Assembly (NCBI GenBank): GCA_002269645.1
Contig: NIVC01001340.1
Span: 248,001-312,000, forward strand
Direction: 5' to 3'
Length of the DNA: 64,000 bases
From: Macrostomum lignano
Lineage: Eukaryota
A program made the position numbers and the translations under genes. The notes beneath the pieces are model-generated. The model did no database searches and had not been told where the DNA came from. It saw only the letters and a list, made by a program, of their open reading frames with translations. This document shows, in pieces, positions 1 to 64,000 of this stretch (within the stretch, counting starts at the first letter, position 1; the number at the start of each line of letters is the position of its first letter).

Positions 1-658
1 GTATAAAAAACAACATTTAGTTATAAGTAGGATAATTTAAAAAATATGATTAGTATATTTTTAAGCGGAGGGTTTAAAGATTGTGATGAACAAAGCATAG
101 TCTACATAGGATAGGCAATTAATCAATTATAGTATTGACACGTTTTATTGGCCTAGCTAGTCGTCTGAGTGTGGATGCTTTATATTTGTAATTTTTTTGA
201 TTATATTTTTATTACTTACGAGTCACCACTACATCTTTTCATGGATTTATAAATGGTGAATTTTTATAACTTTTGTTATATTCATTCTTAGTCTTGAAAA
301 AAAATGCTAGACCCCTATAATCTCTTATGTCTAGATCATTTTGATACTAGTGCCTATGATTTCTATTGAGCAAAAAACAAAAAGGAATCAAAAAATAATA
401 ATGGTCTTGGTTCCAGTAATATTTTAGCCCATAGTCCTAAAGGTTACCTGTATGTTAGAAGTAGGAAATTCTAACATCTTTTTGCCTCTCACTGAGAATC
501 TTGTTATATATTTGGGTCTTGGTCTTGGTATATAAAATTTTCAGGTCCAACTCTGGCATACAAAGTGGCCAATTCAATTTTAGGTTTTGTATATAATTGT
601 CATATTCAAGATCATCATATGCAGGTTACAAAAAAAACAACTAAATTATCTGGCACAT

Positions 659-1507
659 GACTAAGACCGCCACACACCAAGACCACCACAGCTATTGCTG
701 GCTTATTGAGGGGGAGCTACCAATCTTCTAGCATTGCTATTCCTCTTATAGGTTCTTTTCTCGCCAGACTCCGGATGGTATACATGTACGCCGAAATTTT
801 CCGGCATACAGAGGGACCTAGAATCTAGATTACACATTGGCGTACAACTTGGTGTACAAAGGGGCCTGGCATGCCCTCTTGGCATACAGCTTGGCGTATA
901 GAGATTGCCAAGACCAGCAGGTGGGACCAAAAGTTCCGAGTCCCAACAATCAATCTACATAATTAGTATACAAAAATGATTAAGTTTGCATTTGGCATAG
1001 TCTCTATGTACATAGTTACAATAGCTAAATTTCATCAAAAAGAATATATCGGGCCCTTTACAAAAAATGGAAAACTAAATTTAAAAAACCGGGTTTAAGT
1101 TTTCCAAGTAAGTAAAAGTAAAACAAAAATAGTTAAAATAAGCTAGTTCTCTACAGTTTAGTAAGAAGATTTTCAGTTTTAACACATAAGTTGTTTGTAT
1201 ATTAAAATTTTTCATGCTTTTAATATTAGTTGTAATTTGTAACTTTTATTTTGGCATATTTTTGTAGGCAATAGAAAGTTCGTTGGCGTACATTGGCGTG
1301 CATGAGCTACAAAAGCAATTTTCGTTCTGGTGTACAGTGGTACACGATCCTGACCCTGGTTTTCTCGTAGCCTTGTCCTGCTGGCTCTCCTACCCATTCA
1401 TCTCCTCTCTTCTAGCACCATCTAATAACACATTAGGCCCAAGTCAATTTTTTCCTTAGGCTTAGCTCTCCCAAGTGTGGCGGTCTTGGTGTGTGGCGGT
1501 CTTGGTC
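659..1507. mobile_element. Putative non-autonomous DNA transposon with about 32-bp terminal inverted repeats
   Basis: gactaagaccgccacacaccaagaccaccaca (659-690) versus tgtggcggtcttggtgtgtggcggtcttggtc (1476-1507), 2 mismatches. Internal repeated TACGCCAA-like motifs. No TSD seen. Confidence 0.55.
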
Positions 1508-1718
1508 CTATACCAATTGTCTAAATCATCATTGTCTCTGCATTTAGACAATGCTGGATTCACTAAATCATCATATTATGTTTCACTGTCTGTGCAAAGA
1601 TCTTAGCTCTCATAGCGGCAACATTTCCTTGTTTGAAAACAATATGAAATATTAAATTACATTTATACTATCTGCTTAAAAGATATAAAGCCTTGGACTA
1701 ATTCCTATAAGTTAATAA

Positions 1719-2425
1719 TCTCTACATATAAAAATCAAAACTCTGTCTGTCTGTGTGTCTGTCTGTCTGTGGACAATTTCGTTTGCTATGGACTCCCAAA
1801 CCACTCAACCAAATGACACCAAACTTTACACCCGCCCTAAACTTACTACAGAGAATGTCTTAGGCTACCTTTAAATTTCCTAAAATTGAGTCTTCCCACC
1901 TAAAAGTTGGATTTTTTGCTCGAGTTGGGATTTTTTGTCAAAATGCACGATTTTTTCACTAAATCATCCATAGCGCCGCTCCACTTCTACCGATTCTCTT
2001 CAAATTTAACACAATCAATCTTCAACTATTTTGACACAATCGTGTAAAATTTCAAATCTCAAAGTTAATCCTGAAAGCTGCTGTGCACTTTTAAAGTTAG
2101 GCTGTTTTTTCAGCATAGCAACCACCCCAACCTCCGCCCACCTGCCTCTCTTTCCCAATCCCGATCTGGGCCCAGATGTGTAAATTGGGTTTCAAAATTG
2201 ACTAACTTTCAGCTGCCAAAAGTTTGCTCCACGTAAAGCGATTGACTTCAAACTTGACACAATTCTTCATTGACTCATTCTCTATCTAAATGTAAAGTTT
2301 CAACTCTGTAACTCAACCGAAAAAGAAACTGTAAGCATGTGAAGTTTGTCTGCTTTTTCTGTTGTTTGTGCCACTCACTCACTCATTCCCCCAGCCCAGA
2401 CGAAGGGTCAGGCGATAGGGCTGAA
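1719..2425 (+). mobile_element. Possible non-autonomous Helitron/Helentron-like element
   Basis: Begins A|TCTCTACATATAAAAATC followed by a (CTGT)n tract, the usual head of such elements. GC-rich hairpin-like sequence near 2390-2425. The 3' end is not resolved. Confidence 0.35.
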
Positions 2426-2495
2426 TGTACATAGCAAATCTACAGTGTTTTAGAATAACTATTTAATAGCCTTCTCTGTACCCCCGCGCGTGGAG

Positions 2496-3360
2496 TAGGG
2501 ATTCCAATCCTGGGATCCCGGGATCCCGGGATTGGAGCCAAAAATCCGGGATTTGAACCCCGGGATTTTTTTGGGGATCGAATCCCAGGATTTTTAATCC
2601 CAGGATTGCAAACATCCGGGATCGGGATCCCGGGATTTCAAGGCCTTAATCCTGGGATTAGTCCGGGATTAGAACAACCTTTTAATGCCTAAATTAGATA
2701 ATTTAAAGTCCAAACGTTTATTTGAATAATAAAACATTTATTTGTTTTTGCTGTTTCTCAATGAAACGTTAAACATTTGCAAAGCTCCTGTCCTAATTGA
2801 GCTAAAAATTGTTAATGTGAACTGTAAATGATGGATAATTTAAACTTTTTTTCGTTTTCCACCACGAGACAAGACTGAGACTCTGAGAGTCGCGAGAACA
2901 TGACTACTGCGTGCGGCACGCCGCACAGTCCATCATGTATTATAATTTAAATTTTAATATTTTGACACTTACCTACAAAGATTTTACTCTTGTTAGTTGT
3001 TACTTAGTCTTGTCCTCGGGCATCTTGAAGTTTAGGTATTTAAAATATTCCAAATTGTGCAAAAATCATGAGATTGCACAGAGACATCTTTCTAGGATAC
3101 AGTAACAAAAGTCAACAATAAAAACTTACAAAATTTAGCTATATACCTAATCTTCAAGAGACCTAGGGATTCCAATCCCGGGATCCCGGGATTGGGCCAA
3201 AAATCCAGGATTTGAATCCCAGGATTTTTTTGGGGATCGAATCCCAGGATTTCAAAAGCACCGGGATTCCGGGATTTTGAATCCCGGGATTTCAACAGCA
3301 TTGGGATTCTGGGACTATTCAATCCCGGGATTGTAAAATGTCAGGATTTTGGAATCCCTA
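2496..3360. mobile_element. hAT-type non-autonomous element (865 bp) with 12-bp TIRs and an 8-bp TSD
   Basis: TIR TAGGGATTCCAA (2496-2507) / TTGGAATCCCTA (3349-3360). Perfect TSD GCGTGGAG at 2488-2495 and 3361-3368. Subterminal CCCGGGAT repeats. Confidence 0.88.
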
Positions 3361-3889
3361 GCGTGGAGAGGCTACGTTTAGCCATGACAGTTTAGTGAGA
3401 AATTCTAACCACTGCCCTCTGTATAGCCTATATGCAGTAGATGGCAATGGCAATTGGCAAATCAAGGCAATCCACTAGCTGGATCCAGCATGGTTTGTAA
3501 AAGCAAAAGATTTATGAAACGGCAATGCATTGCAATGCAGCAAGTCACACCATGGAAATTTAAGGTTTCTCTTAAAGGTAACTTAAAATTTAGATGGCCT
3601 CCTAAGAAATGTGTATTTACTTGTTTGTTAGACTGATGCAGACTGCAATGGAGCTGAAGATTCAGAAGATACACAAATTCTTTTCAGGGCTTGCAAATTG
3701 GCAAGAAAGATGACATGATCAAAGCATGAGAACAGCCATGAGAGTACTACATCCCACAAACTGGCTTTCCAAGCAGGAATGGGCAGACTTACCTCAAAGG
3801 CCAGAAAAGAATCCAGCTTATGGCTGAGGGGCAGTTCAGAGTGGAGAGAAGAAGGAATAGACTACTCGAAAAGAGAGGAGAGGGAATAA

Positions 3890-4745
3890 GATAAAAGATA
3901 AAAGATAAAAGGAGAGATGAGGGAGTGAGGACGATGAGAGGAGAGAGGAGAGAGTAGAGAGGAGCGAGTAGAGAGGAGAGAGTAGAGAGGAGAGAAGAGC
4001 GAGTAGAGAGGAGAGAGGAGCGAGTAGAGAGGAGAGGAGAGAGTAGAGGAGCGAGTAGAGAGGAGAGAGTAGAGGAGTGAGTAGAGAGGAGAGAGCAGAG
4101 GGCTGCAGATGAGAGGAGAGCAGAGAGAAGAGCAGAGAGGAGTTAGTAAAGAGGAGAAAGGAGAGCTGAGAGAGTAAATGGAAGAGAGAAGAGATAAGGT
4201 TGTACAGATGAGAGAGGTGTAAGGAGAGAGGAGAAATGAGAGATGAGAGATAAAGGAGGAGAGTTGAGAGAGAAGAGACGAGACAAGAGAGGGAGAGAGT
4301 ATATATGTAGAAGAGGGAAGAGAAGAGAAGAGAAGAAAGGAGAAAGGAAAGTGAGGAGACAAAAGAGGTAAAAGAAAAGAGTATAGAGGACAGAATGAGA
4401 GAACATTAAGACAGTAAAGATAAAAGATAAAAGAGGGGGGATGAGCTGAGAGCAGAGACGAAAATGAACAGACGAGAGATGGGAGAGTAGAGAGAACAGA
4501 AGAGAGATAAGAGAGAAGAGATTACAGAGACGAGAGGAGAGACAAAGGGAGAGAGAAGTGAGTGAGGCGAGAGGAGAGAAAAGAGGAGAATGGAGGGGAG
4601 AGAGTAGAGAGGAGAAGAAAGATGGGAGAGGAGAGATAAGAGAGAGGGGGAAGCAGAGAGAGAGAGAGAGAGAGGGGGGAAGCAGAGAGAGGGGGGGAAG
4701 CAGAGAGAGAGGGGGGAAGCAAAGAGAAAACAGAAGAGAAGATAG
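3890..4745. repeat. AG-rich low-complexity purine tract
   Basis: Near-continuous GAGA/AGAGG sequence; source of spurious Leu/Ser ORFs. Confidence 0.9.
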
Positions 4746-5388
4746 AAGTTTCAAAGGATCCAAAGGACATAGGGAGAGTCAGAGGCAGAAGCCAGAGTTT
4801 GCCAATACATGTTTTAGAGTCAGACAGACATTAATTGCCTATTTAAAGTAAAAAGCACCCTAGCCAACAATATCAATGTTTGCCTGAAATCCTAATTTTA
4901 CACGAATGTACTCCATTTTGTTTACCTCTATTCCTACTAACTATTAACAAGTTTTTGTTTGAGTAGCTGTGGGCTCAGATTTCAGAATACGAGCTACATG
5001 CAAAAATAGTTCCAGGGATTGGAATTCCCCGGGTTCAAAATCCGCGGGTTTCAACAGCTTGTCTAGCTGAATTTCAAGGTTTAACAAGGAATGAATGATA
5101 GAAAGATTGTGTTGTAATGGTTTGATAACTCTATAACCTGGTGTGGTCGCCAAATATAAGACTCTAGCCGGCCGCTAACTAGAACCTTACATATGATTAA
5201 TAGTAACTCAAACGAGGTAGAATATGCTTGGATGTTATTTACCGATCAACCATATAATTATATTTACTACTGCATTTTCAATGTTTGTATAAATAAGTCA
5301 ATAAGCAAATAAGCAAGCTACAAGCAGAGAGAATAAGTCTGAGACACTACAGTATAACTAAGCTACTCAAATACTCCTATTAATCTAT

Positions 5389-5412
5389 TATATATATATA
5401 TATATATATATA
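5389..5412. repeat. (TA)n microsatellite
   Basis: Direct reading. Confidence 0.9.
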
Positions 5413-7346
5413 AGTTACGCCTATCTACTTGGTCTGAGACCGATACGCTACTGTTCATAAATCTATAGTCATGGCAGTGCTCAGTCTTACCCTCTAGTCA
5501 CAGGTGTCTGCAGAAGCAGTCGTCGCGATTTACAAACTATTTTAAGCAATCCAAAAGTTAATACAAGGCATGTAAAAGAGTGAAAAAGAGTGAGAGAAAG
5601 GTAAAGTTTTAGACATTTAACCCCTCGCTTATTTATAGTAAATTTCCCCAATGAAGTCCCTGTGAAACTGTCTGCATTATTCCGGCCGATTCTCACGGTT
5701 CCCCTCTCTCGTGCGATTTCTGAAATGTCTCTGTTTAAAATGTAGTTGAACCATGCCCCACATAAAGGCATACAACCCCTCTAAAGTGGAAGCAGACTTT
5801 TAGGGCAGCCTACACTCGCCCTTTGCACTGCCGTCCTCGAGCGCTTGTGGCTTTTTGTAAGAGTGCAGCTGTCCACAACTGCTACACTCCACCACACTCT
5901 GATAACAATGCAATTCCCTAATTTCCTAAATCCTAAGTCCTATTCCTAATAGTTCCTACAATAGTCCCTAAATATCAGTTGATTAACATCCTTATATTAA
6001 CTTAGTTTCAATTCCAAGAAATTTGACAAATTCATCATATTCAAATGGTAAAGTCTTATAGATTGGCCAAGTCGTCATCATCATATGACAATTTAGAATA
6101 TTACAATTTTGACCATACCCTATGTCACACTCCAGATCATGTAGTATATGCCCAAAAATTTGGGTGTGCATTGGGCTTACACTTGCATGGCAAAAGTTAG
6201 CCTAGCCATGCACAAATTGGCATACATGACTTAAAAAAATAATGTATATACACACCCAACACCTAGTATACACTTTATAGAATCACATAGACAAGTTTGT
6301 GTTAAATGGAAAATGTTTGAAAGTTTTTAGCTTTCTAGTTTTTAAGCTTATAATAAATCCATATATTGTAAATGGTTTGTCAGTATCTATCTATCTATCT
6401 TTTAAACAATTTTTATTCATATCAATTTTGCATTATAAATAGTATAGACAAAAATAAGCAATCAATGGGTCCTTTATGCAATGTAAAAAAGGTAAAAAGG
6501 TCAAGGTCATTTATTGTAGCAACACTGGCCTAGATTTTAGAGTGTGGATGTGCACTTAATTTTTTTGGTATGCATCTATAATTATTCAATTTTAGTTCAG
6601 GCAGGACTATGGTATACATGGTAAAGCTATTTTATACCAAAAGAAACTTTAAGAATAAACAAAAGCTTGAATAAAAATGTTTTGCAACTTATAAAAAAAA
6701 TGAAAATGAAACAACAATTAATACTTTATTCAGTTAAGTAAAATTCTCTTGTTGCTAAAAGAGTACATTATAAAAGTTGAGGTATAAGCAACTTTTTTGA
6801 CATATTTTTTTAATTTAAATTTATATAGAATAAAAAACTAGAATTTTTATTGCAGCATATGCCTACCAATACTATGAATGAGTTGTACTAGTTATAGAGT
6901 ATTGCTAGACCTAGTAATTCTAATATGGAAAGGATGTTAGTTCTGTCTTTAAAGCTAGGGATCAACTATGATCATTGTCAAGATCATAAAAACCATGATC
7001 ACAAAGAAAAAATTCATATATGGTCTTTTGCCAATCACAATTTGTGAGTTTTTGGAATTAGTCCTTACTTAAGTCATAGCACAACCAAAGCAAACCAAAA
7101 TTGCAACAAATCAGTGCAGATATAACAAAGCGACATAATAAAATATGGTCAAACAATAAACATGATAAAACAAAGCTTAAAAGAAAATTAGACTTGGTAG
7201 TATTAATACTAATAGTTGGATATGTTTAAATTTAATAGTATGTTATAAAAATTCATGGTTACACGTGGTTTTAGGCATAGTCTAGTTCCAATCATACATG
7301 AAAAAATCATAGTTTATCCCTATTTAAAACTTTCTTCATGTTTGGG

Positions 7347-7501
7347 TGCAACCTAGGGATTCACCCAGCTGTTTCTATTGACAACACACACATGTAAGTT
7401 GCTATTGGATGGAATAGTAGTCACATGATTGCTCTTAGCCAATAGTGACTTACATGTGTGTGTTACCAATAGAAATGGCTAAGTGGATTCCTAAGGTTGC
7501 A
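7347..7501 (+). other. 155-nt foldback palindrome / long hairpin
   Basis: Arms pair from TGCAACC/GGTTGCA inward to AGTAGTCA-CA-TGATTGCT, with many G:T pairs. Confidence 0.8.
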
Positions 7502-8472
7502 TATGTATGACTTTTTACTGATTCTACTAAGCTATTGAAGGTATACTTCTCTTGCTTTAAATCATAAATGCTATCACCAAGTTGTTAAAGGGCTAATCAT
7601 TCTGTCTTAGGATCAGAGGGTCATAGCTTACACTCTAGTAGATCTTTCTACCATGTGGTAGATATTCTGCCTTCTAAGGCAATTTCTTAGAGTCTAAATC
7701 TAGAGCTCTCATTCTGAATAGTTTATTCTCCTAATCTCTGGTGCTATTCCTATACCACTATATACTACTCAAAATAAGTAACACAAGAGTAAGCACTAGC
7801 CCTGAGGCTGATTATCAATTTTATCTCAAAATAAGATTGTTAAAAAGATATTAAAAGCTCAATTGATTGAGAAAAGAAAAAATTATCAAACTGAGTTTTA
7901 TTTAATTTAGCTTATAACTTTCTCCTATTTATACTAAAAGTTTTCTTTGCTATTTAAAACAAATTATACAATAAAACTTATAATGTACAAAATACTTTTA
8001 ATATTCATGCTATATATCAAATTGGTGGAAATATAAAAAATGCAGTTTCTAAGAAAACAAATAAAGTCTATTACACTAATTTAATATTAAATTACTATCT
8101 TGATTTATTTTTTTGAATGATAGTGTGATGAAAAAAGTAAAATAGTAATGATAAAAATGGTTAAAATTATATAGAGATTGTTTTAAATATACATTTAACA
8201 ATTACACATTATAATCTAGTCCAAAAAAGTTAGATCAATAATCTTTGTTTTAGAGTTTACTGAAGCTATGCTTATCAATATTTGTACCAATGGAATTTTG
8301 ACTTTTTATAGAACCTTAAACTGTAGCCTAGTCTAATTATAAGCTTATACATTTTAGTGACAATTAGTAGACTTAATTTATCTTGTTTTTATTTAGGTAT
8401 TTATCTTGATTTTACTAATCAAGGCCTTGCTACTTAAATAAATTTTCAGATCCTATATTTCATGCTATTTGT

Positions 8473-11400
8473 ATGCCAGATGTTTTGGGTTTCAGCAGTG
8501 CAATTGCAATATTGATCGTTATATTTGCTTTTGTGCTGGACTCAAAGCAACTCTTGGAAAGTGCAAAGCTAGGTCTAGCTAGCATTGACGGCAAAATGGA
8601 CTCAGCAGTCCTCAATATTTCCAATGCACTGAATGTTAATCTGTCAGTCTGGTATCAGACTGCAGACTGTTATGACTGCCCACTGCTATTTACAAGGCTG
8701 GTGTCACCAATGTCTAGCAGCCTACTGGATGTGCAAACGAACTTCATGTCTCAGCTGATGGTGTCCTATGTAAATACAACTGGCATCAATAGGACTATCT
8801 GCAGGTAAAAATCTGTATAGTGTCATAATTTTGGTTATTATATCCAAAGCTTGGGCCACCACCATGTAGACATACTTTAATTGGCTCTAATATGTCTTCA
8901 ATAACTGCCTATGCATAACCTATACTGCTAATTTAAATATCAACTTTTCAGTAAGGACTTTCGTTTCCACGAGTCGGGCTCCTACGAGTTGAATATTGGG
9001 CCAAGCAACAACTCAGACCTGGGGCCCGACCCGCTCAGCCCTCTCTGCGCGCTGGTGACCCGTTCAGATGGGCCCGACTTTCTGATTCGTGAGATTCGAA
9101 GCTTTTCCGTCAAATTAATTGCTAGTTTTATTCTACTATGGATCTAAAATTCTAGGACACCAAAATCTAATATTCAAATTCCCAACCCTTACATCCAGAC
9201 TCCCAACCCTTACATCCAGACTCCCAACCCTTACATCCAGACTCCCAACCCTTACATCCAGACTCCAAACCCTTACATCCAGACTCCAAACCATAAGATC
9301 CAGACTCCAAACCCTTACATCCAGACTCCAAACCCTTACATCCAGACTCCCAACCCTTACATCCAGACTCCCAACCCTTACATCCAGACTCCCAACCCTT
9401 ACATCCAGACTCCCAACCCTTACATCCAGACTCCCAACCCTTACATCCAGATTCCCAACCCTTACATCCAGACTCCCAACCCTTACATCCAGACTCCCAA
9501 CCCTTACATCCAGACTCCCAACCCTTACATCCAGATTCCCAACCCTTACATCCAGACTCCCAACCCTTACATCCAGATTCCCAACCCTTACATCCAGATT
9601 CCCAACCCTTACATCCAGACTCCAAACCCTTACATCCAGACTCCAAACCCTTACATCCAGACTCCAAACCCTAAGATACAGACTCCAAACCCTAAGATCC
9701 AGACTCCAAACCATAAGATCCAGACTCCAAACCCTAAGATCCAATTCCAAATCCCGAGATCTAGCTCGTATATTCAAATTCCAAACCCTAAGATCCAGAC
9801 TCCAAACCCTAAGATCCAGACTCCATACCCTAAGATCCAGACTCCAAACCCTAAGATCCAGACTCCAAACCGTAAGATCCAGACTCCATACCCTAAGATC
9901 CAGACTCCAAACCCTAAGATCCAATTCCAAATCCTGAGATCTAGCTCGTATATTCAAATTCCAAACCCTAAGATCCAGATTCCAAACCGTAAGATCCAGA
10001 CTCCATACCCTAAGATCCAGACTCCATACCCTAAGATCCAGACTCCAAACCCTAAGATCCAGATTCCAAACCCTATGATCCAGATTCCAAACCCTATGAT
10101 CCAGATTCCAAACCCTAAGCTACGCATCCTAGAAGTCTTGATGTATGAATTGTAGTATTTTTTGTAATTTCAAATGCGAATCTACAGAATCGTAAGATTC
10201 TTAAACAAACCTTGCATAGAACCAATTCAATAAGCTACTCACAGTTTGCAAAATGTGCAACATTGCAGCACTCTATATTTGTCTCAGCGTTATTCTGCTA
10301 TTTTTTCTACTAAGAGCTGCTTTCTACACCATCAGAGAGTGAGTTGCTTTAGTATCCGCTAATTTTAATCAACCTAATATTCTAGTATGCACGTACAGTT
10401 GGGTTACTCATTTCTATTTTTTTTACTATTCAGGTACGACTTTTGGCGTCGTATGCAGGCCGGCTCGCAGGTTGAGTATGTGGCTCAGGTAAAGTTAATA
10501 CCATATAGTTCTGGCACTCCTGACACCCTAGTTCTGGCACTCCTGACACCCGAGTTCTGGCACTCCTGACACCCTAGTTCTGGCACTCATGGCACCCTAG
10601 TTCTGGCACTCCTGACACCCTAGTTCTGGCACTCCTGGCGCCCTAGTTCTGGCACTCCTGACACCCGAGTTCTGGCACTCCTGACACCCGAGTTCTGGCA
10701 CTCCTGACACCCGAGTTCTGGCACTCCTGACACCCGAGTTCTGGCACTCCTGACACCCTAGTTCTGGCACTCCCGACACCCGAGTTCTGGCACTCCTGAC
10801 ACCCTAGTTCTGGCACTCCCGACACCCGAGTTCTGGCACTCCTGACACCCTAGTTCTGGCACTCCTGACACCCTAGTTCTGGCACTCCCGACACCCGAGT
10901 TCTGGCACTCCTGACACCCGAGTTCTGGCACTCCTGACACCCGAGTTCTGGCACTCCTGACACCCTAGTTCTGGCACTCTTGACACCCTAGCTCTGGCAC
11001 TCCTGACGCTTCGAATTTCTGATACCTCGGTTTCCTGATGCCTTTCACACCTGACATCTGACTCTTATTTTCCGCCTACGGGCACCCGGGCAGCTTCAAA
11101 GCGGCATTTTTACCTTTAAAGTGACACCCAAGCATTTTCGAATTCCAGCAAGACCTGGGCAGCGTTGACGCCAACATCAACCAGTCCGACTCGCTGGCAA
11201 TTCACAGCCAGTACCAGCGGGCATCTGGTCAGGGCAGCCAGCAGCAGCAGCAGCCGCAGTCCTCCCAGTCGGCTCATTCTGGCGGCCGTCGGCCTGGCCG
11301 GCTCCGCTGTCTTGACACTTTCCGCGGCCTGTGCCTTGTCGTGATGGTGTTCGTTAATTACGGCGGCGGCGGGTATTGGTTCTTTCAGCATAGCACCTGG

Positions 11401-12887
11401 AATGGGCTGACTGTGGCTGACCTGGTCTTTCCCTGGTTAGTAACTGGGGTTAGTCCCCATCGGGTACTGACATTTGGGATCGGAGATCTGGGATCAGAGA
11501 TATGGGATCTGGGATCTGGGATCTGGGATCTAGGATCTGGGATCTAGGATCTGGGATCTAGGATCTGGGATCTAGGATCTGGGATCTAGGATCTGGGATC
11601 TAGGATCTGGGATCTAGGATCTGGGATCTAGGATCTGGGATCTAGGATCTGGGATCTAGGATCTGGGATCTAGGATCTGGGATCTAGGATCTGGGATCTA
11701 GGATCTGGGATCTAGGATCTGGGATCTAGGATCTGGGATCTAGGATCTGGGATCTAGGATCTGGGATCTAGGATCTGGGATCTAGGATCTGGGATCTAGG
11801 ATCTGGGATCTAGGATCTGGGATCTAGGATCTGGGATCTAGGATCTGGGATCTAGGATCTGGGATCTGGGATCTAGGATCTGGGATCTAGGATCTGGGAT
11901 CTGGGATCTGGGATCTAGGATCTCAGATCTGGGATCTAGGATCTGGGATCTGGGATCTAGGATCTGGGATCTAGGATCTAGGATCTGGGATCTAGGATCT
12001 AGGATCTGGGATCTAGGATCTGGGATCTAGGATCTGGGATCTAGGATCTGGGATCTAGGATCTGGGATCTAGGATCTGGGATCTAGGATCTGGGATCTAG
12101 GATCTGGGATCTAGGATCTGGGATCTAGGATCTGGGATCTAGGATCTGGGATCTAGGATCTGGGATCTAGGATCTGGGATCTAGGATCTGGGATCCGGGA
12201 TCTGGGTTCAGAGATCTGGGATCGGAGATCTGGGATCAGAGATCTGGGATCAGAGATCTGGGATCGGAGATCTGGGATCGGAGATCTGGGATCGGAGATC
12301 TGGGATCGGAGATCTGGGATCGGAGATCTGGGATCGGATATCTGGGATAGGAGATCTAGGGTCTGACAGTTGCAGTGCACAGACTGTTTTTTAATCGGAT
12401 CAATTCAGGTTCGTGTTCATCATGGGCACCGCTATAGGCTACACATTGCGCCGTAGTCTGAGACGCGGCGCCAGCAAGCGCGACGCCTTCTTGTCTGTGT
12501 GCCGCCGAAGCGCCCTCCTGTTCGCGCTGGGAGTCTGCCTGACATCGCGAAGTGAGCACTAAGCAGAGCCTCTCTTTCAAAACTTCAATCCGAGTTTCCA
12601 AACTGAAAAATCCTAATTCAATCCTGAGCAATCCTGAGAAATCTGCAGCTCAATCTGTAATACAAATCAAACGTCAAACGAATTTACGCCAAAAAAACAT
12701 TTTCAGACGTCCCACTCGATCAGCTGCGCATTCCTGGCGTTCTGCAACGCCTGGCTGTCGCCTATTTCTGTGTTGCTACCGTGGAGATCGCCCTGGTCAG
12801 GGCCGGCCAGCCGGAGGTGAGGCTGTCTGCCTGTCTGTCTGCCTGTCTGTCTGTCTGTCTGTCTGTCTGTCTGCCTGCCTGCCTGCC

Positions 12888-12934
<47 letters not shown>

Positions 12935-14357
12935 CTGTCTCTGTCTGTCACTAACAGCTAGGCCACCATCCCGCAGCCGCAGCCGTGCCGCATAGTGGAG
13001 GAGCAGGGCCAGCTGCTGGGCCACTGGGCAATATTCCTGACCATGCCGGTAGCGCACACCCTGCTCAGCCTGTTCCTGCCGGTCCCCGGCTGCCCCACCG
13101 GCTACCTGGGCCCGGGCGGCATCCAGGCCAACGGCAGCCGCTTCAACTGCACCGGCGGCGCCGCCGGCTACATCGATCGGCTCGTGTTCGGTGACTGGCA
13201 CATGTACCGGAATCCCACCTGCAGGCGGACCTATCTGACTTACGTGCCCTACGATCCCGAGGGCCTGCTGGGCTGCTTAACCTCCACCTTCATGTGCTAT
13301 CTGGGCTTTGTGGCTGGAAGGATTTTTGCTCACTTCAAAGGCGCTGATTATAGGGCTATTGTAGTGCGACTGTGCTTCTGGGGCATTGTCACGGTGAGCT
13401 CGGGTTCCCTAGGGTAAGTTGGGTAGGTTAGGTAGATAAGCTGGGTAGGCTAGGTAGATAAGCTGCGTAGGTTGGGTAGGGACATAAGCTGGGTAGGTTA
13501 GGTAGATAAGCTGGGTAGGTTAGGTAGATAAGCTGGGTAGGTTGGGTAGGGACATAAGCTGGGTAGGCTAGGTAGATAAGCTGCGTAGGTTGGGTAGATA
13601 GGCTGGGTAGGCTAGGTAGATAAGCTGGGTAGGCTAGGTAGATAAGCTGGGTAGGCTAGGTAGATAAGCTGGGTAGGCTAGGTAGATAAGCTGGGTAGGC
13701 TAGTTAGATTAGCTTGGTAGGTTGAGTAGAGTAGCTGCACTGCTGCAGTTAGTTAGGTAGAGTACCTAGGTGTGTTGATTAGAGCATCTACGTGTCAGAT
13801 AGATTGGGTAGAGTATAGTTGGGTAGGTTCGGTAGCGTAGTCAAGTAGCTCGCTTAAAGTAGCTAGGTAAGTTGGGTAGAGTATAGACTCCAGTTCCCAG
13901 CAGATTAACTAGGTAAGTAATAAATCAAATCTGACAGGCAACTTTCCCACCCGATCCCCGCATGCAGGGCTCGATCGCGGCGGGTCTCAGCGGCCTGTCC
14001 CGCGACACCGGAGCCATCCCGATCAACAAGAACCTGTGGTCTCTGTCCTTCATCCTGGCCCTGTCTGGCTTGGCTTTCATCCTCTTAGCCGCACTGTTCC
14101 TCATCAACGATTATCCCAGACTCGCCGAGCCGCTGTGGTCTGGCAGCCCATTTCACTATCCGGGCACCAACAGCATCCTGGTGTACGTTGGGCACGAATT
14201 GTTGGAATACTACCTGCCAATCACCTGGCTGCCGCCGAGCAGCTGGCAACCGGCCGGCACGCACGCCTTCCTATTGCCCATGCACCTGTGGGGCGCCTGC
14301 TTCTGGACTCTGGTTGCCTGGATACTGCATCGGAATAAGATTTTCTTCAGTGTTTAA
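8473..14357 (+). CDS. HGSNAT: Heparan-alpha-glucosaminide N-acetyltransferase, 9 coding exons, 651 aa
   Basis: Exons 8473-8804, 8952-9088, 10269-10338, 10434-10488, 11149-11435, 12409-12551, 12707-12816, 12962-13393, 13968-14357. All introns are GT-AG, phases are consistent and the total is 1956 nt. Family motifs: [106 protein letters not shown]. The start ATG is the least certain part. Confidence 0.95.
9172..10115. repeat. 21-bp minisatellite (TCCAGACTCCCAACCCTTACA, then TCCAGACTCCAAACCCTAAGA) in HGSNAT intron 2
   Basis: Tandem units read directly, with a polar change of variant along the array. Confidence 0.95.
10506..11008. repeat. 23-bp minisatellite (CCTAGTTCTGGCACTCCTGACAC) in HGSNAT intron 4
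   Basis: Tandem units. Confidence 0.95.
11475..12360. repeat. 14-bp minisatellite (GGATCTGGGATCTA and variant GGGATCGGAGATCT) in HGSNAT intron 5
   Basis: Tandem units. Confidence 0.95.
12823..12948. repeat. (CTGT)n microsatellite making up most of HGSNAT intron 7
   Basis: Direct reading. Confidence 0.95.
13415..13710. repeat. 22-bp minisatellite (GCTGGGTAGGCTAGGTAGATAA) in HGSNAT intron 8
   Basis: Tandem units. Confidence 0.9.
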
Positions 14358-14540
14358 CACGAATTATCGAGAGAAACTGTTAAAATTTTAAATATCATTA
14401 AATTATATTAATTCGTTTAAACTTGATCTCTGTAATTCCGTAAATTTGAATTAACGACCTCCGGATTTATTTTGTTATAAAACTTTTGTGCTACGATTGA
14501 AATTCTAATTTTATTTTAAATTTCCAACCGTGGAACGACC

Positions 14541-14546
14541 AATAAA
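14541..14546 (+). promoter_or_regulatory. Candidate polyadenylation signal for HGSNAT
   Basis: AATAAA about 185 nt after the stop codon. Confidence 0.4.
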
Positions 14547-15882
14547 CGTGTTAGCGCCAGATTTTGTTCAACTATTAATATCTTTACAAAAAAATTTGCG
14601 ATTAAAACTAACAAAATAGGGGATGCTAAATCGTATAGCTGGCATTTTTGTAGCAAATGAAATTATTTTGTTTTGCGCCTACTGTTAGTAGCTACACATA
14701 GTACTATTTTAATGCGGTTTCTGCGCCATATCAAACTTTTACTCTCTTTTGGGGTTTTCTTACTACTGTAAATTTCGGCAAATTTTTAACCCAGCTATAT
14801 TGGTTAATAGCAGTAATACAAATGAAAAAGCAATTCAAGATTATTTGCCAATTGGACTGCGAAAATTTTACAATTTGAATCGTACACAAAAATAAAGATT
14901 TTGAAGACGAAGAATTATCATTATTAATTTATATTATATTACTTGATTTTGCAAGTCAACGTTCACATGTGTTACAGTATTTCTTATTTATAGTTGCATG
15001 CATATACCATACCTACATGTAGGGTAAAGTTGCTTAAGATCTGTATGTTAAGAAACGAGATATCCGTTCTGACTGTTGGTTAAGTTTATACGCATTAAGA
15101 TGATACATTCTGTTGGAATTACTTTCTGCTGTACGAATAAAGCTTGCCATGTCACAAGCCCAAGCCGCAAGACATACGCCCACGCTAATACAAGTGATTA
15201 GCTAGCTAGCAGTTAGCTAGCAGGACGGATTGGCAAACATAAACACCGAGAGTTTAATGCCGAGAGAGTCAGTCTTAACAGTGTATGCGCACTTCATATG
15301 GATTGCGTCGCGGGCGCAGGCGCAGGCCACCAATTCACTCAAGCAACCAGTTATAATTCGCCCAGATTGGTGAATACACGGCCTTTCTGTACACTCACTG
15401 GCTGGCCTCGTAGTTCCGCGCTATCCCCAGCATTTTTTCTCTGCCCGCTCTTATTCGCTTTCAACCCTTCTTGTCTGTCTTTTTAATCTCCCTTCTATGT
15501 ACTCGTACTTGTGGCCTTCAGACAAACCCACCACCACCCCTAACTTTTCCGACTGTAGACGCGCGCCTCGGTGTACACTCGCTATCTTTCCCCACCCCAA
15601 GTCAGGAGTGTAAGTACATTCACTGTCTTTGGCCCCCCAGCCAGGTCAGGAGTGTACATTCAATCAAGTCTGGGGGAGAAGGGGGTTGAAACGAAAGCTC
15701 AGTTTTCTCTGTCTGCCTATTTTGGCGTGAATTCAAGTGAAGAATACGAGCTATATATTTTATAACCCCCCAGACAGACGCTTTTGATCCATTTTTATAA
15801 CTTCACGACCTTGTCTGTGACTAATAGTCAATCAACTTACTAACCCTTAAATAAACTCAGAAAGTACACAACTCCGAGAAGG

Positions 15883-17644
15883 ATGAACAACTTCAACAAA
15901 CAGATGCTGGATTCGCACAACAAATACCGCGATTTGCACCAGACACCGCCGTTAACATTTGACCAGGCCCTGGCCGAGGCCGCCCAGAAATGGGCCGATA
16001 GGCTAGCTGAGAAGGACGACGTTGAGAGCGACCTGGCTTGCCGTAGCGAGATGGGCGAGAATGTGGCTATGAAGTTTAGCTCGGTTAAGAAAGACTTTCC
16101 AGGTGAATTAATGATCATGAATGCTTCATACACTAATTATTTATCTTGTCTTTATCTTGTCTATTAAAAATGATCGAATTTCTGAAATCTTTTGGGTGGT
16201 GAGTGATGATTCTCTCCCAGTGTAACTGCGACCATCTATAATTTTCTTCACGCACTTTTACTTACACCCAAAATACCCACACAGGCGGAGAGTTCACTGA
16301 CTACTGGTACGCGACTGTGGCAAAATACGACTTCAGCGGTAGTACACCTGTGCAGCCAGGTACGTACTTTAAATTGGGAATCTGGGATATCCTTTCTTAT
16401 AAACTTTGATGTATCATGGCGCCCCCTCAAAAAATGGCGCCCTGTCAAAAAATGACGCCCCCCCTCAAGTAAAATGGTGCCCTTCAAATGAAATGGCACG
16501 CCCTTCAAATGAAATGGCACCCCTTGAATGAAATAGCGCCCATTAAATGAAATAGCGCGGGCGCCCCTTAAATGAAATGGCGCCCCCTCAAATGAAATGA
16601 CGCCTCACTAATGAACCTGATCTAACTCGCGTGTTCCAATTTCCAAGGCTCGCCAGTGCTGTCATTTTCCCAGCTAGTGTGGAAAAGCTCCACTAAAATG
16701 GGCGCCGGCAAGGCCGTCTCCAAGACCGGCAAGGTGTACGCCGTGGCTCGCTACAGCCCCGGCGGCAACTGTGTTGGCCAGTTCGCTGACAATGTCCTGC
16801 CTACCAGGGACGGAAAGCTGCCCGATTTTGTCACTAAACAGGCTGGCGGAGATGGCCGTGAGTTTTTTGCTAACTAGAATTAAATTTACGTGTTTCTCGA
16901 TACAGCCTACTTGAAGTAGAATAGGGTTGAAAGATTCGCTAGATTCGTTAAGTGGGTAAAAAATATTTTCAAAAGTACAATAAGTACTATTTAAAAGGGA
17001 ACGGATAGGGTGTCACTGTCAGGACCAGGAGAAGGTAGATAAGGTAGAGAGAAAAACACAGAGAGGTAGAGAGTAGAATATGAGAGAGTAGAACACTGAG
17101 AGGTAGAGGTAGAGCACAGAGGTAGAGAGTAGAGCACAGATGTTGAGTAGAACACAGAGGTAGAGAGTAGAACACAGAGTAGAGAGTAGAACACTGAGGT
17201 AGAGAGTAGAACACTGAGAGGTAGAGAGTAGAACAGTGAGGTAGATAGTAGAATATGGGAGAGTAGAACACTGAGAGGTAGAGTTAGAGAGTAGAGCACA
17301 GAGGTAGAGAGTAGAACACTGAGAGGTAGAGAGTAGAACACTGAGGTAGAGAGTAGAACACTGAGAGGTAGAGAGTAGAGCACTGAGGTAAAGAGTAGAG
17401 CACAGACTGACTGACGGTGGCTCAGCTGATATCCATCGCAGAAGAAATCGTGGAGAAAATCGACGACCCGAGGCCCACAATCGGCGGCAAGCACCCGGAG
17501 GACGTGCTGATTGAAGCCTCTAAGATCACCAGAATCGAGGGCTTCAAGAAGGTGGTCACCCTGGTTGAGCGCTATCGCAGCGCGGACGGTAGCACCTACA
17601 CCAGGGAGAAGAAACGTGAATACACCGGAGCTCTGAGGAAATAG
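15883..17644 (+). CDS. CAP/SCP-domain protein (GAPR-1/GLIPR2-like, no signal peptide) with C-terminal extension, about 235 aa
   Basis: Exons 15883-16102, 16285-16359, 16648-16857, 17442-17644 (all introns phase 1, 708 nt). Motifs: LDSHNKYRDLH, AQKWA, GENVA, WY, FSQLVWKSS, VARYSPGGN. An acceptor at 15860 and a possible tiny upstream exon 15257-15267 (ATG CCG AGA GA|gtcagt) could extend the N-terminus (tentative). Confidence 0.88.
16425..16610. repeat. About 19-20-bp degenerate repeat (GGCGCCCCTCAAATGAAAT) in CAP gene intron
   Basis: Tandem degenerate units. Confidence 0.8.
17030..17400. repeat. GA-rich degenerate minisatellite (AGAGTAGAACACTGAGAGGTAG-like) in CAP gene intron
   Basis: Tandem degenerate units. 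Confidence 0.85.
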
Positions 17645-17802
17645 CGAGATGAAATTTTATTGACCTACAATCGTTCGCTGACCCAGTGGATCAAGTTTTT
17701 ACTGCTTCTATAGTTGTTAATTCCTTGTTATTTAATGCAATCTAAAGAGTTATTGTTAATTTATAGCTTGAAACGGAGCAGTTGATTCCTCAATGGGAGA
17801 AT

Positions 17803-18116
17803 CAAGCTATTGAAGTCTGGCTTTTCATTGTCTATGGCCCAAAAGGGGGTCTATGGCCCAGAATGGTTCCATGACTCAAAGTGGTGTCTATGGAAAAAGG
17901 AGGGTCGGTCTATGGCCCAGAGGGGGTCTTTGGCCCAGAATGGGTCTATGGCCCAAATCCCGTGTGCCTCTCAAAAGCAGAGCTGGACGGATCCAAGGTC
18001 CCGATAAATGTCCATAGATTCAATAGACTGATTGCGCGCCCAACATTCCAAAATCGGCTGCTCCACAGACACCCTTTATGGCCATAGACAATGAAAAGCA
18101 AGTTTTCAATGGCTTG
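17803..18116. mobile_element. MITE-like element with about 37-bp inverted repeats
   Basis: CAAGCTATTGAAGTCTGGCTTTTCATTGTCTATGGCC versus the reverse complement at 18080-18116. Internal GTCTATGGCCC repeats. TSD not evident. Confidence 0.6.
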
Positions 18117-18584
18117 CTTCCATAAGCCAATAAGTATTGATTGATGGCTTGCTCTCAGGCTCAGCTTGGCTTGGAAAATGCTATAGTGCAATTGTGCAAT
18201 AATGTTAAATTTTGATGGAAAATGGACTAGTAGCTCTAATAGTAGAACTAATTAGAACTAATTGATTGAAATAATTCAAGATATTCAGTAACTAAATCTA
18301 AACCTAATCTAACTATACCTTAGATTAGGAAATATTGTCAATTGGCTTCTCCGGCTATATATGTAGCGCGGTATTATAATAGGCAATTCTATTCCTAGAA
18401 CACTAGGCTGTAATTAACATACTGATTGATTGGAGCAAGCGAAATCTGGCTTGCCGTTAAAAATAGAATTAGCTACTTCATTTTGCTTCCACATCAGTAA
18501 GATATGCAAATTCTTGCTATATATGCTATTGTGTGGGCGAGCATACAGAATGCCACTTGAACAGGCTCCTTCGGCTATCTGCCT

Positions 18585-19150
18585 CACTCTCGACACACCA
18601 GAGTGCCGCCACATGCCTCACTCCTGACACCACCAGAGTGCCGCCACATATGCCTCACTCATGACACCACCAGAGTGCCGCCACATATGCCTCACTCATG
18701 ACACCACCAGAGTGCCGCCACATGCCTCACTCCTGACACCACCAGAGTGCCGCCACATGCCTCACCCCTGACACCACCAGAGTGCCGCCACATATGCCTC
18801 ACTCATGACACCACCAGAGTGCCGCCACATATGCCTCACTCATGACACCACCAGAGTGCCGCCACATACTGTATGCCTCACCCCTGACACCACCAGAGTG
18901 CCGCCACATGCCTCACTCCTGACACCACCAGAGTGCCGCCACATGCCTCACTCCTGACACCACCAGAGTGCCGCCACATGCCTCACTCCTGACACCACCA
19001 GAGTGCCTCCACATGCCTCACTCCTGACACCACAGAGTGCCGCCACCAGCCTCACTCCTGACACCACCAGAGTGCCGCCACTAGCCTCACTCCTGACACA
19101 CCAGAGTGCCACATGCGGCCATGCCTCACTCCTGACACCACCAGAGTGCC
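18585..19150. repeat. 35-bp minisatellite (GCCTCACTCCTGACACCACCAGAGTGCCGCCACAT)
   Basis: Tandem units, some 37 bp. Confidence 0.95.
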
Positions 19151-19914
19151 GCCAAACGATTCAGTTCAGTGGCTTGATGAAAATCAAAAGTCAACTATGC
19201 ATTTGAAGAGACAACAAGAAGAAACGTGAAGAAACATTTGAAAAAACAAACCAATGGGCCAAAATTTAAATAGGAAACGCAAGCCTATGAAGTAAATAGG
19301 AACTGCAGCTTGTGAAAATCGATACTTCTGCTTCTAGCAGAATTGAATTGGCTTTTTCCCTTTGATGGTCAAAGGAAATTCTTCAGCTTTGCCTCTGTCT
19401 CTCCAATCCCCCGTGTTTTTACAGTCAAGTCCAAGCATGTATAAGGACGCTATAATTCAGCACATTTACGCGGTATTCCACTTTTACTGCTTTGTAGCGA
19501 GCGAGCTTAATTAAAATTTATGTTGACTGTTTTGCTATTAGTTGTTAATAACTATAAGTTGTTATAATTAGCTACTCGAATATTACTAGACTGCAATAGC
19601 TTTGCACCAGACCGCAGTAAGGTCTGAGTTCACTATAATTCATGTCCTTTTTGCTGCTGACGGAACTGAATTAGCGGCTCTGACAATTTTTTATAGGCGA
19701 GTTATTTGATCTTTCACTGAATTTGATTTCACTAATTAACGGACTTTACGGTACTTTTCAGTTGGCTTATTAGTTTGTATGGGCCGGAGTTTGCAGGCCA
19801 TTTAGACAACATGCGGCCCGCGAAGCTGCAGCTCTGTCCGGCCCTCGGGTCTTTTTATTTTTGTTAGCTTCACAACCTAATATATTAGGTAAGAGTTTTC
19901 TATCTCGTCTCAGA

Positions 19915-20415
19915 TCTGTCCTCTCTCCCTCTTCTCTTGTCTCCTCACTGTCTTCTCTCCTCTCTTCTCTGCTGTCCTCTCCCTTTTCTCTCCTCTCTTC
20001 TCTGTCCTCTCCCTTTTCTCTCCTCTCTTCTCTGTCCTCTCCCTTTCTCTCCTCTCTTCTCAGCTGTCCTCTCCCTTTTCTCTCCTCTCTTCTCTGCTGT
20101 CCTCTCCCTTTTCTCTCCTCTCTTCTCTGTCCTCTCCCTTTTCTCTCCTCTCTTCTCAGCTGTCCTCTCCCTTTTCTCTCCTCTCTTCTCTGTCCTCTCC
20201 CTTTTCTCTCCTCTCTTCTCTGCTGTCCTCTCCCTTTTCTCTCCTCTCTTCTCTGTCCTCTCCCTTTTCTCTCCTCTCTTCTCAGCTGTCCTCTCCCTTT
20301 TCTCTCCTCTCTTCTCTGTCCTCTCCCTTTTCTCCTCTCTTCTCAGCTGCCCTCTCCTCTCTTCTCTGTCATCTCTTTTCTTCTCTATCTCCTCTCCCCT
20401 TTTTTTCTCTCTCTC
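19915..20415. repeat. CT-rich array of about 30-bp units
   Basis: CTGTCCTCTCCCTTTTCTCTCCTCTCTTCT repeated. Confidence 0.9.
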
Positions 20416-21570
20416 TGAGGCGGAAGGCCTTTTACCTCGTAGATGTAATGGCAGCGAAGGTTTTGTGCTGCTTTGCGTATTTATTTATATTTACAAGATT
20501 GACGGGCCTAGGGAGGTGCGAAAAGGTGGCGTGCGTGATAGGCTGTGCCAACCCCCCCCCCCGGCTTAGCGAGCCGTCTATAGCTCGGTGCGCACCCCAC
20601 CCCACCTCAGCTGGACAGAGGTTGGGGGGTTTCCAGTGCGGCTGCACTGGTGCTTGCCGGTCGCGTACAGTCCGGCCGCCACACAGCTCCCCCCAGCACC
20701 CAGGTAGGCCCCGAACGTCGGGTGATAGCCGAGGCAGCGAGAGTGCCGAGGAGCGGGCGCCGAAAGCATCGGAGGCGGCGAGGCGCCGAAGACCGCGGAG
20801 CTGCGGGCGCCGAAAACAACCGGGCGCCGAAAACAGCCGGGCACCGAAGACAGCAGGGCACCGAAGGCGGCAGGGTGCTGAAGACAGCAGGGCGCCGAAG
20901 GCGGCAGGGGCGTGAGGCGGGCGCCGAAAGCAGCAGGGGCGCGGCCGGACCACACTCAAGGCAATCGACAGTCAGTTGCCACCGTGAGCAGGGTCGATGC
21001 TCCTGCACAGAGGCTGGGGACGTTAAGCTAGCAACAGCAACATTTTCTTCTCTATCTCATTCTCCTCTCCTCTTTTTTCTCTCTCCCTAATTTAATTTCT
21101 CATTCTATCTCTCCGATCCTATATCTTCTCTATCAGCTTTTCTCTCATCCTATTTGTCCTCTCTCGCTTCGGTTTCTCCTCTCTTCACTCATCTCCTCTT
21201 TCCTCTCCTGTCCTCCCGTCTGACCCGCGGTCACGAGCTGGATTATTTATCTAGCCTTAAGGCTTAAAAAAGTTTGCAAACCTGGTGTACATGATGTACA
21301 GTACTCGTACATAAATACAAACGCCTTTATGCTGCATATAAAGGGCACGTTCATAAAGAAGCGTGGATGACTAGAGGTTGGGTTAAATTGATGTTTTTGA
21401 TGGCTGATCGGGGCTGCTTAAACCCGTCGCAAATCTTCGGGCAACATCAATGTAATTATCATCTCGAGCTCTTGCTCGCCAGACATCAAGGGAAAAAAGT
21501 GAAACATTTTTATCTCTAGATGAACCCGTTTGACAAGGCAAAGGAACTTTGTGATCAACCTGGAGTAGGT

Positions 21571-21865
21571 ACCAAGGACTACTCAAGTAACATATATAGG
21601 ACGCTTCTACACTCGAAATCTAAGGTAAATGTTTTGAAGGCAACTTTTCGCCGAAAAATACACTACAGAGATAGGTTTAAATTTTTTCAGCACAAAAATT
21701 GTTATTGCTTTCGATAGGAGGCAGATCCAGTGTTCATCTTTTTATATGTTGTGTCTTTGTTATTGCTCTATCAATATTCATAAAGCTTTTTCGGCGAAAT
21801 GTTGCCTTCAAAACATTTACCATAGATTTCGAGTGTTGCGTCCTTCTACTTAAGTTGTCCTTGGG
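21571..21865. mobile_element. Foldback/MITE-like element with about 80-90-bp imperfect inverted arms
   Basis: ACACTCGAAATCTAAGGTAAATGTTTTGAAGGCAACTTTTCGCCGAAAAA (about 21610-21659) pairs with about 21788-21838; pairing extends outward to CCAAGGAC/GTCCTTGG. Confidence 0.6.
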
Positions 21866-22836
21866 AGGTACATGTAGGTAGTGCATGACTACTACTACTA
21901 AGGTCTAAGGGTGCTGTGTTCGTCACTTGTCTTTCATGTTCATCACTAATAATGGCTCTTCGCTAGCGAATCTCGAATATTAAATAATTGAATAAGTGAG
22001 ATTCGAGTGTAGTCGCTTGGAAAATAACACCTTTGAAATACGAGTATGAGGAATTTCAGTTAGCTAGTTGCTACGAGAGCCACTGTCTAATCAGCTGTTT
22101 TGTGCTGCGTAGAGAGACGAAAGAACTGGGATTTAATTAATAAGTAGCTAGAATGTATTCCGCACCTAGAACACCTGCTGCACTATGTCCAATGTCTAAT
22201 CAAAGGCATATATCGGATAATGAGAAAGATAAACAAGCCATGGGGCTGCATGTCAGACATGAGAGAATCACAGAGTTCACTAAATTCAATTAATTCACGT
22301 TCCCGGCTGGGCGAAGAAAGCAGAAATTATAAACCTAGCGTGGATGTCGTGTTCAACAGCACCGCTTAATTGAACCGAGCTCAAAGAAGACGCTGTTCCC
22401 CCGATCCAGCGCAGTGCAGGAAGGAGTACGACTGCAACTGACATCAAAGCGCCCAGTAACGTCTGAACAGAGATTAAGAGTAATACGGAAATTGAATCTG
22501 TAATCACAAGTCGGCTATTCTAAAAGCATGCGCCTGATAATTAACGAAACTAAGAATCGCCTAGGAAAAGATATACGAGTAGCTTGCAGGCCGCGGGCGG
22601 ATTCAGGCCTAACTGAGCAAGGCAGATCGACAGCCTGACGGGCATTGGGAGGGAGAGCAAGTATAGAAAGTCCCCAAGTCTAAATGCGAGCCAATGGAAT
22701 CTGCAGGAGCACTAGGATTTGAGCTCGTAAGACGAATGGCGGCTCGACTATAAAAATAAAGCATCAACAGGAGACTCTGCCGCAGTCACGATATTCCTAA
22801 CTACAGTAATTAGCCTTTGAGAAAGCTCTGGGAGCC

Positions 22837-23973
22837 ATGCTGGCACCGATCGACAGTAACAGAAGCTCGGACAATGGCAACGAGAGCAGCGCCTATTCCA
22901 TAGTGCAGCTGGTGATCGGCACGGGCCTGATGCCGCTGGCCTGCCTACTTGGCATCGCCGGCAACACTCTCTGCCTGATGGTGTTCGTCAAGCCCAAGAT
23001 GAGAACTTCAACTAACATCTACCTGCTGGTGCTAGCATTCGGAGACCTCATCAAGCTGATCAACGATCTCATGTACACCGCAAGCGTACTGTGCAAGTAC
23101 TTCACCGTCGGTGGCGACAGTTTTATCTACGTCAACTACTACCAGTTCGGCTACTTCCTGTCGCAGTATTCTTCCTCTGTGGCAGCCTGGATGACCGTGG
23201 CAGTCGCTTTCGAACGCTTCCTAATGATTGTGTATCCGACGGAGTGTCGCGGCGTCCTCACCGTTGCCAAGGCGACCACGGCGTGCCTAGTGATCGGCCT
23301 GACCGTCCTGCTGCTCACCGTGCCAATCGGCCTGCGCTACCGCAAGGTGCCAGCGATTGACGGCGGCTACACTTTGAACGTGACGGACCTGTGGAAGAAT
23401 CACTTCGCCGGAGCCTATTCAATTTTCCAGTCCAGCTTCCGCTGCATCGCCCCTCTGGCGCTATTGATCGTGCTGAACGCCTGCATCATCGTCAACGTGC
23501 GACGGACCAGGGCGAACAGGCGACTGGCTGCTCGGAACCGCATCACCCTCATGCTCATCATCGTGATCTGCATCTTCATAGTGTTCGCCCTGCCCGACGC
23601 GGCCATGACTCTGTACGGCCTCGGCTATCACGAGGTCAGCACAGACGCACAGCGGATCGCCCGCGAGGTCACCGACCTGCTATTGACGCTGAATTCAGCG
23701 CACAACTTCTTCCTCTACATGTTCTTCAACACCATATTTCTAGAGGTGTGCTTGGACTCGTTCTGCAGCTGCCTAAACAAAGAGCGCAAGGCCCGCCTGC
23801 TGCACAGCCAGTCGCTGAAGGACAAACGAATCGAAGGCGACGATGATGAGGACGGTAAAATGGACAGAAACGACAACAACGGCAACAACAATGCCAATAT
23901 AGAAGAGGCTGAGGAGCCGATGGAGCTGCATCCGATGGTGTCTGGCAAAGCCGGAAGCCAAGTGGCCGCCTGA
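22837..23973 (+). CDS. Intronless class A (rhodopsin-like) GPCR, FMRFamide/peptide-receptor-like, 378 aa
   Basis: Single ORF with seven hydrophobic segments. Motifs: GIAGN (TM1), MRTSTNIYLLVLAFGD (TM2), ERF (TM3), LP (TM6), NSAHNFFLY (TM7), typical of invertebrate FMRFamide/Srw-type receptors. Confidence 0.92.
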   Translation: MLAPIDSNRSSDNGNESSAYSIVQLVIGTGLMPLACLLGIAGNTLCLMVFVKPKMRTSTNIYLLVLAFGDLIKLINDLMYTASVLCKYFTVGGDSFIYVNYYQFGYFLSQYSSSVAAWMTVAVAFERFLMIVYPTECRGVLTVAKATTACLVIGLTVLLLTVPIGLRYRKVPAIDGGYTLNVTDLWKNHFAGAYSIFQSSFRCIAPLALLIVLNACIIVNVRRTRANRRLAARNRITLMLIIVICIFIVFALPDAAMTLYGLGYHEVSTDAQRIAREVTDLLLTLNSAHNFFLYMFFNTIFLEVCLDSFCSCLNKERKARLLHSQSLKDKRIEGDDDEDGKMDRNDNNGNNNANIEEAEEPMELHPMVSGKAGSQVAA

Positions 23974-24204
23974 GTCAATCAACTTGGCTTGGGCAAAATA
24001 AACAAACAATTATTGGCTTCATGACATTTGCGTTTTCAAGTGAAACTGTGAATTTCCTTGCTTTTCAAAATGCCCCCCCCCACCCCAGGCTTGGAGTAAA
24101 AAATGCTTTGGAGCTGCTTTATGCCTGAAATAAACGGATAGAATATTAATATTAATCATACTTGCATCGTGAAATATACAAGTTACAATATTTGACGAGC
24201 AACT

Positions 24205-24845
24205 GAGGATCTGGGAGGCTGGTGGCCCAGCAACTGAGGATCTGTGAGGCTGGCCAAGCAACTGGAGATCTGGGAGGCTGGCCCAGCAACTGAGGATCTG
24301 GGAGGCTGGCCCAGCAACTGAGGATCTGTGAGGCTGGCCAAGCAACTGGAGATCTGGGAGGCTGGCCCAGCAACTGGAGATCTGGGAGGCTGGCCCAGCA
24401 ACTGGGATCTGTGAGGCTGGCCCAGCAACCGAGGGAGGCTGGCCCAGCAACTGGGGATCTGGGAGGCTGGCCCAGCAACTGGGGATCTGGGAGGCTGGCC
24501 CAGCAACTGAGGATTTAGGAGGCTGGCCCAGCAACTGAGGATTTAGGAGGCTGGCCCAGCAACTGAGGATTTAGGAGGCTGGCCCAGCAACTGAGGATCT
24601 GGGAGGCTGGCCAGCAACTGAGGATCTGGGAGGCTGGCCCAGCAACTGAGGATCTGGGAGGCTGGCCCAGCAACTGAGGATCTGGGAGGCTGGCCCAGCA
24701 ACTGAGGATCTGGGAGGCTGGCCCAGCAACTGAGGATCTGGGAGGCTGGCCTAGCAACTGAGGATCTGGGAGGCTGGCCCAGCAACTGAGGATCTGGGAG
24801 GCTGGCCCAGCAACTGAGGATCTGGGAGGCTGGCCCAGCAACTGA
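24205..24845. repeat. 28-bp minisatellite (GATCTGGGAGGCTGGCCCAGCAACTGAG)
   Basis: Tandem units downstream of the GPCR. Confidence 0.95.
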
Positions 24846-25559
24846 GAATCTGATTGACATTGCCTTCAAGAACTGCAGTGAAGCACATTCACGAAAGTCT
24901 TTCAACAGATACTTGAAAGCATCGAATAAAAAAGCAACAACCTCGGTCAGTTTCGGTTAATCAAATTCTACTCCGCCTCGCCTCGGCGAGGAAAACAACG
25001 CGGTAGAAAAAGATAGCAATTATTACTATTAATAATTGAACTATTTTATATTTAGCATTAAAGAAATAAATAATTTACTTCTTCAATCAAAACAACAAGA
25101 GTTGAACGGATGGCGGCACAGGTTAGCTGTAATTCCGATGGTTGCCTGATATGGCCTACTAGGGAGAGAAGAGATTAGAGACTAATAAAGAGATAAGAGA
25201 CGGGGGAGACAGGAGAGGGAAAGAGAGGCTTCGCGGGCCGTAGCTTGCCGACTCCTGGCCTACGTGAATGAAATAAGCAGCGTGAATGAAGCGAATGAGC
25301 AGGGCGGCAGAGCCTGTTCAATACAAATAACCAAATAAACTCAATTAGAGAACCGGAACTGCCTGGCTGACAGAGAGATGGAACAGGGCAGACAGGGTTT
25401 AAACAGAATGCGACCTTGATTTTTATGGTTGGCGGTTACAGTAAACAGGGCAGGTGGCAGCTCAGAATTCGGCACCTGACAAAAACAGAAACACCGTCTC
25501 ATGGCTGAAGGGGAACAGCGAATCGAGCGAACAATGGTCACCTGCGCGATTCTGGATCT

Positions 25560-25636
25560 CTGTCTGCCTGCCGGAGGAAGACAGACATAGAAATACAGAC
25601 AAATCAACAGACAGACAGGCAGACAGACAGGCAGGC

Positions 25637-25705
<69 letters not shown>

Positions 25706-25724
25706 TAGAAATACACACAAATCA

Positions 25725-25767
<43 letters not shown>

Positions 25768-25768
25768 C

Positions 25769-25851
<83 letters not shown>

Positions 25852-25852
25852 C

Positions 25853-25915
<63 letters not shown>

Positions 25916-25934
25916 TAGAAATACACACAAATCA

Positions 25935-25973
<39 letters not shown>

Positions 25974-25974
25974 C

Positions 25975-26033
<59 letters not shown>

Positions 26034-26140
26034 GGCAGGCAGACAGACAGGCAGGCAGGCAGACAGACAGACAGACAGGCAGGCAGACAGACAGGCAGGC
26101 AGGCAGGCAGGCAGACAGACAAGCAGACAGGCAGACAGAC
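25560..26140. repeat. (GACA)n microsatellite directly after the NAA25 stop codon
   Basis: Direct reading; interrupted periodically by CATAGAAATACACACAAATCAA. Confidence 0.95.
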
Positions 26141-26148
26141 AACAGTAC

Positions 26149-29100
26149 TCAGGAGGCGCCGCCGGCCCTTCCAGTCTCGGACAGGCGCGCCTTCACTCTC
26201 AGCAGGTTGAGCATCTCGCCGAGGCAGCGGCAGCGGGACTGGCAGAGCAGCTCGTCAACTTTGGCCCGACAGCGTCGTTTCGGCTGGCCGCCGTCATCGC
26301 CACCGACGCCGACGGTCTCCTCCTGGCCATCGGCGTCGTCCAGGCCTGGCCGATCTTCGCCTTCCAGACGGCCTCCAGCGCTTCGAGAGCGGTGGCTGCC
26401 CGATTGATCCGGTCGCCGATTCGACTTCGGACTGTCCGACAAAACGTTTCGTAGGGTCGGCGCTGTTTTTTCGACATCGCCAGCTTGCCGGCCAGAGCGA
26501 CGGCGGTGAGCTCGTGCACCAAGCTGAGCAGGCAGACCGACTCGCACAGGCAGGAGAGCCGCTGCAGCTGCTGGCCGAACAGCGGCTCAACGGGGGCGGT
26601 CGCTGCTGACCCGCCATCGGCGTTGATGACCTCCACGGCTGCCAGCTGGGCGTCGAATGACTCCAACAGCGGGTCGATTGAGGATGCGTCGGCGACGCCG
26701 GCGGACGAATTGTCGGTTGACGGTGGCAGCAAGTTTAAGAAGTAGTCGATGGCTGGGGCGAGGAGCGCCTGGCGAATGGAGAGGGGATGGGGCTTGTATC
26801 AGCTACACAAGTTTGAAAATCCCGAAATCCCTGGGATTTTCCTGAGGCTGAAATCCATAATCCTAAAATTCCAAAATCCCAAATCCTAAAATCATAAAAT
26901 CCCAAATCCAAAAATCCCCAAATCCCTAACATCTCAAATCCTAAAATTCGAAAAATCCCAAAACCTGAAACCCCAAACTTCCAAACCGGAAGTTGAAATC
27001 CCAAATTTTAAAATCCCAAAATCCCCAAAATTCATAAAATCCAAAAAATTCCCAAATCCCTAAAATCCCAAATCCTAAAATTCCTAAAATCCCAAATCCA
27101 AAAAAATCCCAAAATCCCTTACATCTCAAATCCTAATATTCCTAAAATCCCAAATCCAAAAACACGAGGCTTAAATCCCAAAGCAATAAATAAAAAATTC
27201 CCAAAACAGAAGGCTAAAATCCCAAATCTTAAAATCCTAAAATCCCAAAACAGGAGGCTAAGAATGCTACATCTCTAAACAGGAATGCCAAGCTACAAAA
27301 AGCACATAAACACATGTTCCATTGCCACCAAAAGAGTTAGAGAATCCCAGTATAATAAAGCTCCCTAAACAAACCTGGGATCCTGCCGCAAAGTGAGCGG
27401 GCAGACAGGCCGGGTACGGCAGGCAGGGATGCGGCTCGATGTCGAAGGCCGGCAATGAGTCGCCAGTCGACCAGCGGACTGCTCCATCAGCTGCTGCTTC
27501 AACGCCTAGCCGCGTCGGCCTGCTTAGTAACGGAGCCGGTGGAAGCCATCTCAGTTGCCATGCGGGTCAGATGGCTGACACAGCGCAGGCCCAGAGACCG
27601 GTACAGCAGCCAGGCGCGCTCGTCTTCCAGCAACGGCTGGCGTCGGCCGTGGCGGCCAGCAGGTCGGAGCGGAACTCGCGAACAATCGAAAGTCTCGACC
27701 ATCGACAAGGCCGTCGAAGGCGGGCTGCGGCGACTCGGCGCTGCTGGAGGACTCCGCGGGCGCCCATCTCGTAGACGCCCTCGACAATGTTGGGCCCGCT
27801 GAGCAGCAGGGACTGGTGGCGCAGCTCCAGGCCGCAGAAGACCGACTCCAGACTCGAGCTCACCCGTCAGTCAGGGCGACAGCTCGGGGACCTGAGCAAT
27901 TCGGCGGAGCTGGTCTAATGTCGCTTATGAACATCGGGACCATCATGAGACTTAGATATACGGCGACCAATCATGGGACCACATCATGGACTTAGGATCG
28001 GGACCATCATGAGACTTAGGATCGGGACCAACATGACTTGGGCGGACCAACATGAGATTTAGGATCGGGACCAACATGAGATTTAGGATCGGGACCAACA
28101 TGAGATTTAGGATCGGACCAACATGAGACTTAGGATCGGGACCATCATGAGACTTAGGATCGGGACCAACATGAGATTTAGGATCGGGACCAACATGGGA
28201 CTTGGGATCAAACCATCATGGGACTTAGGATCGGGACCATCATGAGACTTAGGATCAGAACCATCATGGGACTTAGATCGGGACCACATGTAGATTTAGG
28301 ATCGGACCAACATGGGACTTAGGATCGGGACCAACATGAGATTTAGGATCGGGACCAACATGGGACTTAGGATCGGGACCAACATGGGACTTAGGATCGG
28401 GACCAACATGGGACTTGGGATCAGAACCATCATGGGACTTAGGATCGGGACCAACATGGGACTTGGGATCGGGACCAACATGGGACTTAGGATCAGAACC
28501 ATCATGGGACTTAGGATCGGGAGCAACATGGGACTTAGGATCGGGACCGCCATGGGACTTAGGATTGGGACTGTCTAGAGACTCAGAATCGGGACTGTCT
28601 AGGGACTCATAAACGGGACTGTCTAGAGACTCAGAATCGGGACTGTCTAGGGACTCATAAACAAGACTGTCTAGGGACTCATAAACGGGACTGTCTAGAG
28701 ACTCAGAAACCGGACTGTCTAGGGACTCAGAAACGGGACTGTCTAGGGACTCAGAAACGGGACTGTCTAGGGACTCAGAGTTTAGAATTGAGACTGTCTA
28801 GGAATTGAAAATGGGACTACTGTAGAACTCAGGATCGGGACCAGCTTGGGATTTTCTAGGGATCCAAAATCGGGACTAACTGGGGACTCAAAAATTCAAC
28901 TGAACCAAAAGAACATAATGTACTCGTATAAAGTAAACAAAGCCCTTTTTATACACGCACCTTTCTAAAATTGCCAATCCTGTAAGCCGTGCACAGGTGC
29001 TCAACAATATCGCGCCAGTTGTTTTTATAAAACATGGCCGTATTATTTAGCATAACCAGTCCCTGCGACAACAGGCCGCACCTGGCCACCTGCCTGGACA

Positions 29101-32100
29101 GCACAAAGCCGACGCTCTCCAGCAAGATCTGCTTCACGTCCAGCCGTTCGTACAGGTTGCTAGCCGGAGTCCAGGCGCCCAGGGCGATGAACAGGCGGAT
29201 CATCCACAGCATGATATTGTAGTTACTAGGCGAACCGGACAGGCCCTCGTCCAGGAGGTACAGAGCCTGTAGCAGGTGAGTTTCGCTCTGTTTGGCATCT
29301 TCAACAAGCCAGGCGTCGTAGTGTAGGCTGACTGCCAGAAGCAGCAGGTCGTCGGCCGGTTGAACCTCGGTTGGACGGAGTCCATCAAGCAGGTTGGCGC
29401 GGTAGGCTTGGATTAGTTCAGCTATTTTGGCATTGCGCTGCTCAGCATCCATTGGCTTGTTGAGCAGGCCGCGACTTAGCTGCGGGATCCGGGTTCGCAT
29501 GCGGAGGGGATAGTAGGCTGGCCGTTGCTATGGGGAATCTGGGAATCGGGAATTTGGGATGTATGGACTGAGATGTAGGGACTGGGATGTAGAGACTGGG
29601 ATGTAGGGATTGGAATGTAGCGACTGGTATATAGGGATTGGGATGTAGGGATTGGGACATACGGATTGAGATGTAGGCACTGGGATATAGGGATTAGGAT
29701 GTAGGGATTGGGATGTATGGATTGGGATGTAGGGATTGGGATATACGGATTGAGATGTAGGCACTGGGATATAGGGATTAGGATGTAGGGATTGGGATGT
29801 ATGGATTGGGATGTAGGGATTGGGATATACGGATTGAGATGTAGGCACTGGGATATAGGGATTAGGATGTAGGGATTGGGATGTATGGATTGGGATGTAG
29901 GGACTGGGTTGTAAGGACTGGGATGTAGGGACTGAGATGTAGGGACTGGGATATAGGGATTGGGATATAGGGATTGGGATGTAGGGATTGGGATATACGG
30001 ATTGAGATGTAGGCACTGGGATATAGGGATTAGGATGTAGGGATTGGGATGTAGCGACTGGAATGTAGCGACTGGGATGTAGGGATTGGGATGTAGGGAC
30101 TGGGTTGTAAGGACTGGGATGTAGGGACTGAGATGTAGGGACTGGGATGTAAGGACTGGGATGTAGAGGCTAGGATATAGCGATTGGGATGTAGGGATTG
30201 GGATGTAGTTTCTGGGCCATGCCGAAATTGGGATTTAGGGATTATACACGGACTATATTATTATATGACTTAGTTAATCTCTTTTAAAAGATGACTAGGG
30301 ACTACAGAATTTCACAGACTCGTGTCAGAACGACAGAAGAGACAATTGCTGCAGTTAAATTTGTATAGTCAAGTACCATAAGAGATGAAAGGCCCAGTGG
30401 ACTAATTAGCTTAATAGATCCATTGATTGAAGCTAGACAGAACTCTAACGAAAATGCGGAGAAGGCCTATCCATTCTCTAAAGCTCGGTCAACATATTGC
30501 AGATAATCATATATGAATGGAGCCCGCTGGCTAGAGGCTAAAAAGCAACAGAAAAAAAGCTTGCTGCTGCTGCTAGAGCAAGCAAGGCAAAAAAGATGAT
30601 AGAAGAGCTGGAATGTAAGGGTGCAGCGAAGCGTTTCGAATCCGAGTCCATCTGGAACCTTAGGGCAGGCTTACGGGGCAGGTGAAAAATTGTTATTGAA
30701 ACTAGATCCACTCCACTGCTACCATTAAATCCGCAGAGCTCATTTGAGCTGCTGCTGGGAGTTGTCAGGAACTGCTAATCTACGAGCTAGCCAATCATGG
30801 ATTGCTAATCTGGTCAATCATGGATTGCTAATCTAGTCAATCATGGATTGCTAATCTAGTCAATCATGGATTGCTAATTTAGTCAATCATGGATTGCTAA
30901 TCTGGTCAATCATGGATTGCTAATCTAGCCAAACATGGATTGCTAATCTGGTCAATCATGGATTGCTAATCTAGTCAATCATGGATTGCTAATCTAGCCA
31001 ATCATGGATTGCTAATCTGGTCAATCATGGATTGCTAATCTAGCCAATCATGGATTGCTAATCTGGTCAATCATGGATTGCTAATCTAGTCAATCATGGA
31101 TTGCTAATTTAGTCAATCATGGATTGCTAATCTGGTCAATCATGGATTGCTAATCTAGCCAAACATGGATTGCTAATCTGGTCAATCATGGATTGCTAAT
31201 CTAGTCAATCATGGATTGCTAATCTAGCCAATCATGGATTGCTAATCTGGTCAATCATGGATTGCTAATCTAGCCAATCATGGATTGCTAATCTGGTCAA
31301 TCATGGATTGCTAATCTAGTCAATCATGGATTGCTAATTTAGTCAATCATGGATTGCTAATCTGGTCAATCATGGATTGCTAATCTAGCCAATCATGGAT
31401 TGCTAATCTGGTCAATTATTGATTGCTAATCTGGTAAATTATGGATTGCTAATCTAGCCAGCCATGCTGCCTACCTGTTCATAGTTAATCCTAGCCGTCA
31501 AATCCCTAACAAGCTGTTGCCTATCAGCATCCGCAGCCGCCTTTGGCCACTCGGGCAGGCCAGGCCGGATCAGCTCCAGCAGCTTAGCGGGCGATGAGTT
31601 CTCGTCAGTCTCCGAGAGCAGGGAGCGGAACTGCAGCAGGTCGGAGGCCACGGCTGGCCGGCTGGCGAAGGCCTCAAAGTAAGAGCGCATGAGGGACAGG
31701 GCGGTCTCGGGCCGGCAGCTGACGGGGCAACGCCTCATCAGTTCGAGTCGGGCAAGGCGCGGCCCGCTCAGGCCCGGGTGCTCAGCCGCAATGGCGTCCA
31801 TGCGGGACTGCAGCTCCGATAGGCGAGGATCGGCTTCGACGTAGTCGCCGCCTTGGCTGATGTCGGCGTTAATAGATGATTGAATGCAGCTCTGCCATCT
31901 GGGGAAAGAAGTGGATTAGTATTAGTGTGGATGGAGTGGGTGCCTACCAGTCTAACTTGAACCGGAAGTGGAGATTGCTACCCAGCATAATTGAAAGCGG
32001 AAGTGGATATTGCTACCCAGTCTAACTGGAACCGGAAGTAGAGATTGTTACCCAGTTCAGTTGGCACCGGAAGTGAAGATTGCTACCTAGTTTAATTAAA

Positions 32101-35100
32101 ACCGGAAGTGGAAGCTTTTGCCTATCTAAACTAGAACCGGAAGTGGAAGCTTCTGCTTAGTAAACTGGAACCGGAAGTGGAAGCTTCTGCTTAGTAAACT
32201 GGAACCGGAAGTGGAAGCTTCTGCTTAGTAAACTGGAACCGGAAGTGGAAGCTTCTGCCTAGTAAACTGGAACCGGAAGTGGAAGCTTCTGCCTAACTAA
32301 ACTATAATCGGAAGTGGAAGCTTCTGCCTAACTAAACTATAACCGGAATTGGAAGCTTCTGCCTAACTAAACTATAACCGGAAGTGGAAGCTTCTGCCTA
32401 ACTAAACTAGAACCGGAAGTGGAAGCTTCTGCCTAGTAAACTGGAACCGGAAGTGGAAGCTTCTGCCTAACTAAACTAGAACCGGAAGTGGAAGCTTCTG
32501 CCTAACTAAACTAGAACCGGAAGTGGAAGCTTCTGCCTAGTAAACTGGAACCGGAAGTGGAAGCTTCTGCCTAACTAAACTATAACCGGAAGTAGGGATT
32601 CTTATCCAAGCAAAGCCTTACCTGGCCCAATCGTTCGGCTCAGTGGTTAAATCTTCCCAACGAGCATCGGCGAGTTCCTGTTTGCGGCCCAGCTTCTCCA
32701 GGTAGCCCATTCGTTGCTGACGGGTCATCTCGGTAGACTGCGGACTCAACAATGAGCTCAAAGGACCGTCCAGGGTGGCCAAACAGTCTTCAAATCGTTC
32801 CTGCATTTCTAGCACCATCAAGTACAGCTGCACCTGTGGGTAAGGGGAGAGAGTGAAATCAAATCAGACATTATTAATTAAAAACATTTTTAGGCACTAA
32901 TTGGCAGAAAAATATGAGAGAAATAATGAAAGCACAAAATTCATGGTTTCTGCAAGGGAATTAGAACGTAATTAAAGTGGGAGATGCACAGGAACAATGT
33001 CAATCAGTTATGCATTTATGCTGGTTCACAATCGCATTGCCTGCAAATGTAGAGATGGCCTGGATGCTTTTCTGATAAGAAAGGTGAAAGGGAATAATTG
33101 AAATTCGCGATAATTAGAGGGGGGAATCAATTCTCAACTAACTCTCTTCGAGCTTGAAAGTTCGGGTCTTAATGGAAAATAAGTTTAAAAAATAATTTGG
33201 TGTGAAGTGAAAAGGTAAGATAGTGCGTAGTTTATTAGCGACGATAGAAGAATGGGTGGGGAGTGACGGGAGAGAGATTATGGAGTGATGAGGGTGACTA
33301 AGGGATGCTTTTTGAATAGTGAGTGTAGTGTAGGGTTTGACTAAAAACTGATAAGATAGTGACTGAAGAGTGACTAGGGAGTGACTATGTAGTGACTGGA
33401 GAGTGACTGGAGAGACTGGAGAGTGACTAGAGAGTGACTAGGTAGTGACTAGGTAGTGACTGGAGAGTGACTGGGAAGTGACAAGGGAGTGACTGGAAAG
33501 TGACAATGGAGTGACTTTGTAGTGACTGGAGAGTGACTGGAGAGTGACCAGGGAGTGACTGGAGAGTGACTAGGGAGTGACTAGGTAGTGACTAGAGAAT
33601 GACTAGGGAGTGACTGGAGAGTGACTGGAGAGTGATTAGAGAGTATCTGTAGAGTGACTGGAGAGTGGCTAGGTAGTGACTGGAGAGTGACTAGGGAGTG
33701 ACTAGGGAGTGACTGGGGAGCCAATAGGGAGTGACTGGAGAGTGACTGGGGAGCCAATAGGGAGTGACTGGGAGTGACTGGGGAGTGACTGGGAGTGACT
33801 GGTAAGTGACTAGGGAGTGACTGGAGAGTGACTGGTGAGTGACTAGGGAGTGACTGGGGAGCCAATAGATCGAGTGACTGGTGATAGTGACTAGGGAGTG
33901 ACTGGGGAGCCAATAGGGAGTGACTGGAGAGTGACTGGTGAGTGACTAGGGAGTGACTGGGAGTGACTGGGGAGTGACTGGGAGTGACTGGTGAGTGACT
34001 GGGGAGCCAATAGATCGAGTGACTGGTGAGTGACTAGGGAGTGACTGGGGAGCCAATAGGGAGTGACTGGAGAATGACTAGGGAGTAACTGGAGAGTGAC
34101 CAGAGAGTGAGTAGGGAGTAACTGGAGAGTGACTGGAGAGTGAGTAGGGAGTAACCGGAGAGTGACAGAGGAGTGAGCAGACCTCAGCCTCGGCGTTCAT
34201 CCGGTCCCGGAAGGCCTCGGCCATCTTGGCGGCCAGCGGCAGCAGCATTTTGCTGGCCAGCTCGCCGCCGCACTCAGTGGCCTGCATGAGCACGCTCATC
34301 ACGGACCAGAAATAGTAGGGATTCTTGCTAGGCGCCAGCCGGTGCAGCTTGGCGGCCGTCAGCTGCTGCTTCTTGTGGTCCAGGACTCTGACGTGGGCCA
34401 TGAACAGGCTGGTGAGCAGGTCCTCGCTCTTCGGCTGCTGCTGGACGGCCCGTTCGTACATTGCCGCTATGCGATCGAGCCGATGGCTCTCCTTGTAGAA
34501 ATAGGTCATGGCCTGCAGCACCGACTCTTCGCTGGTGTCCACCCGCTCCACCTGGGAGAGTGAGAATAAAAATTAGCTTTTATATATCCATACTAGAGCT
34601 GATGGGAAGTGTGTGGAATTGGAGCGGCAAAGCGGGCGGAAGTCAGAGAGGGCGGAAGTCAGAGAGAGGGCGGAAGTCAGAGAGAGGGCGGAAGTCAGAG
34701 AGAGGGCGGAAGTCAGAGAGCGGGCGGAAGTCAGAGAGAGGGCGGAAGTCAGAGAGCGGGCGGAAGTCAGAGAGAGGGCGGAGGTCAGAGAGGGCGGAAG
34801 TCAGAGAGAGGGCGGAAGTCAGAGAGCGGACGGAAGTCAGAGGGCGGAAGTCAGAGAGGGCGGAAGTCAGAGAGAGGGCGGAAGTCAGAGAGAGGGCGGA
34901 AGTCAGAGAGAGGGCGGAAGTCAGAGAGGGCGGAAGTCAGAGAGAGGGCGGAAGTCAGAGAGAGGGCGGAGGTCAGAGAGAGGGCGGAGGTCAGAGAGGG
35001 CGGAAGTCAGAGAGGGCAGAAGTAGAGAGGGCGGAAGTCAGAGAGCGGGCGGAAGTCAGAGAGAGGGCAGAAGAACAAAGGACTAGACAAGCAAAGCCGC

Positions 35101-35311
35101 AGCCCACCTCCGAAGCGGCGGCAGTGGCCTCATCAAGGCGGCCGGAGCGCAATAGTGCGAGTGCGCGCAACGCTTTCGCGCATAGTGAATCGCCAGCCTC
35201 TTTGCGCAGAACTTTCTCAGCCTCCTGGATGGCCTTCTTGTTGTTGCCGGCGTCCAAAGCGTCGTAGATCGCCTTGAGGCGACGCTCGCGCGGGTCGCTC
35301 TTGTTGTTCTG
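26149..35311 (-). CDS. NAA25: N-alpha-acetyltransferase 25 (NatB auxiliary subunit, MDM20-like), 7 exons; frameshifts in exons 6-7; no in-exon start ATG
   Basis: Exons 35311-35108, 34551-34183, 32833-32622, 31898-31475, 29479-28961, 27891-27375, 26768-26149. Recognisable segments: [83 protein letters not shown] and C-terminal LGEMLNLL. Exons 1-5 are intact; exons 6-7 need frame corrections. Confidence 0.9.
26810..27250. repeat. AAATCCC-rich degenerate repeat in NAA25 intron 6
   Basis: Direct reading. Confidence 0.85.
27930..28860. repeat. Two adjacent about 24-bp minisatellites (TTAGGATCGGGACCAACATGGGAC; GGGACTGTCTAGGGACTCAGAAAC) in NAA25 intron 5
   Basis: Tandem units. Confidence 0.9.
29530..30215. 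repeat. 14-bp G-rich minisatellite (GGGATGTAGGGATT) in NAA25 intron 4
   Basis: Tandem units. Confidence 0.9.
30790..31455. repeat. 23-bp minisatellite (ATCATGGATTGCTAATCTAGTCA) in NAA25 intron 4
   Basis: Tandem units. Confidence 0.95.
31945..32595. repeat. 34-bp minisatellite (AACCGGAAGTGGAAGCTTCTGCCTAGTAAACTGG) in NAA25 intron 3
   Basis: About 19 units. Confidence 0.95.
33355..34170. repeat. About 10-11-bp degenerate repeat (GGAGAGTGACT) in NAA25 intron 2
   Basis: Tandem units. Confidence 0.9.
34630..35070. repeat. 16-18-bp minisatellite (GGGCGGAAGTCAGAGAGA) in NAA25 intron 1
   Basis: More than 20 units. Confidence 0.95.
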
Positions 35312-36060
35312 CTGCAGAATAAAAAAGACCAACTTTTATTATTCTTAAAAAAAATTTTGTTACATTAACCTAAAACCTTGGGGCGCTAGTGAGATATTTA
35401 TTTTAGTAATAACTTGAGCATTAGACCTGCCATTATCTATAGCCCCAAAGAAAGCGAGAGGCCTTAAGGTCAGAAGGAAGGTCAATCCAGCGAGGCTCTA
35501 GTTGTATTTGGGAAAGCTTGAACAGCCACTTTAGTCAAAGCAAAATACCACCCACGCAATCTTATCTTATGTAGCAGAAATGCGCAAATCCAGATAAATG
35601 GGATATTCTAGCGAAGGTATCAAGTTTTTCATCCATCTTTCCCACTCCCTTCCTTTCTCCCGCTTTCATTCCTCATAGCTATATAGTCCGAACTCGCGAA
35701 ATGAATTATTAATCGGTCACTCAGAGTTCCTAAATCCCTCAAGAGGGTCCCAAACCGGGCATAACGGCAGTGAGTCTGTTTCTTAGGGCTGAAACAAGTA
35801 TACCAGTTAGTTATAATGCTTTCAAGCCGATAGCACGTGCCAGCGGGCGAGCGGGAAATGTGGCGCGCCACGCCGGCTGGGGATTTTTAAATTTATTATC
35901 TCGAAGTCCGCAGTTAGGTAGAAAGCCAAATGGAAGCCTAGTCTAATGTTGCATCAGAGATTAGCTAGGCTTCGCTGGAGACCAGCAAAAGTACAGCAGG
36001 TCGAATCTCGCAGGAGTGAATTTATAGGGCCTTAGCCTTTTAAAAAGAATACAATTCGGG

Positions 36061-39000
36061 TCAGGGGCGATTCTTGTCGGTTTTGGTCAGGCGGGCGATT
36101 CTTGTCAGCCTTGGTCAGGGGGGCGATTCTTGTCGGTTTTGGTCAGGCGGGCGATTCTTGTCAGTTTTGGTCAGGCGGGCGATTCTTGTCAGTTTTGGTC
36201 AGGGGCGATTCTTGTCAGCTTTGGCCTGGGGGTGATTCTTGTCAGTTTTGGTCAGGGGGCGATTCTTGTCAGCTTTGGCCTGGGGGTGATTCTTGTCAGT
36301 TTTGGTCAGGGGGGGGGCGATTCTTGTCAGCTTTGGTCAGGGGCGATTCTTGTCAGTTTTGGTCAGGGGGGCGATTCTTGTCAGTTTTGGTCAGGGGGGC
36401 GATTCTTGTCAGTTTTGGTCAGGGGGGCGATTCTTGTCAGTTTTGGTCAGGGGGGCGATTCTTGTCAGTTTTGGTCAGGGGGCGATTCTTGTCAGTTTTG
36501 GTCAGGGGGGCAATTCTTGTCAGTTTTGGTCAGGGGGGCGATTCTTGTCAGTTTTGGTCAGGGGGCGATTCTTGTCAGTTTTGGTCAGGGGGCGATTCTT
36601 GTCAGCTTTGGTCAGGGGCGATTCTTGTCAGTTTGGGTCAGGGGCGATTCTTGTCAGCTTTGGTCAGGGGCGATTCTTGTCAGTTTTGGTCAGGGGGGCG
36701 ATTCTTGTCAGTTTTGGTCAGGGGGGGGGCGATTCTTGTCAGCTTTGGTCAGGGGGGCGATTCTTGTCAGTTTTGGTCAAGGGGGCGATTCCTGTCAGTT
36801 TTGGTCAGGGGGCGATTCTTGTCAGTTTTGGTCAAGGGGCGATTCTTGTCAGCTTTGGTCAGGGGGCGATTCTTGTCAGTTTTGGTCAGGGGGCGATTCT
36901 TGTCAGCTTTGGTCAGGGGGCGATTCTTGTCAGCTTTGGTCAGGGGCGATTCTTGTCAGCTTTGGTCAGGGGCGATTCTTGTCAGTTTTGGTCAGGGGCG
37001 ATTCTTGTCAGTTTTGGTCAGGGGGGGGTGATTCTTGTCAGTTTTGGTCAGGGGGCGATTCTTGTCAGTTTTGGTCAGGGGGCGATTCTTGTCAGCTTTG
37101 GTCAGGGGGGCGATTCTTGTCAGTTTTGGTCAAGGGGGCGATTCTTGTCAGCCTTGGTCAGGGGGCGATTCTTGTCAGCTTTGGTCAGGGGGGCGATTCT
37201 TGTCAGTTTTGGTCAAGGAGGCGATTCTTGTCAGCTTTGGTTAGGGGCGATTCTTGTCAGTTTTGGTCAGGGGGGGGGCGATTCTTGTCAGTTTTGGTCA
37301 GGGGGGGGGGCGATTCTTGTCAGTTTTGGTCAGGGGGCGATTCTTGTCAGCTTTGGTCAGGGGGCGATTCTTGTCAGTTTTGGTCAGGGGGCGATTCTTG
37401 TTAGCCTTGGTCAGAGGGCGATTCTTGTCAGTTTTGGTCAGGGGGGGGGCGATTCTTGTCAGTTTTGGTCAGGGGGGGGGCGATTCTTGTCAGTTTTGGT
37501 CAGGGGGGCGATTCTTGTCAGTTTTGGTCAGGGGGCGATTCTTGTCAGTTTTGGTCAGGGGCGATTCTTGTCAGTTTTGGTCAGGGGGGCGATTCTTGTC
37601 AGTTTTGGTCAGGGGGGCGATTCTTGTCAGTTTTGGTCAGGGGGCAATTCTTGTCAGTTTTGGTCAGGGGGCGATTCTTGTCAGTTTTGGTCAGGGGCGA
37701 TTCTTGTCAGTTTTGGTCAGGGGGGGGCGATTCTTGTCAGCTTTGGTCAGGGGGGCGATTCTTGTCAGTTTTGGTCAGGGGGCGATTCTTGTCAGTTTTG
37801 GTCAGGGGGGCGATTCTTGTCAGTTTTGGTCAGGGGGCGATTCTTGTCAGCTTTGGTCAGGGGGGCGATTCTTGTCAGTTTTGGTCAGGGGGCGATTCTT
37901 GTCAGTTTTGGTCAGGGGGGCGATTCTTGTCAGTTTTGGTCAGGGGGGCGATTCTTGTCAGCTTTGGTCAGGGGGGCGGTTCTTGTCAGTTTTGGTCAGG
38001 GGGCGATTCTTGTCAGTTTTGGTCAGGGGGGCGATTCTTGTCAGTTTTGGTCAGGGGGGCGATTCTTGTCAGCTTTGGTCAGGGGCGATTCTTGTCAGCT
38101 TTGGTCAGGGGGCGATTCTTGTCAGTTTTGGTCACGGGGGCGATTCTTGTCAGCCTTGGTCAGGGGGGCGATTCTTGTCAGCTTTGGTCAGGGGGCGATT
38201 CTTGTCAGTTTTGGTCAGGGGGGCGATTCTTGTCAGTTTTGGTCAGGGGGGGCGATTCTTGTCAGCTTTGGTCAGGGGGCGATTCTTGTCAGTTTTGGTC
38301 AGGGGGGCGATTCTTGTTAGCCTTGGTCAGAGGGCGATTCTTGTCAGCTTTGGTCAGGGGGGCGATTCTTGTCAGTTTTGGTCAGGGGGGCGATTCTTGT
38401 CAGCTTTGGTCAGGGGGGCGATTCTTGTCAGTTTTGGTCAGGGGGCGATTCTTGTCAGCTTTGGTCAGGGGCGATTCTTGTCAGTTTTGGTCAGGGGCGA
38501 TTCTTGTCAGTTTTGGTCAGGGGGCGATTCTTGTCAGTTTTGGTCAGGGGGGCGATTCTTGTCAGTTTTGGTCAGGGGGGCGATTCTTGTCAGTTTTGGT
38601 CAGGGGGCGATTCTTGTCAGCTTTGGTCAGGGGGGCGATTCTTGTCAGCTTTGGTCAGGGGCGATTCTTGTCAGTTTTGGTCAGGGGGGCGATTCTTGTC
38701 AGTTTTGGTCAGGGGCGATTCTTGTCAGTTTTGGTCAGGGGCGATTCTTGTCAGTTTTGGTCAGGGGGGCGATTCTTGTCAGTTTTGGTCAGGGGGGCGA
38801 TTCTTGTCAGCTTTGGTTAGGGGCGATTCTTGTCAGTTTTGGTCAGGGGGCGATTCTTGTCAGTTTTGGTCAGGGGGCGATTCTTGTCAGTTTTGGTCAG
38901 GGGGCGATTCTTGTCAGCTTTGGTTAGGGGGCGATTCTTGTCAGTTTGGGTCAGGGGGCGATTCTTGTCAGCTTTGGTCAGGGGGGGGGCGATTCTTGTC

Positions 39001-40320
39001 AGTTTTGGTCAGGGGGGCGATTCTTGTCAGTTTTGGTCAGGGGGCGATTCCTGTCAGCTTTGGTCAGGGGGGCGATTCTTGTCAGTTTTGGTCAAGGGGG
39101 CGATTCTTGTCAGCCTTGGTCAGGGGGCGATTCTTGTCAGCTTTGGTCAAGGGGGCGATTCTTGTCAGCTTTGGTTAGGGGCGATTCTTGTCAGTTTTGG
39201 TCAGGGGGGGGGCGATTCTTGTCAGTTTTGGTCAGGGGGGGGGGCGATTCTTGTCAGTTTTGGTCAGGGGAGCGATTCTTGTCAGCTTTGGTCAGGGGGC
39301 GATTCTCGTCAGTTTTGGTCAGGGGGGCGATTCTTGTCAGCTTTGGTCAGGGGGGCGATTCTTGTCAGTTTTGGTCAGGGGGGCGATTCTTGTCAGTTTT
39401 GGTCAGGGGGGCGATTCTTGTCAGTTTTGGTCAGGGGGCGATTCTTGTCAGCTTTGGTCAGGGGCGATTCTTGTCAGTTTTGGTCAGGGGGGCGATTCTT
39501 GTCAGTTTTGGTCAGGGGCGATTCTTGTCAGTTTTGGTCAGGGGGCGATTCTTGTCAGTTTTGGTCAGAGGGGGGCGATTCTTGTCAGTTTGGGTCAGGG
39601 GGCGATTCTTGTCAGCTTTGGTCAGGGGCGATTCTTGTCAGTTTTGGTCAGGGGGGGGGGCGATTCTTGTCAGTTTTGGTCAGGGGGGGGCGATTCTTGT
39701 CAGTTTTGGTCAGGGGGGCGATTCTTGTCAGTTTTGGTCAGGGGGGCGATTCTTGTCAGCCTTGGTCAAGGGGCGATTCTTGTCAGCTTTGGTCAGGGGG
39801 GCGATTCTTGTCAGTTTTGGTCAAGGGGGCGATTCTTGTCAGTTTTGGTCAGGGGGGCGATTCTTGTCAGTTTTGGTCAAGGGGGCGATTCTTGTCAGCT
39901 TTGGTCAAGGGGGCGATTCTTGTCAGCTTTGGTCAGGGGGGCGATTCTTGTCAGTTTTGGTCAGGGGGGCGATTCTTGTCAGCTTTGGTCAGGGGGGCGA
40001 TTCTTGTCAGTTTTGGTCAGGGGGGCGATTCTTGTCAGTTTTGGTCAGGGGGCGATTCTTGTCAGTTTTGGTCAGGGGGCGATTCTTGTCAGCTTTGGTT
40101 AGGGGCGATTCTTGTCAGTTTTGGTCAGGGGGCGATTCTTGTCAGTTTTGGTCAGGGGGCGATTCTTGTCAGTTTTGGTCAGGGGGGCGATTCTTGTCAG
40201 CTTTGGTTAGGGGCGATTCTTGTCAGTTTTGGTCAGGGGGCGATTCTTGTCAGTTTTGGTCAGGGGGCGATTCTTGTCAGCCTTGGTCAGGGGGCGATTC
40301 TTGTCAGGGGGGGGCGATTC
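36061..40320. repeat. 4.25-kb satellite, unit G(4-9)CGATTCTTGTCAGTTTTGGTCA (about 27 bp, roughly 150 copies)
   Basis: Homogeneous tandem array between DDX18 and NAA25; accounts for all ORFs called at 36-40 kb. Confidence 0.97.
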
Positions 40321-40725
40321 TTCATCACGTGATCAGAGAGAAATTGTAAGCAAATATTAAATAGTCAAATGTCTAACCTTTACCGATGACAAACTAGGCT
40401 AAAAAGTAAATAAAAAAGCAGCAAAAGGTGACTTGCTGTCATGAAAAAATGACTATTATTTTTCAGACACCATCCATCAGATGCCATCCATCTGGTGTTA
40501 TTTGAATCACCAACCTGCCTTCAATCGGCACGCATTTCTCAATCGCAAAGCCTTGCGGGACAGCACAAAAATGCAGAACAACCAATCGCTGGGCCGGGCA
40601 CTATTAAAAGTACTTTCGCAGAAACGGGATCAAATTTTCAGTAAAATTTCGCGCCGAGAAAAATGCCAAAATTGTCAAATTATTTTTTATACGCTCTTAA
40701 AAAATAAAACAGCACAGAAGACGAG

Positions 40726-43304
40726 TTAATTGTGCAGCTTTCTGACCGCCTTTCTCTGGCCAGATTTCTTAAATTTAATGGCAGCGCCAGGACCGGTTGC
40801 GCCGCCGTGAACGCGCCGTCGCGCCGACGCCTTGCCGCTGGCGCGCACGTCCAAATCGACCAGAGGCGGCACGGCCAAGCCGAAGTTTTTCGCCGCCGCC
40901 TTCAAATCCAGTCTCTCAACGGCGAAGCACTTTTTCAGCGCGTGGCTGGCGTAGGCCCTGACGAAGCCTTTGTAGGCCTCTTGGGCGCTGCGGCACAGGT
41001 AGTAGTTCTTCTCAACCAGCTTTTCCAGCTGCGTCTGAATGTCGCTAACCTTCGACCAGCTGAACTCGTACTCGGTGACGCGAACTTTAGCGGCGCGCAA
41101 ATAAACTAGAAATGACAGCTCGTGATCGCGCAGCATCAGCAGAGCGCGGCCGGAGGCGCCGGCGCGTGCGGTGCGACCAACTCGGTGAATGTACTCCTGG
41201 GTGAGGGAGGGGTTGGGTGGGTGTACTCCTGGGTGAGGGAGGGGTTGGGTGGGTGTACTCCTGGGTGTACTTTTATATGGGGGTGTACTTCTGGGTGTAT
41301 GTACTCTTAGATGGGGTGTACTTCTGGGTGTATGTACTCTTAGATGGGGTGTACTCCTGGGTGTATGTACTCTTAGATGGGGTGTACTCCTGGGTGTATG
41401 TACTCTTAGATGGGGTGTACTCCTGGGTGTATGTACTCTTAGATGGGGTGTACTACTGGGTGTTATACTCTTGGATTGGAATGGCGGGCGGAAGCAGCAA
41501 AAGGCAACAAAGACTCGGGCAGCACAAAGACGCACCTTGGGATCGTCGGGCGGATCGTACTGGACAATCCAGTCAACCCGCGGGATATCCAAGCCTCTGG
41601 CGGCGACGTCGGTGCAGAGCAGCGTGGCCGACTCGGCCGAGCCGAACTGGAAGAATGTCTGAGTCCGTTTAGCCTGCTTCTGCTTGCCGTGAATGGCCAT
41701 GACTGGCAGGTCGATGTAGTTCAGCAGCTCGTAGTAGAATTTCACTTCCAGACAGGAGGACATGAACACCATGACTTTGCGCTTGCGGTTCTTCTTCAAG
41801 AAGGTGTACAGCACGGAGAAGCGCCGCTCGGCGGGGCAGACAACGTACCTGCGGTTTGGGAATGACAAGATTTGCATCAGAATCTGCAGTGTGGTAGGCT
41901 GTAGTGGCTTCTTTACCATCAAATGGGCGGCTTTCGTACAAATATTGGTTCCCTACCCTTCAGGTGGTGTCTCCCATACCCTTCAGGTAGTGTCTCCCAT
42001 ACCCTTCAAGGTGGTGTCTCCCATACCCTTCAAGGTGGTGTCTCCCATAGCCTTCAAGGTGGTGTCTCCCATACCCTTCAGGTAGTGTCTCCCATAGCCT
42101 TCAAGGTGGTGTCTCCCATAGCCTTCAAGGTGGTGTCTCCCATACCCTTCAGGTGGTGTCTCCCATACCCTTCAAGGTGGTGTCTCCCATACCCTTCAAG
42201 GTGGTGTCTCCCATACCCTTCAAGGTGGTGTCTCCCATACCCTTCAAGGTGGTGTCTCCCATACCCTTCAAGGTGGTGTCTCCCATACCCTCCAGGTGGT
42301 GTCTCCCATACACTTCCGGTAGTGTCTCCCATAGCCTTCAAGGTGGTGTCTCCCATACCCTTCAGGTAGTGTCTCCCATACCCTTTAGGTGGTGTCTCCC
42401 ATAGCCTTCAATTGGTGTCTCCCATAGCCTTCAAGGTGGTGTCTCCCATACCCTTAAAGGTGGTGTCTCCCATACCCTTTAGGTGGTGTCTCCCATAGCC
42501 TTCAATTGGTGTCTCCCATAGCCTTCAATTGGTGTCTCCCATAGCCTTCAATTGGTGTCACCCATAGCCTTCAATTGGTGTCTCCCATACTGCACCCTCA
42601 GACGATGTACTTCATTCCGTCATTGACTATCGTTAGCTTTTCAGATCCTACACTTATAACTGGAATTTCCCGTCAATATGATAAACCTTTCTTCCGTGCA
42701 CTAACGCTCCAGTCAGCTGATTTACAGTAAACAGAGATCATCAAAAAAGCTAAAAAGCAATGGAAAGCAATACTACTGTCGACGCCTCCCCCCCCCTACC
42801 CGAATAAACAATAGCAAAAGCACAGACAATTAGGAGACAGTCTACACCTACGTTTTCTACATCTACAGCTTAGAACCAGCGACAATTGAAGAATCAAGCG
42901 TATCGCGTTTCGGTACAAGAGCGCTATTTGCTTTAGCAGTGCGCATACACGGTTTTTTGCTGACAAGCAATGTAAATAAGCAGAATTTGAAGCATTTGCA
43001 ATTTAGGACGGGCCTGATAGTGGCACAGCTCAAAGCAGGATAATAGCAGCTGAGTAGCATTGAATGACTACTGTCCAAGGAACAAAACTGGGCAGGTGAT
43101 ATTATTAAGAAGTCAAATTGTTTTTTCTTCTGTGTTAGAAATGTCAAAATAAACTATAATGGGCAATTAGCCATACCTGTTTACCTGACTGTTAAATTGA
43201 GGGGCCGGTACAGATTACAGACGGAGAATAGAAGAATATCCGCCTAGGAAGGGGGACAGCCGAGACAGACATACAGACAGACTGGCACTAAGACAGAGGA
43301 ACAC

Positions 43305-43390
<86 letters not shown>

Positions 43391-46300
43391 GGACAGAGCC
43401 TCACCCCTGCTCCAGGCTGTCAACGGTGGCGGCCAACTCCTTGTCGTCAACGCCCACCCGGAGGCACTCGGTGCGCAGGGCCTCCTTGGCCAGGGCCCGG
43501 GTCCGATCGTTGAGCGTGGCGGTGAACAGCATCGACTGGCGCTTCTTCGGCAGCAGCCGCAGAATCTGCTTCATCTCTTCTTCGAAGCCGACATCGAGGA
43601 TTCTGTCGGCCTCATCCAGGATCAGACAGGCCAAGTTCTTATAAAGAAAGTGCTCGGTGTTCTGCAGATGGTCGAGCAGACGGCCCGGCGTAGCGATGAG
43701 GATGGTGCAGCCTTTGGCGAGGTTGCGAGCCTCTTCAGCGCGATTGGTGCCGCCCATGACAACCCCGATGCGGAAGTTGTGGTGCTTCACCAGCTCCTGG
43801 CGAACAGGAACGTTTGACAAATGTTAGAGGGTCAAACTGAGGCTTAACTATATGCATATGTACTGTTTTAATTTGGTTAGTGACTGACAGGTGTCTGGGG
43901 AATTCTCAGGTGGGCAATGAGCTTCTTATTGAAGAGTCAGTTTAGAGAGTCTGGCAGTCCATGGAAAATTCAACTGGTTTTTCACAGGCATTCCATGGAG
44001 GCTGAAACCGGTTTCTCACAGGCATTCCATAGAGGCTGAAACCGGTTTCTCACAGGCATTCCATGGAAAATTCAACCGGTTTCTCACAGGCATTCCATGG
44101 AAAATTCAACCGGTTTCTCACAGGCATTCCATGGAAAATTCAACCGGTTTCTCACAGGCATTCCATGGAGGCTGAAACCGGTTTCTCACAGGCATTCCAT
44201 GGAGGCTGAAACCGGTTTCTCACAGGCATTCCATGGAGGCTGAAACCGGTTTCTCACAGGCATTCCATGGAGGCTGAAACCGGCTTCTCACAGGCATTCC
44301 ATGGAGGCTGAAACCGGTTTCTCACAGGCATTCCATGGAGGCTGAAACCGGTTTCTCACAGGCATTCCATGGAGGCTGAAACCGGTTTCTCACAGGCATT
44401 CCATGGAAAATTCAACCGGTTTCTCACAGGCATTCCATGGAGGCTGAAACCGGTTTCTCACAGGCATTCAATGGAGGTTGAAACCGGTTTCTCACAGGCA
44501 TTCTATGGAGGTTGAAACCGGTTTCTCACAGGCATTCCATGGAAAATTCAACCGGTTTCTCACAGGCATTCCATGGAGGCTGAAACCGGTTTCTCACAGG
44601 CATTCAATGGAGGTTAAAACCGGTTTCTCACAGGCATTCTATGAAGGCTGAAACCGGTTTCTCACAGGCATTCCATGGAGGCTGAAACCGGTTTCTCACA
44701 GGCATTCCATGGAGGCTGAAACCGGTTTCTCACAGGCATTCCATGGAGGCTGAAACCGGTTTCTCACAGGCATTCCATGGAAAATTCAACCGGTTTCTCA
44801 CAGGCATTCCATGGAGACTGAAACCGGTTTCTCACAGGCATTCCATGGAGACTGAAACCGGTTTCTCACAGGCATTCCATGGAGACTGAAACCGGTTTCT
44901 CACAGGCATTCCATGGAGACTGAAACCGGTTTCTCACAGGCATTCCATGGAGACTGAAACCGGTTTCTCACAGGCATTCCATGGAGACTGAAACCGGTTT
45001 CTCACAGGCATTCCATGGAGACTGAAACCGGTTTCTCACAGGCATTCCATGGAGACTGAAACCGGTTTCTCACAGCCATTCCATTGAGGCTGATAAAAAT
45101 CCAATTAGAAGAATTTTCACTTTTATGCAATAAACTTCTTCTAGCATCGCAGGTGGCCCGATGCCGAAGGGGGGTAAATGCATAATCCTGTCGCCTTAGT
45201 GACAAGGGGTTGTCGAAATTGAATTTGATTATAATAATGGTATAACCAGATAAATAACGTGCAATACTCCCTATAAAAGCTGGTTGATTACCACTTAGCT
45301 GAAATAAGGTACAGTTTGTACTTGCTGGTAACATGGTAACAGCAGGTAACAGCACGCAGCGCGTCTCTTTGCTGTAACTCCCTTCTCATGCTGCTTTTGT
45401 ACTTCACGAGATAACAAATAAAGGAGATACACACTCAGAATCTTGTGAACTTTTCTCAGAGCCATTTACAAAACACAGGCCCGCTGTTCTCGTCCCTACT
45501 GTGGGCGATGCGATTTAAAGTCTAACTCGCTAAATTTAATAAATTATTTTCACGACTCCTGCACGACTCTACAATCACGGGACAGACTTACATGTCACGA
45601 CTCGTTGCATTTTTTGCAGTCATGGCACTCGGCAGAGGCACGTACATTTGCAACGACTTTTTCAGTGAAAATATTCCTCATTAGGGGCAAAAGAAAAGAG
45701 AAAAAAGACTTTTCGGGATTTGTCATTGGAAGTTGACTGACTCACTGACTGGCTGACTGACTGACTGGCTGACTGACTGGCTAGCTGACTGACTGACTGG
45801 CTGACTGACTGGCTAGCTGACTGACTGACTGACTGGCTGACTGACTGACTGACTGACTGACTGACTGACTGACTGACTGACTGACTGACTGGCTGACTGA
45901 CTGGCTGACTGACTGACTGACTGACTGACTGACTGACTGACTGACTGACTGACTGACTGACTGACTGGCTAGCTGACTGACTGACTGGCTGACTGACTGA
46001 CTGACTGACTGACTGACTGACTGACTGACTGACTGACTGACTGACTGGCTGACTGACTGACTGACTGACTGACTCACTGACTGGCTGACTGACTGACTGG
46101 CTGACTGACTGACTGACTGACTGACTGACTGACTGACTGACTGACTGACTGACTGACTGACTGACTGACTCACTGACTGGCTGACTGACTGACTGGCTGA
46201 CTGACTGACTGACTGACTGACTGACTGACTGACTGACTGACTGACTGACTGACTGACTGAATGACTGGCTGACTGACTGATTGACTGACTGACTGACTGA

Positions 46301-47822
46301 CTGATAGAATGACTGGCTGACTGACTGACTGACTGACTATGAGGACAGCACTCACACTATGAGGATGACAAGAGATAATTTTAGCATTTCGACAACCACT
46401 GTCTCTGTACGAGTTCGTAGGTTGCCTGATTCGAATAGCAGGAAGTGGCAAACTACAAAGCTGTGCGTGCTCGCAGGAATTATTTGGATGGGGAACTGGC
46501 CCAGAGGATAGAAATTAATTGCCGTAATATGTTTATGGCCTAATAAAACGACACCAGGATGCTTCCTAATTATGAGTAAAACAGATGCACTATTTAGGTC
46601 TACGCTCGAAAATAAATATTTAAGCAATTCATGGGATATTTAATGAACTCATGGGATACTTAATGAACTCATGGGATATTTAATGAACTCATGGGATATT
46701 TAATGAACTCATGGGATATTTAATGAACTCATGGGATATTTAATGAACTCATGGGATATTTAATGAACTCATGGGATATTTAATGAACTCATGGGATATT
46801 TCAGCAACTCATGGGATATTTAATGAACTGATTGGATATTTAATGAACTCATGGGATATTTAATGAACTCATGGGATATTTAATGAACTCATGGGATACT
46901 TAATGAACTCATGGGATATTTAATGAACTTATGGGATATTTAATGAACTCATGGGATATTTAATGAACTCATGGGATATTTAATGAACTCATGGGATATT
47001 TAATGAACTCATGGGATATTTAATGAACTCATGGGATATTTAATGAACTCATGGGATATTTAATGAACTCATGGGATATTTAATGAACTCATGGGATATT
47101 TCAGCAACTCATGGGATATTTAATGAACTGATTGGATATTTAATGAACTCATGGGATATTTCAGCAACAGCCAGTGCAGCATCAAGAGCTCACCTGCAGC
47201 ACGCCATAAGTCTGCAGGCTGAGCTCCCTAGTAGGCGATATCACAATGCAGCCAGTCCCATTGCGCGGCTTGAACTCCAATCGGCGCATCAGTTCAACAG
47301 CCGGCACCAGGAAGGCGAGAGTCTTGCCGCTGCCAGTCTTGGCCGAGGCCATGAGGTCGCGGCCCTGCAGCAGGTGAGGAATTGACCGCGCCTGGATTGG
47401 GGTCATGCTGGACATGCCCATATCGCTCAGGCCGGCTAGGGTGGCCTCGCTCAGGCCGTCAAGGCTGGCAAAGTCGGCCGTGTCGGCTACGGCGACGCCG
47501 GTTGAATTCGACTGTGCGGCGGCGGCGGCGGCAGCCGTACCCGGTGGGGCAGGCAGCCGGCCGCTGCCGGGCAGCAGGGGCTCGAACTGCGGACCTGAGG
47601 GCGCGTCGCCTGGGGCAAGAGAGGGCGTGTGGGCGATTGAGGCTATGTTGAACTGCACGGGATGGAGGATAGAAGCTGGGATATGAGAGAGAGAGATAGA
47701 GAGAGAGAGAGGAGGAGAGAGAGAGAGAAAGAGATTTGGAGCTAGGAGATAGGGAGAGTGGGAAATGGAGGGAGAAGGTGGGATACAGAGTGAGAGGGTG
47801 ATACAGAGAGGGAGACAAAGGG

Positions 47823-47897
<75 letters not shown>

Positions 47898-48148
47898 GTA
47901 TCGTTGGGCTCACCATTAGTCTCCATGCGCTCCTGGATGCCGTCAGCAGCATCAGCCGCAACGGGTGCCTTCAGCTTAGACACATCCGTGACAGGCGGCC
48001 GCGCCTTCTTGGCAGCCTGCGAGTGCAGCTTCTCCAGCTGATGAATTTTGCCCTCCACTTTGCCAATAAGCGCCTGGTCCGGGTGCTTGGCCGCCTGCAG
48101 CTTCTGCAGCGCCTGCCGCAGCCGCTTCATCTTGTTAAAAGATTTCAT
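40726..48148 (-). CDS. DDX18: DEAD-box RNA helicase DDX18/Has1, 5 exons, about 608 aa
   Basis: Exons 48148-47914, 47609-47194, 43796-43405, 41848-41536, 41196-40726 (1827 nt, phases consistent). Motifs: [34 protein letters not shown] (motif III variant), [17 protein letters not shown]. Has1-type segments FKPRNGTG and KNYYL..SAQEAYK. The start could be ATG 48148 or 48130. Confidence 0.95.
41197..41470. repeat. 32-bp and 33-bp tandem repeats containing copies of the DDX18 intron-4 acceptor
   Basis: 41197-41228 is identical to 41229-41260; 33-bp units (GTACTCTTAGATGGGGTGTACTCCTGGGTGTAT) follow. Confidence 0.95.
41950..42590. repeat. 24-bp minisatellite (GGTGGTGTCTCCCATACCCTTCAA) in DDX18 intron 3
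   Basis: Tandem units. Confidence 0.95.
43260..43392. repeat. (GACA)n microsatellite at the 5' end of DDX18 intron 3
   Basis: Direct reading. Confidence 0.9.
43960..45085. repeat. 34-bp minisatellite (GAAACCGGTTTCTCACAGGCATTCCATGGAGGCT) in DDX18 intron 2
   Basis: Tandem units with internal palindromes AACCGGTT and CCATGG. Confidence 0.95.
45735..46338. repeat. (GACT)n microsatellite in DDX18 intron 2
   Basis: Direct reading. Confidence 0.95.
46628..47165. repeat. 20-bp minisatellite (TTAATGAACTCATGGGATAT) in DDX18 intron 2
   Basis: Tandem units. Confidence 0.95.
47685..47893. repeat. (GA)n / purine-rich tract in DDX18 intron 1
   Basis: Direct reading. Confidence 0.9.
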
Positions 48149-48761
48149 GCTCGAAAACCAATAAACACAAGGGCTGGCTCTGGAGAGTGGTTGAAAAAAG
48201 TATTACGTATTCTAAAGTAGACTACGACCTTAGTATTGTTTTTTGAATAAAGACAAACATAGAAGTTAATTTAATTAAGACAGCTCGGACAGACGCAAAA
48301 CAACAGCTCAAGTAGCGAAGCCCTGATTACCCGCTCTGCTAGATTATCAATCAATTTAATTGCCATACTCTTATTTAAAGCTATCAGTTTGGTACAGGTG
48401 CACAGGTGCAGGGGCACTTGATACTAATGGATTTACTGTGGAATCAATCTAAAAATTGGATTATACAAAACAACAACAAATAAAAGAAAAAATAAAGCAC
48501 AGCACAAGAGCAGGATTAATTCACATGTCGATGCGCGTCTCGCATATGTAGGCATTAATAAAAATAAATAAATAAATGTGTGTTTTAAAGTGCTTAAATA
48601 CCTTCGTTCAATTTATTCTGCAGATTTGGAATGCAAGCCTACCTTTGGAGCTTATGGAGACACTCGCTATACTCACCGCTCAACGAAAGGACAACGATAA
48701 AATGGTTGGGCCATAGACAATTGGATACCTGTCAAGCACATCTAGGGTCATGGCTGATTTC

Positions 48762-48968
48762 CAGTCTATAGGGTCATGGCTGATTTCCAGTCTATAGGGT
48801 CATGGCTGATTCCCAGTCAATAGGGTCATTGCTGATTTCCAGTCTATAGGGTCATGGCTGATTCCCAGTCTATAGGGTCATGGCTGATTCCCAGTCTATA
48901 GGGTCATGGCTGATTCCCAGTCTATAGGGTCATGGCTGATTTCCAGTCTATAGGGTCATGGCTGATTC
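48762..48968. repeat. 26-bp minisatellite (GGGTCATGGCTGATTTCCAGTCTATA) between SLC9A8 and DDX18
   Basis: Tandem units. Confidence 0.9.
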
Positions 48969-48978
48969 CAAGCTAGTC

Positions 48979-49127
48979 AACAAGAAGAAAATTCACGGGG
49001 AAAGACCAAAACTGAAAGCGAATCCCGTGCGCATATTAGAACACAACATAAAAACAAGAAGAAAATTCACGGGGAAAGACCAAAACTGAAAGCGAATCCC
49101 GTGCGCATATTAGAACACAACATAAAA
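48979..49127. repeat. 74-bp direct tandem duplication
   Basis: AACAAGAAGAAAATTCACGGGG...AACACAACATAAAA present twice, head to tail. Confidence 0.9.
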
Positions 49128-49898
49128 TATGAAATAGCAGAGCATCCAGCAGCAGTAGCAGAGATTAAATGGCACAAACAGACTGAACAACAAACCCAGC
49201 CCAGAGGAAATCTGTAAACATAATTTATTAGTGTGTAACATATAATTAAAGATGCACTCAACAAGCCAGTAAAGACAACATGGGATGCACATCAATTCAC
49301 TCCACTATTGGGAATAAAATACGATTCAGACATTGAGAACTAACAGCCGCGAATATATAATTATTACACTTAAATTATGCAGAACAAATACGGGAACAGC
49401 TTCAAATAAATCAGTACACCAAAATAATCAAGATATGAAAATTATCGTACATAAACAATCAGTACAATCATCACGATCTGTAACAATACACTTTTCTATT
49501 ACCAGTGTTTCAAGCCCTCGACCTATCAAAATATTGTCAAAATGAAACGGAGAGCTTATAATAAACAATGACAGAATGCGTTGAGATTCAAATCCAACTG
49601 CAAGTTGAAAATCGGATTCAATGGACGCCGTGCACTAATGACATGCCTTCTCTATGCGCGTGCCTTTCTACGGATGTAGTAATCTTTGCTTGAGATCTCA
49701 TGAAAATAGGTGCACAAAGATATCTGTTTTAAATTTTGTTTTTTAAACGCCAGAATCAGTTAGGCGACTTAGGGCCGCTGATTGGGACAAGTACAGGTGG
49801 AACCTTTGAACTGCAGGAAAGGCTTTGGAGCATAAAGGCATTTAGCGCACACAAAACGGACCAAACAGACTGCCCAAAGAATGGTTTTATTGTTGCAA

Positions 49899-52800
49899 TC
49901 ATTGCTGAGCCGCAGTGAGCGACGTCTCCGCGTGAGACGCCTCCTCGTCAATGTCTTCGTCATCCTCCTCGTCATCCGGGTCGCCCCCCTCGCCGGCCGG
50001 GGTGCTGCGCACCTCCTGGTACCACTTGTCAGTCAGGGTGGTCATCATTCGCCGGCCCTCCGTCACCTCCTTGTGCGTGAAGGTGCGCGTGAAGAATGGC
50101 ATGAGGTAGCGCAGGTCAAGCCGGATGAAGCCCTGCAGCTTGTGACCGCCGGGACCAACTGGGACGCCCGGGACACCCGGGCCGCCGCCGCTGAGTTCAA
50201 CTTCGGATTCGGCGAATTCCGAATACTGCTCGCTGTCCATGGCGGCGCCCATCTGGGTTTTGCTCAGCGTCACTTCCTGCTTCTCGCGGGCCCGCCTGCG
50301 GCGCCGGCGCGATCTGGGAGGAACCGGATTGACAAGCGATGATCGTAATGAGGGTGATTTTCAAGGGAACTGGAGGGCGATTCTCAAGAGAATTTGAGGG
50401 CGATTCTCAAGGGAACTGGAGGGCGATTCTCAAGGGAACTGGAGGGCGATTCTCAAGGGAACTGGAGGGCGTTTGTCAAGGGAACTGGAGGGCGATTGTC
50501 AAGGGAACTGGAGGTCGATTCTCAAGGCAACTGGAGGGCGATTCTCAAAGGAATTGGAGGGCGATTCTCAAAGGAACTGGAGGGCGATTCTCAAGGGAAC
50601 TGGAGGGCGATTCTCAAGGGAACTGGAGGGCGATTCTCAAGGCAACTGGAGGGCGATTCTCAAGGGAACTGGAGGGCGATTCTCAAGGGAACTGGAGGGC
50701 GATTCTCAAGGGAACTGGAGGGCGATTCTCAAGGGAACTGGAGGGCGATTCTCAAGGGAACTGGAGGGCGATTCTCAAGGGAATTGGAGGGCGATTCTCA
50801 GGGGAACTGGAGGGCGATTCTCAGGGGAACTGGAGGGCGATTCTCAAGGGAACTGGAGGGCGATTCTCAAGGGAATTGGAGGGCGATTCTCAAGGGAATT
50901 GGAGGGCGATTCTCAAGGGAACTGGAGGGCGATTCTCAAAGGAACTGGAGGGCGATTCTCAAGGGAATTGGAGGGCGATTCTCAAGGGAACTGGAGGGCG
51001 ATTCTCAAGGAAAATGAAGGGCGATTCTCAAAGGAACTGGAGGGCGATTCTCAAGGGAACTGGAGGGCGATTCTCAAGGGAACTGGAGGGCGATTCTCAA
51101 GGGATCTGGAGGGCGATTCTCCAGGGAACTGGAGGACGATTCTCAAGGGAACTGGAGGGCGATTCTCAAGGGAACTGGAGGGCGATTCTCAAGGGAACTG
51201 GAGGGCGATTCTCAAGGGATCTGGAGGGCGATTTTCCAGGGAACTGGAGGACGATTCTCAAGGGAACTGGAGGGCGATTCTCAAAGGAACTGGAGGGCGA
51301 TTCTCAAAGGAACTGGAGGGCGATTCTCAAGGGAATTGGAGGGCGAGTCTCAAGGGAATTGGTGGGCGATTCTCAAGGAAAATGAAGGGCGATTCTCAAA
51401 GGAACTGGAGGGCGATTCTCAAGGGAACTGGAGGGCGATTCTCAAGGGAACTGGAGGGCGATTCTCAAGGGATCTGGAGGGCGATTCTCCAGGGAACTGG
51501 AGGACGATTCTCAAGGGAACTGGAGGGCGATTCTCAAGGGAACTGGAGGGCGATTCTCAAGGGAACTGGAGGGCGATTCTCAAGGGATCTGGAGGGCGAT
51601 TCTCTAGGGAACTGGAGGACGTTTCTCAAGGGAACTGGAGGGCGATTCTCAAGGCAACTGGAGGGCGATTCTCAAGGGATCTGGAGGGCGATTCTCAAGG
51701 GAACTGGAGAGCGATTCTCAAGGGATCTGGAGGGCGATTCTCCAGGGAACTGGAGGACGATTCTCAAGGGAACTGGAGGGCGATTGAAGGGATTGATAGA
51801 GAGAAAATGTACATAAAGCGCAGTTTAAAGTACCAGTTAAATTTTACGGTGGAATTCATCATCATTATGAGCTATTCCAGACGTAAATTAAAATAGGTTT
51901 CTCAAAAGCATCTGTGACAGAAGCAGCTTGATTTGACTAAGCTAGACCCGAACTAAAGACAACTAACTATCAGGTTTGCAACGCAGCCAGAACGCTCGCT
52001 GTAAGCTGATCGAGAGCTTTCCGCCTCAGCGCTCAGTCATCAAAGACTAAAAAGCGGGGAGGGGATTAGCGGTAGGTTGAGAGGCTCAATATCTCTTATA
52101 GATCAAAAGAGCTAAAAAAATAGATCGATAGCGACTACGCTGTAATAAATTAGCTGCAATCTAAGCCCACGTAGGTAAATCACAACGTAGAAGTAAAAAA
52201 AATCGAACATATATTAAAAGTACGGCAAGCATTACTAAACGGTAGGACCATGCAGTACTGTGAATCAGGGGTCGGCTAACTTTTGCCTCAGCAGACAGAT
52301 AAAGAGAGGGGAGAGGGGAAAGAGATTAGATGGGATAGAGATTAGATGGGATAGGAGAGTAGAAAGGAGCAATCAGTGCAATCAGCCAATATCTACGTGG
52401 AGCCACTACTAGAAGAGTAAAAGTGAAATTTCGGCACAAGGGAAAGGAGATTCAGGGAGGTCCAAATTCAGGGAGATTCACGAAAACCATCACGAAAGTC
52501 CCGCACGACCTTATTGAAGCCATCTCCATTGTTTTCAGACAATAACTGTTTGCAGCTTCAATTAGACCGACCTATATTAGGTCATTAGATAAGCAGAGAT
52601 TTTTAACCCACCTGGAAGAACCGGCTGCTGGATCGTTATAATAATAATAAGTCTGCATCCAGGCCGGACGCCGCTCTAAGCACTTCATCAGCGGCATGGT
52701 GCTGCCGCCCAGCACCAGTATGGTGAACAGCACAATGACCAGAGTGGTTGTGACCAATATCTGCCTAGTCTCGCCGCGCACATCCAGATGAATAGCCAGA

Positions 52801-54589
52801 GCGAATGCGATAGCGCCGCGCAGACCGGAGAACCACATAATCAATTGATTTTTCAGCGTAATCTTGTGCTGACGAAAGTAGTTCAAACAGAAGCTCAACG
52901 GGAAGATGTTAAAAGCGCGACCGAGAAGGCACAGAGCGATGCACCAGATCACCAATGACGGCTGCAATAGATGACTAAAGCTGAATATGGCTAAGCCCAA
53001 GTAGGCGAACACCAGTGTCTCAGCTAGGAATGCCATTGTGCGAAACGTGTGCTGCACAGTGATCTGAGTGACTGGAGACAGATTCCTGTGAGTGTAGTGC
53101 GACATGACTATGCCAGCGAACAAGATGGCCATGATGCCGGACATGTGCAAGCCCTCAGCCAGGCAGTAGGGCGCGTAGCTGAATATGAGCATAATGCCAA
53201 CCTCCAGCGAGGGAGTCTTACGCAAGTCCACCCATTTGAGTAGCAGTGCGGAGGCCAAGGCGAACACTGTGCCAATGCCGGCAGAGCACAGGAATGTTTT
53301 AAAGAAATTTAACACGGCTAAGCCAAGAGCGTGAAGTCCGCCGTCTTCCGGTTTCACCTGTTTGTTGAGAAAGTTAACATACAGTACCTATTTAGTAACT
53401 ATAACCTACCTATTATTAACTAATCATTAGTTTGTAGATTAACCTAGACAGCCACACACCCTCAATAACTCCAGCTAATTCTGGCACCCATTTTACAGCT
53501 GGGTTAACTGAAGCAATACAAAGTTAAATGTCTTGCTCAAGGACACAAATTGTTCCGAGTGGTTTAAGAATCGAATCACCGACCTTTTAGTCGTAAGTCC
53601 GACGCTCTAACCACTAGGCTACAACCCTCTAACATCACTCAATATATTATAGGTATAACTTAAACATTAATAACCCCATTCGGTCAATCTGTTTCATAGT
53701 AACATGGACTAGGAGGCATTTTAGGTCAATGATTATTCACTTCACTGTAAGGCAAAATAATGAAACGTCTATTCTGTATCGCAATCTACTTGCCCAGTAT
53801 ACCAGAGTGCCCCTTCGGGGGGCACATCGCGCTAGTCTATGTACTAAATTTGTTGATAATTTTTAATTTAAAAAAACAGTAGTAGGACTCAGTTTATATT
53901 CCCACCTGTATAACGGTAGTCATAAGCACAATGGAGACCGCATCATTAAGAATACTCTCGCCAAACACCAACATGTATAGTATGGGATCCACTTTAATAG
54001 CCTGAAAGATGGCCAGCGTTGCCACTGGATCAACGGCCGATATTAGCGACCCAAATGCGAAGCTTTCCACCAAAGTGAGCTGATATGTGATGCCGGCAAC
54101 GCCTACCAGGTAAACACCGGCGCCAATTACCGCTGCAGAGATTACCGTGCCCAATATGGCGAACAATAGGATGCTGCCGATGTTGTGAAAGAAGTTGCCT
54201 TTGTGCAGATTGTAGCCGGACTCGAATATGATTGGCGGCAGAATCACTAGGAAGAAAATCATAGGAGGGAATGCTTCCTCTTTGCGCCAGTTGCCAATTA
54301 ATTGCAATAACAGGCCAATTAGTGCGCCAACAAACACCACAGCGATGGACTCCGGCAGGTATGTGAGCTTCAATTTAATCAGCAAGTGAATCACTAGAAT
54401 ACAAAGACCTAGCACAGCTAGCACAAAGAATAGCGTCATTGAAACTGTGTGCTCCATCTCTGAGGCTGAGTTCACCGAAGCTGTGGTTGCCGAGCCGCCC
54501 GGAGGAATCGGACTGGGCGATACGACGCCGCTACCGTTGCCTAGCAACGACTGATTAGCGGCGCTCACGGATGGCGTAGACATGACCAT
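49899..54589 (-). CDS. SLC9A8: Sodium/hydrogen exchanger 8 (NHE8), 3 coding exons, 614 aa
   Basis: Exons 54589-53906, 53357-52612, 50313-49899 (1845 nt). Motifs: LPPIIFESGY, FGSLISAVDPVATLAIF, VFGESILNDAVSIV, SGLRGAIAFALA, GGSTMP. The NHE8-type tail reads FIRLDLRYLMPFFTR...KWYQEVR. Confidence 0.95.
50360..51785. repeat. 23-bp minisatellite (GAGGGCGATTCTCAAGGGAACTG) in SLC9A8 intron 2
   Basis: Tandem units; accounts for the 50-52 kb ORFs. Confidence 0.95.
53445..53628 (-). mobile_element. tRNA-derived CORE-SINE (MIR-like core) in SLC9A8 intron 1
   Basis: The minus strand head has A-box TAGCCTAGTGG and B-box-like GGTGATTCGATTC. The plus strand 53487-53546 CCCATTTTACAGCTGGGTTAACTGAAGC...GTTAAATGTCTTGCTCAAGGACAC resembles the MIR/CORE consensus (CCCATTTTACAGATGAGGAAACTGAGGC...GTTAAGTGACTTGCCCAAGGTCAC). 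Confidence 0.8.
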
Positions 54590-55234
54590 GATTTGGCTAA
54601 TTGACTAATTTCGCACCAGTCGATTGACTCAACTATTTTTCAACGCGACGATTAGGACGACGCATTTGCTGGGTCCGCCTGATTTTGTCACTGTTTATGC
54701 ATGCAATCAAAATCATAATTGAGAATTAATAAATCAAAATAGCACGCGAAACAATGAATAGAATATGGATGGAAAACTGACTGCTGGTCTTTAATCAATT
54801 GATGATGATTGCCTACAAAATAAAGCGTTGCATTCAATAGATGCAATTAATTGATCTGCTTTTTAAATGGCTTTGAATAGGAGAACCCAGACCTAATTAA
54901 AATTTCTGTAGCGAAAAAATGCTGATTTAAACAAACCTAAAAACAAAGGAGCAGCGCTGAACTGTAGAGGTTCTGTAGACTTATGGGGTTTAAGCTGTCG
55001 TACCACGGTTAACAGGAGCTTTAGAATTTTAGAAACTGGCCAACAACAAGACGACAGTCAACCAGCAGCAAGCTAGGAGGCAAAATAGTCATACCTTTCT
55101 CAGAATCACGCAATGTAGACTCTCTGCGCCTTTAGGGTTGGCCCTTCATGGACGCGAATCGCGTGCTAAATCTCTAAAGCCATTTTTCTAGCACACAATC
55201 AAACCTTCGGTCTCAGTCGAGAGTCGAATACAGC

Positions 55235-55812
55235 TTGCACTCTAAAGAATCTAAAGATAAGGGATGGCTGTGCACTCTAAAGAATCTAAAGATAAGGGAT
55301 AGCTGTGCACTCTAAAGCATCTAAAGATAAGGTGTGGCTGTGCACTCTAAAGCATCTATAGATGAGGGTAGCTGTGCACTCTAAAGCATCTATAGATGAG
55401 GGTAGCTGTGCACTCTAAAGCATCTAAAAATAAGGGATAGCTGTGCACTCTAAAGCATCTATAGATGAGGGTAGCTGTGTACTCTAAAGCATCTAAAGAT
55501 AAGGGATAGCTGTGCACTCTAAAGCATCTATAGATGAGGGTAGCTGTGCACTCTAAAGCATCTATAGATGAGGGTAGCTGTGCACTCTAAAGCATCTAAA
55601 GATGAGGGTAGCTGTGCACTCTAAAGCATCTATAGATGAGGGTAGCTGTGCACTCTAAAGCATCTAAAGATGAGGGTAGCTGTGCACTCTAAAGCATCTA
55701 TAGATGAGGTATGGCTGTGCACTCTAAAGCATCTATAGATGAGGTATGGCTGTGCACTCTAAAGCATCTATAGATGAGGTATGGCTGTGCACTCTAAAGC
55801 ATCTATAGATGA
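55235..55812. repeat. 34-bp minisatellite (GCTGTGCACTCTAAAGCATCTATAGATGAGGGTA)
   Basis: Tandem units containing the 12-bp palindrome CATCTATAGATG. Confidence 0.95.
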
Positions 55813-56689
55813 GAGATCGCGACGAAAAATCTGCAAATACATGTATGTTTTTCGCTCTATGCTGTCAAATCAAATGACGATTGCAATACACCACAGCAGC
55901 TATCGCAAACAAAGGAATACTAACAATTGGAATAAAAAACATAAAGCCAGAAGCAGTAAGTAATGGGGCTTTTTAACGCACCAGCATATAAAGCCAATAC
56001 ATATATTTTTTAATTTTAAGGAAGAGAAGAAGTGAAACCAAACCGCGATTCAGCGCTGCCGTATGAATTTTTTCCATTGTTTCGTTTCAAAACTCAATCA
56101 TTAGTAGTTGTTGAAATCACGGTCACGAGCTAATGAAACACAACAAGCCCAGTAACTAATATATAATATATAAAATACACTACTAATATTAACATCGAAA
56201 GTAAAAAAATGTTTTTAGTATAATATTTATATTAACTGTTTCTTGGAATAACAGATCATCACAGCCAGTATCAATCGTATTAGCAGTTTACGGGGCTTCT
56301 ACTGGTAAATAGAAGCCAATTAAAAAATAAATAGAAAAATTGGTCCACGCGTAATTAAAAGTTTTATAGCAAGCACTGTAGTGAAATTGGTGCGCAAAAG
56401 ATGAAGTTAAAAATTTTTTTGGACACAGCCAATTGTACAAAATTGATGAATATTTAGTTTAACTAAAAGTACGCATATGATAAGCAGAAGCAGTGAGTAA
56501 GCTTTTTATGCCTTTATTAATATATTTATCAATAATAACCATTAGCGAGAATCACTTGATAAAACTGTTTAAAAATCATTTGCTAAAATACTTTTTTAGC
56601 GCTTGATGTGTACACTACGAAATAGGTGATAAATATAGATTTATAATTCTAACTTACGCAATTTGCGAGCTTCAGTTCCATCGTCATTT

Positions 56690-57870
56690 AGCGGGTCTCT
56701 ACCCCCTTCCCCTGTCCTTCTACAGCGAGTCTCTACCCCCTTCCCCTGTCCTTCTACAGCGAGTCTCTACCCCCTTCTCCTGTCCTTCTACAGCGGGTCT
56801 CTACCCCCTTCCCCTGTCCTTCTACAGCGAGTCTCTACCCCTTCTCCTGTCCTTCTACAGCGGGTCTCTACCCCCTTCCCCTGTCCTTCTACAGCGAGTC
56901 TCTACCCCCTTCCCCTGTCCTTCTACAGCGGGTCTCTACCCCCTTCCCCTGTCCTTCTACAGCGAGTCTCTACCCCCTTCCCCTGTCCTTCTACAGCGAG
57001 TCTCTACCCCCTTCCCCTGTCCTTCTACAGCGAGTCTCTACCCCCTTCCCCTGTCCTTCTACAGCGGGTCTCTACCCCCTTCCCCTGTCCTTCTACAGCG
57101 AGTCTCTACCCCTTCCCCTGTCCTTCTACAGCGGGTCTCTACCCCCTTCCCCTGTCCTTCTACAGCGGGTCTCTACCCCCTTCCCCTGTCCTTCTACAGC
57201 GAGTCTCTACCCCCTTCCCCTGTCCTTCTACAGCGGGTCTCTACCCCCTTCCCCTGTCCTTCTACAGCGGGTCTCTACCCCCTTCCCCTGTCCTTCTACA
57301 GCGAGTCTCTACCCCCTTCTCCTGTCCTTCTACAGCGAGTCTCTACCCCCTTCCCCTGTCCTTCTACAGCGAGTCTCTACCCCCTTCTCCTGACCTTCTA
57401 CAGCGAGTCTCTACCCCCTTCTCCTGACCTTTCATAGCGGGTATCTACCCGCTCACCTGTCCTACAGCATCGGGTATCTACCCGCTCACCTGTCCTACAG
57501 CATCGGGTATCTACGCCCTCACCTGTCCTACAGCATCGGGTATCTACGCCCTCACCTGTCCTACAGCATCGGGTATCTACGCCCTCACCTGTCCTACAGC
57601 ATCGGGTGTCTACCCCCTCACCTGTCCTACAGCATCGGGTATCTACCCCTTTCCCCTGTCCTACAGCATCGGGTATCTACCCCTTTCCCCTGTCCTACAG
57701 CGAGTCTCTACCCCCTCACCTGTCCTACAGCATCGGGTATCTACCCCCTTTCCCTGTCCTACAGCGGGTCTCTACCCCCTCACCTGTCCTACAGCATCGG
57801 GTATCTACCCCTTTCCCCTGTCCTACAGCGGGTTTCTACCCCCTTCCCCTGTCCTACAGCGAGTCTCTAC
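56690..57870. repeat. 34-bp C-rich minisatellite (CTTCTACAGCGAGTCTCTACCCCCTTCCCCTGTC) with a variant block
   Basis: Tandem units. Confidence 0.95.
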
Positions 57871-58077
57871 CACTAATCAAACTGGCGCGCTCGTCGTAGT
57901 AACCAGGTTGTATAATTATCGATGTGAAAACAATAAAAAACAACGCATTCAAACGGTAAACATTTTGGAAACAAAACAATTCTGTTTTTTATACGTTTAA
58001 GATAAATAACTTTGTTAGAAAAAGATTCACCAAACAGTTAGTCAGTTGTTTCGAATTAAAAAAGCTGGACGCCGACA

Positions 58078-61000
58078 CTAAGCGAAGGTCTCATCCTGGC
58101 CCTGGTCGAAGTCGGCCAGCTCGCGCAACGGCTGAGACGCGTCCTGGCCGTGCGAGCCGTGCCTCATCAGGCCGCCGTCCGGGCCGCCGCCAATCACGCC
58201 GAAGTCGTCCTGTACAGCTGGCGAGTACAGCTGCTTCTTGCCAGGGGCCCGCATGCGCCACTGGACAACGGCACGCTGGCCGGGGCCGCGCTTGTATTGA
58301 GTGCTAGCAATGTAGCTGGCCTTCACAACCAGCACTACGGCTATGATCAGATTCTTGGCAGCCTGGATTAACGACGTGGCGCTGTCTAATCCAGACACAA
58401 TCAGTTCGCCACCGGCGGCGCTCTGAACGTTCACCTTCACGTTGCTGGTGATGTTCAGCTGGTGGCAGTACAGGGTGATCCGCTGTAGGTAAGCCAGCAA
58501 ATCGTTCTTCGTGTTCGAATCCGGACACTCGTCGGCCACCGCTTTGGCCAGCTTGTCCAGCTTCTGTCCGCAGTCCGAGATTCGTTTAGCCGCCTTAATC
58601 ACGTCCATTGTGCTTTTCAGAGGTCCCCGACCCCGAGTGAAATCCGTCATCTCCATCATGATGAGGCACATCTGCTTGGCCAGGACAACAATCTCGTTGG
58701 CCGAGTCGTCCCATTTCACCGTCTCGCGCAGCAGCTTCTGCCTCTCCTCAATAAAGTGGTTAATTTCTTCGCTAATCCGCTCGCGCTCCTGGGCTGGCAG
58801 CATAGCCATCAGGCGGCGCTGGTTGTTCTCGTCATCAACTTCTTCGATGACATTCTCCTGCGCGGTGATGGTTGATTGATGGCGCTCAGGTAATTCATTG
58901 TAGGCAACATGCTCTGCTCCGAATAATTTCCCAATCAAATCCATCTCCGTGTCTCACAGCTCTCACCTGTCAATCAACTCCATCTCCGTGTCTCACAGCT
59001 CTAACCCGTCAATCAACTCAATCTCTGTGCCTCACAGCTCTCACCTGTCAATCAACTCAATCTCTGTGCCTCACAGCTCTAACCCGTCAATCAACGCAAT
59101 CTCCGTGTCTCACAGCTCTCACCTGTCAATCAACTCTATCTGTGTCTCACAGCTCTCACCTGTCAATCAACTCTATCTGTGTCTCACAGCTCTCACCTGT
59201 CAATCAACTCCATCTCTGTCTCACAGCTCTCACATGTCAATCAACTCAATCTCCGTGTCTCACAGCACTCACCTGTCAATCAACTCAATCTCAGTGTCAC
59301 ACAGATCTCCTGTCTCTCCCATCTGTCAATCAGCTCAATCTCCGTGTCTCACCTGTCTCTCATCTGTCAATCAGCTCAATCTCCGTGTCTCACCTGTCTC
59401 TCATCTGTCAATCAGCTCAATCTCCGTGTCTCACCTGTCTCTCATCTGTCAATCAGCTCAATCTCCGTATCTTAAATCTCACCTGTCTCTCTCAATACCT
59501 CACATATGTATGAAGATGATATGACGATATGTATTTTCAAAACCTTCCCAAATCCCTGGTCTGTCTGTTTCTTGCATCTCACACTTTCTCTTCCTTTCTC
59601 TTAAGAGCTACTTGTCCGTCATTCTTCTATCCAATCTATTTATTATGCATGTTCTTCTTCAGCACAAGCAGATTAAGCATATACACTTACACATGAGTAC
59701 AGTTTGAAATGCATGCGCAAATCTGTGAAAGTAATGTGATCAAATTGAAAACGAATCAAAATAAGCAAAAATTCCGCATTAATGAACTGTCAGATTCATT
59801 TTTCTCTTAACTTCACACACTCGCTGAGTAGTGAACAATGAAATCTGACTAATAGAAAATGTACGCAGTAAAAACATTTCTAAAACACGAGTTAATCCAG
59901 CGTCGATCAGCCAGGCTCACATCATAATCCGGGTAGTAGCTGCACTGCCAGTCAAATTCGTTGTCCTTTTTTCGATAAAAAGGGCGAATAATAATACTTT
60001 GAAAGATAAAATAATCCACTCGAATGCGCGGGTAACCTACTGTTAGTAGGCTATTTGAGACATTGTAAGAAAAAGCTTTACCGTACAGGGTCTGAAGAAA
60101 CACTGATTCATAGAAACCTTTATTATAATCCTTGATTAGGTACAAAATGTCTTTAAATCACTTAGATGAACTGAAAGCCGTCCAAAAAATCAAAGGTACA
60201 ACTTGTTCTGAAAAAACTCTGATGCACCCTGTCCCACAAACCTCAAGGTATACCTTTTGTTTCAATTACAACTTAAAATAACAACAGCAATCACAATTTT
60301 TTCAGAAACCAAAAAACGCATTATGTGCTATAAACTTGCAGTTTGTCCTGTAAACTAAAAGTGCATTGTGTCCTAGAAACTAAAAGTACATCTTGTCCTT
60401 AAAACTTTAGATGCATCCTGTCTAAGAACTCAAAAGTACACCTTGTCCAGGAAACTAAAAGTATACCCTGTCCAGGTAACTAAAAGTACATCTTGTCCTT
60501 AAAACTTTTGATGCATTCTGTCTAAGAAATCAAAAGTACATCTTGTCTAGGTAACCAAAAGTACATCTTGTCCTTAAAACTTTAGATGCATCCTGTCTAA
60601 GAACTCAAAAGTACACCTTGTACAGGAAACTAAAAGTATACCCTGTCCAGGAAACTAAAAGTACATATTGTCCTTAAAACTTAAGATACATCCTGTCTAA
60701 GAAATCAAAAGTACATCTTGTCCAGGTAACTAAAAGTAAATCTTGTGCTTAAAACTTTAGATGCATCCTGTCTAAGAAACCAAAAGTACACCTTGTCCAG
60801 GTAACTAAAAATTCATCTTGTTCTTAAAACTTTAGATGCATCCTGTCTAAGAAATCAAAAGTACACCTTGTCCAGGTAACTAAAAGTACATCTTGTCCTT
60901 AAAACTTAAGATGCATCCTGTCTAAGAAATCAAAAGTACATCTAGCTTACTTAACTAAAGGTGTCCTGCAATTTTTCTATGGTATGGATATATAACAATA

Positions 61001-62976
61001 TTTACCTGTCCGTGGTCCTGAGCGGCTCCACTGCCGGTGCTGGCGTGTCGCAAGGTGTCAAACATGCCACCAAGCCTGTCTCTGCTGCCGTAGCTGCCGG
61101 GAAATTGCGACTCGTCAACGCGGTGCACAACAGCCCGTCGAACGTCGCGCACGCTCTCGTACACCCGGTTGGCAACGTCGCGCAATTCGGCTTCGTTATA
61201 GCGGCCGCCGCGATTGCTCATCGAGTTGACGCAGTTGTCAGTTGTGTCAGCAAAGTGCGGAATGACCCGATCGCGTAGAACCGTGACCGCTTCGTTCACC
61301 CGGTCAACGTAGGGCCCCGGCTCGTAGGAGGCCATCTCGGCTACAACAACGTCGCATACGCGACCGCTGCGACCGCGGATGCTGTGAGCAGATTTGTGCA
61401 CCTCGCCTGGAGTTGGAAGGTAATTTATAAATGCTTCATCATGTGGTTTTGAGACGGTACCGAGACCAAGTAGCGTCCCAGAGTCAATTGCGTAGCCCCA
61501 GACTCATCTCATGTAACACAGGTAAAATAGGAAAGAAATGACTCTATAAGACGACTCTAATTAACGACGAGATGTCACGGTACAGGTCGCCAAAAGTTTA
61601 AAAAGCGTCAATTTGAGGCTTTTGAGAATTTGCGACTCTGAGGCGTTTCTTTAATGACTTTGGCGCCGTAGAGTCGCATCTGAGGCGTTCTTTAATGACT
61701 CTGGCGCCGTAGAGTCGCATCTGAGGCGTTTCTATAATGACTCTGGCGCCGTAGAGTCGCATCTGAGGCGTTTCTATAATGACTCTGGCGTCGTAGAGTC
61801 GCATCTGAGGCGTGCTCGAGTTACTGTAGAATCACTGAGTTGCGTCAAAAGAGTAGAATTGAATTACGCATTTTTATAACAACTCTATTTAGACAACTGA
61901 GTTAGTAGAAAGTTAAGCGCTAACATCAACAACTCTCGGGCGAATTTTAAGATTCTGCAACTCGTGACTTAACAGTTGTTTGAGCCGTTGAAAAGTCACA
62001 AGAGTTATTTAAGAGTCGCCAGAGTCACTAGTGAGCTGTTTGCAGTGACTCTATCTGATAGCAATTCTTGTCACGGTAACGTTTTCAACGGGCTTATGCT
62101 GTGTCATGCACTACTGTCAAGTCTGTAGTTCATGCATCTCGTATTTTAGGATTAGCTTTGGATTTTCGCTACTCAAAGTATGAATTTCTAAAAAAATCTC
62201 ATTACCACAAAGGTAGATATTCACATGAATGATAGATATTCATTCAGAGATACTCTTTTGAGATCTTGGATCATTGTGGCCACATACATTGCAGATAAGT
62301 AGTCCATAGTACTCCTTCATCCATAATGATAACGTTCGCAGGAAGGCTGCGGGCACCCTGGTGCAACGCCTTCGGCGATATTGTCCCACGAACTAGCGCT
62401 GACGGCAATTCTTTGTGTGCCTTGGGGGTTGGGCCTCAACAAGCTGCTTTCGGCCTTAGATGATAAAAGTCAAATCAATCGGACCGCTCGCAGTTCCAAG
62501 CTCTGCCACCCTCCCTCCCACAGACTGCAAGCCATTAAAATACAATCGATAAGAGAAGACTAATATTTTCGGTATTCACCTGGCTTAGACTCCGAGGCAG
62601 CTTGCAAACACATCTGCACATCCTCCCAGATGTGGCCCTCGGACACGGCCAGGAAGTCTTCAATGTTGGTGATCTCGTCAACCGCCAGGGTCAGCAGGTC
62701 GATGGCGTCGCGCCAGGCGCCGACAAACACTTCGAGATTCTCTTGGGCAACGCGCGACTGCGGACGGAGAGACAGGGACCGGGCGGCGTTGAGCACCTCG
62801 GCGCTGATCAAGTCCACCTGACCGGCGGCTTTGCGGACGAGTTTCACCGAGTCCTCGCTGCTCATTGAGCAGGCGAGCTGGCCAACCTCCGTCAGCTTGG
62901 TCACGTGCTCGTGGAACAAGATGGCCAGGGCTTCTACCTGTAGGTATGAGATGGGAGATGGAAGATGGGATATGTC

Positions 62977-63019
<43 letters not shown>

Positions 63020-63424
63020 GCCTGTCTGTCGCAAGCCACTAACCTGGGCCTCCTTGCCCTCGCGCGCAGCACTGAGAATCATGTCCAGCGGGCCTTCAAC
63101 GCCCAGATAGTTGTCGGACACGTGATCCACAACGGCCTGCCGCAGCTCGTGCCGCAGCCGGTCGGTGCCGTTAAGCAAGCTGCGCACGGATTCGTTCAAA
63201 GCCTGCGATCTGTCCGGCCGGCCGGCGCTTCGGCCAAGCTCGGACAGCAGATCCTGCAGAGCCTGGCGCACCGACTGACACTGGCCGACAATCCGATCGC
63301 GCCTGTCCGGCCGGGTGCACGGGCTGTCGGCCAGCAGGGCGGCGCCGCTGATGATGTGCTCCAGTCGCTCCTCTAGGAATGGCCGGACCCGGCTTTCCAC
63401 GTATTCGTGCGGATCGATCAGCAC
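58078..63424 (-). CDS. CTNNA: Alpha-catenin, 3' part (M domain and actin-binding domain); gene continues beyond 64000
   Basis: Exons 63424-63044, 62937-62580, 61406-61006, optional 59965-59921, and 58857-58078. Segments: RPFLEERLEHIISGAALLADS, VRQALQDLL, IEDFLAVSEGHI, KWDDSANEIVVLAKQMCLIMMEMTDFTRGRGPLK, DLLAYLQRITLYCHQL, SLIQAAKNL. Confidence 0.95.
58935..59490. repeat. 39/41-bp minisatellite (TCAATCAACTCCATCTCCGTGTCTCACAGCTCTCACCTG) in the alpha-catenin last intron
   Basis: Tandem units. Confidence 0.9.
59921..59965 (-). CDS. Candidate 45-nt phase-0/0 exon of alpha-catenin (DNEFDWQCSYYPDYD)
   Basis: cccttttatcgaaaaaag|GACAAC...GATTATGAT|gtgagc. It keeps the frame between the phase-0 exons ending at 61006 and starting at 58857. 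Confidence 0.5.
60350..60945. repeat. 25-bp monomer arranged in 75-100-bp higher-order repeats
   Basis: Alternating AAAAGTACATCTTGTCCTTAAAACT / TTAGATGCATCCTGTCTAAGAACTC / AAAAGTACACCTTGTCCAGGAAACT. Confidence 0.85.
61630..61815. repeat. 42-bp tandem repeat (CTCTGGCGCCGTAGAGTCGCATCTGAGGCGTTTCTATAATGA)
   Basis: About 4 units. Confidence 0.85.
62965..63030. repeat. (CTGT)n in a 106-bp alpha-catenin intron
   Basis: Direct reading. Confidence 0.9.
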
Positions 63425-63524
63425 CTGGGAGATGGAGAGGGTAGCTCTGCTGATCCTATTAACCCCAAGCTCAGAGTCCGACTAACCTCAATCTCAGATA
63501 AAACTAATCTTAAGCTCAGATCCC

Positions 63525-64000
63525 CAATAATCTGATGCTTAAATCTCCTTTAATCTGATGCTTAGATCCCCATTAATCTGATGCTCAGATCCTCATTAAT
63601 CTGATGCTCAGATCCTCATTAATCTGATGCTTAAATCTCCATTAATCTGATGCTCAGGTCTTCATTAATCTGATGCTCAGATCCTCATTAATCTGATGCT
63701 CAGATCCTCATTAATCTGATGCTCAGATCCTCATTAATCTGATGCTCAGATCCTCATTAGGCTAATGCTCAGGTCTTCATTAATCTGATGCTCAGATCCC
63801 CATTAATCTGATGCTCAGATCCTCATTAATCTGATGCTCAGATCCTCATTAGGCTAATGCTCAGATCCTCATTAATCTGATGCTCAGATCCTCATTAGGC
63901 TAATGCTCAGATCCTCATTAATCTGATGCTCAGATCCTCATTAATCTGATGCTCAGATCCTCATTAGGCTAATGCTTAAATCTCCATTAATCTGATGCTC
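63525..64000. repeat. 23-bp minisatellite (TCATTAATCTGATGCTCAGATCC) in an alpha-catenin intron, runs off the window
   Basis: Tandem units with internal hairpin ATCTGA-TGC-TCAGAT. Confidence 0.95.

What the first reader, a model, noticed from the sequence alone, without database searches (positions are those of the whole stretch)
35108..35402. NAA25 has no start codon of its own: candidate for a spliced-leader-donated AUG
Seen: the conserved N-terminus ([12 protein letters not shown]) begins exactly at a phase-0 acceptor (tttttattctgcag|CAG, 35311). An in-frame TAA lies at 35338-35336, and the first in-frame Met is about 80 residues downstream. I found no convincing ATG-plus-donor exon in phase 0 within 35340-36060. 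Established: flatworm SL RNAs end in AUG, which can serve as the initiator Met. Inference: trans-splicing would give M-QNNKSDP..., perfectly in frame. AATAAA hexamers on the same strand at about 35402 and 35340 fit an operon-like junction.
Basis: partly seen in the sequence, partly recalled or inferred. Interest (0 to 1): 0.75.

Follow-up and report, generated by a model that had tools for sequence, protein, structure and literature searches.

The report
NAA25 start codon likely from spliced leader
In this flatworm (Macrostomum lignano) sequence the NAA25 gene's first coding exon begins at a splice acceptor with no start codon of its own, so its AUG most likely comes from the trans-spliced leader RNA, a mechanism already known in flatworms; this is one more example, not yet shown by RNA data.

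Summary
On the minus strand, exon 35311-35108 ([12 protein letters not shown]...) starts directly after tcttttttattctgcag. Three in-frame TAAs lie just upstream and there is no ATG between them and the exon. The gene is NAA25, the NatB auxiliary subunit. The organism is Macrostomum lignano: the top database hit is a 99%-identical UniProt entry from that species. Its published 35-nt spliced leader (SL) ends in ATG, about 30% of its genes are trans-spliced, and the published acceptor motif [T/C]TNCAG fits this site. Joining SL to exon gives [13 protein letters not shown], with Met 9 residues before ERRL (median 10 in 70 homologues). Without the SL AUG, the first two AUGs on the mRNA are out of frame and the first in-frame Met is codon 84. 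In the 5.4 kb back to the upstream gene (DDX18) there are only 17 ATG-plus-phase-0-donor candidates. None matches the six verified donors of this locus. Sea anemone and spider have no intron between the ATG and this block. I found no RNA evidence for this gene, so trans-splicing is inferred (about 0.7). The AATAAA/operon argument is weak. The mechanism has been known since 2006, so interest is modest.

The parts
35108..35311 (-). First coding exon of NAA25: [68 protein letters not shown]. It contains no in-frame ATG and is followed by the donor GAG|GTGGGC.
   Evidence: Aligns to human NAA25 (6vp9_B) from residue 7 and to homologues from spider, molluscs and amphioxus.
35312..35328 (-). Pyrimidine tract plus 3' splice acceptor (tcttttttattctgcag), the proposed SL trans-splice site. 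A tandem second AG at 35310-35309 gives an alternative exon start at 35308.
   Evidence: CTGCAG fits the M. lignano trans-splice acceptor motif [T/C]TNCAG (PMC8629364). The same boundary is used in UniProt model A0A1I8G1X3.
35336..35347 (-). Three in-frame TAA stop codons (35347, 35341, 35338) that close the reading frame upstream of the acceptor.
35312..36058 (-). Unique 747-bp stretch between the minisatellite and the acceptor: the presumed outron or promoter-proximal region. It holds 9 ATGs, all with short ORFs, and AATAAA at 35897, 35402 and 35340.
36059..40307 (.). 28-bp minisatellite (about 153 copies, 4.25 kb) filling most of the DDX18-NAA25 intergenic space. The repeat unit has no ATG on the gene strand.
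40726..41196 (-). Last exon of the upstream same-strand gene DDX18/HAS1, with stop codon TAA at 40728-40726. The weak donor GCG|GTCAGA at 40747/40746 is the one used in the fused database model.
   Evidence: Human DDX18 in the PDB matches at E = 6e-104.
34183..34551 (-). NAA25 exon 2 ([21 protein letters not shown]...NAEAE). It contains the first in-frame Met.
32622..32833 (-). NAA25 exon 3.
31475..31898 (-). NAA25 exon 4.
28961..29479 (-). NAA25 exon 5, the core of the NatB_MDM20 domain.
   Evidence: Pfam PF09797 at 1.7e-41.
27375..27889 (-). NAA25 exon 6. The reading frame switches at least 6 times relative to the M. lignano protein A0A1I8J6L5.

Best explanation
The window is Macrostomum lignano DNA. 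NAA25 (NatB auxiliary subunit) lies on the minus strand, downstream of DDX18 on the same strand. Its pre-mRNA has no 5' donor and no ATG ahead of the first conserved codons. The region upstream of 35311 is therefore an outron. It is transcribed either from a promoter of its own just past the minisatellite or as read-through from DDX18. The spliceosome joins the 35-nt spliced leader (...ATTTATTGCAUG) to the acceptor at 35311, or to the tandem site at 35308. The leader's terminal AUG is the only AUG in the leader. It becomes the first AUG of the mRNA, in frame, and ribosomes start there to make [13 protein letters not shown]... (or M-NNKSDP...). Shown: the exon boundary, the frame, the stops, the lack of an ATG, the gene identities, the organism, and the in-frame junction. 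Taken from the literature: the SL sequence and the frequency and motif of trans-splicing in this species. Inferred: that this particular acceptor is trans-spliced and that the SL AUG is the initiator.
For: (1) Organism. The best hit of the representative search is 99% identical and is UniProt A0A1I8G1X3 of M. lignano. The second hit, at 93%, is A0A1I8J6L5, 'NAA25 homolog', M. lignano. (2) Species background. M. lignano has one 35-nt SL, CGGTCTCTTACTGCGAAGACTCAATTTATTGCATG. About 30% of its genes and 45% of its human-conserved genes are trans-spliced, and the top acceptor motif is [T/C]TNCAG (PMC8629364). The window has CTGCAG|. A genome paper on two other Macrostomum species (M. cliftonense and M. 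hystrix), which aligns their SLs with M. lignano's, notes that the SL's final ATG is likely a translation start codon (PMC10468722). (3) SL plus exon gives one open frame, [13 protein letters not shown].... The next two AUGs (mRNA positions 164 and 214) are out of frame with 16- and 23-codon ORFs, and the first in-frame Met is codon 84. (4) N-terminal length. Met falls 9 residues before ERRL, against a median of 10 in 70 homologues. Exon residue 4 aligns to human NAA25 residue 7. (5) Cis alternatives. Only 16 ATGs lie on this strand between the DDX18 stop and the acceptor. They give 17 ATG..phase-0 GT/GC candidates. Seven locus donors were checked: six from the spliced alignment and E5's AAG|GTGCGT, read directly; they comprise six distinct sequences, since GTGCGT occurs twice. 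All have G at -1 and G at +5. No GT candidate has both. (6) In sea anemone and spider the ATG is contiguous with ...ERRLRP(V/I)Y in one exon, so the acceptor here is not an inherited intron position. (7) Two automatic M. lignano models also failed to find a start. One fuses the exon to DDX18 at exactly this acceptor. The other starts at an out-of-frame ATG inside exon 1. (8) Precedent. In S. mansoni the SL AUG is in frame in 28% of trans-spliced transcripts, and more than 40 cDNAs need it (Cheng 2006, as cited in PMC9851317).
Against: I saw no RNA-level evidence for this gene: no SL-bearing read, cDNA or annotation. NAA25 is absent from the supplementary tables searched. The locus's own donors are weak and varied (GTGGGC, GTCTGC, GTTTGT), so a weak cis donor cannot be excluded on sequence alone. 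Examples are MKAGERKG GGA|GTGGGA at 35669-35646 and ATG|GCAGGT at 35433-35431. The acceptor motif does not separate cis from trans sites. The assembly carries indel errors, so frame arguments for multi-codon upstream candidates are not fully safe. The context of the SL AUG (T at -3) is not a strong Kozak match.
Confidence: 0.7

Rival explanations
1. A small cis-spliced 5' exon supplies the ATG. The best candidates are ATG AAA GCG GGA GAA AGG AAG GGA|GTGGGA (35669-35646, giving MKAGERKG-QNNK...), ATG|GCAGGT (35433-35431, a GC donor giving M-QNNK), ATG|GTGTCT (40473-40471), and the reader's ATG ACA|GCAAGT (40442-40437).
For: These candidates exist in phase 0. True donors in this gene are themselves non-consensus, for example GAG|GTGGGC. 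About 55% of conserved M. lignano genes are not trans-spliced (PMC8629364).
Against: No GT candidate has both G-1 and G+5, which all seven checked donors at this locus have. None matches GT[G/A]AG, the motif of about 65% of M. lignano donors. The only candidate with both G-1 and G+5 uses a rare GC donor in a poor context. MKAGERKG would put Met 17 residues before ERRL, and only 3 of 70 homologues reach 16 or more. A shuffle of the unique sequence gives a 'good' candidate by chance in 60% of trials, so even a good one would be weak evidence. Two automatic annotations did not find such an exon.
Confidence: 0.15
2. NAA25 is expressed here only as a read-through fusion with DDX18. A donor seven codons before the DDX18 stop (GCG|GTCAGA, 40747) is cis-spliced to the 35311 acceptor, as in UniProt A0A1I8G1X3 (...[10 protein letters not shown]|QNNKSDP...).
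For: The fused model exists in a public database, and its junction is in frame with a GT-AG intron. The two genes are adjacent on the same strand. Flatworm acceptors are often shared between cis- and trans-splicing (PMC12582326).
Against: The model is partial at both ends and carries frameshifts from a draft assembly, which suggests an automatic merge. The donor GTCAGA is off-consensus, with C at +3 and C at -2. A 5.4-kb intron made mostly of minisatellite would be needed. A helicase-NAA25 fusion has no counterpart among the 150 homologues listed. Almost all of those carrying the N-terminal block start within about 30 residues of it. Only two (P0074, P0083) have roughly 300-residue N-terminal extensions, which I did not examine.
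Confidence: 0.04
3. The copy in this window is not normally translated from this N-terminus. Either it is a decaying duplicate (M. lignano is a hidden polyploid), or translation starts at a near-cognate codon (in-frame CTG 35317 or TTG 35332 on an unspliced leader) or at Met-84.
For: Exon 27889-27375 needs at least 6 frame switches to follow the M. lignano protein. In-frame CTG and TTG lie between the last TAA and the exon.
Against: Exons 1-5 are frame-intact and conserved. The frame breaks seen are single-base deletions at short homopolymers. The other assembly has its own breaks at different places, which points to sequencing error. Starting at Met-84 would delete the most conserved N-terminal TPR block, and two out-of-frame AUGs precede it. 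A T-rich tract followed by CAG is an acceptor, not a leader.
Confidence: 0.08

Closest known systems
Schistosoma mansoni mRNAs that take their initiator Met from the SL 3'-terminal AUG (Cheng, Cohen, Ndegwa & Davis 2006, J Biol Chem 281:733; cited in PMC9851317, PMC12582326 and PMC5832876)
   Same: A flatworm SL ending in AUG; an acceptor placed in phase directly before the conserved coding sequence; no ATG of the gene's own.
   Different: A different flatworm lineage (free-living Macrostomorpha) and a different gene. In the schistosome the class rests on cDNAs and translation assays; here it rests on sequence inference only.
[quoted passage not shown]
   Same: Same species and SL. A conserved housekeeping gene, an acceptor matching [T/C]TNCAG, a same-strand upstream gene, and an intergenic space inflated by tandem repeats, as those authors describe for operons.
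   Different: The repeat-adjusted distance is about 1.1-1.2 kb from the DDX18 stop codon, at or just above their 1-kb operon cut-off. The trans-spliced status of this gene was not available to me.
slORFs: ORFs created by start codons inside spliced leaders (slORFfinder, PMC9851317)
   Same: The start codon is contributed by the SL sequence.
   Different: That work is about detecting such ORFs from SL reads and ribosome footprints in nematodes, Oikopleura and trypanosomes. Here the ORF is the canonical conserved protein, not a new or alternative one.

Membership tests
Flatworm mRNA with SL-donated initiator AUG | The organism has an SL RNA whose exon ends in AUG | tested here: met
   Organism identified as M. 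lignano. Its SL, CGGTCTCTTACTGCGAAGACTCAATTTATTGCATG, is taken from PMC8629364. No SL RNA gene lies in the window itself.
Flatworm mRNA with SL-donated initiator AUG | A 3' splice acceptor directly upstream of the first coding nucleotides, with the SL AUG falling in frame | tested here: met
   tcttttttattctgcag|CAG at 35312/35311. SL plus exon reads [13 protein letters not shown]... with no stop, and the alternative acceptor at 35308 is also in frame.
Flatworm mRNA with SL-donated initiator AUG | No in-frame ATG of the gene's own before the conserved N-terminus, whether unspliced or in a cis exon | tested here: inconclusive
   An unspliced start is excluded by three in-frame TAAs and the lack of an ATG. 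There are 17 cis candidates, all poor, but weak donors do occur in this gene.
Flatworm mRNA with SL-donated initiator AUG | SL sequence physically joined to this acceptor in RNA | not testable with these tools
   No M. lignano transcripts or reads were reachable. Protein searches returned no transcript-derived N-terminus, and the supplements lack NAA25.
Flatworm mRNA with SL-donated initiator AUG | The protein begins with the SL-encoded Met | not testable with these tools
   Needs N-terminal proteomics.
M. lignano operon (Ustyantsev & Berezikov criteria) | Adjacent genes on the same strand with no opposite-strand gene between them | tested here: inconclusive
   DDX18 (stop at 40728-40726) and NAA25 (35311) are both on the minus strand. 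The space between holds a minisatellite and 1.17 kb of unique sequence, within which I noticed no obvious gene. I did not screen the plus strand of this interval specifically.
M. lignano operon (Ustyantsev & Berezikov criteria) | Repeat-adjusted intergenic distance below 1 kb | tested here: inconclusive
   5414 bp from stop to acceptor, minus the 4249-bp minisatellite, leaves about 1.17 kb, and less after subtracting the unknown DDX18 3'UTR. The DDX18 poly(A) site is not known.
M. lignano operon (Ustyantsev & Berezikov criteria) | The downstream gene is SL trans-spliced | not testable with these tools
   Same limitation as above.
NAA25 / MDM20 (NatB auxiliary subunit) | NatB_MDM20 domain and N-terminal TPR region homologous to NAA25 | tested here: met
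   PF09797 at 1.7e-41 on exon 5. Human NAA25 6vp9_B at 1.1e-53 over exons 1-3. About 50% identity to animal NAA25.

The most novel reading that the evidence does not exclude
DDX18 and NAA25 form a two-gene operon whose intercistronic spacer has been inflated to 5.4 kb by a 4.2-kb minisatellite. The same acceptor at 35311 would then be used in two ways. Mostly it would take the SL, which donates the AUG. A minority would be cis-spliced from a donor seven codons before the DDX18 stop, giving a real DDX18-NAA25 fusion transcript. A side effect of the SL start is an MQ- (or MN-) N-terminus, which is the substrate class of NatB itself. Other animals' NAA25 begins MA-. The subunit would thus become a substrate of its own enzyme only because of trans-splicing.
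Probability: 0.1. Interest if true: 0.45.

Novelty: new member of a known kind. Interest (0 to 1): 0.3.

Why it matters
If confirmed, it adds a conserved housekeeping gene in a free-living model flatworm to the class of genes that cannot be translated correctly without the spliced leader's AUG. In practice it matters for annotation. Both public automatic models of this gene mis-start: one is fused to DDX18 and the other begins at an out-of-frame ATG. Pipelines that trim the SL including its ATG will call such genes 5'-partial. It also bears on transgene and knock-in design in M. lignano, where a genomic fragment of such a gene has no start codon. It does not change what is known about the mechanism.

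Tried and rejected
(1) A protein word-index search with exon 1 alone found nothing, and so did one with the NatB_MDM20 exon. The 261-aa query gave only distant partial homologues. The organism came only from the exhaustive representative search plus a cluster look-up.

(2) I looked for gene-level trans-splicing records for NAA25 in the supplements of Grudniewska 2016 and 2018, the 2025 MBE parasitic-flatworm SL paper, and Boroni 2018. There were no occurrences. A paper search for 'Macrostomum' plus 'NAA25' found none. Wasik 2015 is not held.

(3) I considered rebuilding the exact annotated protein for an exact-sequence look-up. I dropped this because the window has multiple frame breaks in exon 6, so no exact match could be expected.

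(4) Rfam and tRNA scans of the window found nothing, and no SL RNA gene is present.

(5) The phase-1 reading of ATGGCAG|GTCTAA (35433) looked attractive because it reads 'MA...' like other NAA25 proteins. I rejected it: both AGs at the acceptor are compatible only with phase 0, and the spliced product runs out of frame into a stop.

(6) An acceptor at 35333/35332 (aaaag|TTG) would add LVFFILQ. I rejected it because its tract is poor and no homologue has such a segment.

(7) I did not scan the metagenome or viral DNA collections for the SL-exon junction, because a laboratory flatworm's transcripts are not expected there.

Full report
WHAT IS IN THE SEQUENCE

On the minus strand, a T-rich tract and acceptor (tcttttttattctgcag, 35328-35312) are followed at 35311 by CAG AAC AAC AAG AGC GAC CCG CGC GAG CGT CGC CTC. 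The open frame runs to 35108 and ends at the donor GAG|GTGGGC. Upstream in the same frame are three TAAs (35347, 35341, 35338), with no ATG after them. The nearest upstream ATG (35365) is followed immediately by TAA.

GC content rises from 0.26 in the 100 nt before the acceptor to 0.62 in the exon. The acceptor is a tandem CAG|CAG, so 35308 is a second in-frame site. All coordinates and statements in the finding were reproduced.

THE GENES

The exon plus the next two exons (34551-34183 and 32833-32622) match human NAA25 in the PDB (6vp9_B, E = 1.1e-53). Exon residue 4 aligns to human residue 7. Exon 29479-28961 carries the NatB_MDM20 domain (PF09797, 1.7e-41).

The next gene upstream on the same strand is DDX18/HAS1. 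Human DDX18 in the PDB matches at 6e-104, and Pfam finds DEAD and CTE_SPB4 domains. Its stop codon is at 40728-40726. Between the two genes lie three segments:
- 419 bp of unique sequence;
- a 28-bp minisatellite of about 153 copies (36059-40307);
- 747 bp of unique sequence.

THE ORGANISM

The word-index protein searches did not show this. The exhaustive search did. The top hit is 99% identical and the second 93%. They are UniProt A0A1I8G1X3 and A0A1I8J6L5 of Macrostomum lignano.

For this species the literature gives the following (PMC8629364; PMC5730564):
- a single 35-nt spliced leader, CGGTCTCTTACTGCGAAGACTCAATTTATTGCATG;
- trans-splicing of about 30% of genes and 45% of human-conserved genes;
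- [T/C]TNCAG as the top motif at trans-splice acceptors;
- operons whose spacers are often inflated by repeats.

All reported parasitic-flatworm SLs end in ATG (PMC12582326). A genome paper on two other Macrostomum species (M. cliftonense and M. hystrix), which compares their SLs with M. lignano's, says the SL's final ATG is likely a start codon (PMC10468722). So the refuting condition 'organism lacks SL trans-splicing' is excluded.

DOES THE SL AUG FIT?

Joining the SL to 35311 gives one open frame, [21 protein letters not shown].... The SL has no other ATG. The next two AUGs of the mRNA are out of frame, with 16- and 23-codon ORFs. The first in-frame Met is codon 84, inside the conserved TPR region.

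Met would sit 9 residues before the conserved ERRL. In 70 homologues that start with Met the median is 10, with a range of 1-29.

IS THERE A CIS ALTERNATIVE?

Between the DDX18 stop and the acceptor there are only 16 ATGs on this strand, none in the body of the minisatellite. They give 17 combinations of ATG, open codons and a phase-0 GT or GC.

Seven donors at this locus could be checked: six by spliced alignment to the M. lignano proteins and exon 5's AAG|GTGCGT, read directly. They comprise six distinct sequences, because AAG|GTGCGT occurs twice: GAG|GTGGGC, GAG|GTCTGC, CAG|GTAAGG, CAG|GTAGGC, CAG|GTTTGT and AAG|GTGCGT. All have G at -1 and G at +5. No GT candidate has both, and none matches GT[G/A]AG.

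The only candidate with both G-1 and G+5 is ATG|GCAGGT (35433-35431), a GC donor in a poor context. The best GT candidate is MKAGERKG GGA|GTGGGA (35669-35646). It would put Met 17 residues before ERRL, and only 3 of 70 homologues reach 16 or more.

Because this gene's real donors are themselves weak, a cis exon cannot be ruled out from sequence. I give it about 0.15.

COMPARATIVE GENE STRUCTURE

In the sea anemone Actinia tenebrosa and the spider Caerostris extrusa, the ATG is contiguous with ...ERRLRP(V/I)Y in one exon, and both share an intron right after that Y. M. lignano lacks that intron and instead has an acceptor eight codons before ERRL. The acceptor is therefore not an inherited intron position. 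That is what a trans-splice site, or a newly gained 5' intron, would look like.

WHAT THE PUBLIC MODELS SAY

A0A1I8G1X3 is partial at both ends and reads ...[10 protein letters not shown]|[12 protein letters not shown].... It is DDX18 spliced from GCG|GTCAGA (40747), seven codons before its stop, to exactly the 35311 acceptor. It also has frameshifted stretches. I read it as an automatic merge on a draft contig. It does confirm the exon boundary independently, and it may reflect read-through evidence.

A0A1I8J6L5 starts [13 protein letters not shown]..., which is the out-of-frame ATG at mRNA position 214 inside exon 1. Neither pipeline found a proper start.

THE OPERON ARGUMENT

The AATAAA hexamers at 35402 and 35340 are real, but they sit in an AT-rich tract. 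DDX18 has TATAAA and AATAAT about 35-45 nt after its stop, and no AATAAA until 35897. After removing the minisatellite, the stop-to-acceptor distance is about 1.17 kb, near the published 1-kb operon cut-off. Operon membership is open, and it is not needed for the main claim.

DATA QUALITY

Exon 27889-27375 is 10 nt shorter than the coding sequence implied by the M. lignano protein. It needs at least 6 frame switches; those I read by eye are single-base losses in short homopolymers. The other assembly has its own breaks elsewhere. This looks like long-read indel error rather than decay. Exons 1-5 are intact.

VERDICT

My confidence is about 0.7, limited by the absence of any RNA evidence in reach.

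The mechanism has been established since Cheng et al. 2006. In S. mansoni the SL AUG is in frame in 28% of trans-spliced transcripts, and more than 40 cDNAs need it (as cited in PMC9851317). This is a new member of a known kind, of modest interest, with practical value for annotation.

One curiosity rests on the established specificity of NatB for Met-Asp/Glu/Asn/Gln N-termini. An MQ- or MN- start would make this NatB subunit a NatB substrate, whereas NAA25 in other animals starts MA-.

Noticed in passing
window 27375-27889 (minus strand): This NAA25 exon is 10 nt shorter than the coding sequence implied by the M. lignano protein A0A1I8J6L5. It needs at least 6 frame switches; those I read by eye are single-base losses at short homopolymers. 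This is probably assembly indel error, or less likely a decaying duplicate copy.
   Followed up: partly
window 36059-40307: A 4.25-kb minisatellite of a 28-bp unit (about 153 copies, 92% matches) fills the DDX18-NAA25 spacer. Many other minisatellites lie in the introns of both genes, for example 30787-31457, 31944-32593, 33358-34176, 34634-35073, 41950-42590 and 43972-45093.
   Followed up: partly
window 40747 to 35311 (minus strand): UniProt A0A1I8G1X3 ('ATP-dependent RNA helicase', M. lignano) is a DDX18-NAA25 fusion model joined at GCG|GTCAGA and the NAA25 acceptor. UniProt A0A1I8J6L5 (NAA25 homolog) starts at an out-of-frame ATG inside exon 1. Both look mis-annotated at the point where an SL AUG would be needed.
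   Followed up: yes
window 35270-35285; L001 3001-3130; L002 3001-3065: The intron that follows ...ERRLRP(V/I)Y in the sea anemone and spider NAA25 genes is absent in M. lignano, where [12 protein letters not shown] is continuous.
   Followed up: partly
window 35308-35313: The tandem CAGCAG (NAGNAG) acceptor means two in-frame products are possible, M-QNNK and M-NNK. Both MQ- and MN- N-termini belong to the NatB substrate class, so the NatB auxiliary subunit would be a substrate of its own enzyme.
   Followed up: no
window 41526-41584 and 41226-40747 versus P0024: In the DDX18 region the window reads the conserved motifs cleanly ([29 protein letters not shown]), while the UniProt model is frameshifted there. 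The two assemblies carry errors in different places.
   Followed up: partly
window about 11100-14400 (+), 15840-16170 (+), 52570-54610 (-), 58080-58960 (-), 62560-63480 (-): Long open segments that look like exons of other genes. By eye these resemble an HGSNAT-like acetyltransferase, a CAP/SCP-domain protein and a Na+/H+ exchanger, among others. I did not check them with any search, and I did not examine whether their 5' ends show the same acceptor-without-ATG pattern.
   Followed up: no
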